Source of the DNA: an uncultured Thermoplasmata archaeon
Lineage (GTDB): Archaea > Thermoplasmatota > Thermoplasmata > UBA10834
DNA length: 64,000 nucleotides
Assembly: GCA_963719945.1 (NCBI GenBank)
Contig: CAVRDX010000004.1
Location: 259,744 to 323,743 of the forward strand
Reading direction: 5' to 3'
Position numbers and translations under genes: made by a program. The notes under the pieces are model-generated. The model searched no databases and was not told the origin of the DNA. It worked only from the letters and a program-made list of their open reading frames with translations. Positions within the stretch are counted from its first letter, which is position 1; every line of letters starts with the position of its first letter. Positions 1 to 64,000 of this stretch are shown piece after piece.

Positions 1-3000
1 TCACCGGCTACGCCAGCTATGCAGATGGTGAACCAGCCGCGGGCGTGGAGTTGGTACTTTCCGACATCGCATCCGATATGCAGTTCGTCACTGTCACGGA
101 CGAGAGTGGCGAATATCTGTTCGACAGGGTCATCGAGTCCAAGTACAGACTTCAGACGACGGATCCGGGACTGATAGTGTTCGACGAGAAGTTCCTCGTC
201 ACCACCTACACAGAGGGGCGGAACATCACTATTTGTGACAAGATTTCGATATCGTACAGAGCATCGACCATTGACGGCGTCTCCGCGGCCTTTGCCTCGT
301 ATCTGCTTTCGGATGACTATGATGCATCCGAATTCCTGACGGGAAGCGCGGATAGATATGGTCGGATCAGCCTCGATCTGCCGGTGGGACATTACAGCCT
401 GTACGTCACATACAATTCTGGTGATGTGACCTATGCAGGCGCAATCGCGATAGATGCGAGCACATCGTCGACAGGCACACTCACACTCGCCGAAGCCTAC
501 AGGATCGTTGGCGGACTCACGTCCCCTAGTGGGTCAGTTGCGAAGAGTTGCTATGTCACATTCACATCGCAGAACGGCGCAAGGACCCCAGTCCTGAGTG
601 ATAAGTATGGCAGTCTGGAGACATGGCTCCCGGCCGGCATATACGCCGTAACGGCAGCCTCTGAGACGTACAGCGGCATCTACTCCTCCTCCCTCACTGT
701 CAGTTCGGACATCGTGGGAACCAGCTTCAAGATGTCCAGCGCGATCACGATATCCGGGACTCTGTACATGGACTCCAATAGCGATGGGGCGATATCCATG
801 TCTGAGGTTGGATCGGGCGGACTAATGATCTGCACCGACTCCTTCGGAAGGATGCACTACTGGAGAGCGGATTCCGGCGGGGCGTTCTCTATCATGATCC
901 AGAAAGGCATCAATACGGTCCTCACGAGTGGAAATGATGGATACTCGTCTTGGTCCAGCAGCATCCTCTTCGGAGACGATGTCTCAGACACCTCCCTAAT
1001 AATGGTGCCTGACCAAGTCGTCGTCACTGGCAAGGTGACTTCGGGCTCCCTCGGCATCAGAGGCGTCGATGTCTTGTTCGACCCGACGAGCACCAGCATA
1101 TCCCCAGTCACTGTGGTGTCTGGAACGAACGGATACTTCTCCGTGGCAATCGATCCATCGGAGTACACGGTCATAATCGATCAGGAATCATCCAGTGTTG
1201 AGGGCCAGTGGTATCAGTACGAATCGGATGTCGAGATACTGCCGAGTTCGGCATCCATGACCCTGAATATTCCGGTGACCACGCGAGTCGAGGTTTCCGG
1301 CAACATCATCGGGGCATCGTCTGATCTGAGTGTCCGCTTCACGGGGCCTGAAACCAAGGAACAGTCGCTCGACCTATTCAGCTATTCCTTGCTTCTGATC
1401 CCTGGCACATATGACGTGTACGCAAGCGGGCTCACGGGAAGTTCCAGTTACGCCAAGATGCTCTCTTTCGAAGTATCTCTCGACTCTAGGGTGTGTGATA
1501 TCCATCTCGAGCTTGCACGCGACCTGTCGGGGACCATCACTATCGAGAGCTCCACTGTGACCAAGCCGGTCACTGTCACGGCTACCTCGCTGCTGGGCGT
1601 CCAGATATCCGAAGAATCCTCGAATTCTGGAGTCTACAGTCTGATTCTGCCACAAGGGACCTATGTCGTCTCGTACCTTCTGGAGAGCACTCTGGCAGAT
1701 GCATCCGGCACGAAGTACATCGAATACTACGACGAGTCGATCATCGAGGTGAGTTCGGCTGACGTCATCGAGAGTCCAGAACTCAGCATGCGGTTCGACA
1801 ACACGACCCTGAGTGGACAGGTCGTCAATGAATATGGCACGCCTGTGACGGCGTTCATCCAGCTGACTCCTAATGGTAACAACGGCATCGCAACATCGTT
1901 CGCGACATCGTCATCAGGTTCGTTCTCGGCCAAGGTTCAGCCGGGAGACTATACGATGTATGTTACTCGATCGACTGACAAGCGTGTATCTATCAGCTAT
2001 ATGCACATCGAGAGGAACACGCCCGTCGAGCAGACGGTCGCTCTCTCGGTCGGTGTATACCTGAAGGGCACACTGACAGTCGCAGGTTCGGCATCGCAGG
2101 AGACTGTACTGATCTCCAATGGGGAGACGCAATTGTCCCTCGTCCCTGGAGCAGACGGATTCTTCAACGCGCTCGTGCCTAATGGCGAGTACACGGTCAG
2201 CTCTTCGGCCTCCAGGGTCGAAGGTGGCATGACTGTGAGTTACGGCCTCTCGAAAGACGTGGTCATGAACAAGAGCGATGTCTTCGTCGATCTCTTCCTG
2301 GTGCGAAACACGAAGCGCTCGGTCGTCGGCAGCTGGGATTCCACTGCACTCAAGACGGTCGCGCTCGGAGGAGAGATCAGCTATGTGATCTCCCTTGATA
2401 ACACGGGGAACGTCGCAGATACCTACACGCTCTCATCCTCGAACAGCGACTTCGAAGTGACCTTCGAGCCAGCCGAGGTGTACGCCGACTTCGGCACTTA
2501 TGGCGATAAAGTATACGTCATCGCGAGGATAACGATCGGCGCCTCGCTCGAAGCGGGGAACAATACGCTTACCGTGACAGCGAAATCGAATTCCCAGAGC
2601 AGTGTCCGGACCGATATCAGCATGATCGTGAACGTACTGCCATCCCACTCAGTGACGATAGAGAGCACGGGCACTGGCAGCCCCGTCAATGGGAACAGCA
2701 CCGCCACGACCTTCGTCGTGACCAACACTGGCAATGTCGCTGATGAGTTCACGCTCGAAGTGTCCAACCTGCAGGCGCTGGAGTCCTCTGGCTGGACGGC
2801 TAAGGTCGTGGATGTCGGAACAGGTGTGGAAGTGACATCCGTCGAGCTCGAAGCATATGAGGAAGCGGAGTTCAAGGTGATGTTCACAAGCATTCGCGCG
2901 ACCCCGGACCCGAAGGCTGAAGCGGTCGTTCTGGCCGTCTCAACCGTCAACGACGGTGTCGAGGTGCAAGGCACGATCGCAGTCAAGCTGCCGGACCTGG

Positions 3001-3179
3001 TAGTGGGTGCTGGCGACCTCGAGGTCGATCGGGACGATGTTTCGTATGTGTACGATTCGAGCCGCATGTACCTTGATGTGATACTAGCAGCGATGCTCGC
3101 AGCTCTTGTGGCGATGTTCTTCATAATGAGGCGCCGCAAAGGTCTAGGCAGATCATCCGACAAGGGGGGTAAGAAATGA
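1..3179 (+). CDS. Large cell-surface protein, 5'-truncated by the window edge (tandem Ig-like/carboxypeptidase-regulatory-like and CARDB-like beta-sandwich repeats, C-terminal TM anchor)
   Basis: The frame of ORF 45..3179 stays open upstream to base 3 (TGYASYADGEPAAG-VELVLSD). It has recurrent G-x-Y-x-hydrophobic strand motifs (PVGHYSLYV, PAGIYAVTA, PGTYDVYA, PQGTYVVSY, PGDYTMYV, PNGEYTVSS) and two NTGNVAD CARDB-type motifs. The C-terminus has a hydrophobic helix (ILAAMLAALVAMFFIM) followed by an RRRKG basic tail. Confidence 0.8.
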   Translation, partial: TGYASYADGEPAAGVELVLSDIASDMQFVTVTDESGEYLFDRVIESKYRLQTTDPGLIVFDEKFLVTTYTEGRNITICDKISISYRASTIDGVSAAFASYLLSDDYDASEFLTGSADRYGRISLDLPVGHYSLYVTYNSGDVTYAGAIAIDASTSSTGTLTLAEAYRIVGGLTSPSGSVAKSCYVTFTSQNGARTPVLSDKYGSLETWLPAGIYAVTAASETYSGIYSSSLTVSSDIVGTSFKMSSAITISGTLYMDSNSDGAISMSEVGSGGLMICTDSFGRMHYWRADSGGAFSIMIQKGINTVLTSGNDGYSSWSSSILFGDDVSDTSLIMVPDQVVVTGKVTSGSLGIRGVDVLFDPTSTSISPVTVVSGTNGYFSVAIDPSEYTVIIDQESSSVEGQWYQYESDVEILPSSASMTLNIPVTTRVEVSGNIIGASSDLSVRFTGPETKEQSLDLFSYSLLLIPGTYDVYASGLTGSSSYAKMLSFEVSLDSRVCDIHLELARDLSGTITIESSTVTKPVTVTATSLLGVQISEESSNSGVYSLILPQGTYVVSYLLESTLADASGTKYIEYYDESIIEVSSADVIESPELSMRFDNTTLSGQVVNEYGTPVTAFIQLTPNGNNGIATSFATSSSGSFSAKVQPGDYTMYVTRSTDKRVSISYMHIERNTPVEQTVALSVGVYLKGTLTVAGSASQETVLISNGETQLSLVPGADGFFNALVPNGEYTVSSSASRVEGGMTVSYGLSKDVVMNKSDVFVDLFLVRNTKRSVVGSWDSTALKTVALGGEISYVISLDNTGNVADTYTLSSSNSDFEVTFEPAEVYADFGTYGDKVYVIARITIGASLEAGNNTLTVTAKSNSQSSVRTDISMIVNVLPSHSVTIESTGTGSPVNGNSTATTFVVTNTGNVADEFTLEVSNLQALESSGWTAKVVDVGTGVEVTSVELEAYEEAEFKVMFTSIRATPDPKAEAVVLAVSTVNDGVEVQGTIAVKLPDLVVGAGDLEVDRDDVSYVYDSSRMYLDVILAAMLAALVAMFFIMRRRKGLGRSSDKGGKK

Positions 3180-3976
3180 AGACCTTGGCAGTCCGAGCGA
3201 TGACATTGGCAGTGCTGACCGTCATGGTCCTGGCACTGTGCGTGGTCGCAGTTGATCGCGCATCGACCAACGCGGCTGCATACTCCCCGATATCGGTCTC
3301 AGTCGAAGTGGCCACCGCGGCAGAGAAATCCGCCGTCATCCCGTGCACGATCACGATCGCAGGCGGGCCAGCATCAGATGCACCTGGCAATTACTCGTAC
3401 AAGGCGGAGATCATTGCCGACAACAAGACCGGCTCATCCGTCACTTCTAGCACGGGCACATCCTCATCTGGCAAGTTCAAACTGAACATCACCATGCCTG
3501 GATACGGTCCGCAGACAATCACGCTGAAGGTCAACGCGACCTCGAAGAACTCGGTCACTGGCGACAGCGTCAACAAGATAAGTGAAGTGACGATCAAGGT
3601 CGTCGATCCGATCATCCTGAGAGTCACCGTACACAACACGGGTGTGGTCGATGCCAAGAACGTCACCGCTAAGTTCTACGCTGACGGGATACTCCTGAAC
3701 ACGCAGATATTCAATGTCTCTGCCGGTTCGTCCAAGGTGCTCAAACAGAACTGGACCTGGGTCAATATCGCTGATGGCAAGCATGTCGTATCCGTGATAA
3801 TCGACGATCCGAACGGAATCGTCGAGTTCAGCGACGGGAACAATATCTATTCGATGACGATCTACATCGGAGAGCAGAGCAACCCGATCGGTGGTGTGCT
3901 GACGGTCGGCGTGATCATTATGTCCTTGTTATTGGGATTGACCATGATGACCAAGCCGTCCCGCAGGAAGAAGTGA
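3176..3976 (+). CDS. Membrane-anchored surface protein with CARDB-like domain
   Basis: The ATG overlaps the upstream stop (ATGA at 3176-3179). There is an N-terminal signal/TM segment (LAVLTVMVLALCVVAV) and a CARDB-like segment (VHNTGVVDAKNVTAKFYADG...GKHVVSVIIDDPN). The C-terminus has a TM helix plus an SRRKK tail. Confidence 0.8.
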   Translation: MKTLAVRAMTLAVLTVMVLALCVVAVDRASTNAAAYSPISVSVEVATAAEKSAVIPCTITIAGGPASDAPGNYSYKAEIIADNKTGSSVTSSTGTSSSGKFKLNITMPGYGPQTITLKVNATSKNSVTGDSVNKISEVTIKVVDPIILRVTVHNTGVVDAKNVTAKFYADGILLNTQIFNVSAGSSKVLKQNWTWVNIADGKHVVSVIIDDPNGIVEFSDGNNIYSMTIYIGEQSNPIGGVLTVGVIIMSLLLGLTMMTKPSRRKK

Positions 3977-4020
3977 TGGCGAGCGAGACTCGGGCCGGCA
4001 TGATTGCCTATCTGGGATAG

Positions 4021-4029
4021 ATATTATAT
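4021..4029 (+). promoter_or_regulatory. TATA-box candidate upstream of thioredoxin
   Basis: ATATTATAT lies in the short intergenic gap, about 20-35 nt upstream of the candidate starts (TTG 4042 / GTG 4060). Confidence 0.35.
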
Positions 4030-4041
4030 CGCAGAAGCTCT

Positions 4042-4392
4042 TTGTGGCCAGTCAAGGATGTGAGGCTCCTGTCAGAAGATATCGTACATCTTACAGATGC
4101 GAATTTCGAGACCGTCGTGAAATCCTCAGAAAAGCTGATAATCGACTGTTGGGCGCCATGGTGCGGTCCTTGCAGGATGCTCGCACCGACGTTCGAAGCG
4201 CTCGCGAAGGATTACAAAGGCAAGGTCACCTTCGCCAAGCTCGACACAGACGAAGCCCCCAAGACTGCGATGTCGATGGGCATCAACAGCATACCGACCT
4301 TGATATTCTTCAAGGGCGGGAACCAGGTCGAGAGGATGACCGGTGCTCATCCGAGGGCGAACATCGAGAACACGATGAAGAAGCACTTCTGA
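4042..4392 (+). CDS. trxA: Thioredoxin
   Basis: WCGPC active site (DCWAPWCGPCRML) and thioredoxin-fold length (about 110 aa). The start is ambiguous: TTG 4042 or in-frame GTG 4060. Confidence 0.9.
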   Translation: MWPVKDVRLLSEDIVHLTDANFETVVKSSEKLIIDCWAPWCGPCRMLAPTFEALAKDYKGKVTFAKLDTDEAPKTAMSMGINSIPTLIFFKGGNQVERMTGAHPRANIENTMKKHF

Positions 4393-4413
4393 TGGTCTCG
4401 GAAATATCGCACT

Positions 4414-5040
4414 TCAAAACTTCTTCAATACTTCTTCCAACTTTTCCTGAAGGTTCTTGGCGCTAGCGGCGACCGCCACCTCTCCACGTGTCTTCTCCAG
4501 CAGACTCCTCGCGATGTCCTGCTTCCGCCTTATGGCGACGATGGCGTCGGGATAATCGAACCTCATCAGTGCTGTGTACAGATCCTCCATCCTGTCGAGG
4601 AAGTAGTTCGCCCTGATGACGTTACTTCTCTTCAGCTCGTCAAGGGCAAGACGCCTCAACTCTCCGACCGAATCTCCGAGCGCGAGCAGATAGGCGACGC
4701 TGGATACCCCCAACTCCTCCGGTGATGGCACATCGTCCCTTTCCAGCAGTGATAGGATAATTCCAACCTCTGCATACTCCTGGAACGCGCTCTCCACATA
4801 TCCGGCGGACCATAGGTCCGGATGGTCCGCTAGCAGGCTGGACAGCATCGAAGCCTCATCCTTCAGCTCGTCCAGGGCCTCGGCGATATCCTCGTCCCTG
4901 TGGATGCTCTTCATTATTCCTCCTGACAGTCTTACAACGGCCCTGGACGATTTCAAGGCGACCTCCCTGATCTGATCCTTCTCATCCAGTTCCTCTTCTA
5001 TCTTCGTGACTACTTTCTCCAGGTTGATCATCTTGAGCAC
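4414..5040 (-). CDS. Translin-family protein (archaeal COG2178-like)
   Basis: 208-aa all-helical protein. The pattern (...SSRAVVRLSGGIMKSIHR...YLLALGDSVGELRR...) matches my recollection of archaeal translin-like proteins. It overlaps the purD 3' end by 13 nt. Confidence 0.65.
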   Translation of the reverse strand: MLKMINLEKVVTKIEEELDEKDQIREVALKSSRAVVRLSGGIMKSIHRDEDIAEALDELKDEASMLSSLLADHPDLWSAGYVESAFQEYAEVGIILSLLERDDVPSPEELGVSSVAYLLALGDSVGELRRLALDELKRSNVIRANYFLDRMEDLYTALMRFDYPDAIVAIRRKQDIARSLLEKTRGEVAVAASAKNLQEKLEEVLKKF

Positions 5041-6365
5041 CCTCTGATACCATTCATCCTGACGACTTTCGCTTCCAGCATGACCCGCTTGCCGATGTCG
5101 TGTCTCACGAATATCTTGCCAGAGACATGCCTGATCGCGTTCTCTGCGATCCTCTCAGCCTCGTCTATCTCCTCCGAGACACCGACGATGCCCACAGACC
5201 TCGACGTGGTGGTGTAGACCTTCCCATCCTTCTCGTTCACGCTAGCATAGTACAACACCGCGCCCTCGTCCGATATCGCCTTCTCATCGACCTTGATCTC
5301 CTCTCCTGCGAGAGGTTTGGAGCCGTATCCTGCAGGGACGACGTACTTACAGACGGAGGCTTTTCTGTGGAATTGATTGAGACCGTTCGCGAGGTTTCCG
5401 TCTGCCATCCCCTGGCATATCTTCACGAAATCGCCACGCAACAATGTGAGGACGTTCATGGCTTCGGGGTCTCCGAACCTCGCATTGAATTCTATGACCT
5501 TGGGGCCATCCTTCGTCAGCATGAACTGGCCGTACAGGGTCCCCTTGTACGGCGCCCCCTCCTTCTTGAGGGCGCCGACGGTCTGCTCTATTATGGACAC
5601 CGCCTGGTCATAATCCCCCTTGGTCAGGAACGGCAGGAGCCCATCGGACTGCGAGTATGAGCCCATGCCTCCGGTGTTGGGCCCTTTATCTCCCTCATAG
5701 GCCCTCTTGTGATCTTGGACCGCTGGCATGGGCAGTATCCTGGTGCCATCGCAGAATGCCTGAAGCGTGAACTCCTCGCCGACGAGCTTCTCTTCGAGGA
5801 CGATCTTGCTGCCGCCTATGCGGCTCGATATTATCTCCTCCGAATAGCGCAGGATGTCTTCCTTGGTCATCATGTGTTCGCCAAAGACCTTCACTCCTTT
5901 CCCGCCTGTGAGTCCTGTCGGCTTGACGACGATCTCGTTCCCGAGCGCGTCCAGGCCTGACACGACTTCGTCCATCGTATGGGCCTCGATGAATCTCACA
6001 GATCCCTTCACACCGTATTTCTTCATCAGGTTCCGCATGAAGATCTTCGAGGTCTCTATCCTCGCAGCGTCCTTGGACGGACTGGCTGTGGGTATGCCCG
6101 CATTCTCGAGCCCGTCCGCCAGACCGACCTCGAGAGGCGCCTCCGGCCCTACGACCGCAAGCTCGACACCCTTCCCCTTGGCGTACTCGACCACCTTCGC
6201 CACATCCATCTCGTCAACATAGAATGTGTCCTTAGCGATCCTAGCGATGCCGGGATTCCTGTTCTTCATTGCGACGAATACATCAGCGCCCGATCTCGCG
6301 AGTCCGCTAACGATCGCGTGCTCTCGGGCACCTCCCCCAACGGCCAGCACTTTCATTATATGCAA
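5028..6365 (-). CDS. purD: Phosphoribosylamine--glycine ligase
   Basis: N-terminal MKVLAVGGGAREHA, an ATP-grasp core, and EFNARFGDPE near the C-terminal half. Confidence 0.95.
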   Translation of the reverse strand: MHIMKVLAVGGGAREHAIVSGLARSGADVFVAMKNRNPGIARIAKDTFYVDEMDVAKVVEYAKGKGVELAVVGPEAPLEVGLADGLENAGIPTASPSKDAARIETSKIFMRNLMKKYGVKGSVRFIEAHTMDEVVSGLDALGNEIVVKPTGLTGGKGVKVFGEHMMTKEDILRYSEEIISSRIGGSKIVLEEKLVGEEFTLQAFCDGTRILPMPAVQDHKRAYEGDKGPNTGGMGSYSQSDGLLPFLTKGDYDQAVSIIEQTVGALKKEGAPYKGTLYGQFMLTKDGPKVIEFNARFGDPEAMNVLTLLRGDFVKICQGMADGNLANGLNQFHRKASVCKYVVPAGYGSKPLAGEEIKVDEKAISDEGAVLYYASVNEKDGKVYTTTSRSVGIVGVSEEIDEAERIAENAIRHVSGKIFVRHDIGKRVMLEAKVVRMNGIRGCSR

Positions 6366-6490
6366 CCGGCCAGGGCATCAGGCTCAGGTCTTAAGAAGAT
6401 TTTCTATGGACCGGTGTTTTTTCGGTCATTCTTCTCTCCTTGCTGATGCCCAGCAAATCATTTAAGACGACTAACACCTTCTACTGCCCG

Positions 6491-7780
6491 ATGACCTATT
6501 CTGGCCTCATCGGAAAGCTCCTGGAGGCTACAGGAACTTCCGTCGGCGATGTGATATCCGTCACCCGTGGCAAGGAGAAGATTACGGGCGTTCTGATGCC
6601 GCACCACGAGTTCAGTTCGGAATCGGTCATCACGCTAAAGTTGTCGAACGGTTACAACATCGGCGTCCGTATCGACAGCAATTCGCGCATCGAACTGGTT
6701 TCAAAGAAGGCTGCCAAGATATCGGTGAGTCGATCGATGCCAGCGAAGGATTCAAAGAAGGATGTCGCAGTCATAAGCACTGGCGGGACGATCGCATCAT
6801 ATGTCGACTATAGGACCGGCGCGGTCCATCCAGCGAAGTCTGCGGAGGAGCTGGTCTATTCTGTGCCTGAGCTGATGGACCTGTGCAATATCCGTGCGAA
6901 GGTTCTATACTCGATTCTAAGCGAGAACATGACCGTGAAGCATTGGCAAGGCTTGGCGAACGCGGTCGCGGACGAACTCAACGCGGGAGCAACGGGCGTC
7001 ATAGTGCCCCACGGCACGGATACGATGGGGTTCACTTCAGCAGCTCTTTCGTTCATGCTCAGGAACCTCTCCGGACCTGTGGTCTGCGTGGGTTCCCAGC
7101 GCTCATCTGACCGCCCCTCATCGGACGCTAGGATGAACCTGCTTGCAGCCACTCGCCTATGCGTCGACTCGGACCTGGGCGAGGTCGTCGTGGTAATGCA
7201 TGGCGAATCCTCCGATTCTTATTGTCATGTCCATCGAGGCACCAAAGTCCGCAAGATGCATTCGTCCAGAAGAGATGCCTTCAGGAGCATCAACATCGAC
7301 CCGATCGCGAAGATCGAAGGGCCAGAGATGAGTTTCATGGGGAAGTATTCCAAACGCTCATCTGGCCCGGTAGAGGTGCGGGACAAGATGGACCGGAAGG
7401 TCAGCCTCCTGTACTTCTATCCCGGTTTCGAGGGAGAGCATTTCGACCTCATCGCGAGCCATGTGAAAGGCGTGGTCGTGGCTGGCACGGGACTCGGCCA
7501 TGTGTCCGAGGAGATCACGAAGTCTATCAAGACGGCCGTGGACAATGGGGTCCACGTGGTCGTGACGAGCCAATGCCTGTCCGGCACAACCAATCTCAAT
7601 GTCTATTCGACTGGGAGGGACATGGTCGCTGCTGGCGCCCTGCCTGTCGGTGACATGCTGCCGGAGACGGCGTACGTTAAACTCATGTGGGCACTTGGCC
7701 AGGCCAAGGACCATGCGGAAGTCAACAAGCTCATGCTGACCAACATATCCGGAGAGATATGCTCGCGGAGGGAGGTCTGA
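6491..7780 (+). CDS. gatD: Glutamyl-tRNA(Gln) amidotransferase subunit D
   Basis: Asparaginase-type motifs (VISTGGTIAS, HGTDTM) and adjacency to gatE. I trimmed the ORF-track start at 6440 to the ATG at 6491 (MTYSGLIGKLLE). Confidence 0.93.
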   Translation: MTYSGLIGKLLEATGTSVGDVISVTRGKEKITGVLMPHHEFSSESVITLKLSNGYNIGVRIDSNSRIELVSKKAAKISVSRSMPAKDSKKDVAVISTGGTIASYVDYRTGAVHPAKSAEELVYSVPELMDLCNIRAKVLYSILSENMTVKHWQGLANAVADELNAGATGVIVPHGTDTMGFTSAALSFMLRNLSGPVVCVGSQRSSDRPSSDARMNLLAATRLCVDSDLGEVVVVMHGESSDSYCHVHRGTKVRKMHSSRRDAFRSINIDPIAKIEGPEMSFMGKYSKRSSGPVEVRDKMDRKVSLLYFYPGFEGEHFDLIASHVKGVVVAGTGLGHVSEEITKSIKTAVDNGVHVVVTSQCLSGTTNLNVYSTGRDMVAAGALPVGDMLPETAYVKLMWALGQAKDHAEVNKLMLTNISGEICSRREV

Positions 7781-7781
7781 C

Positions 7782-9656
7782 ATGGACTACAAGAACCTCG
7801 GTCTCAGGGTGGGCATCGAGATACACCAACAGCTGAGCACGGGTAAGCTGTTCTGTAATTGCGATTCGGAGCTCGTAGACGAGCATCACAAGGAATTCGT
7901 GAGGAACCTTCGGCCCACGCAGAGCGAGCTGGGCGAGATAGACAAGGCTGCGCTCGAAGAGGCCGAGAGGAAGCTCCAGTTCAGGTATCAGACTGTCCCG
8001 TGCTCGTGCCTGGTAGAGGCGGACGAGGAGCCGCCGCACGACGCCAACAGGTTGGCGATCGAGGCGTCCTTGGAGATGGCTCTGCTCCTGGGGACGATAC
8101 CGGCGGACGAGATACACTTCATGCGGAAGATCGTGATCGATGGATCCAACACGGGAGGGTTCCAGCGAACCGCGCTCATAGCCACGAAGGGGAGCTTGGA
8201 GCTCCATGGTAAACGGTTCGGCATGTCCTCGATATGTCTCGAGGAGGACGCTGCGAGGAAGATGACCGAGCACGCGTCCGAGGTCACATACAGGTTGGAC
8301 CGGCTCGGGATACCGCTGATAGAGATCGCGACGGATCCTGACATGTCGACACCTGAGGAGGCCAGGGCCGTTGCAGCCAGGTTGGGCGCGCTGTTGAGAG
8401 CTACCAAGAAGGTCAGGCGCGGCATCGGCACGATCCGCGAGGACCTCAACATATCCATCGCTGGCGGAGCGAGGGTGGAAATCAAAGGCGCACAGGACCT
8501 GCGCCTGATACCAGTATATGTCGAGGAGGAGGTCAAGAGACAGCTCGCACTCCTGGATGTGAAGGATGTCCTGAGAAAACGAGGTGCGAAACCCGTAACC
8601 GCCGATATCAAGGACCTGTCCGGACTCTTGAGGGGCACAAGCTGCAAGGTGCTACGGTCTGCTCTGGATTCAGGCGGCAGGGTGCTTGGCATCAGACTTC
8701 AGAAATTCGCAGGCACCCTGGGACGAACGGATGCAGGTGTCAAACGGCTGGGCGCCGAGATTGCCGCACACGCTCGTGTGGCCGGAGTCAAAGGGCTGTT
8801 CCATTCGGATGAGCTTCCAGGATATGGCATAAGCCGGTCGGAGGTCGAGGATATCGGCACGATGTTGTCTGCGGAGGCTGAGGATGCATTCGTGCTCGTG
8901 GCTGATTCCGAGGAGAGATCGAGGGCCGCCCTCATCCGCGCGGTGGACCGCGCAAACGTCGGCATATCCGGAGTTCCTGAGGAGACCAGGGACCCGCTTC
9001 CGGATGGTCAGTCCGTGTACAGCAGACCGCTCCCGGGAAAGGATAGGATGTACCCCGAGACGGATGTGAAACCTATCCTGATCTGCGAGAAGGTGCTGAA
9101 GTGCATCGAACTCAACCTCCCCGAGTTGCCTGAGGAGAAGATCTCAAGGTTGGCGAAGGTGTATTCCATCAACAAGGAGCAGGTCGAAGCGCTGATCAAC
9201 AACGCCAACGATGACGAGTTCGAGCTGCTCGCCGGTAGCATGGGAAACGCCCCAGTGGTCGCGAGGATATACCTCAACATATTCCCTGAGCTAGAGAAGG
9301 CCGGTCTGGATCCGAGCAACGTGAAGGTGGAGATAGTCCGTGAGCTGCTCTCCGCCCTCGATAAGGGGTCCTTCGCGAAGGAGGCGATTCCGGACATACT
9401 GCTCTGGATGCTCAAGAACAATGTCTGGGACGTCGAGAAGGCATCCGAGTCGCTCGGAGTGTCATCCGTCGAACTGTCCGATGTGCGCTCGATCTGCGAG
9501 CGAGTGGTGAAGGAGCGCGAGACTTTCATAAAGGAGCGGGGCAAGAGTGCCCTGGGGCCGATAATGGGTATCGTTATGAAGGAACTCCGCGGAAGAGTTG
9601 ACGGAAAGGTCATCAGTGAGATTTTGAACGAGAAGATAGAACAGCTCCTGAGTTGA
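7782..9656 (+). CDS. gatE: Glutamyl-tRNA(Gln) amidotransferase subunit E
   Basis: N-terminal GLRVGIEIHQQL is GatB/E-type. The protein is 624 aa and starts 1 nt after the gatD stop. Confidence 0.95.
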   Translation: MDYKNLGLRVGIEIHQQLSTGKLFCNCDSELVDEHHKEFVRNLRPTQSELGEIDKAALEEAERKLQFRYQTVPCSCLVEADEEPPHDANRLAIEASLEMALLLGTIPADEIHFMRKIVIDGSNTGGFQRTALIATKGSLELHGKRFGMSSICLEEDAARKMTEHASEVTYRLDRLGIPLIEIATDPDMSTPEEARAVAARLGALLRATKKVRRGIGTIREDLNISIAGGARVEIKGAQDLRLIPVYVEEEVKRQLALLDVKDVLRKRGAKPVTADIKDLSGLLRGTSCKVLRSALDSGGRVLGIRLQKFAGTLGRTDAGVKRLGAEIAAHARVAGVKGLFHSDELPGYGISRSEVEDIGTMLSAEAEDAFVLVADSEERSRAALIRAVDRANVGISGVPEETRDPLPDGQSVYSRPLPGKDRMYPETDVKPILICEKVLKCIELNLPELPEEKISRLAKVYSINKEQVEALINNANDDEFELLAGSMGNAPVVARIYLNIFPELEKAGLDPSNVKVEIVRELLSALDKGSFAKEAIPDILLWMLKNNVWDVEKASESLGVSSVELSDVRSICERVVKERETFIKERGKSALGPIMGIVMKELRGRVDGKVISEILNEKIEQLLS

Positions 9657-9831
9657 AGTCCTTCTTCGCGAGCACCGTGAGGAAGTCCTTGCAGTACTCG
9701 ATTGCTGCCCCAGAGTTTTTCTCTTGGCAGGTCAGGAAGCTCTTGCAGAGCTCGTCGAGGTCTTCCTGGTTGTTGTACTTCCTCTTCTTCTCAACGGTCA
9801 CGGGAACCCTCTCCTGAAGGGATTCTCCCAA
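9613..9831 (-). CDS. Hypothetical small protein (3 Cys)
   Basis: 72-codon ORF with coding-like codon usage (aag/gag/gac/ctc rich) in the gatE/prmC gap. It has a TTG start and its 3' end overlaps gatE convergently by 44 nt. I recognise no family. Confidence 0.35.
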   Translation of the reverse strand: MGESLQERVPVTVEKKRKYNNQEDLDELCKSFLTCQEKNSGAAIEYCKDFLTVLAKKDFNSGAVLSSRSKSH

Positions 9832-9868
9832 TCGGGGCTGTGCCTAATAATACTTCTCGCTTACATTC

Positions 9869-10474
9869 TCAAGGACTGCCAATCTTCCGAACCAGTCTGT
9901 ACGCGAATATCGACTCGAAGAACATGTGCTTCTCCTCGATCATCACAGTCTCGTACTGCTCCCTAGCTGCCCTGAGAATGCTCCTCAAGCCTCCAAGAGA
10001 TGAGAGGATCATGAATATCTCCCCTTTCGGTGAGAGATGTCTCCACGCGTCGCCTAGGAACCCGATGATGACGTCCGACCCGTCCCCCCCTCCTGCCCAG
10101 GCCTTCTCCATCCAGCTGGGTGGTCCATCCTCGTCCGGGAGATAGGGTGGGTTGAACACGATCACGTCGAACAGTCCCGGGACCTTCTCGAAAAGGTCAC
10201 TCTCGACCACATCCATCTTCAAGTCGTTCCGCAACGCGTTCGACCGCGCACACTGGACCGCATTCGGGTTGATGTCGACAGCGGTCACCAAGGCCCCGGA
10301 TTTTGCTGCATGGAGCGCCACTATCCCGCTGCCTGTGCCCATGTCTAGGAGCCTCTTGTTCGGAGAAATCTCAGTGACCTCCAGTATCAGGTAGGAATCA
10401 TCACTGGGGTTGTACACTTCTGCGGCGACCTGTATGTCTATCGAATGATCGAGCTTCACATGGTCGGTATGCAC
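9869..10474 (-). CDS. HemK/PrmC-family N5-glutamine methyltransferase (archaeal Mtq2-like)
   Basis: SAM motif LDMGTGSGIVAL and catalytic NPPY (VIVFNPPYLP). Confidence 0.85.
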   Translation of the reverse strand: MHTDHVKLDHSIDIQVAAEVYNPSDDSYLILEVTEISPNKRLLDMGTGSGIVALHAAKSGALVTAVDINPNAVQCARSNALRNDLKMDVVESDLFEKVPGLFDVIVFNPPYLPDEDGPPSWMEKAWAGGGDGSDVIIGFLGDAWRHLSPKGEIFMILSSLGGLRSILRAAREQYETVMIEEKHMFFESIFAYRLVRKIGSP

Positions 10475-10532
10475 GCCTCCACGATTAAGACTTTACCGAA
10501 AGAGGGCATTCTCCCCATCCGGAAGCAGAACA

Positions 10533-11408
10533 ATGGAAGTATACGCCTTCGTCATAGTGGCTGCAATCATCGCTGCTATCGCCTACTCCTATCTGAAGCA
10601 GTTCAGTTTCTCCCTGGTCGCCAGCGCAACCTGCGGTGCAGTGTTCCTGTTCATGCTTATCGAGGCGGGAAGCTCGAGCCTGATACACTCACAGGCAATC
10701 TCAGAGCTCGGCCTCAAACAAAGGGACATAATCGACCCAGAGAGGTTCTACACGGTGCTCACATCTATGTTCACCCACGCCAGCTTCTTCCATGTATTCA
10801 TGAACGTGCTCGCCCTGGCATTCCTCGGCATGATCCTGGAACAGCGTATCGGGACTCGTCAATACATCCTGATATTCTTGTTCGCTGGGGTGTGCGGGAC
10901 ACTCTCATTTGTAGCATTCAGGTGGAACGAGCCAGCAATCCTGGTCGTGGGGGCTTCCGGGGCGATAAGTGGCATATTAGGCGCGTTGCTCAGACTGTAT
11001 CCACAGGAACGCATGACTCTGATGTTCTTCCCCGGGATGCCTTTGCCGCTCTGGACAATAGTCTTCGGATTCCTGCTTCTTCAGCTTGTTATGCTGGTCG
11101 GCGATTACGGAGTCGCGGTGGAATCTCATCTGGGCGGTTTGGTCGCCGGAATGTTCGCAGCACCTTATTTCGCGAAGGCGCAGATCCGTGGCAGGGAGAA
11201 GAGGACAATCCCCGTCTCAGCATTGAGGAAACTAGCCACCACACCGGAGTTAAGAGCCATGCTGGCTAGGATAGAGGATGAGGAGATCTTTGATGTCAGG
11301 AGCGCATGGATCGAGAAGTACATCTCCGTCGCCAAGTGTCCTGTGTGCGGGGCTCCTCTGAAGTCCCGGAAGGCTGGTCTGTTCTGTGATCGAGGGCACA
11401 TCCTATGA
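10533..11408 (+). CDS. Rhomboid-family intramembrane serine protease with C-terminal zinc ribbon
   Basis: Multi-TM protein with catalytic GASGAISG, a downstream His helix (ESHLGGLVAGM), and a C-terminal CPVCG...(11)...CDRGH. Confidence 0.85.
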   Translation: MEVYAFVIVAAIIAAIAYSYLKQFSFSLVASATCGAVFLFMLIEAGSSSLIHSQAISELGLKQRDIIDPERFYTVLTSMFTHASFFHVFMNVLALAFLGMILEQRIGTRQYILIFLFAGVCGTLSFVAFRWNEPAILVVGASGAISGILGALLRLYPQERMTLMFFPGMPLPLWTIVFGFLLLQLVMLVGDYGVAVESHLGGLVAGMFAAPYFAKAQIRGREKRTIPVSALRKLATTPELRAMLARIEDEEIFDVRSAWIEKYISVAKCPVCGAPLKSRKAGLFCDRGHIL

Positions 11409-11998
11409 CCGAGCGGACTTCCCATCCGATCGTAAGGGTTCTCCACCATGGATGGATCATCAGGGATGGTCCTAGAGTCGTGGATGCCTCTTCATCCGTC
11501 ACCCTCATCGAGGAGGATGACCGCTGTTTCCTGGTCGATACGGGAGCGTCCACGGACTCGCGCGCGCTCATACGCGCGCTTTTAGAGAACGGCCTTTGCC
11601 CTGAGGATATAAACGATGTGGTGAACACTCATCTGCACACCGACCATTGTGGCTGCAACGACCTGTTCACCAACGCCCGGTTCCATGCGCACGAATCCGA
11701 GTCTCCTCCTATGGGAACCATTCGATTGACCGGGGATGTCGATCTCTCCCCCCATATCCGCGTGGTCCATACACCGGGTCATACGAGGGGGTGCGTGTCC
11801 GTCTTCGTGGAATCGGATACAAGGTATGCGATATGCGGAGACGCCCTTCCCACGGAGGCCAATTATCTGTCATGGGGGCCTCCAGGGATACATTTCGACC
11901 GCTCCCTCGCCTTGGCGAGCATGGGGCTCATCGTCGGCTGGGCCAAAACCGTGGTCCCGGGTCACGACAAGCCCTTTAGAGTCATGGGAAAGAAGTAA
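11405..11998 (+). CDS. MBL-fold metallo-hydrolase
   Basis: HxHxDH motif (THLHTDHCG) and a later TPGHT. ATGA start/stop overlap with the rhomboid gene. Confidence 0.85.
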   Translation: MTERTSHPIVRVLHHGWIIRDGPRVVDASSSVTLIEEDDRCFLVDTGASTDSRALIRALLENGLCPEDINDVVNTHLHTDHCGCNDLFTNARFHAHESESPPMGTIRLTGDVDLSPHIRVVHTPGHTRGCVSVFVESDTRYAICGDALPTEANYLSWGPPGIHFDRSLALASMGLIVGWAKTVVPGHDKPFRVMGKK

Positions 11999-12023
11999 GA
12001 CCAAGGACCGCAATGGACTCGTG

Positions 12024-12677
12024 ATGAAAGCAGTACCTGCGTCCATATCCGCCGAATGTCCTATATGTCGGGAGGAGACCCTTCACGAGATACTCACGGG
12101 CAAGGTGGCAGGCAAGTCCAAAGCGGTCTTGGACTGTACCGCCAAATGTCGTCAGTGCGGACAGGTTCATCATGTCGTCTTGAGCGAGGACAAGCCGGTC
12201 GAGATACCGGTCATCGTCAGCTGGCTCGAGTCTTCCAAGAAGACCTCGGTGGTTTTCGGTCCGGACGAGATGATATTCGTGGATGATGAGATCATGTGTG
12301 CGGAGATTCCAGCGCTCATAACATCCATCGAGTCCAAGGGCGCCCGCGTGAAACGATGCAAGGCCAAGAACATCGATACGATCTGGGCCAAGAAGTTCGA
12401 CAAGATCCGCGTACCATTTTCCATCAATCATCAGGGCAAGAGCCGCTCCGATCATGTCATGGCGCTCCCGGACGAGGAGTTCTACATCGGTGACATGCTC
12501 GAGATCAGCAAGAGGCAGGTCGTCATCCACTCTATAAAGATCGAACAGAGGGTCCTCAGACGCGGCTCGGCGCTGGCCAGGGACATAGTCAGGGTCTACG
12601 GCAACATAGTCAGGAGGACGGATCAGAACATGCCGCGTCCTCCACGCCCTACGCGCCCTCCAAGGTTTAAATCGTAA
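12024..12677 (+). CDS. Archaeal zinc-finger protein (COG1326 / HVO_0476-like by recollection)
   Basis: CPICREE...(about 30)...CRQCGQVHH zinc ribbon at the N-terminus. I trimmed the ORF-track start at 11736 to the ATG at 12024, just after the upstream stop. Confidence 0.65.
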   Translation: MKAVPASISAECPICREETLHEILTGKVAGKSKAVLDCTAKCRQCGQVHHVVLSEDKPVEIPVIVSWLESSKKTSVVFGPDEMIFVDDEIMCAEIPALITSIESKGARVKRCKAKNIDTIWAKKFDKIRVPFSINHQGKSRSDHVMALPDEEFYIGDMLEISKRQVVIHSIKIEQRVLRRGSALARDIVRVYGNIVRRTDQNMPRPPRPTRPPRFKS

Positions 12678-12697
12678 TAGCCCCCTCTTATCGTACG

Positions 12698-13360
12698 ATG
12701 GACTTCGAAAGGGCTAGAACGGAGCTCGTGGCGCATCTGAGGCGGAGCCGCTTCCTCAAGGATGATCGGGTAGCGGATGCGATGCTGAAGGTGCCTAGGG
12801 AGGAGTTCGTCCCGAGCTCGATGCGGGAAGAAGCGTACACTGACTCCCCGCTCCCGATCGGTTCCGGGCAGACTATATCCGCCCCTCACATGGTCGCCAT
12901 GATGGCGGAAGCATCGCAGCTCAAGAGTGGGCAGAAAGTGCTCGAGATAGGCGCCGGGTCTGGATATCACGCGGCTGTGGTAGCTGAGCTTGTCCGACCA
13001 GGTGGGAAGGTGTTCACGGTCGAGCGGATATCGTCTCTGGCGAGATTCGCGGATGACAACATAAATCGCACTGGATATGGCGATACCGTGCGGATAATCT
13101 GCGGCGACGGCTCAAACGGTCTTCCGGAGGAGGCACCTTTCGACAGGATATTCGTCGCGTGCGCCGCGCCTGATATACCTGGGCCGTTGAAGGCTCAGCT
13201 GACCGATGGCGGGAGATTGTTGGTGCCTGTCGGAGGTCGATATTTCCAGAACCTGATGCTTGTGGAACGTAAAGGTTCGAAGTTCAATCAGGAGGATCTC
13301 GGAGGTTGCGTGTTCGTTCCGCTCATAGGTGACCACGGCTATCGAACATCGTTTATGTGA
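12698..13360 (+). CDS. pcm: Protein-L-isoaspartate O-methyltransferase
   Basis: GQTISAPHMVA and VLEIGAGSGYHAA motifs; 220 aa. Confidence 0.95.
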   Translation: MDFERARTELVAHLRRSRFLKDDRVADAMLKVPREEFVPSSMREEAYTDSPLPIGSGQTISAPHMVAMMAEASQLKSGQKVLEIGAGSGYHAAVVAELVRPGGKVFTVERISSLARFADDNINRTGYGDTVRIICGDGSNGLPEEAPFDRIFVACAAPDIPGPLKAQLTDGGRLLVPVGGRYFQNLMLVERKGSKFNQEDLGGCVFVPLIGDHGYRTSFM

Positions 13361-13986
13361 TCCAGTATTCTGCTGAGGTCCCGTCCCTCTACCACGATAT
13401 CCGCCCGCGCCCTCACATCTTCATCCTCCGGAGAGAACGCGATGCCTATCGAAGAAGCCTCGAACATCGTGACATCGTACCGGGAGTTGCCCACGCTCAC
13501 GATGTCCTTCTGTTCTATCCCGAGGCGACGGGCGGTTTCGGTGACAGTGTTGCCTTTGTCCATCAGCCTCACTCGCAAGATGCCTTCACCGGACAAGCGG
13601 TCCTGGGCATCCGTCTCGAGGCCGTTTGCGAATTGCATGTCCATGCCTAGCTGCTGGCATATGCGTTCGGAAAGCAGGTCGATGCCGGCCGATACTATGA
13701 TGGTTATATGACCCGCCTCCTTCAGGAGCGAGACCGTCTTTTCGGCTCCATTCATCAGGGGCGCATCATCGAGCATCTTCCTGATGGCCTCTCGCGTGAT
13801 CCCTGGGTCCTTCTCACGCCACAGCTCGATGTCCCTTCGGATGAACTCGCGGTCGTCTATCTCACCTCTGAGATACGCGTAGAGTGAATGGTTGTTGTTC
13901 ACGCCGAACTTGCGGTGGACGAAGACCCAAGAGCTGTCGACATCGGCGAGCACACCGTCCATGTCGAACACTACCAGCTTTGTCAC
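13339..13986 (-). CDS. HAD-superfamily hydrolase (phosphoserine-phosphatase-like subfamily IB)
   Basis: DxD motif VVFDMDGVL, SAG, and a late GNSRYD motif. I chose the GTG at 13986, because the ORF-track start at 14067 would overlap the divergent TraB gene. Confidence 0.78.
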   Translation of the reverse strand: MTKLVVFDMDGVLADVDSSWVFVHRKFGVNNNHSLYAYLRGEIDDREFIRRDIELWREKDPGITREAIRKMLDDAPLMNGAEKTVSLLKEAGHITIIVSAGIDLLSERICQQLGMDMQFANGLETDAQDRLSGEGILRVRLMDKGNTVTETARRLGIEQKDIVSVGNSRYDVTMFEASSIGIAFSPEDEDVRARADIVVEGRDLSRILDHINDVR

Positions 13987-14040
13987 AGCCAGCCAATGGA
14001 ACGAAGGTTTATTAAAAGCATCTTCCGATGGAGACCGTCG

Positions 14041-14745
14041 ATGATAACGCTGGTCGGAGTCGGGCACGTGTTTGCCATATCAGACAATCTGAAGGATATC
14101 ATTCGCTCGAAGAACCCCGAAGTGGTGTGCCTGGAACTCGATGCAGCGCGGTTCAATTCGTTGATGAGCAAGAACCAGAGCAAGAAGGTCCCGCTGCAGT
14201 ACATGGTGCTTGCCAGCATCCAGCGCCGCATGGCCAACAAATTCGGGTCCGAGGTCGGCGACGAGATGTTGGCGGCCTTTGGCGCCGCCCGGGAGATCGG
14301 TGCAAAGGTGGCGTTGATCGACATGGAGGCCTCGATGGTCTTCAACAAGATGTGGCGCGCGATGTCTCTGAAGGAGAAGGTCAACTTGTTCATTGGGGCG
14401 CTCATAGGTCTGGTGGCCTCCAAAGAGAAGGTCGAGCACGAGCTGGATGCGTATGCGGGTAACGAGGCGAAGTACCTGGACACGTTGGGGGAGCAGTTCC
14501 CGTCCATCAAGAGGGTGCTCCTGGACGACAGAAACGTCTACATGGCGGAGCGCCTAGTATCGTTGGCGACCAAGCATCAGAATATACTGGCAATCGTCGG
14601 AGATGGCCACATCTCAGGCCTGACCGCTGCTTTGGCCGGCCAAGAGGTAGAGACCATCAGACTGAAGGATGTGCGGGATGGGTCTGCAATACCCGAGGGC
14701 TCGTCCACTGATTATTCAATCAGCTACCGGTACGACATCCAGTGA
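14041..14745 (+). CDS. TraB/PrgY-family protein
   Basis: N-terminal ITLVGVGHVFAISDNLKDIIRSKNPEVVCLELDAARF is typical of TraB. ATG at 14041, internal to ORF 13888..14745. Confidence 0.72.
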   Translation: MITLVGVGHVFAISDNLKDIIRSKNPEVVCLELDAARFNSLMSKNQSKKVPLQYMVLASIQRRMANKFGSEVGDEMLAAFGAAREIGAKVALIDMEASMVFNKMWRAMSLKEKVNLFIGALIGLVASKEKVEHELDAYAGNEAKYLDTLGEQFPSIKRVLLDDRNVYMAERLVSLATKHQNILAIVGDGHISGLTAALAGQEVETIRLKDVRDGSAIPEGSSTDYSISYRYDIQ

Positions 14746-14847
14746 TCCGCCGCGCGGTCCATCTTCGCCGTCAGTCATATCCGGCATCCCTCGTGAAAAG
14801 CATTTAGGTAGGTAAGTGGTTTAGCGGGACGCTCAGCGGGGATATCC

Positions 14848-15564
14848 TTGAATGTGAGATTGCTGAACTACACCAAGAACCCGGACAAGGTATGTGCGGC
14901 AGCGGCACAATCGTGCTACTCTGAGAAGGGTGCTGGTGAACTGTTCGATACTACGGCCGATGAGCGTGCCGAGAAGATGATCACGAAGGTCGTCGGTATG
15001 GGACATCTATCGGTCGTGGAGCACGCCTATTTCACATTCAGCATCGAGGGTGTATCCAGATCCCTCACGCACCAGCTCGTCAGGCACAGGATCGCCTCCT
15101 ATTCTCAGCAGAGCCAGAGATATGTCGGCATGGCCAAGGCCGAATATGTGCTCCCTCCGTCGGTAGCGGGCGATGATGATGCGAGGAGGAAGTACACGCA
15201 GGCGATGGACGCGGCCTGGAAGGCCTATCGTGAACTCGCCGAGATCGTGCCCAAGGAAGATGCCCGATACGTGCTCCCGAACGCATGCCACACGAACATA
15301 ACGGTCACCATGAACGCGCGCGAGCTCTGGCACCTGTTCAGGCTCCGATGCTGCCGGAGGGCACAATGGGAGATACGCATGATGGCCTGGAAGATGCTGG
15401 AAGAGGCGAAGAAGGTCGCTCCCATACTCTTCGAGAACGCAGGACCTGGCTGCTTTGCTGGACCATGCCCTGAGGGGGAGTATTCGTGCGGAAAACCCTA
15501 CAGGCGCGGTCAGATGCCCTCGGACGAGGAATTGCTGGTCGAGAGCGCCAAACCAAGTGGTTGA
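14848..15564 (+). CDS. thyX: FAD-dependent thymidylate synthase
   Basis: ThyX signature RHRIASYSQQSQRY (RHRxxSxxxxSxR). Confidence 0.95.
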   Translation: MNVRLLNYTKNPDKVCAAAAQSCYSEKGAGELFDTTADERAEKMITKVVGMGHLSVVEHAYFTFSIEGVSRSLTHQLVRHRIASYSQQSQRYVGMAKAEYVLPPSVAGDDDARRKYTQAMDAAWKAYRELAEIVPKEDARYVLPNACHTNITVTMNARELWHLFRLRCCRRAQWEIRMMAWKMLEEAKKVAPILFENAGPGCFAGPCPEGEYSCGKPYRRGQMPSDEELLVESAKPSG

Positions 15565-15609
15565 ATATTCTGGCTATTATCACAACGGGAAGGCCGCTGT
15601 CCGCAAACC

Positions 15610-15618
15610 ATATATATA
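15610..15618 (+). promoter_or_regulatory. TATA box plus SD candidate for rps17e
   Basis: ATATATATA lies about 39 nt upstream of the ATG at 15653. GGTGAG (15643-15648) is 4 nt before the ATG. Confidence 0.5.
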
Positions 15619-15652
15619 CCCTTCTCATTCGGAGAGTTTCACGGTGAGCCTC

Positions 15653-15844
15653 ATGGGAAACATCAGGCCGACATACATCAAGAGGGTAGCAATCGAACTG
15701 GTTCAGAAGTACCCTGAGCAGTTCTCTGGTGACTACCAACACAACAAAGAGATGGTGTCAAAACTCACTGATGTACGGTCGATCTCAATGAGGAACAAGA
15801 TTGCTGGGTATGTGACGCGATACCGTACCCACTACGAAGCCTGA
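15653..15844 (+). CDS. rps17e: 30S ribosomal protein S17e
   Basis: MGNIRPTYIKRVAIELVQKYPEQF is the S17e N-terminus; 63 aa. The longer ORF-track version from 15455 is an in-frame run-on. Confidence 0.9.
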   Translation: MGNIRPTYIKRVAIELVQKYPEQFSGDYQHNKEMVSKLTDVRSISMRNKIAGYVTRYRTHYEA

Positions 15845-15906
15845 TATTGCGCCTATCATCGGCGGTCCTCAAACCGGTTGATATTTTCATCTGGGCGTAC
15901 CACGCC

Positions 15907-15912
15907 TATATA
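15907..15912 (+). promoter_or_regulatory. TATA box candidate for the ABC transporter operon
   Basis: CCTATATAGCC lies about 25-35 nt upstream of the GTG at 15932 and ATG at 15944. Confidence 0.45.
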
Positions 15913-15943
15913 GCCATCAAATGATGTTCGAGTGTGCATAACT

Positions 15944-16921
15944 ATGCATCAATACGCGGTCGAAACACAATCACTGACACGTGTCTTCACACCAAAGAAG
16001 CGAGACGGGGAACCAGTCCACGCCCTCAACTCAGTCGATCTCAAGATAGAGACCGGAGAGCTGTTCGGCCTGCTTGGCCCGAACGGGGCCGGCAAGACCA
16101 CGCTTCTCAAGATACTCTGCACACTGCTTCTGCCGACATCGGGCAAGGCATTCGTTGCGGGTCTTGACGTCGAGACTCAGTACCATGGTATACGAACGAA
16201 GATCAACATGGTCAGTGGCGGTGAGATGTCCGGGTACGGGCTACTGACGGTCAGGGAGAACCTGTGGATGTTCTCGCAGTTCTACGGCATCAAGAGCCAG
16301 GTCGCCAAGGACAAGATAGACGGCCTTTTGGAGACCTTCGGGATGACTGACAAGAGCAAAGCGAAGTTGAGGACGCTGTCCACTGGTCAGCGCCAGAAGA
16401 TGAATGTGATAAGGGGCTTCGTAACCGACCCTGATATCATATTCCTTGACGAACCGACACTTGGTCTGGACGTCAATGCCAGTCGCGTCATCAGGACATT
16501 CATCCTCGACTGGCTTAAAGACAACCCCAGCAAAACTGTCGTTCTCACGACCCATTACATGGCAGAGGCCGACGAGCTCTGCGACAGGATCGCCATCATC
16601 GACCAGGGTGGGATACTCGCATGTGACACCCCTGAGCGGCTGAAGCGGACTGTCAGGATGAACACGACCCTCAGCATGGATGTGACCCTGATGAAGAACA
16701 GGAAGGTCTTCGAGGGGTTGAAAGGGGTCGAGCAAGTAACGTTCATCGATGATTCAGAACGCAATCAGACGCATGTGAAATTCGTCGTTCAGGACGATTC
16801 CTGCGTCTCGGACATAGTCTCTGGCGTGCTCGATCAGGGTTCCAAGATAATCTCGCTTCAGAAGACTGAACCGACCCTCGAGGACGTGTTCATCAAGATG
16901 GTTGGTAAGGGATTCGAATGA
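15944..16921 (+). CDS. ABC transporter ATP-binding protein (DrrA/ABC-2 type)
   Basis: Walker A GPNGAGKTT, signature LSTGQRQ, Walker B IIFLDEPT. Confidence 0.9.
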   Translation: MHQYAVETQSLTRVFTPKKRDGEPVHALNSVDLKIETGELFGLLGPNGAGKTTLLKILCTLLLPTSGKAFVAGLDVETQYHGIRTKINMVSGGEMSGYGLLTVRENLWMFSQFYGIKSQVAKDKIDGLLETFGMTDKSKAKLRTLSTGQRQKMNVIRGFVTDPDIIFLDEPTLGLDVNASRVIRTFILDWLKDNPSKTVVLTTHYMAEADELCDRIAIIDQGGILACDTPERLKRTVRMNTTLSMDVTLMKNRKVFEGLKGVEQVTFIDDSERNQTHVKFVVQDDSCVSDIVSGVLDQGSKIISLQKTEPTLEDVFIKMVGKGFE

Positions 16922-17739
16922 CAGATGGTTGGCTTATCAAGAACATGAGGGCCATCCGGGGCCGTGCATATCCTAGGGTGATCGGTGCGGGCAGGGAGCC
17001 CAGCTGGATCTTCTTCGAGATAGTGTTGCCCCTGTTCACAGTCGCCGCCTACGCGTACATCTATAAGTTCATGGACGCGCGCGCGGAGCTGATCGGATAT
17101 GTCGTGCTGGGCGGTGCCATGACCGCCTTCTGGTTGAACGTGCTCTGGAACATGGCATCCCAATTCTACTGGGAGAAGGAGATAGGGAACCTCCAGTTGT
17201 ACATGATAGCGCCTATCTCCAGGATGTCTGTGCTGGCGGGAATGGCCCTGGGCGGCATGTTCTCGACCACACTGCACGCCGCATCGACATTGCTGATAGG
17301 GACGATGCTGTTCAACATCGCGTTCCAGGTCGTCGACCCGATCATGTTGATACTGATATTCGCCACGACGCTTGTGGCCCTTTACGGCATGGGCATGATG
17401 TTCGCCTCGATGTATCTGTTATTTGGTCGCGAGGCTCATCATCTCTCCAACCTGCTGACGGACCCAGTGTATCTGGTATCGGGTTTCTATTTCCCGGTGA
17501 ATTCCCTTGGGAAATATGCTGCAGCCGGCGCTTCGTTGATCCCGGTCACCTTGGGCCTCGACGCGTTGCGTCAACTGTTCTTCTCGAATGTCTCAGGGGA
17601 TGGGTTCCTGCCTCTCAACATCGAGCTACTCATACTCGTCGGACTTAGCATCCTGTTCATGGTGCTCGCGAAGTACTCGCTCTCGTACATGGAGTACCTG
17701 GGCAAGACGACTGGGAGGTTGACTTTGAGATGGCAATAA
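16918..17739 (+). CDS. ABC-2 type transporter permease
   Basis: ATGA overlap with the ATPase gene. About six hydrophobic helices, 273 aa. Confidence 0.8.
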   Translation: MTDGWLIKNMRAIRGRAYPRVIGAGREPSWIFFEIVLPLFTVAAYAYIYKFMDARAELIGYVVLGGAMTAFWLNVLWNMASQFYWEKEIGNLQLYMIAPISRMSVLAGMALGGMFSTTLHAASTLLIGTMLFNIAFQVVDPIMLILIFATTLVALYGMGMMFASMYLLFGREAHHLSNLLTDPVYLVSGFYFPVNSLGKYAAAGASLIPVTLGLDALRQLFFSNVSGDGFLPLNIELLILVGLSILFMVLAKYSLSYMEYLGKTTGRLTLRWQ

Positions 17740-18608
17740 TCCACGACCTCCGGACGCTCAAGAACGCCGCATGGCTCGGCTGGCAGATGGAGGCGAACTG
17801 GACCGACCCGTTCCTGTTCGCCACTTATTCGATAGTGAAACCCATCAGCGCGACCTTGATCCTGGTGTTCATGTACATGGTAGTGACCGGCGGGGAGACA
17901 TCCACGCCCTTCTTCTCCTACATGTACATCGGGAACGCCCTCTACATGTACGTCGCCGAGGTGCTGTTCGGCGTGACTTGGGTCATCCACGACGATAGGG
18001 AGCACTACATGACCCTGAAACAGGTGTACATCGCCCCCATCAAGTTCTACATGTACATACTCGGCCGTTCAGCGATAAAGATCGCGATAACCTCCGCGGG
18101 CGTGTTCATTACCCTCCTCTTCGGAGTGATCGTGCTAGGGGTCGGGATAGACATTGGAGCGATAGACTGGCCGCTGTTCGCAGTCTCCATGCTCCTCGGT
18201 ATGAGCTGCATATGCGTGCTCGGCCTTGCGCTGGGTGGGGTCACGTTCCTCACGGCGAAGCACTCGATCGGCATAAACGAAGGTGTCGCCGGCGTGTTCT
18301 ATGTGCTCTCAGGAGTCATATTCCCTATCACCGCCCTTCCCGGATGGGCACAGTCGATATCCAAGGTCCTGCCGGTGACCTACTGGATGGATTCGATGCG
18401 CCGGGCGCTGATGCCGGAGACGATGAACGAGCTCAACTCCCTGTCGGGCATGGACGTGACCGGTCTGGGCACGTTGGACAACCTGTTCATAATGTCGTTC
18501 CTGGCACTATCCACCGCCGTCTTCTTCATGTTATCCATGGGCGTGTTCAAGTATGCGGACAACGTCGCCAGGAGGAAGGGCAAGATAGACTGGACCACTT
18601 CGTACTGA
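17730..18608 (+). CDS. ABC-2 type transporter permease (second subunit)
   Basis: Overlaps the previous permease by 10 nt. Multi-TM, 292 aa. Confidence 0.8.
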   Translation: MAIIHDLRTLKNAAWLGWQMEANWTDPFLFATYSIVKPISATLILVFMYMVVTGGETSTPFFSYMYIGNALYMYVAEVLFGVTWVIHDDREHYMTLKQVYIAPIKFYMYILGRSAIKIAITSAGVFITLLFGVIVLGVGIDIGAIDWPLFAVSMLLGMSCICVLGLALGGVTFLTAKHSIGINEGVAGVFYVLSGVIFPITALPGWAQSISKVLPVTYWMDSMRRALMPETMNELNSLSGMDVTGLGTLDNLFIMSFLALSTAVFFMLSMGVFKYADNVARRKGKIDWTTSY

Positions 18609-18679
18609 CGCCCCAGGGAATGGTTAGTTATTTCTACCGTTCCCCGCATGGAGGTGTCCGCTCAATGAGCGCAATCATT

Positions 18680-18753
18680 GCCCGAGTGGGGTAGCTTGGA
18701 TATCCTAGAAGCCTGCGGAGTTTCAGACCTGGGTTCGAATCCCAGCTCGGGCG
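18680..18753 (+). tRNA. tRNA-Arg (anticodon GCG)
   Basis: Hand-folded cloverleaf. Acceptor GCCCGAG/CTCGGGC. D arm has A14, G18G19 and A21. Anticodon stem GAAGC/GTTTC with loop CTGCGGA (GCG at 18715-18717). T arm CTGGG-TTCGAAT-CCCAG, discriminator G. Confidence 0.85.
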
Positions 18754-18813
18754 CCTCCTTCTTTCGAATCGCAGGGCAAGAGCCATCTACACCTTAGCTC
18801 AATCCCTTGTACG

Positions 18814-19704
18814 ATGCGTCCTGAATTCGATACCATATTGAACGATCTCAGGGGAGACAACCTCTCGGGTGCAACCGCCCTGACCATCGAGGCTTCAAAA
18901 TCGCTCTGGAGAATATGCAGCGACCCGAAGACAAAACTCCAACGAAATGATGTCTCGGAGCTGGCAGTCGCTCTCGTAAGGGCCCAGCCGAACATGGGTT
19001 GCATCTGGAGCCTTGCGGATTCGTTGCTGAAGGCCGATCCCACCCCGATTGAGATATCTCGGATGTGCGAATCGACGATCACTCATCACATGTCCGCTCC
19101 AGGCAAGCTGGCGGACATCGTCCTACCATCCATCAAGGGGAAGACCATCCTCACGAGCAGCTCTAGCAGCGCGGTTTTCAACGCACTCGTGAAAGCATCA
19201 TCGGATTCGCAACTCTCGGTCTTCGCGTGTGAGTCCAGACCTCTGCGGGAGGGCGTGATCATGGCGAGAGAACTGAGCAGCCTGGGGGTCGAAGTGACCG
19301 TGATCGCCGATGCCGCATTGGCGAAGTATTCTGCCAAGGCCGATGTCATGCTCGTGGGCTCGGATATGGTCAATGCGAACGGTGCCATCGGCAAGATCGG
19401 TATCGCTCACATGGGCCTCTCCTCCAGAGCCTATGGAACTCCGCTGCTGGTCCTGTCAGATTCCTCGAAGTTCGTGCCCGCTCCCCTCGTGGATGATTCG
19501 CGAAGACCGGACGAATTGCTCGAACCAGGTCTCACTTCAGTACGGGCGGAGAACTTTTATTTCGAGGAGGCCCCCCACGGAGCGATCTCGTCGATATTCA
19601 CGGAATCCAGACAGATGACTGGTCCTGAAGCCGCCAAGATCGCTTCCGAGGTGCTGTTGGACGAGCGACTATCGGCTCTCATCGGCCGTTCTGGATCTTC
19701 CTGA
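18814..19704 (+). CDS. eIF-2B alpha/beta/delta-family protein (initiation factor 2B-related)
   Basis: IF-2B family core (ESRPLREG...VTVIADAA...VGSDMVNANGAIGKIG...PLLVLSDSSKF). Confidence 0.8.
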   Translation: MRPEFDTILNDLRGDNLSGATALTIEASKSLWRICSDPKTKLQRNDVSELAVALVRAQPNMGCIWSLADSLLKADPTPIEISRMCESTITHHMSAPGKLADIVLPSIKGKTILTSSSSSAVFNALVKASSDSQLSVFACESRPLREGVIMARELSSLGVEVTVIADAALAKYSAKADVMLVGSDMVNANGAIGKIGIAHMGLSSRAYGTPLLVLSDSSKFVPAPLVDDSRRPDELLEPGLTSVRAENFYFEEAPHGAISSIFTESRQMTGPEAAKIASEVLLDERLSALIGRSGSS

Positions 19705-21112
19705 AGAACTCGTCCAGCTTCGACAGCTCTTCCTTCGTCATCAGAGGCGTCTTCGGCTTGCTCAGTATCCTCTTCACCTCTTCGCTCGCCCTGCTGATGA
19801 GCAACCCGCGCTTGCATTCCCTCATCCTGTGCTCGATGGACGCTTCTGGACGTGCTGATGCGATAATCTCCTTTCTGAACCTCGACATCGTATGCCTTTT
19901 GCCGATGAAATTGCCGTCCTTCGCTGCGTCCCTGATCGTGTCAAAGGAGATTGCATCGTCATCGGTGTCGAATCTTCTCGCGAACTCTTTCGCGACATCC
20001 CAGACCCACGCATCAGCCACCAGCTGCTCGAACGAGGCCCCGGTCGCCATGTCAATCCCACCGAAACCTGAGGCGAGATCCGATGGCACCATGCTCTGGA
20101 TCGAGATGTGCGGCACACCCTCCCATACATTGCTCATGCCGTGTGCCAGATTCTCCAGGCCGACACCTATCACCATTGTCGGAAGTCCGTAGAATCTCCC
20201 CATCTGTCCCGCGCCGACCCTTATGAGTGGCACTTCTAGAGCGCCATAATCTATCGAGCCTGTCTTGAGGTCTCCTGGACTCGAGTCTGTGCTGTATATG
20301 AACGGGGATCCGTGCTTCGCCACCTGTGATATGACGAGGCTGGCCAGGTTCTCCGCATTGACTTGGGCCAATGTGCCCGAAATTGTCACAGGCGAAGTCA
20401 GGCCGGTGACCGATGCGGCCATCGCGACTATCGGTATGCCGCCACGCGAGAGTTCGACCTGCCCTTCCACCAATCCTTTCTCGAAGGTCAGAGGCGATAT
20501 CGGGCATTCCACGGCCGAGAAGATGGGTCTCTTCGCGAGCCCCTCCTCCCCACCAGTGAAGATCGAGGCCATCTCGATCATCCATCGAGCCTCCTCAGTG
20601 CCGGTTGCCATGGCCTGGATGTGTTTCGTCGTGTGCATCAGTGAGATCTTGAGTTCGGTTATTCCCTTGAGCCTCACGGACTGTTCGAGTGCCCCGACCA
20701 TGGGCCAGAAGAAATCTATCTGGGGGAGTTCGTTGACCAGTATAGCGAAATCCCTGAGATCATCGGATGTGGCCTGCCTCGACTCACCGGTCACCAGGTC
20801 CTTTACGAAGACCCCTTCGCCGCCGTTGGTGACATACATCCTATCGAGTGAGGGTATGCTGATGTCGTTCTTCCCGTCCCTGGATGCCAGAAGCACTGGT
20901 CGCTTCGCATCGGCTACAGCCGACATGACGATCCTCTCGTCCAGAAGCAATCTCTTGCCGTCGTCAGACCGCCGGGCGCCTGCCTTTTCGAGCATCTCAG
21001 ACACTTGCTGGCTATGGACAAGTATGCCCACTTCGTTCAGCAATCTCAACGATGTCCTGTGTATGCGCGCTATCTCCTCCTTGTCCAAGAACTCCATACG
21101 CCCTCTCGCCAT
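19679..21112 (-). CDS. MttB-superfamily (trimethylamine/quaternary-amine:corrinoid) methyltransferase, no in-frame UAG
   Basis: N-terminus is MttB-like (FLDKEEIARIHRTSLRLLNEVGILV) over about 477 aa. I chose the ATG at 21112, which is preceded by GAGGAGAGGTG; the ORF-track start at 21238 would leave only 11 nt to the divergent ORF. Confidence 0.8.
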   Translation of the reverse strand: MARGRMEFLDKEEIARIHRTSLRLLNEVGILVHSQQVSEMLEKAGARRSDDGKRLLLDERIVMSAVADAKRPVLLASRDGKNDISIPSLDRMYVTNGGEGVFVKDLVTGESRQATSDDLRDFAILVNELPQIDFFWPMVGALEQSVRLKGITELKISLMHTTKHIQAMATGTEEARWMIEMASIFTGGEEGLAKRPIFSAVECPISPLTFEKGLVEGQVELSRGGIPIVAMAASVTGLTSPVTISGTLAQVNAENLASLVISQVAKHGSPFIYSTDSSPGDLKTGSIDYGALEVPLIRVGAGQMGRFYGLPTMVIGVGLENLAHGMSNVWEGVPHISIQSMVPSDLASGFGGIDMATGASFEQLVADAWVWDVAKEFARRFDTDDDAISFDTIRDAAKDGNFIGKRHTMSRFRKEIIASARPEASIEHRMRECKRGLLISRASEEVKRILSKPKTPLMTKEELSKLDEFFRKIQNGR

Positions 21113-21294
21113 CAGCAACACCTCTCCTCTAAGCGGAACACCTGAAGCTTTCCATTTTGAATAATGTTTTGCTATTTTCGTCATTTTTGGCCAGATGTCG
21201 GTCGGATTCCGTTCAGCCGTATCGTGGATAGTGCGCAATCGATGATACTTTGATATTGACTGGCACCATTAGGCCAGCGAGGAGAATCCGGTAC

Positions 21295-21603
21295 ATGGAA
21301 GCTGAATGGCGCAAAGCCCTGTTCAGATTTCTTCTGAACAACATCGGGCAGCTCGATCAGGACGAGTTCGATGCATGGGTCGACGATGATTTCGATATGG
21401 CGCCTCTGCTCGCTCCGTTCCTGAAGACGATGTCTGCGCATAGGGACAGGATATTGGCGGAAATGCATCAGATCTTCCCTGCAGAGGTGTTCGACAGGTT
21501 CAAGGTCGAACACCCGGAGATCGCTATCGCATCGGCGGACAGGGTTGTATTCAAGATCGGCAAGGAACTTGAGGCGATAAAGTCCATCGTGAGTTCGCTG
21601 TGA
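21295..21603 (+). CDS. Hypothetical protein
   Basis: About 100-codon acidic/helical ORF divergent from the MttB-like gene. I recognise no family. The start could be 21250 or 21295. Confidence 0.45.
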   Translation: MEAEWRKALFRFLLNNIGQLDQDEFDAWVDDDFDMAPLLAPFLKTMSAHRDRILAEMHQIFPAEVFDRFKVEHPEIAIASADRVVFKIGKELEAIKSIVSSL

Positions 21604-21833
21604 TGACTAATTCTACGTGCGAACATCGTCGTTAGAATCCGTCTACTGCCAGTGTATTCGACCTTTTCTGGACGTCTTGGCCTAATGTTGTACGTATCGG
21701 ATGTTCACGCCCTTCGTTGATGGAGAATGAATGAATCGCATACGCATCTTGATCATTTACGGATGCCAGCTATCGGTTTGGCGGACTTGTGTGTACGTGC
21801 AAAACCGTTATTATTCGGAATGGGATTTTGTTA

Positions 21834-23768
21834 ATGAACCAGATGACAAATAATGAAGATCAGTCTGTTGATGCGGACAAGAAATGTCCATCAAAATCTC
21901 ATTTTAGCCCACATTTGATGGCCGATTGGCAGGAAAAGTACCGCGAGAAAGTGCGAACGGCCGAACAGGCGATATCCACCATCCGTAGGGGAGACAAGGT
22001 CTTCATCGGGTCAGGTGCCGCAGAACCCCAGCACTTGGTCAAGGCATTGATAGATTCTGCGGGGAGGCTCGCAGATACCAGGATCATGCACATCATGACC
22101 CTCGGTGTCGCACCATACACTGAGGAGAAGTTCACGGACCAGTTCAGACATAACGCGTTCTTCATCGGCGCCAACACTAGGAAGGCGGTTTCAGAGGGAA
22201 GGGCAGATTACACTCCAGTGTTTCTATCGGAGATACCTGCGTTGTTCCGTTCGGGTCAGAGCCCGATCGATGTCGCACTTATACAGGTCTCACCACCAGA
22301 CAAACACGGCTACTGCAGTTACGGAGTCTCCACAGATGTCGTGAAATCGGCTTCGGAGTCTGCCACTAAGGTGATAGCTGAGATCAATCCGCAGATGCCA
22401 CGAGCACTTGGGGACTGTTTCATCAACATGGATGAAATCGATCTGGTCATCCCGATAGATGCGCCGCTCCTCTATTCCAAGCGGGACCGGGCGGATGATA
22501 TTGCGAAGAAGATCGGGAAGAACATCGCAGACCTGATCGAGGACGGATCAACGATCCAGATGGGCATAGGAACGATTCCCGATTCGGTGCTGTATTATCT
22601 CACCGACAAGAAGGATCTGGGTATACACACTGAAATGTTCTCTGACGGACTTATGGAGCTTGCTCAGCGGGACGTCATCAACAACTCGAAGAAGACCTTG
22701 CACAAAGGAAAGACGATAGCATCGTTCTGCATGGGCAGCCGCGCGCTGTACGATTTCGTGGACGACAATCCTGCTATCGAGTTCCACCCGACAGAATACA
22801 CGAACGACCCGTTCATCATATCGCAGAACGACAAGATGGTTGCGATAAACTCCGCAATCGAAGTCGACCTCACAGGCCAGGTATGCGCCGACTCACTCGG
22901 TACCATGTTCTACTCCGGCATAGGAGGTCAGGTCGATTTCGTCCGTGGGTCGGCTAGGTCAAAGGGCGGGAAACCGATCATCGCACTGCCCTCGACCGCC
23001 AAGGACGATACGGTCTCCAGAATATCCGTGCACCTCCACGAGGGCGCTGGCGTCGTCACGACTAGGGGAGATGTCCACTATGTGGTGACCGAATATGGAG
23101 CTGCGTACCTGCACGGAAAGAACATACGTGAGAGGGCGATGTCGCTCATCAGCATAGCACATCCCAAGTTCCGTCAGGATCTGATGGAAGCTGCGAAGGA
23201 ACTGAACTACGTCTACGGCGACCAGAAGCTCGCGCCTCAGACGACCAGGTATCCAGAGGAATTCGAGACGGTCATGCGAGAGAAGCAGGGTAGCGATCTC
23301 CTCGTGAGACCGATCAAATCGACTGATGAGGAAATGCTCAGCGACATGTTCTACGATCTGAGCGATCAGACTATCATCAACCGTTTCTTCAGCATGCTCA
23401 AGTCGATGCCGCACAGGAGACTCCAGGAGTTCTGTGTGATAGACTACGAATCTGAGATATCCCTGGTGGTTCTGAAGGGCAAGGGGCCGAAGCAGAAAAT
23501 GATTGGCGTGGGAAGCTATCACCTGAACCCTTCCACAAAACGCGCGGAAATAGCATTCCTTGTCGCCGATGAATGGCAGGGAAGAGGTATCGGGACATAC
23601 TTGATGCATGAGCTGGTCAAGATTGCGCGACAGAAGAAGATCAGGGGATTCACCGCGGAGGTCCTGAGGGACAATGTGGCGATGATAGCCCTGATGCACA
23701 AGTCCGGCGTTCCGCCGAAGTCCGCGATTGTGAATGGAAGCTATCTGTTCACGATGGACTTCGAATAG
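21834..23768 (+). CDS. Acetyl-CoA hydrolase/transferase-family protein fused to a C-terminal GNAT acetyltransferase domain
   Basis: N-terminal part resembles 4-hydroxybutyrate/acetyl-CoA transferase (DWQEKYREKVRTAEQAISTIRRGDKVFIGSGAAEPQ; GIGTIPD; SGIGGQVDF). The C-terminal 150 aa are GNAT (VADEWQGRGIGTYLM). Start is uncertain (21789/21834/21843/21918). Confidence 0.85.
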   Translation: MNQMTNNEDQSVDADKKCPSKSHFSPHLMADWQEKYREKVRTAEQAISTIRRGDKVFIGSGAAEPQHLVKALIDSAGRLADTRIMHIMTLGVAPYTEEKFTDQFRHNAFFIGANTRKAVSEGRADYTPVFLSEIPALFRSGQSPIDVALIQVSPPDKHGYCSYGVSTDVVKSASESATKVIAEINPQMPRALGDCFINMDEIDLVIPIDAPLLYSKRDRADDIAKKIGKNIADLIEDGSTIQMGIGTIPDSVLYYLTDKKDLGIHTEMFSDGLMELAQRDVINNSKKTLHKGKTIASFCMGSRALYDFVDDNPAIEFHPTEYTNDPFIISQNDKMVAINSAIEVDLTGQVCADSLGTMFYSGIGGQVDFVRGSARSKGGKPIIALPSTAKDDTVSRISVHLHEGAGVVTTRGDVHYVVTEYGAAYLHGKNIRERAMSLISIAHPKFRQDLMEAAKELNYVYGDQKLAPQTTRYPEEFETVMREKQGSDLLVRPIKSTDEEMLSDMFYDLSDQTIINRFFSMLKSMPHRRLQEFCVIDYESEISLVVLKGKGPKQKMIGVGSYHLNPSTKRAEIAFLVADEWQGRGIGTYLMHELVKIARQKKIRGFTAEVLRDNVAMIALMHKSGVPPKSAIVNGSYLFTMDFE

Positions 23769-23807
23769 GTTATACACCTCGTACGCAGATTACCGTCCGG
23801 GTTTCCG

Positions 23808-24650
23808 ATGCTATTGGGCGCGCATGTATCCATCACGGGAGGCGTTCAGAACGCTCCTCAACGCGCACGTGAGGTCACGTGCGATTGTATGCAGATATTC
23901 TCTAAGAACCAGATGCAATGGAAATCGAGACCTCTCGAGGCGACCGAGATCTCCCACTTCAAAGAGGACATTGGGAAGTTCGAGATTCGCGAGACAGTCA
24001 TACACGATTCATATCTGATCAACCTAGGAAGTCCTGACAAGGAGCTATTGGCGAAGTCGAGAAACGCCTTCCTGGACGAAGCGGTCAGGGCGGATCAGTT
24101 GGGTGTCAGATATCTGATATTCCACCCTGGCGCCCATGTGGGTTCCGGCGAACAGACCGGGCTGAAGACCGTTGCGGAATCGTTGAACTGGGTGCGGAAG
24201 GAATTGGGTTCGAGCCAGGTGGAGTTCATAATCGAGATAACAGCAGGTCAGGGCAGCGTCCTCGGCCATTCTTTCGAGCAGCTTTCAAAGATAATAGATA
24301 TGTTGGACGATCAGAAGCGCGCGGGCATATGTTTCGACACCTGTCACGCGTACGCTGCCGGGTACGATGTGAAGACCAGGTCCGGATACGAGAAGACATT
24401 CGTCCACCTGGACGAAGTCTTGGGGGTAGATATGGTCAAGGCCATGCACCTCAACGATTCCAAGGGCAAGTTGGGGTCCCATCTCGACAGACACGACGAG
24501 ATCGGGAAGGGTTTTCTCGGCATCGAGTGTTTCAAGCATATCGTGAACGACGACCGGTGGGAGTCCGTGCCTATGGTCCTCGAGACGCCTCAGGCCGAAA
24601 AGAATTATGCCAATGAACTCAAGACTCTCCGTTCACTCATCGAGAAGTGA
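23808..24650 (+). CDS. nfo: Endonuclease IV (deoxyribonuclease IV)
   Basis: MLLGAHVSITGG N-terminus, HDSYLINL, FHPGAH, CFDTCHAYAAGYD. Confidence 0.95.
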   Translation: MLLGAHVSITGGVQNAPQRAREVTCDCMQIFSKNQMQWKSRPLEATEISHFKEDIGKFEIRETVIHDSYLINLGSPDKELLAKSRNAFLDEAVRADQLGVRYLIFHPGAHVGSGEQTGLKTVAESLNWVRKELGSSQVEFIIEITAGQGSVLGHSFEQLSKIIDMLDDQKRAGICFDTCHAYAAGYDVKTRSGYEKTFVHLDEVLGVDMVKAMHLNDSKGKLGSHLDRHDEIGKGFLGIECFKHIVNDDRWESVPMVLETPQAEKNYANELKTLRSLIEK

Positions 24651-26559
24651 GTTCCTTGATGTCGATACCCGAGCTCTCCAATATGTCGACATCGCCTGGG
24701 GGCATGATGCTCTGTATCTCTTCAATCGGCACTCCGAGCCTGTCTGCCAGCACCTTCGCGAACCTGTTCTTCTCTAGCTGACCTGGGCGAATGACCACGA
24801 ACTTCGTGCACTTCGCTTTGATCGCGGAGACGGGCCCACACATCATCTTGCGTTCGTTCTCGAAAATGATCTCGCCGACTGCGAGTTTGATATCGATCTT
24901 GTCGGTGTAATTCCTCTTACCTCGGATCACGAAAGCTCCCTTGGCGAGATACTCTCCACTCTGCGGGGTCTTGCTGACCTGTTCTGGAAGCACCCAATAA
25001 CCGGCCGCGGATCCTATCTTCGCGTTCCATGCTTTCGAGGTTGCGACCGCGAACTCGCATGCCTCTCTCAGGGTCTCCTCGCCCACGCCATCCTTCATCT
25101 TGACGACGATGCTCGGAGCACCGTGCATGTCTGCATGGGCGTACCTATCGCCATCGTCGAGATGCTTCTTGACAAGCATGTCGTTGCTCTTCGCGTCCTT
25201 CCCGCCGAGGACGACCGCGCCCTCGCTTGATATGAACCATCTGTATCTCTCGAACCAGAATCTCTTGGTCGGTTTGTGCTTGGTCTTCTCTGCATCGGAG
25301 GCCTTCATCTTCTTCTGCTGTTCTATCTCCTTTCTCGTCTCCACAAGGACGACGAGGAGGCCTTCGAGCTTCTTCTTGGCCTTCTTCGCATCTTCATAAT
25401 ATCGTTGAGCGTTGGATTCGACAGTTCCTTTTATGTCGAGCTTGTATGTTGAATCGGCGATCTTCACGGTCAGGATCGAGGACTTCTTGTCGAACGAAAC
25501 CACACATGGCATGTCGCCCACTTCTCCAGATGCGTCGACGTTCCGTTTCGCAGTCGCAATGATCGTGTTGACCTCACCATATATCGCGTACAACGCATCT
25601 CCAGCAGCCTGCGAATCATTGCTCTCATTCTGGAGGCTCGTCACTGCAGCTTCCTGCTGAGCAATCTTCCTCTTTAGCTTTCCGGAATCCTTCGATTCTT
25701 CGGCGACCTTCTCCTTCTTGGTCGCGGGTTTCATCGATATGTATCCTTCAATAGCTTCCGAGAACGATGGGAATTCGCTCGTCTCTCCACCATCGTATGT
25801 CTTCATGTTGATGGGGACGACGTCTTCTACCACACCGCCTTTCTTGACGATTATCCCCTTCTCCGATTCCTTCGCCTCTTTCATCAGAGTTTTTATCATG
25901 CCGAGGATAGCGGAGGATTCCTCCACCGAGACATTCGCTGCCTCAGTGTGTGGATCAATACCGAGTCGAGCGCACGCTTCCTCGCTGTATCTCCCTCCGA
26001 GGTTCATCCTGGTCGCTAGGGTCCTCACGATGTCTGCATCGGATGCTCTCATCATCTCAGAGATCGATTCCTGGGTCATCTCGGAAGGGTCCGGTATGGG
26101 CGGCGGGAACGCGAACTCCCTCCTCGCCCTGACGATCCTATGCTTCCAAGTACGGCTGATGAGTGGTTGGACTATGATGCCATCCTTCACGAGGACGACG
26201 TTCCCCTCGGCGAAGAGTTCCAGGACGAGTTCGTACCTGCCATCCTTCTCGAGCGTGAGCACGACTATCCTCTCGAAGCCCTGCTGTCTCACACCCGTCA
26301 ACCTGGCGTTCGACACCCTCTTCCTGAGCATCATCGCGAAGTCCGTAGGCTGCTGTGGCATCTCCTTTGATTTGGCTGACCTAAAAAGCCATTTTCCGAC
26401 GAAGAAATGTATGAACTCCTTTCCCTCGCCACGGCTCTTCAAGGCGAGGATCAGATGTTCCCTCGTAGGCTGATATACCTTGTCGAGGTTCCAATCGACG
26501 TACCGCTGGAGTTCCTTCACGACCGCGGTCACATCGAAACTGCTCAAGGCTTCCTTCAT
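24637..26559 (-). CDS. NFACT-family (FbpA/RqcH/Rqc2-like) ribosome quality control protein homologue
   Basis: NFACT-N-like start (SSFDVTAVVKELQ...LDKVYQPTREHLILAL), a central coiled coil, and a DUF814-type motif YAHADMHGAPSIVVK. Confidence 0.85.
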   Translation of the reverse strand: MKEALSSFDVTAVVKELQRYVDWNLDKVYQPTREHLILALKSRGEGKEFIHFFVGKWLFRSAKSKEMPQQPTDFAMMLRKRVSNARLTGVRQQGFERIVVLTLEKDGRYELVLELFAEGNVVLVKDGIIVQPLISRTWKHRIVRARREFAFPPPIPDPSEMTQESISEMMRASDADIVRTLATRMNLGGRYSEEACARLGIDPHTEAANVSVEESSAILGMIKTLMKEAKESEKGIIVKKGGVVEDVVPINMKTYDGGETSEFPSFSEAIEGYISMKPATKKEKVAEESKDSGKLKRKIAQQEAAVTSLQNESNDSQAAGDALYAIYGEVNTIIATAKRNVDASGEVGDMPCVVSFDKKSSILTVKIADSTYKLDIKGTVESNAQRYYEDAKKAKKKLEGLLVVLVETRKEIEQQKKMKASDAEKTKHKPTKRFWFERYRWFISSEGAVVLGGKDAKSNDMLVKKHLDDGDRYAHADMHGAPSIVVKMKDGVGEETLREACEFAVATSKAWNAKIGSAAGYWVLPEQVSKTPQSGEYLAKGAFVIRGKRNYTDKIDIKLAVGEIIFENERKMMCGPVSAIKAKCTKFVVIRPGQLEKNRFAKVLADRLGVPIEEIQSIMPPGDVDILESSGIDIKELTSR

Positions 26560-26644
26560 CTGGATGATGAATCCTTGGACTCGCTATTAAATTATGTGTA
26601 TGCGCCCAGTATGGTCAAAATAGGCCCCTCCGTCCTCAACAACC

Positions 26645-26654
26645 TTTTAATATG
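26645..26654 (+). promoter_or_regulatory. TATA box candidate for tRNA-Thr
   Basis: TTTTAATATG is centred about 38 nt upstream of the tRNA 5' end. Confidence 0.45.
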
Positions 26655-26687
26655 CCCGGCAAGATGACTTGCGGCCGGGCGCAGGAT

Positions 26688-26762
26688 GCCACTGTGGCTT
26701 AGAGGTATAGCGACGCCTTGGTAAGGCGTAGGTCGAGGGTTCAATTCCCTCCAGTGGCTCCA
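26688..26762 (+). tRNA. tRNA-Thr (anticodon GGU), CCA encoded
   Basis: Acceptor GCCACTG/CAGTGGC. Anticodon stem ACGCC/GGCGT with loop TTGGTAA. T arm GAGGG-TTCAATT-CCCTC, discriminator T, then CCA. Confidence 0.9.
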
Positions 26763-26808
26763 TCTCTTCTCCGATATCCTGCAATTTCGCTTTCTACATC
26801 TCACATAT

Positions 26809-26826
26809 CGAAAAATACGAAAATTG
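26809..26826 (-). terminator. Oligo-T terminator candidate for the protease gene
   Basis: The minus-sense sequence is CAATTTTCGTATTTTTCG, about 35-50 nt after the stop at 26860. Confidence 0.35.
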
Positions 26827-26859
26827 AAAGGGTTTTCAGAGTTTTCGACTACCGCCAGC

Positions 26860-29800
26860 TCACTCGACCACGGTTATCAGGATCTCGATCCTGAACATGC
26901 TCGAGGATCCGAGGAACCCGAAGGTCGCCGCACCAACATATGTCCCAGGGATGGCGGGCATGCTGTAATCGATGCTGAACGAGTACAGGCCAGACGAAAC
27001 TAACGGTTCTATCCCGATCGCTGTTGTATAGGTCCCTTCGACACCTATCTGGACGTTCAGTCCGAAGTATCCAGGGTTGCCGACCACCGTGTAGCCGAGA
27101 ACCTTCACCAGGTATGTTCCATCAGCCACATCCCTCAAGGTGAGGCTCTCGTCCGATCCGCCTGCTCCGACATACCAGTACGGCTCCGTCAATGACGCTA
27201 TGCCGTCCTCGTTGGCATCGTACCAGACTCCCATATCGATGTCCGGGCAATCAGACACTTCCCATACCGACACCTTCAGCAAGGCTGCGCTCTCGACATA
27301 GATCGGCATCGTGTATTCTGCATTCGCAAGGTCGGAGTCGAAGTTGCTGCTTAGGACGCCCTGGTATATGGGCTCGTTCTCCCACAGGTACGATCTGGTC
27401 GGGTCCTCGCCGCTTCCGCTAGCCTCTATCTCGCCGTCAAGGTTCACATCGAACCACGCAGGTATTGATCCCGCCAACGGATCTCCATCCGAGAGGTCCA
27501 GTTCGAATTCGACCGCGGACGGTTCAAGACCGTTCAGAACGATCATCTTCGTGTATCCTTCGAGTGTCTCTGTCGGCGCATCGCCTGATATGAGCGGACA
27601 CCTTGTGACGACCGCGAACGGAGCAGGAGAGCCTACTGCGGTCTCATATGCACCTAGTGGAGCTGCTATCGCTTCCTTAGGTCCGCCCGTGTTCGTCCAT
27701 GAGCCGAATATGCCCGCGCCCATGTACCGCTCGTCACTGGATGCGATACCTGTCTCATAGTATCCCGGTCCATATGGGTCATCGAACACTCCACTCCATT
27801 CGCTCTCTGGATCAGTCGCGACTGGCGCGAGGATGTGTATGTTTATGTCGGTCGGCAGGTCTGTCCATTCGACGCATGTCAATAGGTACGCGTTCGGATC
27901 GGGCAGTTCCGTCGGAAGCGACCAGTATATTCTCCAGTCGCCTACCTCGAACCTCCAGTATTTGTCAGTCACACCAGTCACCTCGTTGTTGTATGGAGTG
28001 TCGAAGTAGGATTCACCGCCGAATTCGAACTCGTATGATTGCGCAGGCACGTGTATGACGATCGGCATGCATTGCATCCTCTCGCCATCGTCTATGTAGA
28101 CAGCTGCACCGTACGAGCCAACATATGCATCATCGGGTACCGAGACGAGCAGTTCCCACGCGAGTTGTCCTCCCGCTGGGACTGTTGCGGTCAGGCTGGA
28201 TGACCATTCCCCCGTCCCTGCCGCCCTCACTTTCGCCCATGGGAATTCGTCCAGTTCGTAGTAGTCCAACTGGAGGCTGACTTCCGTTCCCGCCATCGGG
28301 GCGATCGACCTTACCCTGACGATCAGACCATCGGATGTCCTCTCGATCGGGTCCTTGAGCATTATCTGGTTGGCGTTGCATTGCGAGCCGTCCACACTGT
28401 ACCTGAACAGTTCCCAGTTCCCGGTGCTCGTGCCTATTACACCATTGCCATTCAGATCTATCCAGTCGTGCATCTCGAGCCAATACTCGACATTCTGAAC
28501 ATAGTCCTGTTCAGGGTCGGTCTGCTCGTACGGGATGTACATAGTGACCTCCAGGAGGTCCGTGGATGCAGGCACGTAAGTCGTGATATCGACATATATG
28601 TCTGATCTGGGCTTTGTGACGAAGTTCAGGGTGTCACTGCCGGTCTTGAGCAGGATCTCTGGCGATACGACCACCTCAGCATCCTCTGTGCCGAAGTTGT
28701 TCGAAGTCACTCCCTGGATCGCTTCCTGTCCGGGCAGCATGAAGTTCGGGAACATCTCGTAGCTCTGACCGTAGACATCGCCTGGATAGACGACACCCTC
28801 GGTGAAGACCTCTCCCTGAGTCGTGGAAACCACGCCTGCTGCACCGCTCATGGCATCGGTGAAAGTCTTCGCGTTCAGCCAGCCAGATCCTTGCTTGAAC
28901 GGATCGAAGTGCATGTCATCGGCAGATGCTAGCAGGACCGCCTTGGCGTAATCCTTCACAGGTATCGCGCCTTCGTTCGCGAGCTTATATGCCTGGTATC
29001 CGAGAGCTGCGCCTCCTGCTGCAGTCGGCGTCGCATGGCTCGTCCCGCTTCCAAGCTGCGAGTGCCTGTACCCGTTCCCTATTGCTTCGTTCACCATGAC
29101 GCTCATGCTCGGGTCATAGTTGAGCGGAGCCGGTTCCATGGAGTACATGCCAGAAGCGATGATCTCGGAGTTCAGCTTGCCGTTCCTTCCAGGTCCGGAG
29201 TTCGAGAACGGCGCCACGTCTCCCCACTGCGCATTGCCTGCGGGTTCGTAGCCCATGATGCCTCTGTACTGCATCGTCGTACCCGCACCAACATGGACCG
29301 AGGTGTAATCGGTCACACTGTGAACAGTACCGTATCCGGGCCCACCGTTTCCGGAGGACCAGAACCATAGTGTCGGTCCTGACATCGAGATCGTGGTGGC
29401 GATCATATCTATCAGCTGATAGCCCGCGGCCACAGTGGTATCTGACCATCCGTAGCTGTTCGTGACTATGTCGGCCTCATCGCCGGTTCCCAGGATCCCA
29501 TCAACACCGAATTGCGCAAACAGCCACGCGTTCACCGTACTTCCGGTGAATGGTATCGCTATGAGCTTCGCACCTGGTGCCATGCCCTCCAGCTGTCCGC
29601 CGTAGGTATAGCCATTCGCCAATGCTGCGGATGATGTCATAGTCCCATGCGTTCCCGCATAGGCTCCCATGAATGCTACCGCGTCGCCTGAGCCTGCAAC
29701 GAACTCCGCTCCGTATGTCCATTCGGATGCGGGGTATTTGTTGACACCATCGCTGATCCAGTAGACCATTCCACCGGAATAGTCGGCATATCCATCGCCA

Positions 29801-30843
29801 GCGTTCCATGCGGAGAAGTCGCTCTTCCCGGTGCTGGCATTGTACGCATCGAAATACGATATCTCATCGCCCATGACGCACGCCTTGTCGTTGGTGAAAT
29901 CGAAATCGCGTGTGACATCGACGTAGACCGTATCGTAGACGCCGGCCACCTGTGAGTCAATGACCAGTACCGCGATGGGTCCTCCCCAGAGCTGCTCAAG
30001 GGTCCAGTCAGGGCTGTATCCCATGTGGACCACACCGCTCTGGCTCGATAGAGCGTTGCCATCGACATCGGTCAGTCCCTTAATCAGGTACTTCGTGCCG
30101 TCGAACTTCACGTACTTGCTATTCTTGACTGTGATCTCGGTCGAAGTGTCTACCACGCCTCCGCCCGTGCTGCCGCTCGCCCATTGGCTGGCGGCATAGT
30201 CATCGTAGCAGATGGGCCATCCGGCATATGTGCCGGACTCATACCTTGCCTGCTGTCCTTGCAGGTCTGGATGAGCCATGTCGAACCCGTCGTCGATGTC
30301 GGCCAACAGTATCGTCTCGCCCGTGTAACCGTCCTCCCATGCGGCCACCGCGCCATGTACCTCATCTACATCGATATCCTCTGGCTGCGGTGCAGCTACA
30401 GCGGCGACCTCTTCCCTCGCGAGGTCTACTCTGTACGAATCGACCATTGGTCTCTCATAAGCAAGGATGCTGGTCACTCCATCACTGTCTCCGAGCGCAA
30501 GGACCGTCTCCTTGTCCAGAGTCATGAGGCTCGTCAATTGGATGCCTGGAAATTCTTTTGCCTTTATCGGAGACAATCCTTCAGAGACCAGGAGTTCATT
30601 GACCATCTCCTTGTCCGATACGATCACATAGACTTCGAAGGGCCCGTCAGATTCCGACAAATCATTCAAGAGTCCGGAATCGATCTTGGACCCGCCCACA
30701 TAACCCACACTTCTCGCTACATCTCCGTTCACCGCTGCCTGCTCCGCAGCTATCGGTGCGGAGCCGAGAACGACGAACGATGTCATTACCATCAGAGATG
30801 CTAGCGCGAAACTCAGCGCGGCTTTCCTGAAAAACGTATTCAC
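26860..30843 (-). CDS. Secreted giant S8 (subtilisin-family) serine peptidase, 1327 aa
   Basis: Signal peptide (FALASLMVMTSFVVLGSAPIAA). Catalytic Asp DIDDGFDMAHPDL (about aa 183), His GTHGTMTSSAA (about 399), Asn SSGNGGPG, and Ser GSGTSHATPTAAG (about 591). GTG start preceded by GGGGGAG. Confidence 0.9.
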   Translation of the reverse strand: MNTFFRKAALSFALASLMVMTSFVVLGSAPIAAEQAAVNGDVARSVGYVGGSKIDSGLLNDLSESDGPFEVYVIVSDKEMVNELLVSEGLSPIKAKEFPGIQLTSLMTLDKETVLALGDSDGVTSILAYERPMVDSYRVDLAREEVAAVAAPQPEDIDVDEVHGAVAAWEDGYTGETILLADIDDGFDMAHPDLQGQQARYESGTYAGWPICYDDYAASQWASGSTGGGVVDTSTEITVKNSKYVKFDGTKYLIKGLTDVDGNALSSQSGVVHMGYSPDWTLEQLWGGPIAVLVIDSQVAGVYDTVYVDVTRDFDFTNDKACVMGDEISYFDAYNASTGKSDFSAWNAGDGYADYSGGMVYWISDGVNKYPASEWTYGAEFVAGSGDAVAFMGAYAGTHGTMTSSAALANGYTYGGQLEGMAPGAKLIAIPFTGSTVNAWLFAQFGVDGILGTGDEADIVTNSYGWSDTTVAAGYQLIDMIATTISMSGPTLWFWSSGNGGPGYGTVHSVTDYTSVHVGAGTTMQYRGIMGYEPAGNAQWGDVAPFSNSGPGRNGKLNSEIIASGMYSMEPAPLNYDPSMSVMVNEAIGNGYRHSQLGSGTSHATPTAAGGAALGYQAYKLANEGAIPVKDYAKAVLLASADDMHFDPFKQGSGWLNAKTFTDAMSGAAGVVSTTQGEVFTEGVVYPGDVYGQSYEMFPNFMLPGQEAIQGVTSNNFGTEDAEVVVSPEILLKTGSDTLNFVTKPRSDIYVDITTYVPASTDLLEVTMYIPYEQTDPEQDYVQNVEYWLEMHDWIDLNGNGVIGTSTGNWELFRYSVDGSQCNANQIMLKDPIERTSDGLIVRVRSIAPMAGTEVSLQLDYYELDEFPWAKVRAAGTGEWSSSLTATVPAGGQLAWELLVSVPDDAYVGSYGAAVYIDDGERMQCMPIVIHVPAQSYEFEFGGESYFDTPYNNEVTGVTDKYWRFEVGDWRIYWSLPTELPDPNAYLLTCVEWTDLPTDINIHILAPVATDPESEWSGVFDDPYGPGYYETGIASSDERYMGAGIFGSWTNTGGPKEAIAAPLGAYETAVGSPAPFAVVTRCPLISGDAPTETLEGYTKMIVLNGLEPSAVEFELDLSDGDPLAGSIPAWFDVNLDGEIEASGSGEDPTRSYLWENEPIYQGVLSSNFDSDLANAEYTMPIYVESAALLKVSVWEVSDCPDIDMGVWYDANEDGIASLTEPYWYVGAGGSDESLTLRDVADGTYLVKVLGYTVVGNPGYFGLNVQIGVEGTYTTAIGIEPLVSSGLYSFSIDYSMPAIPGTYVGAATFGFLGSSSMFRIEILITVVE

Positions 30844-30862
30844 TGTTTACTCCCCCTATACC

Positions 30863-30883
30863 TGACCACTCTGAGAGTGGTCA
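30863..30883. promoter_or_regulatory. Perfect 10-1-10 palindrome in the protease leader
   Basis: TGACCACTCT-G-AGAGTGGTCA lies between a TATA-like GTATTATACT (30914-30923) and the SD/GTG start at 30843. Confidence 0.4.
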
Positions 30884-31097
30884 TAACCGGTCAGTCCGAA
30901 ACCGCAATTAGCGGTATTATACTCTATCGGTCAAAGGGTGGGGTCAGTAGTACGAAAACTGAAGGAAATCGGTGCGTAAATGAACATGTGCGCGATTGCT
31001 GTCAAATCCCACTTTTCATGCCGTAAAATGTCGGAGATAGTCAATCGAAAGACGGTGTCACTTATCAATATTAAAGTACGAAGACGATTTCCCGTCC

Positions 31098-31105
31098 ATT
31101 ATAAT
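31098..31105 (+). promoter_or_regulatory. TATA box candidate for the SLC13 permease gene
   Basis: ATTATAAT is centred about 33 nt upstream of the ATG at 31134. Confidence 0.45.
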
Positions 31106-31133
31106 CATCGGAGTCCGAGAATGGAATGATACA

Positions 31134-32708
31134 ATGAACAAGTACTCTCCAAAACCTTGGATCGTCCATGGCGCGAATGAGCCCAGTGATAGAATCACTG
31201 CCAAACGGATTGGGAAATTGCTCCTCAGCAAGCAGAGGATCGGCCTCTTGCTAGGCCCTCTGATGTTCGCAATCATCGTGCTCATTCCAGAGCCACAGTC
31301 CATGATAGACGCTGCATCGAACGTTGGTGCATCTGATCGTGCTCCTCAGATTGCATTGGGCACACTTCTCTGGGTCCTCATCTGGTGGGTCTCGGAATGT
31401 GTTCCGCTGGGGATTGCCGCGTTGATCCCTCCGATAGTCTTCTCGATGTCGCGGATAGTCGGCTGGAAGACATCGCTCACATCCTTCACTGACCCAATAA
31501 TTTGGATATTCATGGCCGGTTTCGTTCTTGCTGCGGCATTCAGGAAGTGGGATCTGGACCGCCGAATCGCGGTGAAGCTAGGCCTGCTGTACAAGGGCAA
31601 GAATCCCATGATAGCCGCATTCTTTGTCGCGGCCTTGCCTGTCTTCATACTCACGCTTACCGGTTCCATCACGGCATCGACTGCAGTCGTGTTCCCTTTC
31701 CTGATCGCATATCTCTCGATGGCTGGAGTCAAATCCGGTGGCAGGTACAGTGAGGCTTGTATGCTCGTGCTCGCTCAAGCGGCGACCGCAGGCGCGATGC
31801 TGCTCCTCATCAGCACTCCACCCAACTTGATTGCCAAGAGTACTGCAGCGGAATTCGGGAACATCGACATCACTTTCTTGGACTGGCTAATTATCGGGAC
31901 ACCCCATGCTCTGATCGGCCTTCTCATCACTTGGGTGGTCGTTTTCAAAGTCTTGAAGCCCGAGGAGAAGAGTGTCGCCGTGGACCGCGACAAGATGATT
32001 GCTCTGTCCAAACAGCTTGGCCGTATGAGTAAGGGGGAGAAGGTTGTAGTCGGCCTGTTGCTCACAGCGATCAGCTTGTGGGTGCTCCCCTCAGTAGTCA
32101 AGATACTGGCGGGCTACAACGAAGGTCTTCAGCCTCTTTCCAACGATCTGACTGCCATAATGCCGGAGGCGATGCCTGCGGTCTTGGTGATTCTGCTGGC
32201 TGGTCTCATAAAGGTCAAGGGAGAACCGGTTCTCAAATGGGAGGAGCTTGCTCGAGGTATTGACTGGAACATCGTCTTCCTATTCGGAGGCGGCATCGCT
32301 CTGGGCATCGGACTCGCAGAGAGTGGGTTCGCGAATTGGCTCGCTACTGGCGTCAGTAGCGCCCTGGGGCCGGATCCGAGTGCATGGGCGATCTTCGCGA
32401 TGTCATGTGTGCTCGGGTTCTTGTTGACATATGCTGCATCGAACACGGCCGCTGCGTTGATCACCTGTCCCATAGCTGCGACCCTCGCATTAGGTGCAGG
32501 AGTGTCCCCGATCCCGCCGATCATTGGAGCCGCCCTCGCCTGTTCCATATCTAGTGCCATCCCGTCGACGACGCCCCCGATGGCGATCGTCTACAGCTCG
32601 GGATATGTCAAGATGTGGAGCATGTTCAAGGTAGGGATCATTTCAGATTTGCTCAGGCTGGGCGTGTTGATATTGATCGGCCCATTCCTTGCCAATCTGC
32701 TGCTGTAA
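31134..32708 (+). CDS. SLC13/DASS-family (divalent anion:Na+ symporter / ArsB-NhaD superfamily) permease
   Basis: 524 aa and highly hydrophobic, with duplicated hairpin-type motifs (ASNTAAALI, SSAIPSTTPPMAIV) typical of the family. Confidence 0.8.
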   Translation: MNKYSPKPWIVHGANEPSDRITAKRIGKLLLSKQRIGLLLGPLMFAIIVLIPEPQSMIDAASNVGASDRAPQIALGTLLWVLIWWVSECVPLGIAALIPPIVFSMSRIVGWKTSLTSFTDPIIWIFMAGFVLAAAFRKWDLDRRIAVKLGLLYKGKNPMIAAFFVAALPVFILTLTGSITASTAVVFPFLIAYLSMAGVKSGGRYSEACMLVLAQAATAGAMLLLISTPPNLIAKSTAAEFGNIDITFLDWLIIGTPHALIGLLITWVVVFKVLKPEEKSVAVDRDKMIALSKQLGRMSKGEKVVVGLLLTAISLWVLPSVVKILAGYNEGLQPLSNDLTAIMPEAMPAVLVILLAGLIKVKGEPVLKWEELARGIDWNIVFLFGGGIALGIGLAESGFANWLATGVSSALGPDPSAWAIFAMSCVLGFLLTYAASNTAAALITCPIAATLALGAGVSPIPPIIGAALACSISSAIPSTTPPMAIVYSSGYVKMWSMFKVGIISDLLRLGVLILIGPFLANLLL

Positions 32709-32835
32709 TCGGTCGCGTAATCATCTGGCGCGCGTCCGTTGAGCGCATGCCCGAGCGCGTGCGCGCGTGGCCAAGTGTGCCCATCATGCATGCTTAAATA
32801 CGATTGGAACACAAGTGTACGTATAGGGATGCACG

Positions 32836-33993
32836 ATGCCACTGGATTTCATCAGCAGCGCGCTTAGCAGGAATAGTGAGCGTTCGTCTTCCGAGCAATC
32901 GAATGACGATCTTGAGATTGAGAAGATTGCAGCGGGCCTAAATGTCCGTATCAAACTTGTTGGCTGTGGCGGAGCTGGTTCGAACACCGTCACCAGGTGT
33001 TACGAGGACGATCTCTCTGGCGTTGAGATGATCGCGATCAATACCGATGCCAAACATCTTCTATCCGTCAAATGCGGTCGGAAACTACTAATCGGAAAAG
33101 TCCTCACCAGGGGAATGGGTGCCGGTGCTAGACCAGAGATCGGTGAGAAGGCCGCGATGGAGAATGAGCGCGAGATAGGCGAGTTCATGAAGGAGGCGCA
33201 GATCGTCTTTGTCACCGCCGGTATGGGTGGCGGAACCGGCACGAGTTCATCGTTCGTCGCGTCGCGTCTCGCAAAGGAGGCACGCGCACTCACCATTGGT
33301 ATCGTCACTCTTCCGTTCAAATCCGAAGGGCAGATGCGAATGGATAATGCGCTGTCAGGATTGACGCGCTTGTCGAAAGTATGCGACACTACGATCGTGA
33401 TACCGAACGATACGCTGCTCGAACTAGTCCCCAACCTTCCTGTACAGGCTGCGTTCAAAGTAGCTGACGAACTTCTTCTGCAGACAATTCGGGGATTGAC
33501 CGAGATGCTCACTCGCTCAGGATTGGTGAATGTTGATTTCGCGGACCTGAGGACGATCATGGATGAAGGCGGAGTCTCGTTGATCGGTGTGGGTGAGTCA
33601 GATAGTGCTCCAGGCGACAGGATGGATGAAGCAGTCAACGAGGCAATGACTTCGCCGTTGCTGGGAATGATGGATCTGAAAGAGGCCAAGGGTGCATTGA
33701 TCAGGGTCGTTGGCGGTCCGGACATGACCATCGAAGAAGCAGCGAGGGCTGCGGAGATCATCTCAGGTAGACTGAGGCAAAATGGTCGGTTGATCTGGGG
33801 CTGCTCCCTCGAACCGGAGATGTCTGGCCGAGTCAAGATACTACTCATAGCGACAGGGGCGAAATCGCAGTACGTGCTTCGGAGAGATGGAGAAGATCCG
33901 GTCATGCAGTCGGCATGCCAGGATTACCGTGGCGAAATCAACCTGCCACCGGATATCCGTTCGGACGAAGACCTTGCGATGTTCGTCAGATGA
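32836..33993 (+). CDS. ftsZ: Cell division protein FtsZ
   Basis: GCGGAGSNTV and tubulin signature GMGGGTGTSS. Confidence 0.95.
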   Translation: MPLDFISSALSRNSERSSSEQSNDDLEIEKIAAGLNVRIKLVGCGGAGSNTVTRCYEDDLSGVEMIAINTDAKHLLSVKCGRKLLIGKVLTRGMGAGARPEIGEKAAMENEREIGEFMKEAQIVFVTAGMGGGTGTSSSFVASRLAKEARALTIGIVTLPFKSEGQMRMDNALSGLTRLSKVCDTTIVIPNDTLLELVPNLPVQAAFKVADELLLQTIRGLTEMLTRSGLVNVDFADLRTIMDEGGVSLIGVGESDSAPGDRMDEAVNEAMTSPLLGMMDLKEAKGALIRVVGGPDMTIEEAARAAEIISGRLRQNGRLIWGCSLEPEMSGRVKILLIATGAKSQYVLRRDGEDPVMQSACQDYRGEINLPPDIRSDEDLAMFVR

Positions 33994-34000
33994 ATCCGTG

Positions 34001-35905
34001 TCATATCCCTAGAATGATGTGAGCCGCTGTTCCCATGATGAGCGCTATTGAGACGGATCCCAACGCGACTAGGACTGTGCTCTTCATACCGAACTCCTTC
34101 ACCATCACAGCGAACGCAGCGATGCACGGCAGGAATATGGCCATCACGAGTGCGAACACGAACATCTGTTCAGGGGACAGCTGAAGTGCGAGGTTGCTCG
34201 TTCCGAACAGTATCATCAACATCTGCAGTGCCATCTCCTTCCTGAGTATGCCGAACACCAATGCGATCACGGTGACACCAGGAAGTCCTAGCAGAGTCAT
34301 CATGAACCATTCGGATGGACCTATCAATTTGTCCAGCCAGCCGATCACCATCATCGTCTCAAGGACGATGCTGCCTGCAAGCAGAAGCGGGAAAGCTATC
34401 GTGAGGAACTCCTTGACGCGTAGGTATGTTTTCGACAAAATCTGCATCAAGGATGGAGTTCTCAGATCGGGTATCTCGAGGAATAATCCCGTCGGTTCGA
34501 ACTTGATAATCTTATGCATCGCATAGCCGAGCGCGACCAGGATGCCCCCTAGTATGAAATATATCAGTAGCGCCCACCAGACACCTGCGTAATTCCCGAC
34601 GGTTCCGATGATGATTGCAGTCTGCGCAGAGCAAGGCACCGCTATCGTGATGAGGGTGGCGAGGATCAGTCGCTCTCTCTTCGACCCCATCGCCCTGGTG
34701 GCGAGTATTGCCGGCACATTGCATCCATACCCAACGACCATCGGGATTACAGCTCGTCCGTGAAGGCCGAATCTGTGCATGACGCCATCGAGCAAAGAGA
34801 CGACCCTTACGAGATATCCAGTGTCTTCAAGGACTGCAAGCATCAGGTAGAATACCAGTATGTACGGAACGACGATTGCTAGCATAGCCTCGATGCTAAG
34901 GTAGATCCCTTCGACGATTCCTTTTGCGATATCACTGGATAAACCGTTTTCAAAATCGTTGAAGGGTTGTCTAGCAAGGTCTGAATATGTCCCCACTAGC
35001 AATCCCTCGATTGCACCGCCGACGAATACCAGGATCAGGAATATTGACGCCAGTACCGCTACGAGGATCGGGATTCCAGTCGCGGGTCGAAGGGTCAAGT
35101 CTGAGATCAGGCTCCTGTCACGCCTCGCCGTGGCAACCTTACCGATGGCTTCATTCGAGATTCTGCCAGCTTCCCCAAATCTGTCCCTTTGAATGTGGAC
35201 TATGACATCCTCGCCATGCTGCTTTTCGAAGTTCTTCCGCATCTCCTCAATGAGTGTTGCGACCTCTGGCGTGGTCTTCTCCATCACCTTCGGATCCCCG
35301 CTCAGCAATCTGATAGCGGCTGCTCTCAACGGGATGTCCCATCTACTTTCATCGAGTCGGGATTCGATCTTTCTGATCATCTCTTCTATGTGCGAATCGT
35401 AGCGGACCTTGAACTTGCTCTTCTTTCTAAGCTGGACTGAAGTGAACAAAAGCGAATCGATCCCTTCTCCAGTGGTTGCCACTGTCGGGATGACTGGAAT
35501 CGATAGAATCCTTTCGAGTCGCTCGACATCGATTATGAGCTTCTTCTTCCTCATGATGTCGTACATGTTCAGCGAAGCGACGACATTGTATCCCGATTCT
35601 ATGAGCTCGAAGAGGAACACAAGATTCCTCTCCAATCTAGAGGAATCGAGCACTGCAATGACTGTATCTGGCCTTCTTTTGAAGAGAAGATCCGTGGCGA
35701 CCCGTTCGTCATCAGTATTTCCGTCGAGTGAATATGTTCCCGGAAGGTCGATCACCGTGATAGTTGACCCCATGAACTTTGCCTGTCCTTCTGAGAATTC
35801 GACCGTGGTTCCAGGATAGTTGGAACTGATTACTCCTACTCCAGTCAGTTTTCCGAATATCTGGCTCTTGCCAACATTCGGGTTCCCTGCGAGAGCGATC
35901 TCCAC
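34001..35905 (-). CDS. feoB: Ferrous iron transporter FeoB
   Basis: N-terminal G domain (IALAGNPNVGKSQIF, VIDLPGTYSL) followed by a polytopic membrane domain; 634 aa. Confidence 0.95.
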   Translation of the reverse strand: MEIALAGNPNVGKSQIFGKLTGVGVISSNYPGTTVEFSEGQAKFMGSTITVIDLPGTYSLDGNTDDERVATDLLFKRRPDTVIAVLDSSRLERNLVFLFELIESGYNVVASLNMYDIMRKKKLIIDVERLERILSIPVIPTVATTGEGIDSLLFTSVQLRKKSKFKVRYDSHIEEMIRKIESRLDESRWDIPLRAAAIRLLSGDPKVMEKTTPEVATLIEEMRKNFEKQHGEDVIVHIQRDRFGEAGRISNEAIGKVATARRDRSLISDLTLRPATGIPILVAVLASIFLILVFVGGAIEGLLVGTYSDLARQPFNDFENGLSSDIAKGIVEGIYLSIEAMLAIVVPYILVFYLMLAVLEDTGYLVRVVSLLDGVMHRFGLHGRAVIPMVVGYGCNVPAILATRAMGSKRERLILATLITIAVPCSAQTAIIIGTVGNYAGVWWALLIYFILGGILVALGYAMHKIIKFEPTGLFLEIPDLRTPSLMQILSKTYLRVKEFLTIAFPLLLAGSIVLETMMVIGWLDKLIGPSEWFMMTLLGLPGVTVIALVFGILRKEMALQMLMILFGTSNLALQLSPEQMFVFALVMAIFLPCIAAFAVMVKEFGMKSTVLVALGSVSIALIMGTAAHIILGI

Positions 35906-35914
35906 CCCATCACC

Positions 35915-36583
35915 TCAAGAAGCCCTCATGATCCGAAGGGTCGCTCCGATATCCCTGGCGATCGCCACCTTCGTGCCTTTCACGGAGACGATTATTGGTC
36001 CTCCCATTGGGATCTTCTTCTCCATCTTCACCTCAGAGCCCGGAACGAACCCCATCGCTAGTATCCTGCATAATTCGTCCTTGTTGGTCGACTCCAGATG
36101 TGAGACGGTTCCCACCTCTCCCTCGTCGAGATCCAGCAGAAGCACAGTATCGTTCGCGCATTTCTCACAAGGTATCCCCCGACCACATTTCGGTATCTTC
36201 TTGCCGTGGGGACATTCGGATGGATGGTTCAACAATCTGCAGAGCTGCTGTTCCGCTTCATCTGACAATGCATGCTCCATCTTGCACGCCTGTTCATGTC
36301 TGGAATTGCCTCTGATCCCAACATAATCATGCAGGAACCTTTCGAGGAGTCTATGCTTTCTGGTGACATTGCACGCTATTCTGCGCCCCTTCGGCTTAAG
36401 GGTGACTCCCTTGTACTTTTCATGACTGACATAGCCCTGCTTGGCGAGTTTCTGTATCATCTCGGTCACGGAGGCGGGTGAGATGGCCAGTGCCTCCGCT
36501 ATGTCCGAAGTCCTTGCCAGGCCGCCATCCTCTGTCAGGCTGTATACTATCTTGAGGTACTGCTCAGTTATCTCCGAGGCCAT
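35915..36583 (-). CDS. DtxR/IdeR-family metal-dependent repressor with Cys-rich insert and C-terminal FeoA domain
   Basis: wHTH N-terminus (EQYLKIVYSL...ISPASVTEMIQKLAKQGYV) and a DtxR dimerisation region (RKHRLLERFL). There is a Cys/His patch (HPSECPHGKKIPKCGRGIPCEKC) and a FeoA/SH3-like tail (GEVGTVSHLE...MGFVPGSEV). Confidence 0.88.
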   Translation of the reverse strand: MASEITEQYLKIVYSLTEDGGLARTSDIAEALAISPASVTEMIQKLAKQGYVSHEKYKGVTLKPKGRRIACNVTRKHRLLERFLHDYVGIRGNSRHEQACKMEHALSDEAEQQLCRLLNHPSECPHGKKIPKCGRGIPCEKCANDTVLLLDLDEGEVGTVSHLESTNKDELCRILAMGFVPGSEVKMEKKIPMGGPIIVSVKGTKVAIARDIGATLRIMRAS

Positions 36584-36594
36584 CTGAAGGGAAT

Positions 36595-36616
36595 TAGGCT
36601 GACCTAAATTATAAAC
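36595..36616 (-). promoter_or_regulatory. TATA box (36609-36616) plus iron-box-like operator (36595-36608) of the dtxR-feoB operon
   Basis: The minus-sense sequence is TTTATAAT-TTAGGTCAGCCTAA-TTCCCTTCAG-ATG. The palindromic arms are TTAGG/CCTAA, and the ATG is at 36583. Confidence 0.5.
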
Positions 36617-36672
36617 CTTGCTCCTGTGTGTGATCAGCTCCGAGGTCGTTCAACCTGGGTTCTGAGCTCTTT

Positions 36673-36882
36673 TCATTTCCGATGGTCAAGGTACCTCTTG
36701 AATGGGTATGTCTTCAGCTTGATGTCCCTCTCCCCATCAGGAGGATATTCCTCATTATATTCCATCTTAGCAACATCGAGTTCCTTCTCGTTCAGAGAGG
36801 ATGGTTTTATTCCATAATTCTGAACGAGCCAAGTCTCAAAATCGAATTTCAGCCAAACCACCATAAATGGAAGCACTAACAT
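36673..36882 (-). CDS. Hypothetical small protein at the 3' end of the cluster
   Basis: 69-codon ORF with balanced composition (KFDFETWLVQNYGIKPSSLNEKELDVAKMEYNEEYPPDGERDIKLKTYPFKRY). It lies in a locally AT-richer stretch. I recognise no family. Confidence 0.35.
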   Translation of the reverse strand: MLVLPFMVVWLKFDFETWLVQNYGIKPSSLNEKELDVAKMEYNEEYPPDGERDIKLKTYPFKRYLDHRK

Positions 36883-36982
36883 GGGAATTAAACCCTTTCA
36901 TGAAACGTCAGTTTTTTCGAGTAGCCCGGATAATCGCTCCCAACACTCGTTCATCGCATCGATGGCAGGACATTTCAATCGA

Positions 36983-37795
36983 TCATCGATGACGTTTCCC
37001 TTTTGCCATCTCTTTCGCCAAGATCTCATCGTACGGTATCTTGCCAAGGAAATCAACGCCTCTCTCCATTGCCATTCTCTCAATGGAACCCGTGGCGTCA
37101 GCGTTGATGTCTGCCCTATTCACGACGATGGCAGCTCTGATCCCAAAACCATGTACCAGGTCCAGTATTCTCTCGAGATCGCTGAGGCCAGAATTGGTCG
37201 GTTCAGTGACAACCACAGCAATGTTCGCGCCTGACAATGATGATATGACCGGGCATCCAACTCCCGGTGGTCCATCAACGAGAATGAATGGAAGATCATG
37301 TTCTCTTGCCATCATCCGGGCTTTTTGTTTTACTATCGCCACCAGCTTTCCCGAGTTCTCGGCACCTGGTTCCAGGAGCGCATGTATCATTGTTCCGCAG
37401 TCGGTTTCTGAGACGAACCAATCACCGACATACCTGTCCTTCATCTCGACTGCCCCATTGTCACATATCCTGGCACATAGAGCGCATCCTTCACACGCAT
37501 CTGCATCTATTCTGACCTTGCCAATGCCAGGATTGCCTGTGCTTAGTATGGCATCGAATCTGCATGCAGGGATGCACCAACCACAACTGGAGCACATGGT
37601 ATCATTTATCTCCGCAATCTTCGAACCGATGAAACGCTCACTCTGAACCATCTTTGGCCTAAGCATCAGATGAAGGTTCGGCGCATCGACGTCACAATCC
37701 GCCAGCACTTTATCATGCATCACAGAGGCCAGAAATCCTAGAAATGTGGTCTTGCCAGTTCCACCTTTTCCGCTTATTACGACGATTTCCTTCAT
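36983..37795 (-). CDS. MinD/ParA-type P-loop ATPase with inserted 2x[4Fe-4S] ferredoxin domain (copy 2)
   Basis: Deviant Walker A VISGKGGTGKTT. Ferredoxin motifs CSSCGWCIPACRFDAI and CEGCALCARICDNGAV. ATGA overlap with copy 1. Confidence 0.85.
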   Translation of the reverse strand: MKEIVVISGKGGTGKTTFLGFLASVMHDKVLADCDVDAPNLHLMLRPKMVQSERFIGSKIAEINDTMCSSCGWCIPACRFDAILSTGNPGIGKVRIDADACEGCALCARICDNGAVEMKDRYVGDWFVSETDCGTMIHALLEPGAENSGKLVAIVKQKARMMAREHDLPFILVDGPPGVGCPVISSLSGANIAVVVTEPTNSGLSDLERILDLVHGFGIRAAIVVNRADINADATGSIERMAMERGVDFLGKIPYDEILAKEMAKGKRHR

Positions 37796-38676
37796 CGAGA
37801 TGCCTCCTTCAGAATGCAGTCTCTTAGCTCCGAGAATACACTAGCATATTCCGGAAGGTCCGAGATGATTCCTCCTTTCGAGTAGATCTCGGCAATCCTT
37901 CTATCAAGGGGTAATGTGCCAGCTACTGGCACATCTAGCGATTCACATAGCTTGCGGACATTTGGGCCGGGGAGACCATACTTGTTGATGAACACCATCG
38001 TGGGTATGTCGAGCTTTCTTGTCACGTTTAGCGCCAGCTTCAGGTCATGGATCCCAAACGGAGTGGGCTCGGTCACCAGAACGCAGATGTCTGCTCCTCT
38101 GATGCTCTCCACCGCTGTGCATGCTGTCCCAGGCGGGCAATCTATTATCGTTACATAATCGCCAGGGATCGCCCTCTTCACCTTCTTTATCAATGAGGTA
38201 GCCGTTGCCTCGCCCACCTTCAACCTCCCATACAGGAGGTTCAGTATGCCTCCATTCGCTCTGACGATGGCACCCATCATATGGTCCTTCTCAATGATCG
38301 CATCTTCCGGACAGAGCATCGTGCATGCGCCACAGCCATGGCAGAGTTCTTCGAATACCATGACTTCCTTGGGCAGCACGACGATGGCATGGAATTCACA
38401 TACTTTGCCGCAATTCCCGCATAGCGTGCATTTGTCTCGGTCTATTTTTGGCACGGGTCTGTAGGCAGCTTGCTCCGAATTGGAGGTGGCGCCTGCAAAG
38501 ATGTGGCAGTTGGGCTCTTCCACATCCAGATCAACGAGAAGAGAACCATCAGTCACTGCTGCGAGGTTGGTGGCGACCAGGGTCTTTCCAGTCCCTCCCT
38601 TTCCGCTGGCTATCGCTATTCTGATTGGATCTCCTCCATTACACGAGGGCATGATCAGTGGTGATGATCCTTGCAT
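37792..38676 (-). CDS. MinD/ParA-type P-loop ATPase with inserted 2x[4Fe-4S] ferredoxin domain (copy 1)
   Basis: IASGKGGTGKTL. Ferredoxin motifs CTLCGNCGKVCEFHAI and CHGCGACTMLCPEDAI. The start is 38676 or the internal ATG at 38652. Confidence 0.85.
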   Translation of the reverse strand: MQGSSPLIMPSCNGGDPIRIAIASGKGGTGKTLVATNLAAVTDGSLLVDLDVEEPNCHIFAGATSNSEQAAYRPVPKIDRDKCTLCGNCGKVCEFHAIVVLPKEVMVFEELCHGCGACTMLCPEDAIIEKDHMMGAIVRANGGILNLLYGRLKVGEATATSLIKKVKRAIPGDYVTIIDCPPGTACTAVESIRGADICVLVTEPTPFGIHDLKLALNVTRKLDIPTMVFINKYGLPGPNVRKLCESLDVPVAGTLPLDRRIAEIYSKGGIISDLPEYASVFSELRDCILKEASR

Positions 38677-39014
38677 GCGATATCATGTGTCGCTGGCTGC
38701 AGCTTACCCTCGGTCCACAGCTTGATTGCGTCTCTCGCAGTTCCGGTCGCTCCTACGAATACTTCGATGTTGAACGACTGGAGCATGTCGATTGCCCTTG
38801 GTCCAAGGCCAGCGCATAGCATGATCCGAGCACCGGTTTTCGCTATGTGCTCTGGTGGTTTTCCAAGGCCACCCATGTGCTCGCTCCTGTTCTTCACGAT
38901 CAAAACATCGTTGCTGTCGAGGTCCACTACCGTGAACGTCGGCGCGCGGCCGAAGTGATCGCTCACAAGATCATCCAATCCACCTTTGTCCATTGTTGGT
39001 ATGCAGAGTTTCAT
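38655..39014 (-). CDS. NifB/NifX-family (dinitrogenase Fe-Mo cofactor biosynthesis domain) protein, copy 2
   Basis: 119 aa. DHFGRAPTFTVVD...GARIMLCAGLGPRAIDML...IEVF is the NifX/NifB-C fold pattern. ATGA overlap with the upstream Zn-ribbon ORF. Confidence 0.85.
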   Translation of the reverse strand: MKLCIPTMDKGGLDDLVSDHFGRAPTFTVVDLDSNDVLIVKNRSEHMGGLGKPPEHIAKTGARIMLCAGLGPRAIDMLQSFNIEVFVGATGTARDAIKLWTEGKLQPATHDIACKDHHH

Positions 39015-39172
39015 CTGTTAGCACTCCTGTTCTTTTCGATCTTATCTTTGAATCGCATCCTCCACCCTTCTCTGAGTATTTTGGTGGAGCCGCAGCAAAA
39101 GCATTTATCGGGTTTCTCGGGCATGGCAATATCGAGTCCGCATGCACCACATCTGAATCTGAGGATTCTCAA
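39011..39172 (-). CDS. Small zinc-ribbon protein
   Basis: CGACG...(12)...CFCCGS. The proposed TTG start forms a TTGA overlap with the IscU-like stop. The ORF-track version starts at the ATG at 39256, inside the IscU-like gene. Confidence 0.5.
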   Translation of the reverse strand: MRILRFRCGACGLDIAMPEKPDKCFCCGSTKILREGWRMRFKDKIEKNRSANR

Positions 39173-39636
39173 TTCGTCCCCTTCTTGGTTTTTGAATTTC
39201 TTCCTTCGCAATCTCTTATTGCATTCCTGAACGCGATTATGGCGAGGTTGGCGCAATGCCTGTGATCCTCCGGAAGCCCTCCCAGCGAGTGTTCGAGTTC
39301 CTCCGCCCTCAGCTTCTTTGCCTCGTCGATGGTCTTGCCAGAAACCATCTTTGTCAGCCGACTTCCGCAGGCTATAGTCGCGCCGCAGCCATCAGTATAG
39401 AATACACATCGCGTTATGCGGCCGTCCTCCACTCTTATCCATATCTCCATTGTGTCCTTGCATAGACCATCTGCGATGCCATTCCCATTTGCTTCGTCGA
39501 TAGGACCTACGTTCGCCGGATTCCTGAACTCAGCGATGACCTCTTTTGAATAGATCGCTGATTCATCCGCATCGATTACGGCCATTATGTTATCGACGAG
39601 TCTGTCGAGTTCGGAGGCTTCTTGTTCGTCGCTCAT
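39169..39636 (-). CDS. NifU-N/IscU-like Fe-S cluster scaffold protein
   Basis: Three scaffold Cys contexts: GLCKDTM, YTDGCGATIACGS and HRHCANLAIIAF. The ATG at 39636 is preceded by GAGGGTG. Confidence 0.85.
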   Translation of the reverse strand: MSDEQEASELDRLVDNIMAVIDADESAIYSKEVIAEFRNPANVGPIDEANGNGIADGLCKDTMEIWIRVEDGRITRCVFYTDGCGATIACGSRLTKMVSGKTIDEAKKLRAEELEHSLGGLPEDHRHCANLAIIAFRNAIRDCEGRNSKTKKGTN

Positions 39637-39643
39637 GGCACCC

Positions 39644-40066
39644 TCATCCATTTGGATTCGGCCCATGCGGACCACGACCATGATGCCCAGGGGATGTCCA
39701 TGACGCCATCTGCGTCAGTTCTCCTTTCTTGAATGCATCAACTGCAGACCCGACCGTCCCTACGCATCTCGTGAATGCAGCGACACCGCTGCCGTTCAAA
39801 ACCATGAAAGCGTTAGGTCCAAGATGTCCAGTGATCACCACTCCGACTCCAAGGTCCACGACCTTCTGAGCCGCCTGAGTGCCGGCTCCACTGCCGGAGT
39901 CCTGGCCAGGGTTTCTTACCGCTCGATGTGATCCATCTGTCTCGAACACGACGAAGTAATTGCATCGGCCGAATCGTGGATCAAGAGGTGAATCTATCGA
40001 ATCACCAGTCGCACTCACTGCTATGCATCGCTTGTCTTCGTCTCTTGCAGACTCTCTCGAATTCAT
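39644..40066 (-). CDS. NifB/NifX-family (Fe-Mo cofactor biosynthesis domain) protein, copy 1
   Basis: RFGRCNYFVVFE...GVGVVITGHLGPNAFMVL...AAF, with a His/Gly/Pro-rich tail. ATG at 40066, internal to ORF 39644..40312. Confidence 0.85.
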   Translation of the reverse strand: MNSRESARDEDKRCIAVSATGDSIDSPLDPRFGRCNYFVVFETDGSHRAVRNPGQDSGSGAGTQAAQKVVDLGVGVVITGHLGPNAFMVLNGSGVAAFTRCVGTVGSAVDAFKKGELTQMASWTSPGHHGRGPHGPNPNG

Positions 40067-40070
40067 GTAT

Positions 40071-40241
40071 TCACTCCCAACATTGAGTCCCACGCATTCT
40101 TGAGCCACAATATGGACACAAAGTCCTGTTGCATGGCACGCCTCTTGTTGCGTGAGGCACTCGTTTCCCGCACTTCGGGCACACGCATAAGGTGGACCCG
40201 AACTCGGAACAGTCGTCACTTGAGGATTCTTGGTTCTCCGC
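40071..40241 (-). CDS. Zinc-ribbon ORF (CVCPKCG...CPYCG); start unresolved, possibly the 3' part of a frame-disrupted gene
   Basis: CVCPKCGKRVPHATRGVPCNRTLCPYCGSRM sits at the 3' end of ORF 40071..40379. A TTG at 40241 is one possible start. Confidence 0.45.
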   Translation of the reverse strand, partial: AENQESSSDDCSEFGSTLCVCPKCGKRVPHATRGVPCNRTLCPYCGSRMRGTQCWE

Positions 40242-40401
40242 CAATCCTTCCCCTCCAGAATCTTTGAGGGCGCATCCGTCTCGGATTGCCAAGATTGCAT
40301 CCACACTGACATGGTCTGCCTCTAGATCCGAATCCTGGGTCACCGGATTTGTGATATTCGCGGTTGTATCCAGCACCACGTCCTCCGATACCTCTCCTCA
40401 T
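40216..40401 (-). CDS. Gly/Arg-rich small ORF (DUF5320-like N-terminus by recollection)
   Basis: The ATG at 40401 directly abuts the Mrp stop (TAG-ATG). The product begins MRRGIGGRGAGYNREYHKSGDPGFGSRGRP. It overlaps the Zn-ribbon ORF in another frame. Confidence 0.45.
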   Translation of the reverse strand: MRRGIGGRGAGYNREYHKSGDPGFGSRGRPCQCGCNLGNPRRMRPQRFWRGRIGGEPRILK

Positions 40402-41262
40402 CTAGCTCACCTCTTTTTCAACCAACTTGATGATCCTGTCCGTGATTGGTTCGAAAGCCTTTGACGCACCATTCGAGCCACCTGCAAATGGCTTGCCCTC
40501 ATCACCGCTCTTGGCAATCTCGGGATCGATAGGAAGCTTTCCAAGGATTGATATGGAGAGATCTTTGACAGCTCTCTCGACGCCGCCGTCCTCGAACAGC
40601 TTTATTTCCTTTCCACAATGCGGGCATTGCAGGCCATACATGTTCTCAACAAGTCCCAGTGTTCTCAGTCCGACTGCCTTCGCGAAATTGATGGATTTCC
40701 TGACGCTGAGGAGGGCGACATCCTGAGGCGTGGTCACTATGATTGTCCCGTCGGGGGATGGGACGAGCTGGGCCACGCTCAATGGCTCATCTCCAGTCCC
40801 TGGAGGCAGGTCGACGATCAGATAATCAAGTTCACCCCAGGATACCTCTTCGAGAAACTGCTTTATCGCGCCCATCTTCACAGGCCCTCGCCAGATCACC
40901 GGCGAGTCTTTGTCCTTGAGCAAGAATGCAATCGAAACGACCTTGATCGATGATCCGAAGATGGCAGGCATGATCTTGCCGTTCTCGTCTATGTTCAATG
41001 GCAGATTCGGCAATCCCAACATTTTGGGCACGCTTGGGCCATGCATGTCCGCATCAAGCAGACCGACTTTCCTTCCTTTCTTGGCTAATCCTGCAGCGAG
41101 ATTCACGGCAACAGTGGATTTCCCAACGCCGCCCTTGCCGCTCATCACTATGATCTTGTGTTTGACCCCTCTGAGGTTCTCCTCTGCGCTGTTGCCGGAT
41201 TTATCCTTGGAGGGAGCTGTCTGCTTTCCAGTGAATGCGTTCATACTATCGACACTCTCCAT
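40402..41262 (-). CDS. Mrp/NBP35/ApbC-family Fe-S cluster carrier ATPase
   Basis: VMSGKGGVGKSTVAVNLA Walker A, a DLPPGTGD motif, and CPHCG. Confidence 0.9.
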   Translation of the reverse strand: MESVDSMNAFTGKQTAPSKDKSGNSAEENLRGVKHKIIVMSGKGGVGKSTVAVNLAAGLAKKGRKVGLLDADMHGPSVPKMLGLPNLPLNIDENGKIMPAIFGSSIKVVSIAFLLKDKDSPVIWRGPVKMGAIKQFLEEVSWGELDYLIVDLPPGTGDEPLSVAQLVPSPDGTIIVTTPQDVALLSVRKSINFAKAVGLRTLGLVENMYGLQCPHCGKEIKLFEDGGVERAVKDLSISILGKLPIDPEIAKSGDEGKPFAGGSNGASKAFEPITDRIIKLVEKEVS

Positions 41263-41267
41263 CTGAT

Positions 41268-41654
41268 CTAGCAGGTGAACACTCGGTCTGCATCAGCAGC
41301 CTCAGCAGCGAAATCCATGAGGTTGATGAACTCGACTCCCTCGATGAACGCTTTCTTGTCTATGCCCCTTGTTTCAAGGCAAGGGATGCAGACCTGGACT
41401 TTGCCACCGCTCTGCACGAACGCGTCGATCATCTGCTTCACAGGTGCCATGCCCTCTACCGACTTGAGCTTCTCCGCAAAACCCTTCTGGACAAGCTTGA
41501 CCCCGCTTCCGGTCAAGAACACCTTCGTCTTGATGCCAAGCGCGGATGATGCGCCTGCACAAGCGAAGGTCATGGTCGCTCTTTCGACATCCTCGTCTCC
41601 GTGCGTTCCAACAACGATGAACGACTTCTTGCTGTAATCTTTAGCTTCTGACAT
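41268..41654 (-). CDS. DsrE/DsrF-like (sulfur-relay fold) protein
   Basis: 128 aa. The pattern FIVVGTHGDEDVERATMTFACAGASSALG...VFLTGSGVKLV...VCIPCLETRG resembles COG2044 DsrE-related proteins, by recollection. Confidence 0.7.
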   Translation of the reverse strand: MSEAKDYSKKSFIVVGTHGDEDVERATMTFACAGASSALGIKTKVFLTGSGVKLVQKGFAEKLKSVEGMAPVKQMIDAFVQSGGKVQVCIPCLETRGIDKKAFIEGVEFINLMDFAAEAADADRVFTC

Positions 41655-41700
41655 TCTGATACCTATGTGATACTAGCGGCATCAGGGTCAAGTCAGGAAC

Positions 41701-41716
41701 GGCGAACAAGTTCGCC
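41701..41716 (-). other. Intercistronic stem-loop
   Basis: GGCGAAC-AA-GTTCGCC lies in the 74-nt gap between the DUF1847-like and DsrE-like genes. No T-run follows it. Confidence 0.3.
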
Positions 41717-41728
41717 GCCCGCCAAATA

Positions 41729-42322
41729 TCAATCTTCAGAAAGGCCAAACCTGTTCTCCTTGTAGTACGCGCTGTATATGGCTCCAATTGGGTTGTGCGC
41801 GAGCACTCGATCCTTCACTATGAGTGTCGTCACAGGTGCCTTCGAGTGTTTCGTGAAGAGTATGTCGTGCCCGATGCACAGGCCGATCGCGATGTTCATT
41901 TCAGTGCCTACCTCTGCGAGGCACATGGCTTGACCGATTGGATTGCAGACTGCTTCATTGGCGCTATCTCCATGCATCTTGACCACTCCAAGGTCAGCCT
42001 TGTCTATTCCGCAGACCTTGCAGCATACTGAATGGACTTCGAAGTCGTTCTTCTGCAGGATATCCGTGATGGTTCTTGCCTCCGATGAAAGGCCGACACA
42101 GAATGCCACCCCGAGCTTCTTCATTCCCATCTCTTTCGCGTAGATGATCAGCTCTTCGAGTCTCGTTAGCTTCATGTAGTGCTCGGCTTCGATCTTGCCT
42201 GAGACGAGCATGGATTCGAGGTCGAACCCTTCGTACTCTCTCTTGGCCTTCTGCGCCAAACCGAAGCAGTCTTTACCCTCGTAGCAGTCCTTCTTGTCGC
42301 AATGCGCGCAATCCGTTCGCAT
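41729..42322 (-). CDS. Cys-rich metal-binding protein (DUF1847-like by recollection)
   Basis: MRTDCAHCDKKDCYEGKDC N-terminus plus CCKVCG and CIGHD. The ATG at 42322 is preceded by GGAAGGTG. The ORF-track N-terminal extension is Arg/Ser-rich and overlaps the upstream gene. Confidence 0.65.
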   Translation of the reverse strand: MRTDCAHCDKKDCYEGKDCFGLAQKAKREYEGFDLESMLVSGKIEAEHYMKLTRLEELIIYAKEMGMKKLGVAFCVGLSSEARTITDILQKNDFEVHSVCCKVCGIDKADLGVVKMHGDSANEAVCNPIGQAMCLAEVGTEMNIAIGLCIGHDILFTKHSKAPVTTLIVKDRVLAHNPIGAIYSAYYKENRFGLSED

Positions 42323-42353
42323 CTTCCACACCTTCCTTCGTCTCGCAGCAGTA

Positions 42354-42998
42354 TCAGCAGATCTCTCCAATATGGCTCGCAACAAGCTTCCTCTCAGCCC
42401 TTCGCAAGATGACATCGAGAGTCGCTTTTGATATCTCCAACTTCTTCGCGAGCTTATCGAGCGTGACCTTCCTCGGAATTTCGAAATATCCTGACTGGAA
42501 CGCGATCTGGAGCACTTTCTCCTGGGCAACAGTCAGTTCGGAGGCGGTTCTCATGACCGATACTTTCTCCACCTCGACGGTGCAACCCAAATCCTTGACC
42601 TTGGCCACAAGGTCTGTCAGAACCGCAGCATTTGGAGCTATCACGTTCCATTGCATGACGCCGTTCTCGCGGTTGGATGCGGAATCTAGAAAACATCCAG
42701 AATCGGCCATCAATCTGCAGGCTGCACAAGTCTGGAGTTCCACGGTGCCGATGTGTCGACCAGGCCCTGCGCTTGTGAGCTGCACGTTGCAGTTCGGTTC
42801 GATGGCGCGTATCTTATCGACAAGCTCCTCTTGCGTGATCCCAGGATCCGTATCTATCTGGAGGAGGCTCTGTCCGCCGGTACCGTTCTTCGGTATGCAT
42901 CTGAGTATCTTCACTGAGAGGTCGCAACTGCTCGCGAGGCACCCTATCCAGTTGCCTGGTATCTTGATAAGAAGTGACGCGAATCTCAAACCGATCAT
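42354..42998 (-). CDS. HTH_10 (Bat-type) DNA-binding regulator with Cys-containing N-terminal domain
   Basis: C-terminal LTVAQEKVLQIAFQSGYFEIPRKVTLDKLAKKLEISKATLDVILRRAERKL is the HTH_10 signature. The ATG at 42998 forms an ATGA overlap with the DUF134 stop. Confidence 0.75.
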   Translation of the reverse strand: MIGLRFASLLIKIPGNWIGCLASSCDLSVKILRCIPKNGTGGQSLLQIDTDPGITQEELVDKIRAIEPNCNVQLTSAGPGRHIGTVELQTCAACRLMADSGCFLDSASNRENGVMQWNVIAPNAAVLTDLVAKVKDLGCTVEVEKVSVMRTASELTVAQEKVLQIAFQSGYFEIPRKVTLDKLAKKLEISKATLDVILRRAERKLVASHIGEIC

Positions 42999-43352
42999 CC
43001 GTTTCCTTCTGCCGTCGTCTCGATCGATTCTGACTCCGGTCCTTTCGAGCGGACGGGTCGATTGTATGCGGGACATTCCTCGCGAATCTTGAGTGCAGAA
43101 CCGTCGATCAACGATTTTGCCGCCTTATATCTGGCGCTCGACAATATTCGATTAAATGTCGGTTGTGACACGTCCATCTTCTCTGCGGATTGACCTTGTG
43201 AAAATCCTTCCAGATCCGACAATCTGAGTGCCTCTAGTTCATCCAAGTTCCATCTCTATGCTTGATAGTTCGTTCAAGGGAGTCCCTTGTGGTTTGAATA
43301 TCTTGTAATTGGGGTCCAGGCAGACCTTTCTGCATCTCTTTGGTCTAGGCAC
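42995..43352 (-). pseudogene. DUF134 (UPF0251) DNA-binding protein, reading frame broken by one extra nucleotide near 43243
   Basis: From the GTG at 43352 one frame gives MPRPKRCRKVCLDPNYKIFKPQGTPLNELSSIEMELG-stop. The +1 frame continues LDELEALRLSDLEGFSQGQSAEKMDVSQPTFNRILSSARYKAAKSLIDGSALKI. Together these form a canonical DUF134. Confidence 0.8.
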
Positions 43353-43354
43353 GG

Positions 43355-43384
43355 TTATGAATAATAATTCATAACTACTTTAAT
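43355..43384 (-). promoter_or_regulatory. Promoter/operator candidate of the cluster: TATA-like ATTAAAG plus a 20-bp palindrome
   Basis: TTATGAAT-AATA-ATTCATAA (43355-43374) ends 3 nt upstream of the GTG at 43352. A TATA-like element (plus strand CTTTAAT, 43378-43384) lies about 29 nt upstream of the start. Confidence 0.45.
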
Positions 43385-43771
43385 CTTGTCCATGAATAAC
43401 CTCGAGGTCGAGCAGTCATACCGAACCTCAGGCTAGGCATCTGCGTCGATCATCACGAACGTGTCCCGATGGAATTGAAAATCATCGTCGATTATTATGC
43501 ATCATTTATATAGTCAAATGATGACCTCAGATGCTTTGATTCCTGATGCGTGTTTTATGAGTGAGGCGAAACCATTAACACCCGTAAACCTCCATATCTA
43601 TTCCTAGGACTCTTGGCATTCGCTGAGAGGGTAGGTGGTTTGTTTCATGGAGCGACCAGTAGATCGGTCCACCGGTGCCTCTGCATCCAGAGGCCGGGGA
43701 ACCCATTGAGCTGACAGGCTACCGACTGTTGACCATCTCCGTCCGGTTCAGAGATGGTGCATGGAGGTGAG

Positions 43772-44230
43772 ATGGTGGATAGACAGAATATTGGAGACCC
43801 GATCAAAATATTGTTGGTGGAGGACAATCCAGGGGATGTTCGACTCACCGTAGAACTCTTCAAGGAATGCAAGATAAGAAACGACATGTTTGTCGTCAAC
43901 GACGGCATAGAAGCAATGGAATACCTGAGACACGCGGGGAAGTACGCCGATTCGAAACATCCGGACTTGATACTTCTGGACCTCAACCTTCCACGTAAGG
44001 ATGGACGCGAGGTTCTAAAAGAGATCAAGACCGATGAGAAACTGAAGCGGATCCCCGTTGTCATCCTGACCACGTCCAGGGCAGAGGCGGACATAATCAG
44101 GACCTACGATTCATACGCAAATTGCTATGTCACGAAACCTGTGAACCTCGACGAGTTCATGAAAGTCGTTCAATCTATCGAGTCATTCTGGCTTTCTATA
44201 GTGAAGCTGCCTCCTGATGGCACGAGGTGA
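43772..44230 (+). CDS. Stand-alone response regulator receiver (CheY-like)
   Basis: [10 protein letters not shown], phospho-acceptor context [10 protein letters not shown], and TKP. The ATG at 43772 is preceded by GGAGGTGA; an alternative ATG is at 43754. Confidence 0.85.
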
Positions 44231-44240
44231 ACCTTAGGGT

Positions 44241-46095
44241 ATGTTGAGCGTACTGCTTATAGAAGACAACCAGGGCGATGTCCGCTTGATTCGGGAAATG
44301 ATCAGGGAGAGAGAGACCGTCTCTCTATTCGCCCTCGAATACGTATCGACATTAGAGGACGGACTGGAGGCCATCGACAATGGACACTTCGATATCATCC
44401 TACTCGACTTGGGATTGCCAGACAGCCAGGGATTGAATACCCTGAGGACGTTGCGGTCCAAAGCCCCGAAGTCGCCTATTGTCATCATCACCGGACTTGC
44501 GGATGAAGTCACTGGGATATCTTCCTTGGAAATAGGCGCAGATGATTTTCTGAATAAGAGGGAGCTGAACGCAAGCTATCTGACCCATGCGATATTGTAT
44601 GCGATTCAGAGAAAGGCCTTGACTGAGAAGTTGAAGCTGAGCGACGCATCGGTCGAATCTGCGAACAGCGGGCTTATTGTAGCTGGACCGAAGTGGGAGA
44701 TACAACATGCGAATTTGTCCGCTTCACAATACCTAGGCTACACCCAGACAGAGCTTCATAATCAGTTATTGACCAAGTTCTCGAAGGATGAATCTAAACT
44801 CGTTGCTGGGCTGAGATCCGTTGTGATGACTTCAAGCTGGAGCGATGAGATCGAGATGATTCGAAAGGATGGCGATCCGTTGCTGGCCGAAGTGTCAGCC
44901 ACCGCTGTCAAGGACGAATCTGGCAAAGTCACGTACATAATCGTCTCCTTCTCGGACATTTCTGCTCTGAGGGCTGCGGAGCATGAGCTTCAAGCCACAG
45001 AGAAGAAGTATCAGCACCTATTCACTATTGCAATGGAAGGATTCTGGGTGATTGATCCTTCTGCCAAGACTATCCTAGCTAATCCCAGGATGGCTGAGAT
45101 GCTCGGATACACTTCTGAGGAAATGGCTGGCAGAAGCCTCTTCGAGTTCATGGATGGCGAGAGCAAGGAGCTCATCAATATGCTCCTGCGGCCGCGGAAG
45201 TCTGGCATGTCTGAGAAACACGAAATCACTTTCGTGAAGAAGGACGGATCCGCGCTGTATGCCCTTCTGCACGCCACGCCGATCATGGATCCGGATGGTT
45301 CGTATTCTGGAGCACTTGCGTGCGTCGCAGACATATCTGATCGCAAGCGATATGAGATTGAGCTTAAGGAACGAACCGAAGAGGCCGAGGCGCAGCGGCA
45401 GCGGGCTCGCACATATTTCGATTTGCTGGCACACGACATTGCAAACCTGATCTCGCCTATTCAGCTATATTGCGATCTCACCCGCCTTGAGAAGAATCAT
45501 TCCTCGGAGACTCTGCTTCGGGCTAAGCGTTTGTCAGACCAATCGAAAAGAGCATCATCATTGATCATCAACCTCAGAATGCTGGAGGAGCTTGAGCGAG
45601 TCGGCCCAGGGAACGTCGAATCGATCGACCTCATTGAAGTAATTGCGGATGTGAACGAGAAGGCAAGGTCGGAGTATTGGTCGAAGAGCGTCAGTCTGAA
45701 GATCGTTGGTCACAAAGGGGAAAGCGTCCATGTTAAAGGTGGCACATGGACGAAGCATGTCATATCCGAGATTATCAACAATTCGGTCAAGCACTCCGAT
45801 AGCAACGCTGTCAATATCCGCATCAGCATTTCAGAGGTTGACTGTGGGTCCGGAATTGAAGGTTGGCAGATTGATTTCAGTGACGATGGCCCTGGCATTC
45901 CAAACGATATGAAGGATCTTCTCTTCTCTACGTTTCGACCCAATGAGGCGTTTCAAGCGAGGAGTCGCTACGAACATGTCTTTCTGTTCCAGTTTCGTCA
46001 AGCATTTTGGAGGCGAGATAATAATCGGCGACCGAATTGAATCCCACCCTGAGAAAGGTGCCAAGATCACATTGAGATTGCCAAAAGGTGAGTGA
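44241..46095 (+). pseudogene. Hybrid sensor kinase (REC, 2x PAS, HisKA-like, HATPase_c) with a +1 frame break in the ATPase domain
   Basis: REC (LLIEDNQGD, DIILLDLGLPD), two PAS-like blocks, an H-box (LAHDIANLISPI) and an N-box (IINNSVKHS). The annotated tail after about 45910-45963 is nonsense. The +1 frame gives RFDPMRRFKRGVATNMSFCSSFVKHFGGEIIIGDRIESHPEKGAKITLRLPKGE, with its stop at 46093-46095. Confidence 0.8.
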
Positions 46096-46534
46096 CTTGA
46101 AAGCAGGAATATTCGTTGTCGAAGATGAGGCAGCCTTCTTCGAGATATACAATGCGGTATTTTCGTTGCTTGGGCTCGAATTGGTCGGTTGGGCGTACAG
46201 CGGCGAGGAGGGCATTGACAAGTTCAAGCAACTGGATGCCTGTCCCGCGCTGGTCATAATGGATCACAGGCTTCCTGGGAAGAATGGCATAGAGACGATG
46301 CTCGAGATGTCTCGCATATGGCCTGATGTCAAGACGTTGTTTGTGAGCGCGGACGGATCGGTTAGGGGAGATGCGCTTTGCCATGGTGCGCTTGACTTCA
46401 TTCAGAAACCGTTCGAGTTGCGTGATTTCATGGTAGCGATCAAAAAGAGCATACCGGGGTTCTCCACCAAGATTGACGGTGAGAAGGCCAACGTTCGGAA
46501 GTTGAAGTCAGACCATGTCATTGAGTCAACCTGA
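46088..46534 (+). CDS. Stand-alone response regulator receiver
   Basis: IFVVEDEAAF and ALVIMDHRLPGKNG. The GTG start overlaps the reconstructed kinase stop by 8 nt. Confidence 0.85.
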   Translation: MSDLKAGIFVVEDEAAFFEIYNAVFSLLGLELVGWAYSGEEGIDKFKQLDACPALVIMDHRLPGKNGIETMLEMSRIWPDVKTLFVSADGSVRGDALCHGALDFIQKPFELRDFMVAIKKSIPGFSTKIDGEKANVRKLKSDHVIEST

Positions 46535-46586
46535 GGACCATTATCATTTGGATGGTGACACTCTGATCGACGGATTATTTCCAGGG

Positions 46587-48570
46587 TCATGCAATTCCTG
46601 TCGATCCCTCTATTCCATCCGGTATGCTGAAAATAAACCTTGCTCCTTTTCCGGGCTCAGATTCTAACCAGATCTTGCCGCCATGCCGCTCGACTATCTT
46701 CTTGCATATCGCGAGTCCGATGCCTGTCCCGGAATATTTACGACCTGCGTGCAATCGCTGGAATATGATGAATATCCGTTCCGAATATTGCGCTTCAATT
46801 CCTATCCCATTGTCCTGGACTGAGAATACCCATTCGCCAATCCCTCGTTCTGCAGAGATGTGGATTCGGGGGGTGTCATCCCCTCGGAATTTCATTGCAT
46901 TGCTGAGCAGATTCTGGAGCAACTGCACGAGCTGACCTGGATCGGCTACAACAATCGGAAGCGGGCCAGTAGTGATGATGGCCCCGTTGTCTTCTATCGC
47001 CATCTTCAAATTGAGCATTGATTCCTTGAGGACATTATTGAAATCGATCTTGGAGAACTGCTTTCCTCGCGTTCCAACCCTCGAGAATGCAAGCAGATCA
47101 TTTATCATTCCTTGAAGCCGGTTTGCTCCATCAACAGCATATCCGATGAATTCATCCGCATCGTCATCCAGCTTCCCTTCGTATCGTCGAGACAGGAGTT
47201 CCAGATAGCTGGCGATCATGCGAAGCGGTTCCTGCAAATCATGAGATGCGATATATGCGAATTGCTGGAGCTCGTCATTGGACCTCTTCAACTCTACATT
47301 GGCCAAGTCTAGTTCCACGGTCCTCTCCTGTATCTTCTTCTCCATGTCGTCCCGATACTCCTTGAGGCTCGCGGTCATCTCGTTGAATGTGGATGCGAGC
47401 TCACCGATCTCGTCTCTGGAACTGTATGTCGACCCTCCTATCGAGATTCCCTCCAGAAACGTCTCGAGCTGCTCCCGTGAACAGTCTGATAGGTCTTATG
47501 ACGGATCGCATCGAGAAATATGCTACGACCCCTCCTAATGCCAATAGCACCGCTGTTATCTGTATTGCGACATTGCGCAGCTCGTGTGCGGGAGCGAGCA
47601 CTTCGTTGAGGTTGTAGCCGACGAGGATGATCCATCCGAATCCACCATAATTCAGATATCCTGGCGAAGTGGCATAGGAATAAAGCACATCGCATCCTCC
47701 TTCAGTCGTGACGAATGATCCAGTCTCGCCATCCAATTGTACAAAGTAACTCTTATCCGAGATGTTTTCCAAGGTGGCATATGCATCCGAAGAGTACAAT
47801 AGTCTACCATCTGGAGTGACCGCCTTGATCACTCTGCTGGCATATGGTGACGGCGTCAGTTCTATCTCGGTTTCCCTGACAATGCCAATCAGGTTCACGA
47901 TGCCCTTCATGACGCCGACCATGGTTCCGCTACTATCTTCTATTCTCACACATACGCTGACTCCGTATGTGCGAGAGCAATCATCGTAGCCCATGTCGCT
48001 GATGTAACTCCCGTTCTCCACAGTAGCGTGCCACCATTCATCATCCTGCAGATACTCGGTCACTCTAGAAGACATAGCAATAGTCGCTCCATACATGTTG
48101 GTGATGAGGACATTATTGTAGACATCGTATCCTCTCTCCACGAGGTTTTTATCAACCAACCGTTCCTTGATTATTTTGGAAAGGTTATTGTTCTCGATTG
48201 ATTGAATGAGCTCTGAAGTCTCATCGAACGGCACGGAGTGCCACTCAGAATCGATTTCTGCGATGTATGCTTCGAGATCCGGTAACTCACCGAAATCAAT
48301 GTTCGATTGTGACACAGCATCGACGAGTTCCGAGTCTTGGGACAGGAGGTCGATGGCATAATGTTTCAATAATATGCCTCTATCCAGGCTGAACGAGGAT
48401 TTCCACGCGACAGCAATCGTGCCCTCCGCAGTTGTGTTCTTCAGGGTTTCGCTGTTCTGTATAAGAACCAACCATGTGAGTCCGCTCATTAAGACAAGTA
48501 CAGCTATGAATCCGACACCCAACTTGAATGTCACACCGGATCCGAACTGGAGTTTGGTATCGCTGGTCAT
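46587..48570 (-). pseudogene. Membrane sensor histidine kinase (TM, extracytoplasmic Cache-like domain, TM, HAMP, HisKA, HATPase_c) split by a +1 frame break inside HAMP
   Basis: ORF 47401..48570 ends RPIRLFTGAARDVSGGNLDRRVDIQFQRRDR-stop. The frame of ORF 46587..47378 is open upstream and reads SSRDEIGELASTFNEMTASLKEY, then SHDLQEPLR (H-box), and GTGIGLAICKKIVERHGG. Confidence 0.8.
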
Positions 48571-49823
48571 TGATACACCAACTCTTCATTGATTACCTTT
48601 GCTGGGAAGAGGGGGATTGCGAAGTTGTGGTCACCAGGAGACACGCATATATTTCCAAGGACCCCGTTGTAGACGAAACCTTTCAACAGCAGGTTGCGCA
48701 CGTTCTCCCTCGACACCTCTTGGTCGATAAGGAGGCTGGATAGGAATTTGATTGCATCATATCCAGATGCACCTTGATGCGTTATCGAACGGTTATACAA
48801 GGCCTGGAAGCTGTTCTCGAGCCGGTCAGAGTACGAATAGGCTGGCCGGTATATGTTCGGCGCTGAAACATAAGCCCCGTTCGCGACCATTAGTTCTCTG
48901 ACGGACGGAGTGGCTGCTCCGCTCCCGAGGAAGATGTGTCCCGCGTAGTCGGAATCTCTTAGCTCCTGGAGTATACCTTCATAGTAGCTAGTCAATCCGA
49001 CCGCGAAGATCGCGTCATTCTCGGAAAGGTTCTGTACCTGCAATGAGAAATCATCCGCCCATGGCTCAAATCCTTCGTACTCGAACTGAATTCCTCTCGA
49101 CTCGATTTCGGGTAGGAATGCGTTGAGAACCGAGTTGCCATACTCATCGTTGATATAGATGAGTCCCAGCTTCCCGATTTCAAGGGAATCCATCTTGATC
49201 AGGGCTGGTCGGACTTCCTCCTGCGCACCGAAGTAGTATCGGAAGACCCAATCCCTTCCGGCTGTCACGGTGTCAGATGAAGTGACAACCGCGACAAGAG
49301 GCGTTTCATTCTCTTCCGCGAGCGGCGCGAGTGCAATGGAGATTGAGCTCACTGCCGAGATGTACATGAGGGGATGGTACTCGTTCTCGATATCTGCATA
49401 GATTTCGACTGCCTTCGATGAGTTGGACTCGCAATCCCTTATGATTAGCTGAATTTCCCTTCCGTTCAGATGGTTTCTTGTATTGATTTCGTCAACTGCG
49501 ATGAGCAACGCATCCCTGACGTCTATTGTGGATGCAGCTCCTGCGCCAGTAAGCGAGAGTATGACGCCTATCCTGATAGGTTCCTTATTCCCATCAACAA
49601 AATATTCCACGGAGAAGAACGCCGTGGCTGAGAGGATTATGATTATGAACACTGCTAATAATCGATAGTATGTGCGGCCATTCGCATTCTTTTGCTTGCT
49701 CCGCAACCTTCTCTGCCTAGTTTTCTCTACTGGATCTGTAATGCTTTCCACCATTCCAGATAGCGTGCGTCGCGCTGCTAATCCGACTGATTGGTCGGAT
49801 CTCATCGAACCCAGCCCCCCCAT
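48567..49823 (-). CDS. Membrane-anchored type-1 periplasmic-binding-protein-like (Leu/Ile/Val-binding family) protein
   Basis: N-terminal TM helix (LLAVFIIIILSATAFF), then an LIVBP-like start (IRIGVILSLTGAGAASTIDVRDALLIAVDEIN). Its stop overlaps the kinase start (ATGA at 48567-48570). Confidence 0.78.
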   Translation of the reverse strand: MGGLGSMRSDQSVGLAARRTLSGMVESITDPVEKTRQRRLRSKQKNANGRTYYRLLAVFIIIILSATAFFSVEYFVDGNKEPIRIGVILSLTGAGAASTIDVRDALLIAVDEINTRNHLNGREIQLIIRDCESNSSKAVEIYADIENEYHPLMYISAVSSISIALAPLAEENETPLVAVVTSSDTVTAGRDWVFRYYFGAQEEVRPALIKMDSLEIGKLGLIYINDEYGNSVLNAFLPEIESRGIQFEYEGFEPWADDFSLQVQNLSENDAIFAVGLTSYYEGILQELRDSDYAGHIFLGSGAATPSVRELMVANGAYVSAPNIYRPAYSYSDRLENSFQALYNRSITHQGASGYDAIKFLSSLLIDQEVSRENVRNLLLKGFVYNGVLGNICVSPGDHNFAIPLFPAKVINEELVYQ

Positions 49824-49947
49824 CTATCGACAAGAGGCACAATAATGATATCGGTGAGCTGTGCGTCTTTGGATATCATATCCACTCACCCGCCCGCCCT
49901 GGCTGACTGTAGGGTGTGTATTTGTTCAGCCGCAGAAACAATGGATA

Positions 49948-50020
49948 TGGGCCCAACCGGATTTGAACCGGTGATCTACGCCGTGTAAGGGCGTTGTCAT
50001 AACCGCTAGACCATGGGCCC
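49948..50020 (-). tRNA. tRNA-Val (anticodon UAC)
   Basis: Minus-strand fold. Acceptor GGGCCCA/TGGGCCC. Anticodon stem ACGCC/GGCGT with loop CTTACAC. T arm ACCGG-TTCAAAT-CCGGT, discriminator A. Confidence 0.9.
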
Positions 50021-50050
50021 GTTGGGGCGGACCAGTTTATGCCCTACCTG

Positions 50051-50060
50051 TTCTTAAAAC
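50051..50060 (-). promoter_or_regulatory. TATA box candidate for tRNA-Val
   Basis: The minus-sense GTTTTAAGAA is centred about 35 nt upstream of the tRNA 5' end. Confidence 0.45.
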
Positions 50061-50074
50061 ATTCTCAGCCCGGT

Positions 50075-50656
50075 TCAGCGTTTCGCAGCATCGAAGCCCA
50101 TGGCGAATGCCTGGAGGTTCTCCTCGAGCTTCCTCGGTATATTCATCTTTACCGAGTTCTCGAAATGCTCCCTTGGGATTCCTGTTACACCGGTCCCTGC
50201 CAGCGCTCCGACCATGACGACGTTCGATGATATCGGCACGCCAGCCTTCTCTGCGATCTCCCCCGAGTCGATCATGAAGACTCGGGCCGAGGTCTCTTCC
50301 ATCTTCTTCTTGATCTCTTCGAGCTCCGGATACCTCATCTTCTGCGTGGACACGCTCAGGGGCACGACCCTCTCAGTGGAGCTGATGACCACGGTCTTCT
50401 TAGATGACTTGCAGACCGCTCTCTCGGTCTCCAAGAGTTCAAGCGAGAGTATTACATCCGCGTCGCCATCGGTTATCAATGGGCTTGCATGGTCGCCGAT
50501 CCTCGCAGTGCAGACGACGGACCCGCCTCTCTGGGCCATGCCGTGCGTCTCGCTCATTATCACGCCTTTGCCCGCTAGGATCGCTGCATCGCCGATTATC
50601 TTGGATGCGGTGATTATCCCCTGGCCACCAACACCTACGAGGTAGATGTCGACCAT
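50075..50656 (-). CDS. iorB: Indolepyruvate:ferredoxin oxidoreductase subunit beta
   Basis: MVDIYLVGVGGQGIITASKIIG...SETHGMAQRGGSV. The ATG shares one nucleotide with the iorA stop (TGATG). The ORF-track extension to 50875 is a run-on. Confidence 0.9.
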   Translation of the reverse strand: MVDIYLVGVGGQGIITASKIIGDAAILAGKGVIMSETHGMAQRGGSVVCTARIGDHASPLITDGDADVILSLELLETERAVCKSSKKTVVISSTERVVPLSVSTQKMRYPELEEIKKKMEETSARVFMIDSGEIAEKAGVPISSNVVMVGALAGTGVTGIPREHFENSVKMNIPRKLEENLQAFAMGFDAAKR

Positions 50657-52506
50657 CACTGCACCTCCTTGATAGCATTGTATGGACAGACATTCGCACA
50701 TACTCCGCAGCCCGCGCATTGAGCCTCGTCTATGGTCTGCACCTTGTCGACGCTCGATATCGCTGGGCATTGGAACTTCGTGACACAGGTCCTGCACTTC
50801 TTGCAGTCGGCCTGGTCGATGAAGTGCTTCTTGATGATGGCCCCTTTCTCGTCCCTCTTGACGATGAGGGCGCATTCTCTTCTGGCGATTATGACTGTGA
50901 TGCTATCCTGAGCGAGTGCCTCTTTGATGGTCTCGGTCATCAAAGCGACATCATACGGATCGACGGTTCTGATCCACTTCACCCCACATCCCTTAACGAC
51001 ATCCTCTATCGGCAGGGATATCGCTTCGGGATTGCAGGGGTCTCTGCCGCTTCCAGGGTGAGGTTGATGCCCGGTCATCGCGGTCGTGCGGTTGTCGAGG
51101 ATCATCAACAGGAACTTGTGTCTCTGATGGACCGCATTCAACAATCCCGGTATACCGGAGTGGAAGAATGTCGAGTCGCCTATGAATGAGATGATCGGCA
51201 GATCGTTCACCTTTGCGAGTCCTCCCGCGGTACCGACGCTGGAGCCCATGCATACGAGGAAGTCCGCGGCGCTGTACGGCGGCGCGACCCCCAATGTGTA
51301 GCAGCCGATATCCGATGCGAAGATCGCCTTCTTGTTAGTGGCCTTGTTGACCGCGAAGTAAGTCGCACTGTGTGGGCATCCTGCACATAGTACTGGCGGG
51401 CGCTTTGGCAGGTCTTCAGGGAGTTCGCATTTCTTCTGGTCTCCCGCGCTTCCAAGACCGAATGCATTTCTCAAACCTTTCGCCACGATATCCTGATCGA
51501 ATTCGTGCGCTCTCGGGAACACTCCATCGAGCTTCCCTACCACCTTGGTCTTCAACCCATCTCTCTGGATGATAGCCCTTATCGCAGTCTCCAGGATCGG
51601 CTCGAGCTCCTCGACCACAGTGACGATCTCGTGGGACTTCAGGAATTCTGTAACTTTTCTGACAGGCAGCGGATTGGAGAATCCTAGCTTCAGTAGGTCG
51701 ACTGATAGTGAAAGGCTGACCGCTGCATCCGAAGCGTAATTCGCGGCGACGGAGGATGCTATCATACCGAACTTCTCGGAACCGCCTTTTATTTTGATGG
51801 ATCGGTTGAACTCTGAAACCTCAGCGATCTCTTGAGCCTTCTTGAGCTGCTCGAGCAACACCAAGTGCCTGACCCGGGCGACTGCAGGGACCGTCACGAA
51901 TCTCGTGGGGTCCTTGATGAACTCCTTCTTCTTTGGACCTTGGACAATCTTACCTACATTTACGGGTCCGCGCACGTGCGACACGCGCGTAGTCGTACGT
52001 AGCATCACAGGTTGCTCGAGCTTCTCAGAGATCTCGAACGCCTTCTTCGTCATCTCGTAGCATTCCTGTGGTGATGCAGGCTCGAAGAGCGGGAACCCTC
52101 CGAGAAGTGAATAGTACCTGTTGTCCTGTTCGTTCTGACTCGAGTGACATGACGGATCATCCGCGGTAACTAGCACGAAGCCGCCTCTGGTGCCCGTGTA
52201 CGCGAAAGTCATCAGAGGATCCGCGGCTACGTTGACCCCTACATGTTTCATGCTGACGATGGCTCTCACGCCTGAAGCAGCCGCCCCCATGGCAATCTCG
52301 GCCGCGACTTTCTCGTTGACCGAATATTCGAAGTATATTCCCGCATCCTTGGCCACGCGCGCGAGCGTGTCACCTATCTCAGACGCTGGCGTGCCTGGAT
52401 ATGTTGTGGCGACTGATATCCCTGCCTCCAAGGCCCCCCTCGCGATCGCCTCATTTCCGAGTAGAAGGATCTTGGACCCTGGTTCGGATGACAGAACCTT
52501 GTCCAT
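50656..52506 (-). CDS. iorA: Indolepyruvate:ferredoxin oxidoreductase subunit alpha
   Basis: LLLGNEAIARGALEAG N-terminus, a TPP-binding GDSTFFHSG, and a C-terminal 2x[4Fe-4S] (CKKCRTCVTKFQCPA, CAGCGVCANVCPYNA). I prefer the ATG at 52506 over the TTG at 52530. Confidence 0.9.
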   Translation of the reverse strand: MDKVLSSEPGSKILLLGNEAIARGALEAGISVATTYPGTPASEIGDTLARVAKDAGIYFEYSVNEKVAAEIAMGAAASGVRAIVSMKHVGVNVAADPLMTFAYTGTRGGFVLVTADDPSCHSSQNEQDNRYYSLLGGFPLFEPASPQECYEMTKKAFEISEKLEQPVMLRTTTRVSHVRGPVNVGKIVQGPKKKEFIKDPTRFVTVPAVARVRHLVLLEQLKKAQEIAEVSEFNRSIKIKGGSEKFGMIASSVAANYASDAAVSLSLSVDLLKLGFSNPLPVRKVTEFLKSHEIVTVVEELEPILETAIRAIIQRDGLKTKVVGKLDGVFPRAHEFDQDIVAKGLRNAFGLGSAGDQKKCELPEDLPKRPPVLCAGCPHSATYFAVNKATNKKAIFASDIGCYTLGVAPPYSAADFLVCMGSSVGTAGGLAKVNDLPIISFIGDSTFFHSGIPGLLNAVHQRHKFLLMILDNRTTAMTGHQPHPGSGRDPCNPEAISLPIEDVVKGCGVKWIRTVDPYDVALMTETIKEALAQDSITVIIARRECALIVKRDEKGAIIKKHFIDQADCKKCRTCVTKFQCPAISSVDKVQTIDEAQCAGCGVCANVCPYNAIKEVQ

Positions 52507-52797
52507 GGTGTTCCTGTTAACGATTTCCAAAGGAAATACCTTTTCGAGTGACCATTATCGTGCATTCGACTGATTTAGCGACCGAGAAATAGGATGGCTC
52601 GGCACCTAAAAATAGGGACATCGCAGATTCTCCCTCGTCTGCGATTCTAGCGAACTTCGATTACTCCAGGGGACATATACATGGATCACGGTGCCAGGGA
52701 CAACAGTCTTAACAGTGGACAGGGATTCTACGGAAGCAACTACAAGGGAACACAACATAAGGTGATCAAATCCAAGACGGTCGATCATCAGAGGCCA

Positions 52798-54339
52798 ATG
52801 AACCGCAGATTTGTACAGAAACGATTGGTTCTGGCGTTCGTATCATTTGGCATCGTCGCATCAATGGCACTTCTTGCTTTGAATGGCCTTCACCTTCCAT
52901 CATTCGGCAAGGCACCTTCTGTGCCTGACTCTGACGAACCGGTATATTCTTACGACTGGCCAGTCGACTACCTCAACGACACTGTGATACCTATTGGCAC
53001 TATCCATTCTGATTTCTCGACCTATGATGAGACTGATGTGGCTGTTCAGGGAAATGTGACGGCTGCCCCTGACGAATATGACAATGGTTGCTTTTTCATA
53101 CAGGATTCCACAGGCGGACTCATGGTACGGACCGCAGGTTCGGGATTCACGTTCAACCTCAACAGAGGGGATTATGTTAGATTGTATGGGACGGTGGCGC
53201 AGACTGTCCAGGGCATGCACGTGATAGAGGATGCCCAGAGCTATTGGCTGATGGGTACCGGTAACACCGTCTATGTACAGCACATGTACAACTCATCGCT
53301 CGTGGCTGCATCGGATCAGGGGATGCTTGTCAAGATGAACGGATACCTGACCAACTTCAGCTACGACAACACTTCCCATACCGTTCCAGATTGGGAGAAG
53401 GTTTCGTGCACATCCACCCTGTGGATGTATAGTCGCAACTTCACAGTGCAGGCGACAAACTTCACACTCTCTGATTACGATGGATTTGCGATGGTGACCG
53501 GAGTGATGTTCTATGTTGATGGTTCATACGCACTGAATCCGCGGTCATCCTCGGACATAGATCATGGTGACGGGCCTTATTGGACACCAAACGTTGATGG
53601 CTATCTTGACGATTGGACCTCGTCCGAGATGGCCGTCGACGATTCTGACAGCGATGCCAATATCGTTGGCTACGAAATGAAGTGTTTGTACACAACGTGG
53701 GACTCAGAATTCCTTCACATAGGTGTAGAGTATGCCATCGGAGAATACGGTTCGGCAATAGTGTATATTGACGCAATCCCTGGGCAAGGGGCTAGTAATG
53801 TGTCAGCCTTGACAGATATGTGGGGATGGGATCCGTTTGCTTGCTCCAGGCACCTGGAGTTCCGAGACGGTTTCGAAGCGGATTATATGCTTCTCAGATA
53901 CGAGGACGGATATCCTGTCCTCCTCAGGTTGATCTCGAACGGATTGTATGAGGACGCGACATTGGGGATGGCTGCCTTGGCCACCGGAACCGTGGATGGT
54001 GGGAGTGCATTCATCGAAGCAGCAATCCCCTGGACTACGATATTTGGAATGGATCCTGGTGAAGTCCCACTCGGGTCAACCATCCGCATGGTTGCAGTGG
54101 TCACTGGTGGATCGGATACCAATGTATTCGACTCCGCGCCAGATTCCGTGCTAATACCAACATGGTACGACTGGACCAAGCTGTACTACTTCTACGACTT
54201 CTGCATAGATTGCGATCTTGACGGTTACCCTGATGATTACAGCTCGGGATTCGCGATACCCGAATTTTCCATCCTGATAGTCGTCCCGATGATGGTCGCG
54301 ATGGTGTTGGTGGTTCGCGCTAGAAGGAAGAAGACCTAG
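52798..54339 (+). CDS. Membrane-anchored extracellular protein of unknown function
   Basis: N-terminal TM (LVLAFVSFGIVASMALLAL), an acidic Asp/Tyr/Trp-rich ectodomain, and a C-terminal TM plus RARRKKT tail. The start is trimmed from 52681. Confidence 0.65.
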   Translation: MNRRFVQKRLVLAFVSFGIVASMALLALNGLHLPSFGKAPSVPDSDEPVYSYDWPVDYLNDTVIPIGTIHSDFSTYDETDVAVQGNVTAAPDEYDNGCFFIQDSTGGLMVRTAGSGFTFNLNRGDYVRLYGTVAQTVQGMHVIEDAQSYWLMGTGNTVYVQHMYNSSLVAASDQGMLVKMNGYLTNFSYDNTSHTVPDWEKVSCTSTLWMYSRNFTVQATNFTLSDYDGFAMVTGVMFYVDGSYALNPRSSSDIDHGDGPYWTPNVDGYLDDWTSSEMAVDDSDSDANIVGYEMKCLYTTWDSEFLHIGVEYAIGEYGSAIVYIDAIPGQGASNVSALTDMWGWDPFACSRHLEFRDGFEADYMLLRYEDGYPVLLRLISNGLYEDATLGMAALATGTVDGGSAFIEAAIPWTTIFGMDPGEVPLGSTIRMVAVVTGGSDTNVFDSAPDSVLIPTWYDWTKLYYFYDFCIDCDLDGYPDDYSSGFAIPEFSILIVVPMMVAMVLVVRARRKKT

Positions 54340-54372
54340 ATTTGAAATAGTCATGGTCTGATTGAGAATGCG

Positions 54373-55635
54373 TTGACTGGAAGGACGATCGCGGAGAAGA
54401 TTATAGGCAGGTCAGCGGGTTATCCCGAGGCGAGGGAAGGGCAGATCCTCGAAGCTTCCCCAGATCTGGTGATGTCTCACGAGAACACGTTCCTGGTGAA
54501 CAAATCATTCTCGGAGCTCGGCAGAGAACGCCCTTGGGACCCTGAGAAGATTGTCATAGTCCTCGATCACCGTACCCCGGCAAACACTACGCAGACCGCG
54601 ACGGTGCACTCGAAGATCAGGGAGATAGTGAAAGGCTTTGGCATCAATAGATTCTATGATGCCGGGGAAGGGATATGTCATCAGCTTCTGGTGGAGAAGC
54701 GGCTTGCACGCCCTGGCCAATTGATTCTGGGCACGGACTCCCACACTACCACGGCAGGCGCAATCGGAGCATTCGCTACAGGCATTGGCGCCACCGAGAT
54801 GGCGGGTGTCTGGGCAACTGGCCGCATATGGCTGAAGGTTCCTAAGTCCATCATGATCAATATATTCGGTACGATGCCGAAAGGAGTATTCGCCAAGGAT
54901 ATTGCGTTGTACCTTGCAGGAATAATGGGTCCGTCTGGGGCAGAGTACAAGTGCATGGAGTTCACTGGAGAACTCATCCCTTCGATGTCCATCTCGAGTA
55001 GGATGGTTCTCTGCAACATGAGCATGGAGATGGGGGCGAAGGGTGCGGTGATGCCTTGTGACGATGTCACTCGGTCGTGGTATCGAGGTCACACGGATTC
55101 CGAACTGATTCCAGTCTCCTCGGATGAGAATGCGCGTTACGATAACTGGATCGACATCGAAGTCGATGGCCTCACGCCGATGGTGTCTGGTCCTCACAAG
55201 GTGGAAGCCGTCAAATCTGTTGAGAAGATGAAGGGCAAAGTAATCGATCAGGCCTTTATAGGTACCTGTACAAATGGACGACTAGAAGATCTCGAGGCGG
55301 CAGCGATGATCCTGAAAGGCCAGAAGGTCTCACCCAACTGCAGGTTGATAGTCGCTCCAGCTTCGAGGGATATCCTGACGGAGGCTGCAGACAGAGGATA
55401 CGTGCAGATCATACTGAAAGCGGGCGGAACCATTCTACCACCTGGATGCGGACCGTGTCTCGGGTCTCACGGAGGAGTCCTCGGGCCGAAAGAGGTGTGC
55501 ATATCGTCCAGCAACAGGAACTTCCCAGGAAGGATGGGATCCGACATCGCCGAGATATACCTCGCTAGTCCAGCAACCGTGGCTGCGAGCGCGATCGTCG
55601 GAAGGATAACCGATCCGAGGAGTGTGATGCGATGA
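54373..55635 (+). CDS. Aconitase-family dehydratase large subunit (3-isopropylmalate / homoaconitate type)
   Basis: DLVMSHENT, GTDSHTTTAGA, CTNGRLEDL, PGCGPCLG, SSSNRNFPGRMG. TTG start. Confidence 0.9.
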   Translation: MTGRTIAEKIIGRSAGYPEAREGQILEASPDLVMSHENTFLVNKSFSELGRERPWDPEKIVIVLDHRTPANTTQTATVHSKIREIVKGFGINRFYDAGEGICHQLLVEKRLARPGQLILGTDSHTTTAGAIGAFATGIGATEMAGVWATGRIWLKVPKSIMINIFGTMPKGVFAKDIALYLAGIMGPSGAEYKCMEFTGELIPSMSISSRMVLCNMSMEMGAKGAVMPCDDVTRSWYRGHTDSELIPVSSDENARYDNWIDIEVDGLTPMVSGPHKVEAVKSVEKMKGKVIDQAFIGTCTNGRLEDLEAAAMILKGQKVSPNCRLIVAPASRDILTEAADRGYVQIILKAGGTILPPGCGPCLGSHGGVLGPKEVCISSSNRNFPGRMGSDIAEIYLASPATVAASAIVGRITDPRSVMR

Positions 55636-56135
55636 ACGTAAAGGGCAGAGTCTGGTTGTTCGGTGACGATGTGAATACCGATTTGATAATCCCGGGCCGA
55701 TACCTTGACAATTACGATCCTTCGCACCTTGCAGCGCACGCGATGGAGGGTGCGAATAAGGAGTTCGCGTCGAAAGTCTCTCCTGGAGATATCGTTGTCG
55801 CGGGGTGCAATTTCGGATGCGGTTCGAGCAGGGAACAAGCAGTGATCGCCTTGAAGCAATCTGGCGTGTCGGCCGTGATCGCGAAGTCATTCGCGAGGAT
55901 ATTCTACAGGAACGCGATCAACCTCGGCCTTCACGCAGTGGAATGTGATGATGCAGCTAGCGTATTCTCGGATGGCGAGATCGCTCTGCTGGATATCGAT
56001 GCTCATACGATGTGCTCCGAGAACGGATCCAGTCGCGTGGAGCTCAAAGAGATCCCACACCACGCAAAGAAGATCATCGACTCCGGAGGACTCATACCTC
56101 ATCTGAAGTCTCAGATCGGAAAGAGGGAGCATTGA
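55632..56135 (+). CDS. Aconitase-family dehydratase small subunit (3-isopropylmalate / homoaconitate type)
   Basis: GDDVNTDLIIPGRYL, NFGCGSSREQA, ARIFYRNAINLGL. ATGA overlap with the large subunit. Confidence 0.9.
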   Translation: MNVKGRVWLFGDDVNTDLIIPGRYLDNYDPSHLAAHAMEGANKEFASKVSPGDIVVAGCNFGCGSSREQAVIALKQSGVSAVIAKSFARIFYRNAINLGLHAVECDDAASVFSDGEIALLDIDAHTMCSENGSSRVELKEIPHHAKKIIDSGGLIPHLKSQIGKREH

Positions 56136-56196
56136 CGGTCGAAACGAACCAGAACGGTGGAATCATATTCTTCATTTAGCCCGATCTCCTATCGAA

Positions 56197-56301
56197 ATGG
56201 CAGACTTCGTGGTCGAGGACACTTTCGGATATCTCGGGCTAGCGATACTGTTATTCATAGTCGTTTACGTGATTTTGCGCCTTCTGACGCATCGGCACTG
56301 A
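56197..56301 (+). CDS. Possible 34-aa single-TM micropeptide
   Basis: MADFVVEDTFGYLGLAILLFIVVYVILRLLTHRH. It is below the ORF-track length cutoff and there is no other support. Confidence 0.2.
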   Translation: MADFVVEDTFGYLGLAILLFIVVYVILRLLTHRH

Positions 56302-56322
56302 CGCTCCCATCCTGCAAAGGCT

Positions 56323-56329
56323 ATTATAT
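56323..56329 (+). promoter_or_regulatory. TATA box candidate for tRNA-Arg(UCG)
   Basis: ATTATAT is centred about 26 nt upstream of the tRNA 5' end. Confidence 0.5.
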
Positions 56330-56351
56330 GCCAGACTAATCACCGCATTGC

Positions 56352-56428
56352 GGGCCCGTGGGGTAGTTAGGATATCCTTCTGGCCTTCGAAGCCGGTGAC
56401 GTGGGTTCAAATCCCACCGGGCCCGCCA
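56352..56428 (+). tRNA. tRNA-Arg (anticodon UCG), CCA encoded
   Basis: Acceptor GGGCCCG/CGGGCCC. Anticodon stem CTGGC/GCCGG with loop CTTCGAA (TCG at 56387-56389). T arm GTGGG-TTCAAAT-CCCAC, discriminator G, then CCA. Confidence 0.9.
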
Positions 56429-57243
56429 GACTTCCCAAATACTTATTGTGGGAAGGGTCATATAGGTGGAATTGGGTCGTAGCGTGGGGACATGGCATCG
56501 AAAGCGCGACTATTTCAAGTAAATCGACGAATGCTGTACGGAATTCTGGCTCTCGCAGTTGCCGTTACTGTGATTTTGGCTGGTATCTTGTACTATCTGG
56601 ATGCCCACCGATACCCGTCCGAAGAAACTCCTCTCGTGTTGCGCTCCTGGGGAATCAGCTGGGTCATGGAGCAGGAAGATCTCGATCATCTATTTCTAGT
56701 GTCTCCGTTTGAGAACATTAGTTTGTTGTGGACCGATTTCGGTGGCGTCTATTACGGGAGCCCACCTCTGAATTCGACATTCCCTCGGGTGAGCATATCT
56801 CAATTCGAGCTGCCGGACAACGTGACAACATTGTTCGAGACTTACATCGTCGGTTGGCATTCCGACAACACTGTGAATGGAGTCCGCATCATTGGCGCGT
56901 ACGGAGTCTTCATAACGGACGAGAATGAGAACGGCTTGTTTGACTATGGGGACGCAATCTCTCTCTTCTATGGAGTCTATGAGAATGGCACACTGACTCA
57001 ACAGGGATTTCAAAGCGCTACTGAATATGGCATAGGACTATACTCTTCAGAAAATCTCTTGCATTCATCCATACAGTTCAAGTACGCAATCCATCACGAA
57101 AGGCTTTACGCCTGGGCATCAAATTAGCCTGAAGATTGGATGGAAAGAAAGAGGGTTTTGTGCCCGAGTGCATCTTCCCCGTGATTGAATCTCTGAGTTA
57201 GACTACTGGTCTAGCGGCATGGCGATACCCACCGGGCCCGCCA
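56429..57243 (+). mobile_element. Putative integrated-element remnant, cassette 1 (bounded by copies of the tRNA-Arg 3' end; no integrase)
   Basis: Flanked by the 16-nt direct repeat CCCACCGGGCCCGCCA at 56413-56428 and 57228-57243. It carries a single membrane-protein ORF. Confidence 0.35.
56492..57127 (+). CDS. N-terminally anchored membrane protein, unknown function
   Basis: TM helix (LYGILALAVAVTVILAGILYYL). I recognise no family. It lies inside cassette 1. Confidence 0.6.
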   Translation: MASKARLFQVNRRMLYGILALAVAVTVILAGILYYLDAHRYPSEETPLVLRSWGISWVMEQEDLDHLFLVSPFENISLLWTDFGGVYYGSPPLNSTFPRVSISQFELPDNVTTLFETYIVGWHSDNTVNGVRIIGAYGVFITDENENGLFDYGDAISLFYGVYENGTLTQQGFQSATEYGIGLYSSENLLHSSIQFKYAIHHERLYAWASN

Positions 57244-57245
57244 CC
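57164..57245 (+). repeat. Direct repeat copy B (about 80-nt imperfect repeat ending in the tRNA-Arg 3'-end core)
   Basis: The core CCCACCGGGCCCGCCA is at 57228-57243. A 27-nt stretch (ATGGCGATACCCACCGGGCCCGCCACC) is identical to copy C. GACTACTGG lies 9 nt upstream in both copies, and weaker similarity extends back to about 57164. Confidence 0.8.
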
Positions 57246-58905
57246 ATCCATAGCCAGTAATCAAGTCTCGCTTCTCAATCAGGGTCTTTAGTGTGCCGGG
57301 GTTCCTACCATTTACCGAAGGTTCGTGGGCCAAGGATTCGGTTTGAATCACCGGTCCTCATGAAGTCCCGTGACATCCATCCATTCCTGGTGTTCTCTCC
57401 TCTTCCTACGTCTATGCATTATTAGGCCCACGACCGCGACAGCAACGAATCCGACTAGAGCCGTCCGCAAGCCAGAATCGTACAGCGCGTACTCAAATCG
57501 ATCTGGGTCGAGCTGGCTGGTCACATAGACAGTCACAGAAGTCTCGCCACTATCTGGAATGCGCACCTTTTGATAATAGACCACGTGTACATCCCGGCTC
57601 TCATCTGTCGCGATCGCGATGCTCTCCTCCCAAGACCATCCTTGACAATCGTCTAGTATCTGCACCTTCCATGCTCCATCTGCGTTCGTACAGTATCTCA
57701 CGGTGTGGTTGGCAGTCTCTCCATCATAGTCCTCGACAAAATACCCCATGTGGATATCTCCGTCTGAGTCGACTGTGATCGCCACACCTGTACCATATCC
57801 TTTCTCATTTCCCCCATATGCCACATCTTCGCTTTCCCAATCGCCATCAGCATTGGTGAAGTAGCATAAGCTGTAATTGTCTCCCTTGCTTCTGTAAGCG
57901 CTGATGTACGCATTACCTGAGGCGTCATGACAGAGCGATTTCTCGCCAGGGTATCCGCCCAGATTTGGAATAACGGTGGCGTCAGTCAACTCGCCGTTCG
58001 ATATGACACTGTAATTGAGTTGCCATGAGATGATAGTGTCCCATCCTAACAGGTCGTAGGTCGTATAGATCATGCCTATTGATCCGTCCGGGCGACTGTC
58101 GACATCATCGATTGAGAATACTCTGTACGGAATATATGACTCCTTTAGAATCGTGCTGTCCCAGCCTTGCGGAGTGCGTATCATATCGATGATGGATGAA
58201 TTCATGTTCACGGTTGACTGCCCGGTATCTCTTGAGTAAATCAGGTGGACATTGTCCTGAGCATCGATTGCAACCTTGGCAGACGAAGGGTACCCCGTTA
58301 TGTTGATCATCTCGCTTTCCCATTCACCGCCAGCGTTTGTGGCAAATAAGATGTGCTGACCATATAAGTTCATGACCGGTTTGTACAACGATGTGCACAC
58401 GTATACTCTATCTTGGGAATCCAGTGCTATCGAAGCACCCTCATGGTCCCAGGATAGATATGACAAGCAGGTGAGGTCCCATTCGCCTCCTACTCTCTGT
58501 CCGTAAAGGAGTGCATAATATGGACCGTATACTCCGATGTATGCGAGCTGAAGCTCTCCTTCAGAATCCCACGCCAACTGGTAGAACCCGTCTCCGGCAG
58601 ATGTGTAACCGAGTTCTTGAGTTGGCCACCGAGAACTTGTCATGTACTCCCAGGCAAAGCTCGATGTGAAAACCAGGGCGGCTACGACAACTATGCCAAC
58701 AGTTGCTTTCCTAGTTGTGTCCATTTCCACTCCACCGTGCAAATCCCAAGATGCTTTTTCAGTATTAAGAATCCACGTGTGCTGCAGAGTCGATATGCAC
58801 GAAGAGAACTGTAAGTGGTTTGTGTCGAATGCATCATACCCATTGATTGAACCTCCGTGTCTGACTACTGGCACGGAATGATGGCGATACCCACCGGGCC
58901 CGCCA
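57244..58905 (+). mobile_element. Putative integrated-element remnant, cassette 2 (no integrase)
   Basis: Flanked by core copies at 57228-57243 and 58890-58905. It carries a single minus-strand surface-protein gene. Confidence 0.35.
57348..58724 (-). CDS. Bitopic surface protein with repeated beta-propeller-like TNA(G/D)G(E/D/A)W motifs
   Basis: N-terminal TM (VGIVVVAALVF). Repeats include FATNAGGEWESE, FTNADGDWESE and CTNADGAWKVQ. C-terminal TM plus HRRRKRRE. The ATG at 58724 has TTCTTAATAC about 35 nt upstream; the ORF-track extension to 58874 runs into repeat C. Confidence 0.7.
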   Translation of the reverse strand: MDTTRKATVGIVVVAALVFTSSFAWEYMTSSRWPTQELGYTSAGDGFYQLAWDSEGELQLAYIGVYGPYYALLYGQRVGGEWDLTCLSYLSWDHEGASIALDSQDRVYVCTSLYKPVMNLYGQHILFATNAGGEWESEMINITGYPSSAKVAIDAQDNVHLIYSRDTGQSTVNMNSSIIDMIRTPQGWDSTILKESYIPYRVFSIDDVDSRPDGSIGMIYTTYDLLGWDTIISWQLNYSVISNGELTDATVIPNLGGYPGEKSLCHDASGNAYISAYRSKGDNYSLCYFTNADGDWESEDVAYGGNEKGYGTGVAITVDSDGDIHMGYFVEDYDGETANHTVRYCTNADGAWKVQILDDCQGWSWEESIAIATDESRDVHVVYYQKVRIPDSGETSVTVYVTSQLDPDRFEYALYDSGLRTALVGFVAVAVVGLIMHRRRKRREHQEWMDVTGLHEDR

Positions 58906-58907
58906 CC
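58816..58907 (+). repeat. Direct repeat copy C
   Basis: The core is at 58890-58905 and the 27-nt identity with copy B is at 58881-58907. GACTACTGG is at 58863-58871. Confidence 0.8.
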
Positions 58908-59025
58908 CTTTCATCATGGGTTGAGCTAGTGAATCTCTATGTGGGCGAACACAATCAAAGACAGCTATTAATTGCTCCACATGGTTCTGCAGTACGATGA
59001 TTGGTCGTGATGCGGAGAACGATGT

Positions 59026-60027
59026 ATGATGTCTAGAAGAACTCATGCGGGTTGGCAAGTACGCCGAGCATCTTCTGACGATGCAGGGCCCATAGTGGCG
59101 CTAATCAACGCCCACGCGCGGCACTACTATGGCGAGGACCGTATTGGATTGGATGAAGTGAGGACGTGGTTCACCTCCCCGGGCGTAGGACAGGACGACA
59201 CGCAATCTTGGTGGTGGGATGACGGCACGCTTGTGGCTTATGCACAGGTCTACCGACCTGGATTTCCGGGTATGTGGGACGTACTACACGATGTTACGGT
59301 TCACCCAGATGAGGCTGGTAACGACGAGCTTTGGAACGATGCCTTTGCATGGTGTGACCAGTATCAATGGAAGCTGCGACATCAGTCTAGCACATCACAT
59401 ACGAGCATGGTCTGCGGGGCTCGCATCCATGAGAACGACGTAGACAAGCGTAGACAATACGAATCACGGGACTTCAAACATATTCGAAACGAGACTCTGA
59501 TGCGGATTAGATTTCCAGAGGTCGTGTCGAAGGACGTGGCAAATCCAAGCGGGGTCACGATACGCGAACTCGACCTGGAGACTGATATGGATGCCTATGC
59601 GATGGCTTATGGAGAGGCGTTTCGCGATCACTGGGGCCACGTCGACATTCCGCAAGACGAGCAGGTGCGCAGAAAGAAGGCGGAGTTCAAGTCCTGGGGT
59701 CAGATGTACGTGCCAGGCCTGTGGTTCGTCGCTCTTGACGGTGACACAATCGTGGGGAGCGTCGGCAGCTTCCTGAACTTCGGCAATGTCCCAGGACGCT
59801 GCTATCTCTATCATGTATTCGTGCGTCGCGCCTGGCGTAACCGCAGGATAGCTACGACGCTTCTCCGCACCACATTCCATGAGCTGCAGCAACGCGGTGG
59901 GAGGATCGTTGAGCTGCATGTCGATTCTGACAACATGACGTACGGCCTTGAGCTCTATCGCGGTCTTGGTATGAAACCGGTTTGGCACCAACGTTTGTAC
60001 GAGAAGGCGGTCCCGATATCCTGCTAA
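59026..60027 (+). CDS. Two-domain GNAT-family N-acetyltransferase (MshD-like architecture)
   Basis: 333 aa. The second domain has the acetyl-CoA motif VRRAWRNRRIATTLL, and the first half is GNAT-like. Confidence 0.75.
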   Translation: MMSRRTHAGWQVRRASSDDAGPIVALINAHARHYYGEDRIGLDEVRTWFTSPGVGQDDTQSWWWDDGTLVAYAQVYRPGFPGMWDVLHDVTVHPDEAGNDELWNDAFAWCDQYQWKLRHQSSTSHTSMVCGARIHENDVDKRRQYESRDFKHIRNETLMRIRFPEVVSKDVANPSGVTIRELDLETDMDAYAMAYGEAFRDHWGHVDIPQDEQVRRKKAEFKSWGQMYVPGLWFVALDGDTIVGSVGSFLNFGNVPGRCYLYHVFVRRAWRNRRIATTLLRTTFHELQQRGGRIVELHVDSDNMTYGLELYRGLGMKPVWHQRLYEKAVPISC

Positions 60028-60156
60028 CAGCCATCGTCTTCATGCTATTCTCATCGTAGCTCGCCCTGGTATGATAGAGCCTCCCTGAAATATCTCCGCT
60101 GATAACCGTTGCATCGATAATCCATATCTTTTCAGTCACTGCCAGTATCTGAATGA

Positions 60157-60915
60157 CTAGGCGAGTTCCTTCTCGCGGAACAGGTACGCGCCGAGGACAA
60201 GGAATATGATCGTCAGAACGATTATCACGAGGACTGAGTCGAAGAAGCCAGTGGCCTGTTCGTAATGGCTGATGCTTCCATAGTCGACCCATTCGAAGCC
60301 TATGCTTCTCAGATAATGTCTGATGGACGCTTTCTGTATCACGCCAGGGAGCGATCCTATGAATGCTTCCCATATGAATGCGTAGAAAAGGCCGAAGAAC
60401 ACCGGCTTCTTGAACAGAACGCCCATGGATAGGAACAGTGCAGAATACACAACCGAACCAATGATGACAAGGCCTGTGAATGCAAGGTATATGCTCAGGC
60501 TATCTGAGTCGATCCCTTTCTGAGAGAAGAACGCAAGGAACCCTGCGGTGTTGATGATGATCATGGATATTGCGACTGCTATCACCAATGGCACGTAATA
60601 GCCGGCATACGAGTATGCTCGGTCGAGAGGCGCAGTGGCCACGTGCGTGATGCTCTTGTCATCTATCTCGTCACGGATCAGTGACGAGCCGTAGATCATA
60701 GCCATCACAGGCATGAAGAACAGAAGTATGAGTGTGTCGAGGAGATTGACCCCCTCGTCCAGTGGCTCAACATCCTGTGTGCCCGCATATCCCATCACGG
60801 CTGCGACGAACACCGCGACCAGCGCGGAAATCACTGCTTTTCGGCTGAACAGCAGCTTCTTGATGGAGTACCGTGTTATCGCGATTATCCCGGTGAATGC
60901 TCTGTCAAGATCCAT
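60157..60915 (-). CDS. ABC-2-like transporter permease
   Basis: 252 aa with about six TM helices. It starts 2 nt after the upstream ATPase stop. Confidence 0.7.
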   Translation of the reverse strand: MDLDRAFTGIIAITRYSIKKLLFSRKAVISALVAVFVAAVMGYAGTQDVEPLDEGVNLLDTLILLFFMPVMAMIYGSSLIRDEIDDKSITHVATAPLDRAYSYAGYYVPLVIAVAISMIIINTAGFLAFFSQKGIDSDSLSIYLAFTGLVIIGSVVYSALFLSMGVLFKKPVFFGLFYAFIWEAFIGSLPGVIQKASIRHYLRSIGFEWVDYGSISHYEQATGFFDSVLVIIVLTIIFLVLGAYLFREKELA

Positions 60916-60917
60916 AT

Positions 60918-61868
60918 CTATCTCCCCACCAGGTATCTGAATATGGCTTCCAGGTTGTCGTCAAGACTGTACATTGTGCGGACAGCGCAGCCGGACTGTT
61001 GGACTAGTTCGGGAAGCCTGTTGAAGAAGTCGTCTGGTCTCAAGACCTGGACGGTTATGCTGTTCCTGTCATCGCCGTACGCGACGGATACGGTGTAACC
61101 CTCGCCCAACAGTATCTTTGCCAGAGACTCTATTCCCTCGCCTTCCACGATAATGTTGTGTGGATGCTTGTCGATCAGGTCCCTTATCTCTGAAATGTCT
61201 CCCGTCGCGACTGCTCGACCTTTGTAGATCAATACCACATCATGGGTCATCCTCTCTATCTCGAACAGGACATGAGAGCTGACTACTACACTGTGACCAT
61301 GGTCCTTGTTGAGGCTCTTTATGAGATCGATCAACTCTTTCCTCACGAGGGGGTCGGTGCCGCTCAACGGTTCGTCCAGGATCAGCAGGTCTGGGTCGTG
61401 TATCAGGGCTCCAGCGATCTTCATCCTCTGCTTCATCCCTCTGCTGTAGCCGCCAGTCTTCCTATCCAACGCACGCCTCATCTCCACGAGGTCGGACACC
61501 TCTGCCGTTCTCTTCGAGAGCGCGTCGCCCTTCATGCCGTGAAGTCCGCCTATCAGTCGTAGGTACTCTCGTCCAGTGGCTTCTGTCGGGAGCGACTCGT
61601 AATCCGGGCAGAACCCGATGGACGAATGCAGGGGGGCGTTCCTCCATGGTCTCTCGCCCAGCACAGTTATGTTGCCTGCATTCGGTCTTATGAGCCCGAG
61701 TGCAAGCTTGAACAGAGTGCTCTTTCCTGAGCCGTTGGGTCCAACTATGCCAGTGATTCCTGGTCGGATCCTGAGGTTGAAATTGTTCACCCCTATCACC
61801 TCGCCGTACCACTTGCTGAGCGCGGCCGTTTCGATGACGGTGTCAGATTCGGATGCGCGTCCGGTCAT
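60918..61868 (-). CDS. ABC transporter ATP-binding protein
   Basis: GPNGSGKST, YSRGMKQR, LLILDEP. The ATG at 61868 forms an ATGA overlap with the upstream permease stop. Confidence 0.9.
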   Translation of the reverse strand: MTGRASESDTVIETAALSKWYGEVIGVNNFNLRIRPGITGIVGPNGSGKSTLFKLALGLIRPNAGNITVLGERPWRNAPLHSSIGFCPDYESLPTEATGREYLRLIGGLHGMKGDALSKRTAEVSDLVEMRRALDRKTGGYSRGMKQRMKIAGALIHDPDLLILDEPLSGTDPLVRKELIDLIKSLNKDHGHSVVVSSHVLFEIERMTHDVVLIYKGRAVATGDISEIRDLIDKHPHNIIVEGEGIESLAKILLGEGYTVSVAYGDDRNSITVQVLRPDDFFNRLPELVQQSGCAVRTMYSLDDNLEAIFRYLVGR

Positions 61869-62686
61869 TTTCCGATCACCTGCCTCTGTATCTTCATCCA
61901 CACGATCACTGAAGGCACTACGATGAACGCTGCGATGAATGCGGCAAGCCCCGCTCCTGGGATCTCCGTCGGCAGACCAAATCCGAATATCCAGTCGATG
62001 GCATATGAGAGTGATTCTACGGGGCTCACCACGCCCCATGCTGGGTCGAAATCTGAGAATATCCCCGAGACCAGGGTCAGGGCGAAGAACGACATGAATG
62101 TCCCGACGGCTGCGTAGCTCTTGCGTTTGGTGAACGAGGAGATCATGAGACCGTAAGGTACGAAGAACACGGTGACCAGGGTTCCCGCAACGACCGTTCG
62201 TCCGAGTATGCCCGCGCTGTGCCAGTAGTCATCCCCCGTCTGAGTGGCTATTGAGACGATTCCTACCAGGACGGGCGGGATGGCGCACAGAACGCCCATG
62301 ACTATCAGTGCCGCCCCAGTCTTGCCGATGAGATAATCCCTGACCTTGATCGCCCTGGAGAAATAGAGCACAAAGGAGCTGTTGGCAAAGTCCTCCGATA
62401 TCAGGTCGGATGTGAGGACAGCTGCGAGCAGCATGGCGAATACTGTGAGGATCCCGTCTCCCATGTAACTGCTCATGACGTCTCCCTCTAGTCCTTCATG
62501 GGGTGAGAATACAGTCGTGAGGATCTGCATGACGTGGACTAGGAAGAAACCGAGGGCAAGGAGCACTATTACACCGACGGATCTGATCTTGTGGTTCAAG
62601 ATGCTTCTTGCGATCACGTAGAACCTGGCGTTCTGAGCGGTCCTCTGTCCTTTCCAAGGGCGGTACTCGATCGGGTTAATTCCCAC
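61865..62686 (-). CDS. ABC-2-like transporter permease
   Basis: Multi-TM protein. The start is uncertain (GTG at 62686 or the ORF-track start at 62722), and it overlaps the upstream ATPase 3' end. Confidence 0.7.
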   Translation of the reverse strand: MGINPIEYRPWKGQRTAQNARFYVIARSILNHKIRSVGVIVLLALGFFLVHVMQILTTVFSPHEGLEGDVMSSYMGDGILTVFAMLLAAVLTSDLISEDFANSSFVLYFSRAIKVRDYLIGKTGAALIVMGVLCAIPPVLVGIVSIATQTGDDYWHSAGILGRTVVAGTLVTVFFVPYGLMISSFTKRKSYAAVGTFMSFFALTLVSGIFSDFDPAWGVVSPVESLSYAIDWIFGFGLPTEIPGAGLAAFIAAFIVVPSVIVWMKIQRQVIGK

Positions 62687-63677
62687 CCGCACCACCTCCC
62701 TTGAAAGAGCTGAGGAACACATCCTCCAGACTCAGTCTATCCGGACGGAATCTTCTGATCTGCACGTTGTTCTCGTGGGCGATCTTGAACACCCTCTTCC
62801 CATCCGAACACCCTCGCACGGTGAATGCGATCTGGTTCCACCCCTCCTCTTTTCTGTCCACGATTTCACAGATCTGCGCGAGCGCGTCGACGAATTTGGT
62901 CATGGCTTGTTCGTCTCCTCGCACGGTCAGTTTCTGGAGGTCTTCTTCACCGGCCATGAGGGCTTCCATCTTCCCTTGTCGAACGAGCTTACCATTGCTG
63001 ATTATGACCGCATATTCGCAGACTAATTCGACTTCTTGGAGGATGTGTGACGATACGATGACCGTCTTTTCGGAGGCCCCTATCTTCTTGATCAGGTCGA
63101 GCATCTCCTCCCTTCCGTTCGGGTCCATGCCGCTAGTCGGCTCGTCGAGGAACAAGAGAGATGGGTCATGGATCACCGCCTGCGCCAGTTTGATCCTCTG
63201 CTTCATTCCGGTAGAGTATGATTTGATGAGCCTGTACCTCTCCTCACCGATGCCGACGAAATCCAGCACCTCATGTGTCCGCTGTATGGCATCCTTTGAG
63301 GACATGCCGGAGATCTTGCCCATGTAGGAAACGAGCTCGACGGAACTCATGCTAGGGATGAGACAATCGTGCTCCGGCATGTAGCCGATGTCGTCCCTTA
63401 TCTGCAGATACTGTAGCTGTGAATCGAGACCGCTGACGGAGATTCTTCCCTTGTCGAGAGAAACGAGTCCCAAGGAAGCTTTGATGAACGTGCTCTTCCC
63501 AGCTCCGTTCGGTCCTAGCAGGCCGATTATACCTCTGGGAATGTCCACCGTGAAGTCATCGAGAGCAACGACTGGACCAAACCGAACGGTCACCCCCAAC
63601 GCCGAGAGATGGGGTGAACTGCTCCTATTCTTGTCCTCTGGTTGATGAGCCACTTCCCCTGGCATCAACAAGTGCAT
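62676..63677 (-). CDS. ABC transporter ATP-binding protein
   Basis: GPNGAGKST, YSTGMKQR, LLFLDEPTSGMD. Confidence 0.9.
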   Translation of the reverse strand: MHLLMPGEVAHQPEDKNRSSSPHLSALGVTVRFGPVVALDDFTVDIPRGIIGLLGPNGAGKSTFIKASLGLVSLDKGRISVSGLDSQLQYLQIRDDIGYMPEHDCLIPSMSSVELVSYMGKISGMSSKDAIQRTHEVLDFVGIGEERYRLIKSYSTGMKQRIKLAQAVIHDPSLLFLDEPTSGMDPNGREEMLDLIKKIGASEKTVIVSSHILQEVELVCEYAVIISNGKLVRQGKMEALMAGEEDLQKLTVRGDEQAMTKFVDALAQICEIVDRKEEGWNQIAFTVRGCSDGKRVFKIAHENNVQIRRFRPDRLSLEDVFLSSFKGGGAGGN

Positions 63678-63722
63678 GGGCTCGGAGATATAAGCATTTA
63701 AGCAAGGATTGCGGAGGTCTAT

Positions 63723-64000
63723 TCAGGACAGTTCGATCGTTCCGATCACTCTGAGCTTCCCGCCTTCTAGATGTGCGACGATCCCCCTCGACCCCGGTTT
63801 GAATACGAGGTCCTTCTGCATCGTAAGTGTGAGTGTCAGGGATCTCCAATTTTCGCCTTCAGTTGATACATCGTCCACCCTAGCTGGCGAGAATTGCATC
63901 CAATGACCGATATGAACTACCATCCCGCTCTTGAGTTGCGAGGGCCAGTACTTCACTACCTGGCACTTCCCTTTGAGCGATGATCTGCATACAAGGTCGT
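63723..64000 (-). CDS. Hypothetical protein, 5'-truncated by the window edge
   Basis: The frame of ORF 63723..63956 stays open to base 64000 (DLVCRSSLKGKCQVVKYWPSQL...). I recognise no family. Confidence 0.45.
   Translation of the reverse strand, partial: DLVCRSSLKGKCQVVKYWPSQLKSGMVVHIGHWMQFSPARVDDVSTEGENWRSLTLTLTMQKDLVFKPGSRGIVAHLEGGKLRVIGTIELS

Follow-up and report, generated by a model that had tools for sequence, protein, structure and literature searches.

Gene content and organisation

The window, a 64,000-nucleotide stretch of the genome of an uncultured Thermoplasmata archaeon, carries a minus-strand run of genes that is a real, tightly packed operon for Fe-S-type metal-cluster handling in an anaerobic archaeon. 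The first-pass annotation had listed thirteen genes here, and profile HMM searches bore out its assignments to DUF134, HTH_10, DUF1847, DsrE, Mrp/NBP35, two NifX-like proteins, IscU and two MinD-ferredoxin ATPases; what did not stand were a Gly/Arg-rich ORF as a gene, a small ORF as a member of the cluster, and a DUF134 start at 43384. When read from the sequence, the quoted junctions are all exact: ATGA overlaps at 42995-42998, 39011-39014 and 37792-37795, a TTGA overlap at 39169-39172 and a TAG-ATG abutment at 40399-40404. These tight junctions, a single conserved promoter/operator at the 5′ end and a minus strand in which no terminator-like sites were found uphold the view of one conserved functional unit, within which spacers of 31, 74 and 100 nt are present.

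As originally proposed, the genes suggest a role in handling Fe-S or metal-sulfide clusters, since they encode an IscU with all three Cys ligands, an Mrp with deviant Walker A and CxxC motifs, NifX-like carriers, and ATPases with 2x[4Fe-4S] motifs. The description of the system as self-contained had to be dropped, because no cysteine desulfurase gene to mobilise sulfur was found within the cluster.

Promoter, operator and regulators

The promoter/operator region (43355-43384, minus strand, as are all features described here) consists of a TATA-like element, ATTAAAGT, at 43377-43384, followed by a perfect palindrome, TTATGAAT-AATA-ATTCATAA, at 43355-43374. The palindrome ends 2 nt before the GTG start codon, a placement that implies a leaderless transcript. 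Conservation between the window and three related loci (L001, L002 and L004) covers the 32 bp that precede the start codon and does not extend farther upstream. Within the window the palindrome TATGAAT-N4-ATTCATA occurs once; with at most one mismatch it recurs at the cluster promoters of two Thorarchaeota loci (L016 and L033) and one Methanobacteriota locus (L043), and nowhere else in 1.24 Mb of loci. That three archaeal phyla share it at their cluster promoters is a new observation. The HTH_10 gene is absent from L016 and L043, both of which have the palindrome, and TATGAAT-N4-ATTCATA is most likely a DUF134 operator; it would act as a repressor-type site between TATA box and start codon, with the DUF134 protein as its most likely binder.

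The DUF134 (UPF0251) HTH regulator gene (42995-43352) belongs to the family to which it had been assigned, with its start at GTG 43352, and is frameshifted. A T inserted at 43245/43246, which the unbroken L001 and L002 genes lack, splits it into an N-terminal piece (43239-43352) with the GTG start and a PRPKRCRKVC motif and a C-terminal HTH piece (42995-43246). The Pfam DUF134 match of 48.7 bits covers only profile positions 37-90; once the frameshift is repaired, the protein matches PRK04217 over positions 11-98. The frameshift may mean that the proposed regulator does not function in this genome, or it may be an assembly error.

The HTH_10 regulator (42354-42998; Pfam HTH_10, 69.9 bits) has a 150-aa N-domain in which the CAAC motif noted earlier is indeed present, as part of a conserved CxxCx7C motif (C91, C94 and C102). 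The N-domain family is represented by 115 clusters with listed lengths of about 205-220 aa; HTH_10 is found in 37 of the 37 aligned members, in which each of the three Cys reaches at least 90% conservation. An orthologue with 37% identity adjoins the cluster of locus L083. The conserved CxxCx7C of this family is a new observation, and the protein may serve as a second regulator with a three-Cys sensor motif, by analogy with the Fe-S redox sensor OrpR of Desulfovibrio.

DUF1847 and DsrE-like proteins

The DUF1847 Cys-rich protein (41729-42322; Pfam, 181.9 bits) has ten Cys conserved in the alignment, among them those of a CxxCx4Cx5C motif at the N-terminus and of a CCKxCG motif. Its AF2 model (pLDDT 89) matched no PDB fold at E<=0.001. 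In the spacer between this gene and the DsrE-like gene lies an element, GGGCGGCGAACTTGTTCGCCGTTCCTGACTTGACCCTG (41683-41720), that stays conserved between diverging flanks across the window, L001, L002 and L087; covariation at its stem positions was absent, as was any Rfam match. The DsrE/DsrF-like small protein itself (41268-41654; Pfam DsrE, 66.1 bits) has a CxxC at VCIPC and matches PDB 3mc3 at 5.7e-10. It is a candidate sulfur-relay component, and its gene occurs in only 4-5 of the 82 loci compared.

Carrier, scaffold and zinc-ribbon proteins

The Mrp/NBP35 (ApbC-type) Fe-S carrier ATPase (40402-41262) contains GKGGVGKS and CPHC motifs and scores 317 bits against Pfam ParA/NUBPL. Its best NCBIfam model is MrpORP (360 bits, model positions 2-254 of 365), and the score falls below the 450-bit cut-off of that model because the Di-Nase domain is encoded by a separate gene. 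The IscU/NifU-N type scaffold (39169-39636; Pfam NifU_N, 100 bits) starts at ATG 39636, with alternatives at 39651 and 39681, and matches PDB 4eb5_C at 2.8e-28 with the CxD, GC and HC ligand positions aligned.

The first NifX/IssA-like protein, NifX1 (39644-40066; Pfam Nitro_FeMo-Co, 72 bits), has an RFGRC motif, a short Gly/His/Pro tail of about 25 aa and a weak match to the Di-Nase part of the MrpORP model; automatic gene calls over-extend it, the start being ATG 40066. The second, NifX2 (38655-39014; Pfam Nitro_FeMo-Co, 71.8 bits), is a single-domain MTH1175/orange-protein-like protein that matches PDB entries 1t3v, 1o13, 2yx6, 1rdu, 1eo1 (MTH1175) and 2wfb (the D. gigas orange protein, ORP, 6.4e-9).

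Both zinc-ribbon motifs reported for the cluster are present. Zn1 (40071-40244, 57 aa, TTG start at 40244) has the pattern CVCPKCG...H..GVPC...CPYCG..M.G and differs from its L001 counterpart by 15 substitutions at third codon positions, against 7 and 6 at the remaining two; the gene calls for L087 include one of 57 aa at the same place. Zn1 homologues are present in 37 of the 82 loci; their ORFs usually also encode a Gly/Arg-rich N-terminal half (MPRGDGTGP) that weakly matches DUF5320, whereas Zn1 of the window has an acidic N-terminus. Zn2 (39011-39172, 53 aa) has a CxxC...CxxC pattern and a TTG start within the TTGA overlap. It is conserved in L001-L004, a 45-aa gene is called at its position in L087, and it has no significant Pfam match; Pfam Zn_ribbon_8 small proteins in 14 further loci are taken as relatives from their motif pattern.

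The 61-aa Gly/Arg-rich ORF (40216-40401) is doubtful as a gene. It matches no Pfam or NCBIfam family, and its former DUF5320 assignment is not supported; among the loci compared it is present in L001 only, from which it differs by 23 substitutions without the third-position excess of a coding pattern, and L002-L004 have a different gene in its place. It is possibly the relic of a DUF5320-type gene or of a gene for a zinc ribbon plus Gly/Arg tail.

Conservation of the cluster and its match to the ORP complex

The same gene order is found on five related Thermoplasmata contigs (L001-L004 and L087), and the neighbourhood comparison bore out a core kept in 82 loci that span many phyla of anaerobic bacteria and archaea. 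Across these the ATPase pair is adjacent in 79, and NifX-like genes are found in 74, Mrp in 47, IscU in 33 and DUF134 in 30; HTH_10, DsrE and the full gene order are confined to Thermoplasmata. The DUF1847 gene adjoins ORP-like clusters in L007, L029, L061, L083 and L084, and sampling the neighbourhood independently from its side returned the same kind of clusters. That unrelated small metalloprotein genes were simply packed together in a compact archaeal genome would fit the lineage restriction of DsrE, HTH_10 and Zn2 and the spacers of 31, 74 and 100 nt, but it is scarcely credible: four gene pairs overlap or abut, and the recurrence of the core in both domains, to which the DUF1847 sampling led independently, already contradicts it.

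The ORP complex of Desulfovibrio has been studied since 2011. An archaeal origin has also been proposed for it (PMC8359166), and with that history the cluster cannot be called undescribed, as it was in the first-pass annotation: its core matches the published components Orp3/4, Orp8 and Orp9, and it is an archaeal version of the already described orange protein cluster of anaerobes. The MinD-ferredoxin ATPases share the architecture of Orp3 and Orp4, as judged by the papers' descriptions (PMC6345978, PMC8359166); NifX2, through its match to 2wfb, corresponds to the Desulfovibrio orange protein; and Mrp is the counterpart of the MrpORP NTPase part, although, unlike MrpORP, it is not fused to Di-Nase and lies below the model cut-off. 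Sigma-54 activators recur among the neighbours (17/82 loci), as published for orpR. The best reading, which we regard as rather probable, is a Thermoplasmata version of the anaerobe-specific ORP cluster, organised as a single, probably leaderless, 12-gene operon (36983-43352).

The founding orange protein carries an [S2MoS2CuS2MoS2] cluster, from which it would follow that the system handles thiometalates, detoxifying or trafficking Mo/W-S or Mo-Cu-S species formed in sulfidic habitats. The homology of NifX2 to the D. gigas protein and the non-covalent Mo-Cu-S cluster reported on Orp8-type proteins (PMC6345978) favour this idea; we nevertheless find it improbable, as NifX2 has its nearest relatives in the PDB among proteins of Thermotoga and Pyrococcus, not in ORP, and no molybdate/tungstate transporter or molybdopterin genes were seen in the cluster, the scanned ORFs of the window or the recurrent neighbours.

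The paired ATPases and a proposed working

ATPase A (37792-38652; Pfam CbiA/ParA and Fer4) and its paralogue ATPase B (36983-37795; Pfam CbiA and Fer4) are MinD-type ATPases with an inserted 2x[4Fe-4S] ferredoxin domain, Orp3/4-like in A. The 286-aa ATPase A is 100% identical to P0001. Its eight ferredoxin Cys and a switch-II Cys, C178, are invariant in 83/83 sequences; among 79 ATPase B sequences, 78-79 keep the ferredoxin Cys and 77 the switch-II C181. An invariant switch-II Cys common to both families is a new observation, and it may be the equivalent of NifH Cys132. The AF2 model of ATPase A (pLDDT 92) has MinD, ApbC, Cfd1, HypB and NifH as its nearest folds (TM about 0.55-0.6).

With MinD the closest of these folds, the ATPases could instead position a cell structure, their Fe-S parts being redox inputs only. 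For Desulfovibrio, where MrpORP is polar, a function of the ORP complex in cell division was proposed (PMC6345978, PMC8359166), and ftsZ (32836-33993) lies 3 kb away. Yet ApbC, Cfd1, HypB and NifH score similarly in the fold search, the ftsZ adjacency goes with feoB rather than with the cluster (L086), and the constant partners are scaffold, carrier and cofactor-binding proteins, not division proteins, which leaves a positioning function very improbable.

For an ORP-type operon, we suggest that the IscU-type scaffold would assemble Fe-S clusters, with sulfur reaching it via the DsrE-like protein or directly as sulfide, and that Mrp/NBP35 would carry [4Fe-4S] clusters and load the ferredoxin domains of both ATPases. 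This transfer and a physical complex are carried over from Desulfovibrio, where MrpORP transfers its cluster to Orp3-Orp4-Orp8 (PMC6345978). The two ATPases may form an ATP-switched heterodimer with one invariant switch-II Cys each at the interface, in analogy to other deviant-Walker-A dimers such as NifH, Nbp35-Cfd1 and HypB, and the heterodimer would work on an inorganic metal-sulfide species bound, without covalent attachment, to the two carriers of the NifX/orange-protein/IssA type. DUF1847 and the small zinc-ribbon proteins would be accessory metal-binding partners; as DsrE, HTH_10 and Zn2 are lineage-restricted, these three may play peripheral parts.

The neighbouring DtxR-Feo module

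The proposed iron link reduces to adjacency: DtxR-FeoAB has its own promoter and a different operator, it is separate from the cluster in L004 and L086, and no more than a minority of the distant loci, 7 of 78, have Feo or DtxR close by. The NifX/IssA-like proteins could nevertheless serve iron-sulfide storage and mobilisation, in which an anionic Fe-S polymer resembling thioferrate would be bound by them and by cationic partners rich in Gly/Arg, the ATPase-ferredoxin pair would use ATP and electrons to deposit or release this polymer, and the Fe and S set free would pass to IscU and Mrp, the cluster thereby buffering iron imported by the neighbouring Feo system. IssA is an IPR003731 (NifX-domain) protein whose cationic Gly-rich tail binds thioferrate and which can rebuild ferredoxin clusters (PMC5524996), and two NifX/IssA homologues of Methanococcus voltae increased along with FeoB and DtxR (PMC8516115). 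Long G/R tails on the NifX1 counterparts of L083, L016 and L043, the recurrent Gly/Arg-rich segments of Zn1 relatives, DUF5320 in 31/82 loci, and Feo or DtxR in the flanks of 7 of 78 distant loci are consistent with such a role. Given the short NifX1 tail and acidic Zn1 of the window, its doubtful Gly/Arg-rich ORF and the independence of the Feo module, we consider storage unlikely, though by no means far-fetched.

The small ORF (36673-36864), a conserved Thermoplasmatota orphan once counted as the last gene of the cluster, belongs to the neighbouring DtxR-Feo module. In L086 its homologue precedes DtxR-FeoAB in a locus that lacks a cluster of this kind upstream, and the ORF comes with a conserved TATA-like element of its own; the cluster unit therefore ends at 36983.

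Gene content of the cluster

Reading of the open reading frames (ORFs) places an uninterrupted run of genes on the minus strand of the window, which is Thermoplasmata DNA, between 36983 and 43352, and profile searches with Pfam bear out the family assignments made for it in the first-pass annotation. The run encodes a DUF134 regulator (DUF134, 48.7 bits), an HTH_10 regulator (HTH_10, 69.9 bits), a DUF1847 protein (DUF1847, 181.9 bits), a DsrE-like protein (DsrE, 66.1 bits), an Mrp/NBP35 ATPase (ParA/NUBPL, 317 bits), two zinc-ribbon proteins (Zn1 and Zn2), two NifX-like proteins (NifX1 and NifX2; Nitro_FeMo-Co, ~72 bits each, 71.8 bits for NifX2), an IscU-like protein (NifU_N, 100 bits) and two MinD-ferredoxin ATPases, A and B, which both match CbiA/ParA and Fer4. 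The five gene junctions quoted as evidence of co-translation proved exact (ATGA overlaps at 42995-42998, 39011-39014 and 37792-37795, a TTGA overlap at 39169-39172 and a TAG-ATG abutment at 40399-40404); the 5′ limit of 43384 given for the run lies inside the promoter and not inside a gene. We place the start of NifX1 at the ATG at 40066. Automatic calls for this gene in L001 and L002 (186-190 aa), which with L003, L004 and L087 are the close Thermoplasmata relatives among our comparison loci, extend into the ribbon gene, and the calls in L087 agree with our reading of the window (57, 141, 155, 45 and 119 aa). The true start of ATPase A, read as a 294-aa ORF, is 8 codons downstream. No cysteine desulfurase (IscS/NifS/SufS) or SufBCD was found among the cluster genes or 20 other window ORFs scanned, and the scanned ORFs elsewhere in the window, which are ordinary archaeal genes, include no SUF/ISC genes. 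The cluster region gave no Rfam match to known RNA families. At the thresholds applied, Pfam matched none of the long ORFs at 47401-48570, 52681-54339 and 57348-58874 (389, 552 and 508 aa), and an MttB-family gene is located at 19679-21238.

The 61-aa Gly/Arg-rich ORF at 40216-40401 is doubtful as a gene when its substitutions are considered. It overlaps two other frames and was seen again only in L001, from which its 186 nt differ by 7, 9 and 7 substitutions by codon position, about three-quarters of them non-synonymous; in the zinc-ribbon frame, 15 substitutions relative to L001 fall at the third position and 7 and 6 at the others. This stretch, which leads from Mrp to the zinc-ribbon gene, differs from L001 by 12%, as against 20% in adjoining coding sequence, and has no codon-position pattern in any frame. 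The proposed DUF5320 identity of the ORF did not survive profile searches, which gave no Pfam or NCBIfam family match, and the best that BLASTP offered was a similarly Gly/Arg-rich ORF of L004 (E 0.075) that itself has no Pfam match. Zinc ribbons of Zn1 type, present in 37/82 loci, form the C-terminal half of a single 60-90-aa protein, the Gly/Arg-rich N-terminal half of which (MPRGDGTGP...) matches DUF5320 below threshold; Zn1 relatives from other loci score 22-26 bits against DUF5320 (PF17253), the cut-off being 27. Among the Thermoplasmata relatives, the ribbon protein begins with a short, acidic stretch; in L002-L004 Mrp is followed by a different gene, with a zinc ribbon and a Gly/Arg tail. 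That family members elsewhere are single ORFs had prompted the idea of a frameshifted Gly/Arg and zinc-ribbon gene, or of a programmed +1 shift. Nothing favours such recoding: comparison with L001 reveals a stop upstream in the ribbon frame, L002-L004 carry other genes at this position, and the substitution pattern is neutral.

In the window the DUF134 gene is frameshifted: a DNA alignment of the 43239-43352 region with L001 and L002 shows one T too many at 43245/43246. The Pfam match is restricted to profile positions 37-90, and the N-terminus (VPRPKRCRKVCLDPNYKIFKPQG...), which starts at GTG 43352, sits in another frame. This 1-nt insertion leaves an N-terminal piece of 37 codons and an HTH piece of 83 aa, such that the N-terminal Cys motif and the HTH of DUF134 (PF02001) are both recognisable but do not share one reading frame. 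DUF134 is a single intact ORF in L001, L002, L004 and L087, and the frameshift of the window may be genuine, making this a pseudogene or split gene, or may stem from faulty assembly. A full-text literature search gave no paper characterising DUF134.

Relation to the ORP complex of Desulfovibrio

The cluster had been put forward as an undescribed system; it is no new kind of system, being an archaeal variant of the orange protein (ORP) type of cluster to which IscU, DsrE, DUF1847 and different regulators have been added. The ORP complex of Desulfovibrio vulgaris Hildenborough and D. alaskensis G20 involves Orp3, Orp4, Orp5, Orp8 and Orp9 (MrpORP), with OrpR as regulator. In D. vulgaris, Orp3 and Orp4 have two [4Fe-4S] ferredoxin motifs each, and the small Orp5 is a [2Fe-2S] protein. 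The orange protein itself is Orp8, which belongs to the NifX family and holds a Mo-Cu-S cluster non-covalently; in vitro, Orp3-Orp4-Orp8 receive the [4Fe-4S] cluster of Orp9 (PMC6345978). The MinD-ferredoxin ATPases, which the first-pass annotation had left without any assignment, are likewise adjacent paralogous MinD/ParA-type ATPases with two [4Fe-4S] motifs each, and correspond by described architecture to Orp3/Orp4 (DVU2103/2104; PMC6345978). NifX2 is a single-domain NifX-family protein homologous to Orp8, its PDB matches including the D. gigas ORP (2wfb, E 6.4e-9), MTH1175 (1.3e-9) and relatives from Thermotoga and Pyrococcus. For Mrp the top NCBIfam model is MrpORP, at 360 bits with a cut-off of 450, across model positions 2-254 of 365, which is the NTPase part; NifX1 (positions 260-359, E 3e-4) and NifX2 both match the Di-Nase part, at the C-terminal end of that model. 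Zn1 and Zn2, as small Cys-rich proteins, are candidates for the counterpart of Orp5/Dde_3197, and the window cluster further resembles the ORP system in being confined to anaerobes and in having a dedicated Cys-containing regulator.

The differences concern gene organisation and control. Mrp and the Di-Nase domain (NifX1) are encoded by separate genes in the window but are fused in MrpORP, a fusion that arose independently many times (PMC6345978). The window has a single operon whereas Desulfovibrio has two divergent ones, and IscU, DsrE and DUF1847 are not listed as complex components in PMC6345978 or PMC8359166. In place of sigma-54 with OrpR and IHF, the window has DUF134 and HTH_10 regulators and an archaeal promoter with a palindromic operator; the genome is archaeal, and a TATA-like element and palindrome stand where a sigma-54 promoter with OrpR would be expected.

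Several features of the proteins bear on how such a system might work. When IscU is aligned to the A. fulgidus protein (4eb5_C), the three ligand Cys, the Asp and the His are kept at CxD, GC and HC. Mrp has the deviant Walker A GKGGVGKS and a CxxC (CPHC), as in the Mrp/NBP35 carriers ApbC, Nbp35-Cfd1 and Ind1, which share the GKGGxGK[ST] Walker A and a C-terminal CxxC for a bridging [4Fe-4S] cluster; the carrier here differs in being embedded in a dedicated cluster beside its probable clients. The AF2 model of ATPase A (pLDDT 92) resembles MinD, ApbC, Cfd1, ATPase-type HypB, NifH and BchL at TM ~0.55-0.6, ApbC and Cfd1 being among the predicted structural neighbours of the ATPases, and a structure search found the ferredoxin insert in no solved structure. 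The eight ferredoxin Cys are invariant in 83 homologues of ATPase A and conserved in 78-79 of the 79 of ATPase B. One further Cys, seven residues past the Walker B Asp, is present in 83/83 (C178 of ATPase A) and 77/79 (C181 of ATPase B), a candidate equivalent of the NifH cluster ligand Cys132. The parallel with nitrogenase assembly (NifU, NifH, NifB/NifX/NafY) includes a NifU/IscU scaffold, NifX-type carriers of complex clusters, a dimeric deviant-Walker-A ATPase that has a switch-II Cys as well as redox clusters, and a radical SAM gene adjacent in 23/82 related loci. The window cluster differs in having no NifB, NifEN, NifDK or radical SAM gene, and its ATPases have ferredoxin inserts in place of one bridging cluster. 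Alignment of DUF1847 shows ten conserved Cys, and its AF2 model is confident, yet it has no PDB fold match at E<=0.001; the best candidates, an aspartate racemase C-domain, Dph2 and NifEN (E>=1.6e-3, TM 0.2-0.4), do not permit assignment of its fold.

Conservation of the neighbourhood

Scanning one genome per species with an alignment of ATPase A as the query returned 80 loci. The archaeal ones are from Thermoplasmata, Bathyarchaeia, Thorarchaeota, Methanothrix, Methanocellaceae, Methanohalophilus and Altiarchaeota, and the bacterial ones from Dehalococcoidia, Desulfobacterota, Planctomycetota, Ignavibacteria, Omnitrophota, Thermotogae, Clostridia and others. Components were counted in 82 loci by assigning each six-frame ORF to its best-matching window protein, with nearly equal results from profile searches. 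The core recurs throughout these bacteria and archaea: ATPases A and B are adjacent in 79/82 loci and a NifX-like protein is found in 74, followed by Mrp (47), Zn1 (37), IscU (33) and DUF134 (30), then DUF1847 (7), DsrE (5), HTH_10 (4) and Zn2 (4). The complete gene order of the window is restricted to L001-L004 and L087. The reading of these genes as a functional and conserved unit that handles metal clusters is supported. When the other ORFs in the flanks of the 82 loci were clustered without bias, further recurrent neighbours came to light, all absent from the window, namely DUF5320 (31 loci), a radical SAM protein (23), ARMT1-like/DUF89 (17), a sigma-54 activator (17, as published for orpR), an MBL hydrolase (16), Zn_ribbon_8 (14), DUF364/DUF4213 (9), CGGC (7) and a TrmO-like protein (7).

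A search begun from DUF1847 likewise reaches such clusters, comprising HTH_10, Mrp, NifX with a Gly/Arg tail, NifX, two ATPases, IscU and DUF1847 in L083, and DUF134, two DUF5320, Mrp, two NifX, two ATPases, IscU and DUF1847 in L084. L083 is labelled [Eubacterium] cellulosolvens and its DUF1847 is 61% identical to the archaeal protein; the contig may be mis-binned archaeal sequence, perhaps from a rumen Thermoplasmata.

Proposed role

The most likely function of the cluster would be a line from IscU scaffold to Mrp carrier to ATPase, acting on inorganic metal-sulfide cargo held by the NifX-type proteins. A physical complex and Mrp-to-ATPase Fe-S transfer are known from Desulfovibrio biochemistry only (PMC6345978). 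Iron-sulfide storage is a rival explanation, and would draw on IssA of Pyrococcus furiosus, the IPR003731/Nitro_FeMo-Co domain of which is shared by NifX1 and NifX2. The NifX1 counterparts in L083, L016 and L043 have long Gly/Arg tails, of the cationic kind typical of IssA, whose own such tail binds anionic thioferrate (PMC5524996). The tail of window NifX1, in contrast, is a short Gly-, His- and Pro-rich stretch of ~25 aa, and IssA is described as a self-assembling storage particle, for which the passages searched mention no ATPase partners (PMC5524996). Thiometalate handling, the second rival, would have its precedent in the Mo-Cu-S cluster of the orange protein.

A broader reading of this metal-sulfide line is possible, if on balance doubtful. 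The ORP-type pan-cluster would then be a fourth anaerobe-wide, ATP-/electron-driven machinery beside ISC, SUF and NIF. Its members would be the NifH-like MinD-ferredoxin ATPase pair with the invariant switch-II Cys, NifX/IssA-like carriers, IscU, Mrp, cationic Gly/Arg and zinc-ribbon proteins, DUF1847 and, in many cases, a radical SAM enzyme. Its task would be the building or mobilisation of free inorganic Fe-S species, thioferrate-like or NifB-co-like, and DUF134 would be its ancestral dedicated transcription factor, reading TATGAAT-N4-ATTCATA in archaea.

ORP-type clusters are among the most widespread neighbourhoods of genes in strict anaerobes still without a physiological role, and they unite families that are still DUFs (DUF134, DUF1847 and DUF5320). 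Three directly testable hypotheses arise: a DUF134 operator, a switch-II Cys at the ATPase dimer interface and a three-Cys sensor in the HTH_10 regulator.

Promoter, operator and regulators

The 32 bp ahead of the DUF134 start codon are kept in the window, L001, L002 and L004, and everything farther upstream differs. Within them are a TATA-like element and a perfect palindrome, TTATGAATAATAATTCATAA, of which the window has no second copy. Across the 1.24 Mb of loci that were fetched, the pattern TATGAAT-N4-ATTCATA, with at most one mismatch, was found only at promoters of these clusters, with ~0.2 matches expected by chance on our uniform-composition estimate. It is present at the cluster promoters of the Thermoplasmata loci L001, L003 and L004. 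The Thorarchaeota loci L016 (2716-2765) and L033 (9016-9065) have a tandem pair of copies (TATGAAT-N4-ATTCAT), 24 bp apart, ahead of the first NifX gene, which in L016 encodes a Gly/Arg tail. In L043, from Methanobacteriota (245-270 and 685-710), one copy abuts the DUF134 ATG and the other precedes NifX1 and the structural genes. Since L016 and L043 have DUF134 and lack HTH_10 genes, DUF134 is the most likely protein to bind the palindrome, and the position of the latter between TATA box and start codon suggests repression.

The HTH_10 regulator of the window is a member of a small family (~205-220 aa; 115 representative clusters among 1.84 billion proteins). All 37 aligned members carry HTH_10, with a common CxxCx7C motif conserved at >=90%, and L083 has an orthologue of 37% identity next to its cluster. 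The regulator parallels, without homology, OrpR of Desulfovibrio, a three-Cys [4Fe-4S] redox sensor (PMC8359166).

The spacer between DUF1847 and DsrE contains a 38-nt element, GGGCGGCGAACTTGTTCGCCGTTCCTGACTTGACCCTG (41683-41720), conserved in four Thermoplasmata loci with diverging flanks. As its palindromic core does not covary, it seems likelier to be a protein site or internal promoter than an RNA hairpin; the spacer has no Rfam match. Divergent from the cluster promoter, at 43754-46040 on the plus strand, are genes for a response regulator and a receiver-PAS-histidine-kinase hybrid, a position filled by different genes in L001, L002 and L087. Further kinase and periplasmic-binding-protein genes follow at 46587-49823.

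The small ORF, the Feo module and the proposed iron link

The small ORF at 36673-36864, which had been counted as the thirteenth gene of the system, travels with the neighbouring Feo module and belongs to it. It encodes a 63-aa orphan protein (MVVWLKFDFETWLVQNYG...) that is more conserved than its neighbours and under clear purifying selection, with ~80% amino-acid identity to L002. There are only 38 relatives, and those that are named or whose contigs were examined are from Thermoplasmata/Thermoplasmatota; the ORF is directly upstream of dtxR-feoA in all contigs examined (L001, L002, L086 and L087). L086 has the ORF ahead of DtxR-FeoA/FeoB and lacks a cluster of this kind upstream, and the TATA-like element ahead of the ORF is kept there too. 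Its product may be a Feo-associated small protein.

Ahead of dtxR-feoA, at 36594-36615, a TATA box (TTTATAAT) is immediately followed by the DtxR-box-like palindrome TTAGGTCAGCCTAA, ~10 nt before the ATG, and this arrangement is kept in L001, L002, L086 and L087; the gene's own TATA box and the palindrome TTAGGTnnnCCTAA are kept in five loci including L086. Judged from these sites, the arrangement looks like autoregulation by a regulator that scores slightly nearer MntR than DtxR in NCBIfam. A DtxR-type box is absent from the cluster promoter, and DtxR control of the cluster was rejected on the grounds that TTAGGTCAGCCTAA occurs only ahead of dtxR-feoA; a 1-mismatch copy at 26371, within an NFACT gene, is taken as chance.

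The proposed link of the cluster to iron is a matter of neighbouring genes. Feo or DtxR genes flank 7/78 loci when close relatives are excluded, where our rough estimate for feoB by chance is ~0.5 loci, but the association is a minority one and the modules are separable, the Feo module standing alone in L086 and the cluster occurring without Feo in L004. In M. voltae grown on pyrite, two NifX/IssA homologues four genes apart (Mvol_0689-0693) are up together with FeoB and DtxR (PMC8516115).

Cell division is the remaining rival to a role in metal-sulfide handling, and ftsZ, convergent with feoB at 32836-33993, might be cited in its favour. This backing is ruled out, as ftsZ travels with Feo. 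The archaeal variant groups the ATPase pair and NifX-type carriers in one operon with the IscU scaffold, the Mrp carrier and a protein that may relay sulfur, and thereby lends weight to the handling of an inorganic metal-sulfide cargo over a role in cell division. Beyond ftsZ is a Na/sulfate-type symporter gene (31134-32708), and this arrangement is kept in L001, L002, L086 and L087, going with Feo and not with the cluster.

Follow-up and report, generated by a model that had tools for sequence, protein, structure and literature searches.

The proteins of the DUF134/UPF0251 family (PF02001) share an N-terminal PRxxxCRxxC segment and a sigma-70-region-4-like HTH, and searches of the literature and the PDB returned no characterised member and no close solved structure. 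The protein nearest to the one studied here is an intact 120-aa DUF134 from a Thermoplasmatota MAG (87% identity), whose gene lies ahead of those for HTH_10, DUF1847, DsrE-like, Mrp/ParA, NifX-like, NifU_N and CbiA-Fer4 proteins. The same gene setting is found in the window, by which we mean the whole 64,000-nt stretch of DNA that was analyzed (G000:C4:259744-323743, where G000 is a 1.78-Mb, four-contig metagenome-assembled genome that is 87% complete). In the deposited sequence, the DUF134 reading frame of the window is split within the DUF134 domain. Indels are the commonest long-read error, and nearby allelic variants in a collapsed assembly cause reads to be aligned wrongly, giving indel errors and apparent frameshifts (PMC8445201). 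Judged from the sequence comparisons presented below, the DUF134 split is likely to be an artefact of this general type, namely an uncorrected one-base consensus error, and in the real organism the DUF134 (UPF0251) gene is most probably intact, with a length of about 121 codons.

The split DUF134 gene and its relatives

The DUF134 gene stands first in a conserved cluster concerned with the handling of Fe-S and metal cofactors. The genes behind it, at 36995-42998 of the window, encode an HTH_10 regulator, a DUF1847 protein, a DsrE-like protein, an Mrp/ParA ATPase, two NifX-like proteins (Nitro_FeMo-Co), a NifU_N protein and two CbiA-Fer4 ATPases. Beyond the cluster lie a DtxR-family regulator gene and FeoB. 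The DUF134 product is most likely a small DNA-binding protein in which an N-terminal Cys pair (RCRKVC) is followed by the sigma-70-region-4-like HTH. It is probably the transcription regulator of the cluster, acting at a conserved palindrome that lies immediately ahead of the gene (Table 1). This palindrome is kept in all same-genus orthologues, and a genome-wide search allowing up to 3 mismatches found no further copy of it. A TATA-like TTAAAGTA sits just upstream of it (window 43354-43384). Together, the palindrome and the TATA-like box constitute a putative operator and promoter of the DUF134 gene, and with this arrangement the transcript would be leaderless and possibly autoregulated.

Translation of the 37-codon frame that opens with the GTG gives MPRPKRCRKVCLDPNYKIFKPQGTPLNELSSIEMELG on the minus strand. 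Past the break, the +1 frame reads (L)DELEALRLSDLEGFSQ..., also quoted as (L)DELEALRLSDLEGFSQGQSAEKMDVSQPTFNRILSSARYKAAKSLIDGSALKI..., up to its own TGA. When compared with Pfam, the 37-aa piece corresponded to profile positions 6-35 of PF02001 (E = 0.0057 on its own) and the 83-aa piece to positions 37-90 (48.7 bits against a cut-off of 27), while the joined protein gave one match to positions 6-90 of 98 (75.5 bits, E = 5e-21). Because both pieces join into one PF02001 match, the break falls inside the domain and is no chance juxtaposition. The original prediction that a DUF134 gene is split here by one extra base is borne out by this result, and Pfam and the orthologues also support the layout it proposed, with the N-terminal Cys segment placed directly before an ELEALRL HTH core. 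The extra base had been called a G. However, the orthologues read GAA CTG GAY where the window reads GAA CTT GGA T, so that the inserted base is most parsimoniously a T (plus-strand AA, 43245-43246). Deleting either the T or the G yields an identical protein.

The first break was correctly located, but two further indels in the gene, at 43085 and about 42990, had been missed. The insertion at 43085 swaps the conserved tail (ALKIARNVPH... / IARNVPHTIDP...) for unrelated residues. Applying the frame of the relatives to this part of the window shows that it still encodes ALKIARNVPHTIDPSARKD..., with the conserved ALKIARNVPHTIDP. As deposited, the gene does not form a single uninterrupted ORF of about 100-125 codons.

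Table 1. Positions of the DUF134 locus, its lesions and other broken genes (window coordinates unless a G000 contig is given).
Feature	Coordinates	Strand	Description
N-terminal DUF134 fragment	43239..43352	minus	GTG start at 43352, 37 codons, TGA 43241-43239
C-terminal DUF134 fragment, HTH core	42995..43246	minus	+1 frame, 83 codons from a TTG, TGA 42997-42995
First one-base insertion	43245..43246	minus	CTTGG vs CTGG in relatives; from orthologue alignments and a blastn gap at 43245
Second one-base insertion	43085..43086	minus	AAGATTCGC vs AAGATCGC in relatives
One-base deletion vs all relatives	42989..42990	minus	at overlap of DUF134 stop and HTH_10 start
HTH_10 regulator gene	42354..42998	minus	start overlaps DUF134 stop; intact, 95% identical to G006
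Perfect 9+9 palindrome GTTATGAAT-N4-ATTCATAAC	43354..43375	minus	1 nt upstream of GTG start
Strain-variable two-component island, 6.5 kb	43384..49939	.	absent from G006 and G005; abuts putative DUF134 promoter
One-base insertion	45935	plus	splits HATPase_c of RR-PAS histidine kinase (44241-46040 plus 45943-46095)
One-base insertion	47423	minus	splits HAMP of dCache-HAMP-HisKA-HATPase kinase (48570-47401 plus 47378-46587)
M28 peptidase, GT4 glycosyltransferase, ATPase, DUF1616 membrane protein	G000:C4:326184-327196, 393417-393451, 397887-397959, 399143-399148		one or more small indels vs G006

That orthologues are continuous at this site was confirmed in every case examined. The gene is uninterrupted in at least eight genomes of the same genus (G001-G006, G008 and G011), and several genomes of the same family also carry an intact orthologue. 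At the break site, six independent assemblies, drawn from JGI, ENA, NCBI and Logan, are likewise intact, with the gene left uncalled in five of the six. The DNA alignment at the insertion site comprised seven same-genus orthologues and these six assemblies; overall, the extra base was absent from all of at least 14 orthologous sequences. Outside the strain-variable island, G006 and G005 align collinearly with the window, and identity is about 87%. In a separate observation, the orthologue in G010 (L020, G010:C101) matches residues 1-56 only and then diverges fully, with a TGA inside the match; a rearrangement in that genome or a truncated copy may account for this. In exact look-ups, five possible unbroken proteins gave no match, and neighboring proteins led only to short contigs from other strains or back to the contig of the window itself. 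Exact DNA patterns for either allele were found in neither JGI metagenomes nor GTDB genomes, and these searches brought up no independent assembly in which this exact strain's DUF134 gene is covered.

Broken genes elsewhere in the assembly

The island upstream of the DUF134 gene encodes two response regulators, an RR-PAS kinase, a dCache-HAMP kinase and a Peripla_BP_6 protein, and its junction with conserved sequence is about 30 nt from the DUF134 start codon. Both kinases are broken in the window: the frame changes in HATPase_c of the RR-PAS kinase at about 45950, and in HAMP of the other between ...VDIQ and SRDEIGEL... (about 47400). An independent ENA contig of 6565 nt (L031) covers exactly the island, and in it the RR-PAS kinase (625 aa) and the HAMP kinase (660 aa) are both intact. 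Over 45883-48882 it is 99.9% identical to the window, with 2 mismatches and 2 one-base gaps, and the gaps coincide exactly with the frame-breaking insertions at 45935 and 47423. No substitutions separate the window from L031 in the gene for the 660-aa kinase. Since L031 is near-identical over this stretch and has both kinases unbroken, the comparison comes near to showing directly that the window assembly is in error in its insertions at 45935 and 47423.

Two other features of the L031 comparison deserve mention. L031 has an indel patch of its own at 5716-6163 (window 43939-44050), where a response-regulator gene that is unbroken (158 aa) in the window is split by six indels in 110 nt; within the strain-variable segment, both sequences therefore carry indel noise. 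The identity between window and L031 is also mosaic, at about 75-90% over 43383-45880, 99.9% over 45883-48882 and about 95% beyond, which suggests recombination between strains or a chimeric consensus.

An indispensable gene is broken in the same way elsewhere in this assembly. Single-copy, essential uS13 is split in G000 by one extra T (G000:C1:114411-114795, site at about 114675, AAGAAC-T-GTCAAG), leaving profile positions 1-41 and 39-128 mutually out of frame, with AEIIARMAGIPKN and VKIGDLPEEK... on the two sides of the junction. In all 11 of the other genomes of the genus, uS13 is continuous over profile positions 1-128.

Small indels were also surveyed along the contig against a 417-kb contig of G006, of which 297 kb aligned. 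Following curation, the genes truly broken relative to G006 were those for DUF134, an M28 peptidase, a GT4 transferase, an ATPase and a DUF1616 protein. Most of their lesions are one-base insertions that fall outside homopolymers, and often one gene has several. All five lie no more than 1.4 kb from a synteny breakpoint or contig end, whereas only 15.6% of the aligned sequence is within 2 kb of one; three of the five share one contig-end patch, so these genes effectively represent three independent patches. This clustering near breakpoints is the pattern expected from collapsed co-existing variants. On the other hand, about 45 other window genes outside the island zone are full-length without any frame change, and in G000 four class-I aminoacyl-tRNA synthetases, as well as RpoB and the translation GTPases, are unbroken. 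The assembly is generally good, and the presence of clean genes beside broken ones indicates that the errors are patchy rather than pervasive. In the reciprocal test of G000 ORFs against G006, 2-3 possible breaks were left in G006 after curation, and the asymmetry between the genomes is unclear; the test is noisy because ORFs extended to the first possible start give false breaks.

Several candidate breaks were discarded. The in-frame stop at 11387 falls within a spurious N-terminal extension, and those at 38956/39019 belong to an antisense shadow ORF of a NifX-like gene. An apparent break at 40216-40260 (window 39644-40379) has the same layout in G006 without gaps and thus represents two genes and no frameshift; in this region a small Cys-rich zinc-ribbon ORF (CVCPKCGKRVPH...CPYCG) and the start of a NifX-like gene share sequence in different frames. 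SecY (PF00344) was rejected as an uninformative marker, being absent rather than fragmented: no match was detected in the whole G000 genome even at E up to 10, and the gene presumably belongs to what is left unassembled in this genome (87% complete).

These observations can be accommodated by a simple scheme. The DUF134 error would belong to a poor-consensus patch of about 4.5 kb (43.0-47.4 kb) that spans the junction of conserved sequence and the strain-variable 6.5-kb island. Reads of co-existing strains may have been collapsed or misaligned at this junction, leaving indels in the consensus. Such a long-read/strain-collapse origin is a plausible cause of the indels, and the case against the DUF134 base itself comes from its association with neighbors that are demonstrably or near-demonstrably erroneous. 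The original prediction had put forward an inactivated regulator, an assembly indel and a recoding event. The second is the one we favor, the first fits the data less well, and the third is effectively excluded (see below). Its headline reading, a split lead regulator with consequences for the whole cluster, is unsupported as biology because the same assembly splits essential uS13 along with two kinases that are intact in L031.

Alternative explanations for the frame break

The alternative that survives best is a genuine pseudogene, which we consider unlikely. Under this explanation, the strain would have lost its DUF134 regulator very recently by frameshift, perhaps after insertion of the island upstream of the promoter, and the cluster would be expressed without DUF134 or under the downstream HTH_10 regulator alone. 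Several features are in its favor: the frame break is there in the deposited sequence, one gene carries several lesions, the nearby island junction makes loss of the regulator after gain of the island plausible, and the many clean neighbors show that the assembly is not uniformly poor. The substitution record points in the other direction. Using G006, G005 and L033 as references for scoring lineage-specific changes, we counted 13 synonymous and 5 non-synonymous changes in the window lineage over codons 1-92, compared with 15 and 4 in intact G006. Purifying selection is thus undiminished, and relaxed selection on the lesion-bearing lineage was not detected, although the numbers are small and compatible with a very recent loss. 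The DUF134 gene has three frame-changing indels within about 360 nt, and a gene drifting long enough to gain them should show neutral substitutions. Three indels without relaxed constraint fit consensus error better than decay.

The direction of the indels is a further difficulty for a pseudogene. Mira, Ochman and Moran reportedly found in 2001 that indels in natural prokaryotic pseudogenes are deletion-biased, whereas insertions dominate among the frame-breaking indels of the window. A pseudogene also requires that the two adjacent kinases were inactivated as well, with only 2 substitutions in 3 kb relative to an intact copy, and it has to be reconciled with a frameshifted essential uS13 in the same genome. 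In its broadest form, with the extra bases real and DUF134 and both adjacent sensor kinases lost recently through single-base insertions after island acquisition, this explanation appears rather improbable.

It is much less probable that the gene is naturally in two parts, with the 83-aa HTH piece functional from the TTG at 43246 and the upstream 37 codons lying outside it. A TTG start does fall exactly at the junction, and the 83-aa piece scores above the Pfam threshold by itself. However, in all orthologues examined the N-terminal PRPKRCRKxC segment and the HTH share one frame, and none of the full-length relatives examined starts at LDELEAL; such a start is what the original prediction had named as an argument against including the upstream piece. 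The N-terminal codons are moreover conserved at the protein level in the window, with the 37-aa piece 89-92% identical to its counterparts in G006 and G005, and the C-terminal tail is out of register with the family.

Least probable of all, and effectively excluded, is a programmed +1 ribosomal frameshift at CUU-G or at a GGA-UGA 'shifty stop' that would produce the full-length regulator: the zero-frame stop at the shift point (GGA UGA A) gives the site a formal likeness to those of antizyme or prfB and several G000 breaks need the same +1 correction, but the shift occurs in none of the orthologous sequences, a second and unrelated correction is needed at 43085 in the same gene, CUU is not a re-pairing-competent slippery codon, and the predicted fold of the 120 nt that surround and follow the site is no more stable than that of shuffled sequence (minimum free energy -20.1 kcal/mol; shuffled mean -25.0; z = +1.53). 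By codon-anticodon rules, re-pairing of tRNA-Leu from CUU to UUG is poor. A context-dependent +1 recoding at GAAC-U, common to uS13, can be almost entirely discounted as well. The GAAC^T context is indeed shared by the first DUF134 site, the kinase insertion at 47423 and uS13. However, its codon phase differs between uS13 and DUF134, and in the kinase it is on the non-coding strand; this leaves room for a DNA- or sequence-level process and not for a ribosomal signal. A systematic conversion of GAAC^T was considered and rejected, since the context shows no enrichment among the one-base insertions relative to G006 (4 of 129 against a background of 1.8%) and the motif counts are equal in G000 and G006.

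Consequences and comparison with known systems

With consensus error as the preferred explanation, the DUF134 split is probably of no biological consequence, and the regulator is most likely intact. The practical value of the result lies in the warning that single-base errors split genes in patches of this assembly, uS13 included. Calls of frameshifts, pseudogenes or recoding in G000 are untrustworthy without the reads, above all near strain-variable islands and contig ends, and split markers may slightly depress the 87% completeness estimate. If the break were real after all, an uncharacterised regulator family would have a natural loss-of-function allele beside a conserved candidate operator, and this natural knockout would show whether the downstream Fe-S/NifX-like cluster is under DUF134 control.

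Compared with the other members of PF02001, the deposited gene differs in having its frame broken inside the domain and shifted again at the C-terminal end. With programmed +1 frameshifting at a stop, as in bacterial prfB and eukaryotic antizyme, it shares the zero-frame UGA at the shift point; unlike those systems, it combines a lack of orthologue conservation, stimulatory structure and slippery codon with a second frame error in DUF134. The likeness to indel errors arising from long reads and collapsed variants (e.g. PMC8445201; the Trycycler paper, PMC8442456) is much broader: in both cases single-base indels split conserved genes, cluster at variants that were, in the present case, probably collapsed, and hit an essential gene; the two kinase insertions are moreover gone in an independent assembly.

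Follow-up and report, generated by a model that had tools for sequence, protein, structure and literature searches.

Extra tRNA 3' ends downstream of a Thermoplasmata tRNA-Arg(UCG) gene as probable attachment-site scars left by small integrative elements

An uncultured Thermoplasmata archaeon carries, within the 64-kb stretch of DNA analysed here (the window), a tRNA-Arg(UCG) gene whose 3' end recurs twice downstream, and we sought to explain how these extra copies arose. The tRNA gene (56352-56428, + strand), the integration target on the attL side, was identified by ARAGORN and by an Rfam tRNA match of 59 bits. Its last 16 nt (56413-56428, core copy 1) read CCCACCGGGCCCGCCA, and this core has exact + strand matches in the window at 56413, 57228 and 58890, with no others when up to two mismatches were allowed. 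Three matches compare with 0.04 expected by chance and were reached in 0 of 100 shuffles, and the other three tRNA genes in the window, which served as an internal control, have no repeated 3' end; the repeats described in a first-pass annotation of this DNA are therefore real and non-random. That annotation had also seen that copies 2 and 3 resemble each other beyond the core. Both indeed share a 27-nt identity (57219-57245 and 58881-58907) with GACTACTGG 9 nt upstream of it, and the looser similarity reported further upstream resolves into a block of about 95 nt, 77% identical (73/95 positions in a gapped alignment, E 4e-17).

The repeats are direct and lie near the tRNA gene, which would suit local duplication without any mobile element, whereby the tRNA 3' region had given rise to tRNA pseudogenes or to segmental copies of itself, the outcome that the first-pass annotation had itself named as contrary to its reading. 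However, the copies include only the last 16 nt of the tRNA, preceded by a non-tRNA block that is common to dozens of genomes and to other tRNAs, and neither copy 2 nor copy 3 obtains an Rfam tRNA score, even at E <= 5. The DNA between the copies is unrelated cargo, and the left end of one interval is homologous to an integrase gene (see below). Local duplication is thus very unlikely.

The 95-nt block, termed here the right-end module, proved to be a family of about 60 copies in 21 Thermoplasmata species genomes, which answers the first-pass proposal to search for this sequence elsewhere. A DNA pattern scan covering 185,579 species genomes returned 32 loci, 29 of them from 21 Thermoplasmata/Thermoplasmatota assemblies; 28 of these 29 Thermoplasmata loci were confirmed by the first module profile and the remaining one (L034) only by a rebuilt 48-sequence profile. 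L010 and L011 also contain independent copies, which the module profile matches at E 1e-9 to 1e-14. Within an array, which follows a tRNA gene for Arg, Trp or Ala, the modules all point the same way, and the 3' part of each mimics the 3' end of tRNA-Arg-UCG, Arg-CCU, Trp or Ala. Junctions mimicking different tRNAs are mixed within single arrays (L001, L002 and L044/L017), which falls outside the prediction of strictly core-dependent integration. The cargo between junctions lies in either orientation relative to the module and consists largely of envelope or secreted proteins (Ig-like, NosD/beta-helix, Kelch, Peptidase_C11), with housekeeping-like enzymes also represented.

A coding role of the block was rejected, as stop codons occur in every frame. 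Its high conservation, and an end resembling T-arm and acceptor-strand sequence, might instead point to a regulatory role or to a functional RNA, for instance a terminator or a processing signal that resembles tRNA. RNAalifold found no consensus structure among 48 module copies (0.0 kcal/mol), Rfam recognizes only the real tRNA, the cargo takes either strand relative to the module, and the T-loop is degenerate in the window's copies. We therefore give a functional RNA next to no probability, and both tRNA pseudogenes and structured RNA were dropped as candidates.

Intact members of the family reveal where the module belongs. Full elements of 3.3-8 kb are ordered as tRNA core, left end, cargo and the ~95-nt right end, which closes in a copy of the tRNA 3' end. 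At the tRNA-proximal end, L036 (3.35 kb), L044 (6.95 kb), L060, L069 and L094 encode an integrase of ~334 aa (Pfam PF00589, E 1e-16), so that a tyrosine recombinase tied to the right-end sequence, for which the first-pass annotation had suggested looking, is indeed found, abutting the tRNA. The integrase stop codon lies 5-10 nt from the tRNA; among metagenomic loci, the integrase match ends at most 10 nt from a convergent tRNA gene in 27/54, and the gap is below 100 nt in four more. R133, H262 and Y272 are among the invariant residues in an alignment of 21 sequences, and the closest solved structures are those of XerA (PDB 4a8e, E 1.5e-22; 5hxy, E 7e-15). As judged from its sequence, with conserved R..H..R..Y residues, the protein belongs to the XerA-like tyrosine recombinases. 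The conserved C-terminus, ...PLIE..DYTGYA-stop, is encoded by the left-end motif CATAGCCAGT, the left end being the last ~20 codons of the integrase gene, and the two element ends form imperfect inverted repeats of ~60 nt. A small serine recombinase often accompanies the tyrosine integrase in autonomous elements. Altogether the elements were found in no fewer than 21 species genomes and at some 80 metagenomic loci, and other integrase-less units retain integrase remnants of 16-134 codons, which documents decay by deletion.

The imperfect inverted repeats could alternatively be regarded as the TIRs of a casposon-derived or MITE-like transposon, with the 16-nt core as its target-site duplication. 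The placement of a direct repeat of ~16 nt at the end of a tRNA gene is reminiscent of family 2 casposons. Casposons inserted in tandem have been documented (PMC6563490). Nevertheless, the autonomous members encode a tyrosine integrase and neither Cas1 nor PolB was detected in the integrase-bearing elements whose ORFs were scanned, which excludes casposon membership for these; what would be the left "TIR" encodes the C-terminus of the integrase itself; and the element-borne tRNA-like segment extends, in diverged form, past the exact repeat (GGCGATA replaces GGGTTCAAAT), as fits attP/attB identity and not a fresh duplication. Two DNA-pattern scans of IMG/VR gave 0 matches, and a scan of the same collection with the integrase profile gave only four, all distant (26-43% identity). 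This explanation was dropped on finding the integrase-bearing full elements and is highly improbable. A viral origin was rejected on the same IMG/VR scans and because the nearest integrase matches in phage and plasmid collections do not exceed 28% identity. Suicidal elements of the SSV1/pTN3/pT26-2 type, in which attP lies inside the integrase ORF so that integration yields int(N) and int(C), with PF16795 as the diagnostic domain (PMC8371274), were considered too and rejected: the core lies beyond the stop codon, integrated copies of the gene are intact, and the domain is PF00589. The gene organization thus indicates that the family integrase is of the "classical" kind, which would leave its own gene unsplit on integration.

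In L056, which is syntenic with the window (iorA, leuCD, tRNA-Arg(UCG)), as in L057, an intact integrase abuts tRNA-Arg(UCG). The family-wide module and such integrase-bearing members, including these at the same tRNA gene, bear out the first-pass reading of tandem site-specific integrations with related right ends, and the extra tRNA 3'-end copies are attachment-site scars of this element family.

Cassette 2 (57244-58905, 1662 nt), between core copies 2 and 3, is an integrase-deleted element with both ends kept, because the 3' end of the integrase gene has a homologous segment at 57245-57317 (- strand). This left end (P' arm), a remnant of ~70 nt corresponding to the last ~20 codons, stands directly after core copy 2, reads ...TLIEKRDLITGYG, and is at the same time an imperfect inverted copy of the right-end module. 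It is the sole significant match in the window (E <= 0.01) of a DNA profile built from the integrase 3' ends of nine other loci (E 9.8e-5), and the window sequence 57228-57284 is 83% identical over 59 nt to the core plus integrase 3' end of L056/L057. The remnant is seen by the DNA profile only; a protein-level search of the six-frame window for integrase fragments gave no match. The first-pass annotation, which had recognized no integrase between the repeats, was right in that the region has no complete integrase, and 20 mid-size ORFs tested from the rest of the window yielded none either; it had overlooked the integrase homology at 57245-57317. The sequence to the right of copy 2 is thus not anonymous; no left end was found after copies 1 and 3. 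No integrase of the element family lies within the 64-kb window and 0 of 53 family clusters map to a contig as long as its 399-kb source contig, so that among the sequences searched the two cassettes have no driver for present-day mobility.

The cargo gene of cassette 2 (57348-58724, - strand) encodes an envelope-anchored, beta-propeller-like protein of 458 aa with N- and C-terminal hydrophobic segments and weak BNR/beta-propeller Pfam matches. Its homologues (40-64% identity) are convergent to genes for tRNA-Arg(UCG), tRNA-Arg(CCU), tRNA-Trp or tRNA-Lys(CUU), or lie beside a family integrase. The cassette closes with right-end module 2 (58809-58905, + strand; nhmmer E 2e-21, and 2.5e-13 with the 48-sequence profile), which contains core copy 3 (58890-58905) and is the last recognisable junction of the array.

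Cassette 1 (56429-57243, + strand, 815 nt), bounded by core copies 1 and 2, has cargo and a right end only: profile searches found neither a left end nor a module to the right of core copy 1, and no integrase remnant is present. Its cargo gene (56492-57127, + strand), which together with that of cassette 2 confirms a single membrane- or surface-type protein gene per interval, encodes 211 aa, with a transmembrane helix at the N-terminus and an ectodomain rich in beta structure. The protein matches no Pfam family, and its predicted structure (mean pLDDT 47.8) was not good enough to search for similar folds; L010, L011 and L033 have homologues, which are likewise located just upstream of a right-end module. 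Compared with L007, the gene has a dN/dS of 0.34, and a third-codon identity of 0.925 against 0.71-0.87 in five backbone genes hints at lower divergence than the backbone, whose own divergence is heterogeneous. Right-end module 1 (57146-57243, + strand), consisting of the P arm and the tRNA-like 3' end with core copy 2 (57228-57243), scores E 5e-25 with the self-including family profile and 1.5e-12 with the 48-sequence profile. Of the origins proposed in the first-pass annotation, "eroded elements" thus suits cassette 2 with its integrase 3' remnant.

Beyond core copy 3, a variable segment (58906-60160, + strand) carries a GNAT acetyltransferase gene (59026-60027). The segment is missing from L007, in which homology resumes at window position 60161. 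L011 has a homologous GNAT gene followed by a right-end module, and no degenerate module remnant was detectable after the GNAT gene of the window. We tentatively suggest that this segment may be an older cassette with a lost end.

Comparison of the same locus in relatives revealed the cassette polymorphism that the first-pass annotation had proposed to look for. L007, L008 and L009 share cassette 1 with the window at 94-97% nucleotide identity up to the core, and module identity of 96.6% falls to 55% immediately past core copy 2. In the slot of cassette 2, L007/L008 contain a different cassette of 943 nt, again module-bounded, and L009 too differs from the window there; cassette 1 is missing from L006. 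The window and L007 therefore have the tRNA-proximal unit in common and differ in the distal slot, the reverse of simple accretion with the newest unit next to the tRNA, which requires either differential deletion or recombination at the internal core. Neither a circular nor an empty-site junction was seen. In terms of a genomic island in the Islander sense (PMC4383910), the locus has the intact tRNA gene at one end, the displaced tRNA 3' fragment as a direct repeat at the far end, and presence/absence polymorphism among relatives with its breakpoint at the att core; an integrase gene beside the tRNA end is missing from the window and present in L036, L044, L056, L057, L060 and L069.

An equivalent integrase-less unit in other genomes, the Fer4 cassette (905 nt, with neither integrase nor left end), is 89-90% identical in three MAGs, occupying array positions 1, 2 and 4 with boundaries exactly core to core. 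Its third-codon identity is 0.86-0.91, compared with 0.40-0.45 in the adjacent backbone gene, and these values indicate that the unit spread horizontally. Indirectly, and for units of the cassette 1 type only, this lends support to the first-pass suggestion of mobilised cassettes. The third first-pass option, a dedicated mechanism for exchanging surface-protein genes, stays a conjecture.

Taken together, the locus is probably a tRNA integration hotspot built by Thermoplasmata-specific small elements with a XerA-like integrase through accretion, decay and cis- or trans-mobilisation. The integrase (Int) would bind the arms and recombine attP, composed of right end, core and left end, with the tRNA 3' end. 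Any core already in the array would be an alternative target, by which units may accrete head to tail. Cassette 2 lost its integrase by internal deletion while keeping both att arms. Cassette 1 most likely travelled as a passenger of an integrase-bearing neighbour via composite excision and integration, and this neighbour would later have been excised at an internal core by CIME-type cis-mobilisation. This chemistry and any current mobility are inferred from the anatomy of the loci.

A related proposal would make the array an integron-like platform, in which right-end module plus core is a portable site, self-sufficient like an integron attC, and a XerA-like integrase acting in trans captures, excises and reshuffles single-gene cassettes in tRNA-anchored arrays, also from one genome to another, as a selected means of varying envelope and secreted proteins; cassette 1 would be a typical member. 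Internal array units are small (median 1.43 kb, n=29), many with one gene, and a remnant of the left end or integrase follows only 10 of 57 module junctions. The proposal also draws on the spread of the Fer4 cassette, the polymorphism between the window and L007 at an internal junction, the fact that both cargo families of the window turn up again in module-bounded units that follow different tRNAs, and the large share of envelope or secreted cargo. On the other hand, the 16-134-codon remnants show that many units are decayed autonomous elements, the cargo includes housekeeping-like enzymes, and there is no fixed platform, with neither a resident integrase beside the array nor a common promoter. 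The single-stranded DNA fold of the junction is no better than that of shuffles (z -0.55), the module has no conserved fold, and accretion-based cis-mobilisation covers the same data without a new system. We consider the platform proposal doubtful, although it deserves more weight than local duplication or a transposon. Membership in the integrons proper was rejected, as no integrase adjoins the array and the junction fold is unremarkable. Integron cassettes (ORF + attC) are similar in being small, mostly single-gene units served by a tyrosine recombinase, each closing in a conserved, imperfectly palindromic recombination site; they differ in that the array is anchored by a tRNA gene, with no IntI, attI or Pc platform and no attC-like single-strand fold at the junction, and that many of its units are decayed autonomous elements.

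Accretion with decay is known from CIMEs and the tandem ICESt1/ICESt3-type islands of Streptococcus (Pavlovic 2004; Bellanger 2011; reviewed in PMC5704250). Like the array units, CIMEs have lost integration genes, have kept attL and attR, and share the 3' end of a target gene with related elements placed in tandem; a neighbour that carries an integrase can take CIMEs along in excision and transfer (PMC5704250). Both units of the window have cores at both ends and no recombinase, and cassette 2 has in addition a left end and a module and, given its 3' remnant and those of its sister units, derives from an integrase-bearing family member. Unlike CIMEs, the units described here reside in an archaeon, have no conjugation module, are far smaller (0.8-1.7 kb, one gene), often possess the right arm only, and are predicted from their sequence to be mobilised. 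The ssrA-specific genomic islands of Dehalococcoides also form tandem arrays downstream of one small-RNA gene, and many without an integration module have been proposed to be cis-mobilizable (PMC3146451). Each of those islands is bounded by a ~20-bp direct repeat of the gene 3' end with extra conserved sequence just upstream, as in the array; they depend on a CcrB-like serine recombinase, use a single target (tmRNA) and span tens of kb, whereas here a XerA-like tyrosine integrase, many tRNA targets and units of about a kilobase are found. Tycheposons of Prochlorococcus (bioRxiv 10.1101/2020.12.28.424599) are cargo elements with a tyrosine recombinase at tRNA genes, and there too successive integrations push older elements outward, and partial tRNAs and fragments of integrases occur in the islands; these bacterial elements have integrases unrelated to the present ones as well as modules for replication or packaging, and the text consulted reports neither a conserved ~95-nt end nor a prevalence of single-gene units. 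Classical (non-suicidal, pNOB8-type or "type II") archaeal integrases likewise keep their gene intact on integration and target tRNAs, with att identity within the reported 8-60 bp and arrays formed by site re-use (PMC8371274, PMC6563490), but in the present family the core adjoins the stop codon, and the codons of the C-terminus also serve as an att arm. None of the archaeal integrase groups in Table 1 of PMC8371274 (XerA, pNOB8, PYG1, SNJ2, SSV1, pTN3, pT26-2) comes from Thermoplasmata elements. The locus is therefore a familiar kind of tRNA hotspot, and what is new is the element family, apparently an undescribed Thermoplasmata family of small tRNA-targeting integrative elements.

The finding explains a hypervariable locus beside leuCD in an uncultured Thermoplasmata lineage and provides two family signatures, the 95-nt end profile and the integrase C-terminus ...DYTGYA, which allow such islands to be delimited automatically in MAGs with no manual work. 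It also points to an active route of gene flow in these archaea, from which no plasmids or viruses are known. The arrays consist mostly of single-gene units of kilobase size that lack an integrase, and at least one such unit has passed from genome to genome although the backbones are saturated at synonymous sites. This raises the testable question of whether half an att site, namely the right arm with the core, suffices for capture by the integrase. On the integron-like reading, such arrays would serve to diversify envelope and secreted proteins, as an archaeal counterpart of the integron anchored at tRNA genes.

The tRNA-Arg(UCG) gene (56352-56428, Rfam tRNA score 59 bits) is one of four tRNA genes in the 64-kb window, and its final 16 nt, the core sequence CCCACCGGGCCCGCCA (56413-56428), recurs exactly at 57228-57243 and 58890-58905. 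No further match was found in the window with up to two mismatches permitted; by chance 0.04 matches are expected, and none of 100 shuffles reached three. None of the other three tRNA genes has a 3′ end that is repeated in the window. Around core copies 2 and 3 a 27-nt stretch is identical, with GACTACTGG preceding it in both cases at a distance of 9 nt; a gapped alignment of the two copies is identical at 73 of 95 positions (E = 4e-17), and neither is a tRNA when compared with the Rfam model. The cores bound cassette 1 (56429-57243), with an ORF of 211 aa carrying an N-terminal transmembrane helix (56492-57127, plus strand), and cassette 2 (57244-58905), with an ORF of 458 aa that has hydrophobic segments at its termini and matches BNR/beta-propeller families weakly (57348-58724, minus strand). 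The first-pass annotation had described exact 16-nt copies, a 27-nt identity and one gene per interval, and was correct in all three. The terminal CCA of the tRNA gene (56426-56428) is encoded in the window and in the related locus L007, and is not encoded in the syntenic genes of loci L006 and L056; it may be element-derived sequence replacing the original tRNA 3′ end.

Using a DNA profile from the integrase-gene 3′ ends of nine other loci, with significance set at E ≤ 0.01, we found a sole significant match in the window, directly to the right of core copy 2 (57245-57317, minus strand, E = 9.8e-5), in which the integrase frame reads ...TLIEKRDLITGYG. L056, which has iorA, leuCD and tRNA-Arg(UCG) in common with the window at 68-79% nucleotide identity, carries an intact integrase of this family at the syntenic tRNA gene, and over 59 nt its core and the adjoining integrase 3′ end match window positions 57228-57284 at 83% identity. 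Together, the match and the L056 identity indicate that cassette 2 is an integrase-deleted member that has kept both att arms. Sister units keep 16-134 integrase codons, a signature of decay by deletion. No left end, i.e. integrase-gene 3′-end sequence to the right of a core, was found in cassette 1.

Comparison with close relatives revealed that the array is polymorphic. Loci L007, L008 and L009 show collinearity with the window that extends from iorA/leuCD across the tRNA gene and cassette 1, with 86-94% nucleotide identity up to 57260, and homology returns only at 60161. Identity is 0.89 in leuC, 0.905 in leuD, 0.94 in the cassette 1 ORF and 0.966 in the 95-nt right-end module (an arm plus a tRNA-like 3′ end), but only 0.55 in the 57 nt to the right of core copy 2, and the break therefore coincides with the core's 3′ boundary. 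In L007, with three cores at 1259, 2075 and 3018, the second unit is a different cassette of 943 nt with a 102-aa ORF, again ending in the 95-nt block and core; the proximal slot is common to the window and L007, and the distal slot differs. In the more distant but syntenic L006, a propeller gene stands directly behind tRNA-Arg(UCG) and cassette 1 is missing. With a different cassette 2 in L007, L008 and L009 and no cassette 1 in L006, the repeats are not fixed structures free of polymorphism, and the earlier reading of tandem integration holds. The adjacent GNAT segment (58906-60160) is strain-variable and its homologue in L011 is module-bounded; no element end survives in this segment, which may be an older unit. 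Inside the GNAT gene, 59215-59293 (plus strand) gives a sub-threshold Rfam match to the C/D-box sRNA sR51 (20.5 bits against a gathering threshold of 38, E = 0.67), probably by chance.

The module proved to be a family feature. A first nhmmer profile built from six copies detected independent copies in L010 and L011 (E = 1e-9 to 1e-14), and a degenerate pattern from the profile, scanned over 185,579 species with one genome each, returned 32 loci, 29 of them from 21 Thermoplasmata/Thermoplasmatota assemblies. The first profile confirmed 28 of these 29 and none of the other three, and the remaining one, L034, was found only with the profile later rebuilt from 48 copies. Modules form same-orientation arrays downstream of tRNA genes, for instance four behind tRNA-Trp in L033, and each module ends in ~30 nt that resemble a tRNA T-arm and acceptor strand, namely those of tRNA-Arg(UCG), Arg(CCU), Trp or Ala. 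The element arms, which hold the motifs GACATACTGGCTC and CATAGCCAGT, are very strongly conserved across integrase subfamilies; RNAalifold on 48 copies gave no conserved RNA fold of the module (0.0 kcal/mol). Units bounded on both sides (n = 29) have a median length of 1.43 kb (range 0.5-4.0 kb). The cargo of the arrays is diverse and includes Peptidase_C11, NosD/beta-helix, Kelch and Ig-like domains, ferredoxins, a methyltransferase, an ABC transporter and SPFH. Some arrays hold junctions mimicking a tRNA other than their own (L001 ~11483-11550, L002 ~1067-1166 and L044 737-831, all on the minus strand), a mixture that strictly core-dependent integration does not predict. Elsewhere in the window, a stretch at 43000-50000 adjoining tRNA-Val(UAC) (49948-50020, minus strand) is lower in G+C (0.48-0.50) than other parts (0.53-0.58) and encodes signal-transduction proteins (PAS/HK, Cache, PBP); L056 shows a weak right-end-module-like match after this tRNA (E = 1e-3), and no module is detectable at that position in the window.

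Full elements of 3.3-8 kb encode the integrase. The 3.35-kb module-bounded unit L036 encodes a PF00589 integrase (E = 1e-16), whose family comprises 53 clusters of ~334 aa from Thermoplasmatota metagenomes; the best solved relatives of its profile are archaeal XerA structures (4a8e, 1.5e-22; 5hxy, 7e-15). No close relative was found in phage and plasmid collections (≤28% identity) or in IMG/VR. The integrase profile recovered 54 metagenomic loci; in 27 of them a convergent tRNA gene lies no more than 10 nt from the end of the integrase match, and in 4 more it is less than 100 nt away. The tRNAs at these loci are Ala-UGC, Ala-CGC, Ala-GGC, Arg-UCG, Arg-CCU, Trp and Met. The L044 integrase directly adjoins tRNA-Arg(CCU); from there the element extends 6.95 kb to its right-end module, beyond which lie two units without an integrase. 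Almost no variation is seen in the integrase C-terminus (...PLIE..DYTGYA-stop), which is encoded by CATAGCCAGT, the same motif that sits to the right of the core at cassette left ends; this left end repeats right-end module positions ~18-80 imperfectly and in inverted orientation. Since the gene is unsplit upon integration and its domain is PF00589, not PF16795, the enzyme is a 'classical' and not a 'suicidal' archaeal integrase by the criteria separating the two (PMC8371274). Variable cargo of full elements includes MmeI-like restriction-modification, Schlafen/AlbA and radical-SAM genes and zinc-ribbon membrane proteins. Full elements often encode a small serine recombinase next to the integrase; in several (L044 7182-7868, L062 7223-7789, L078 4464-5066) this protein of 190-230 aa, with a Resolvase domain, is encoded immediately upstream of the tyrosine integrase, and it could contribute to resolution, to inversion or to the directionality of recombination.

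At least one unit without an integrase has also moved. A 905-nt Fer4 unit lacking both integrase and left end occurs in three MAGs at 89-90% nucleotide identity (L032 1937-2841, L028 3098-4002, L033 1086-1983), with homology that begins and ends precisely at the cores; it takes positions 1, 2 and 4 in the arrays. Third-codon identity is 0.86-0.91 in the Fer4 gene against 0.40-0.45 in the adjoining backbone gene (PAC2), which is saturated at synonymous sites, and the unit has therefore spread long after host divergence. For cassette 1 and L007, a third-codon identity of 0.925, against 0.71-0.87 in five backbone genes, and a dN/dS of 0.34 hint at recent exchange and a gene under selection. A left end follows the module junction in only 10 of 57 cases. 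That right-end-only units reflect a true cassette-capture system is unlikely; the simplest mechanism is that of CIMEs (cis-mobilizable elements). An integrase-bearing element would excise jointly with its neighbour, as a composite, via the outer att sites and integrate elsewhere, and the integrase-bearing driver would later exit through the internal core, a course that would yield the cassette 1 layout of tRNA, cargo, right end and core.

Homologues of the cargo proteins also lie beside tRNA genes. A dozen proteins are homologous to the 458-aa protein (40-64% identity), and one of them belongs to an NCBI genome that bears the label Candidatus Thermoplasmatota archaeon. In six of the seven contexts, the gene converges on a tRNA gene or tRNA 3′ end immediately downstream. 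The tRNA varies: L006 has tRNA-Arg(UCG), L001 has tRNA-Arg(CCU) together with a 3′ fragment of a foreign tRNA, L002 has tRNA-Trp and L003 and L004 have tRNA-Lys(CUU), the last two tRNAs each with an intron; in the seventh context, L005, the gene adjoins a tyrosine integrase gene. In L002, the tRNA-Trp 3′ end flanks the gene as a 40-nt direct repeat, 95% identical, with copies 1699 nt apart. The 211-aa protein has 16 homologues, the closest (91% identical) in L007, L008 and L009. Sequence reading of L002 at ~3550-4050 (minus strand) further points to a tRNA-Arg(UCU)-like gene that is apparently interrupted by two introns and was missed by ARAGORN; next come a highly basic L41e-like ORF of 35 aa and tRNA-Trp, whose ~100-nt intron with C/D-box-like motifs is also called in L028, L032, L033 and L037. 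Between iorA and leuC in the window, a gene for a 552-aa secreted or anchored protein (52681-54339, plus strand) is only 70% identical to L008 at the nucleotide level (third-codon identity 0.50), against 89-92% in the flanking iorA, leuC and leuD; either this is a hypervariable gene for a surface protein, or the allele has been replaced.

Islands bounded by att sites and arranged in tandem, some of their members decayed, are well documented in CIME/ICE accretion (PMC5704250); further cases are the Dehalococcoides ssrA islands, with a conserved motif beside each repeat (PMC3146451), tycheposons (bioRxiv 10.1101/2020.12.28.424599) and archaeal arrays (PMC6563490). The window feature probably works as these systems do, and structurally it ranks among CIME-like remnants; it does not pass the tests for an integron, a casposon or a suicidal-integrase element. 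What is new is the element family with its conserved 95-nt end, the overlap of the integrase C-terminal codons with one att arm, and the predominance of kilobase, single-gene, right-end-only units.
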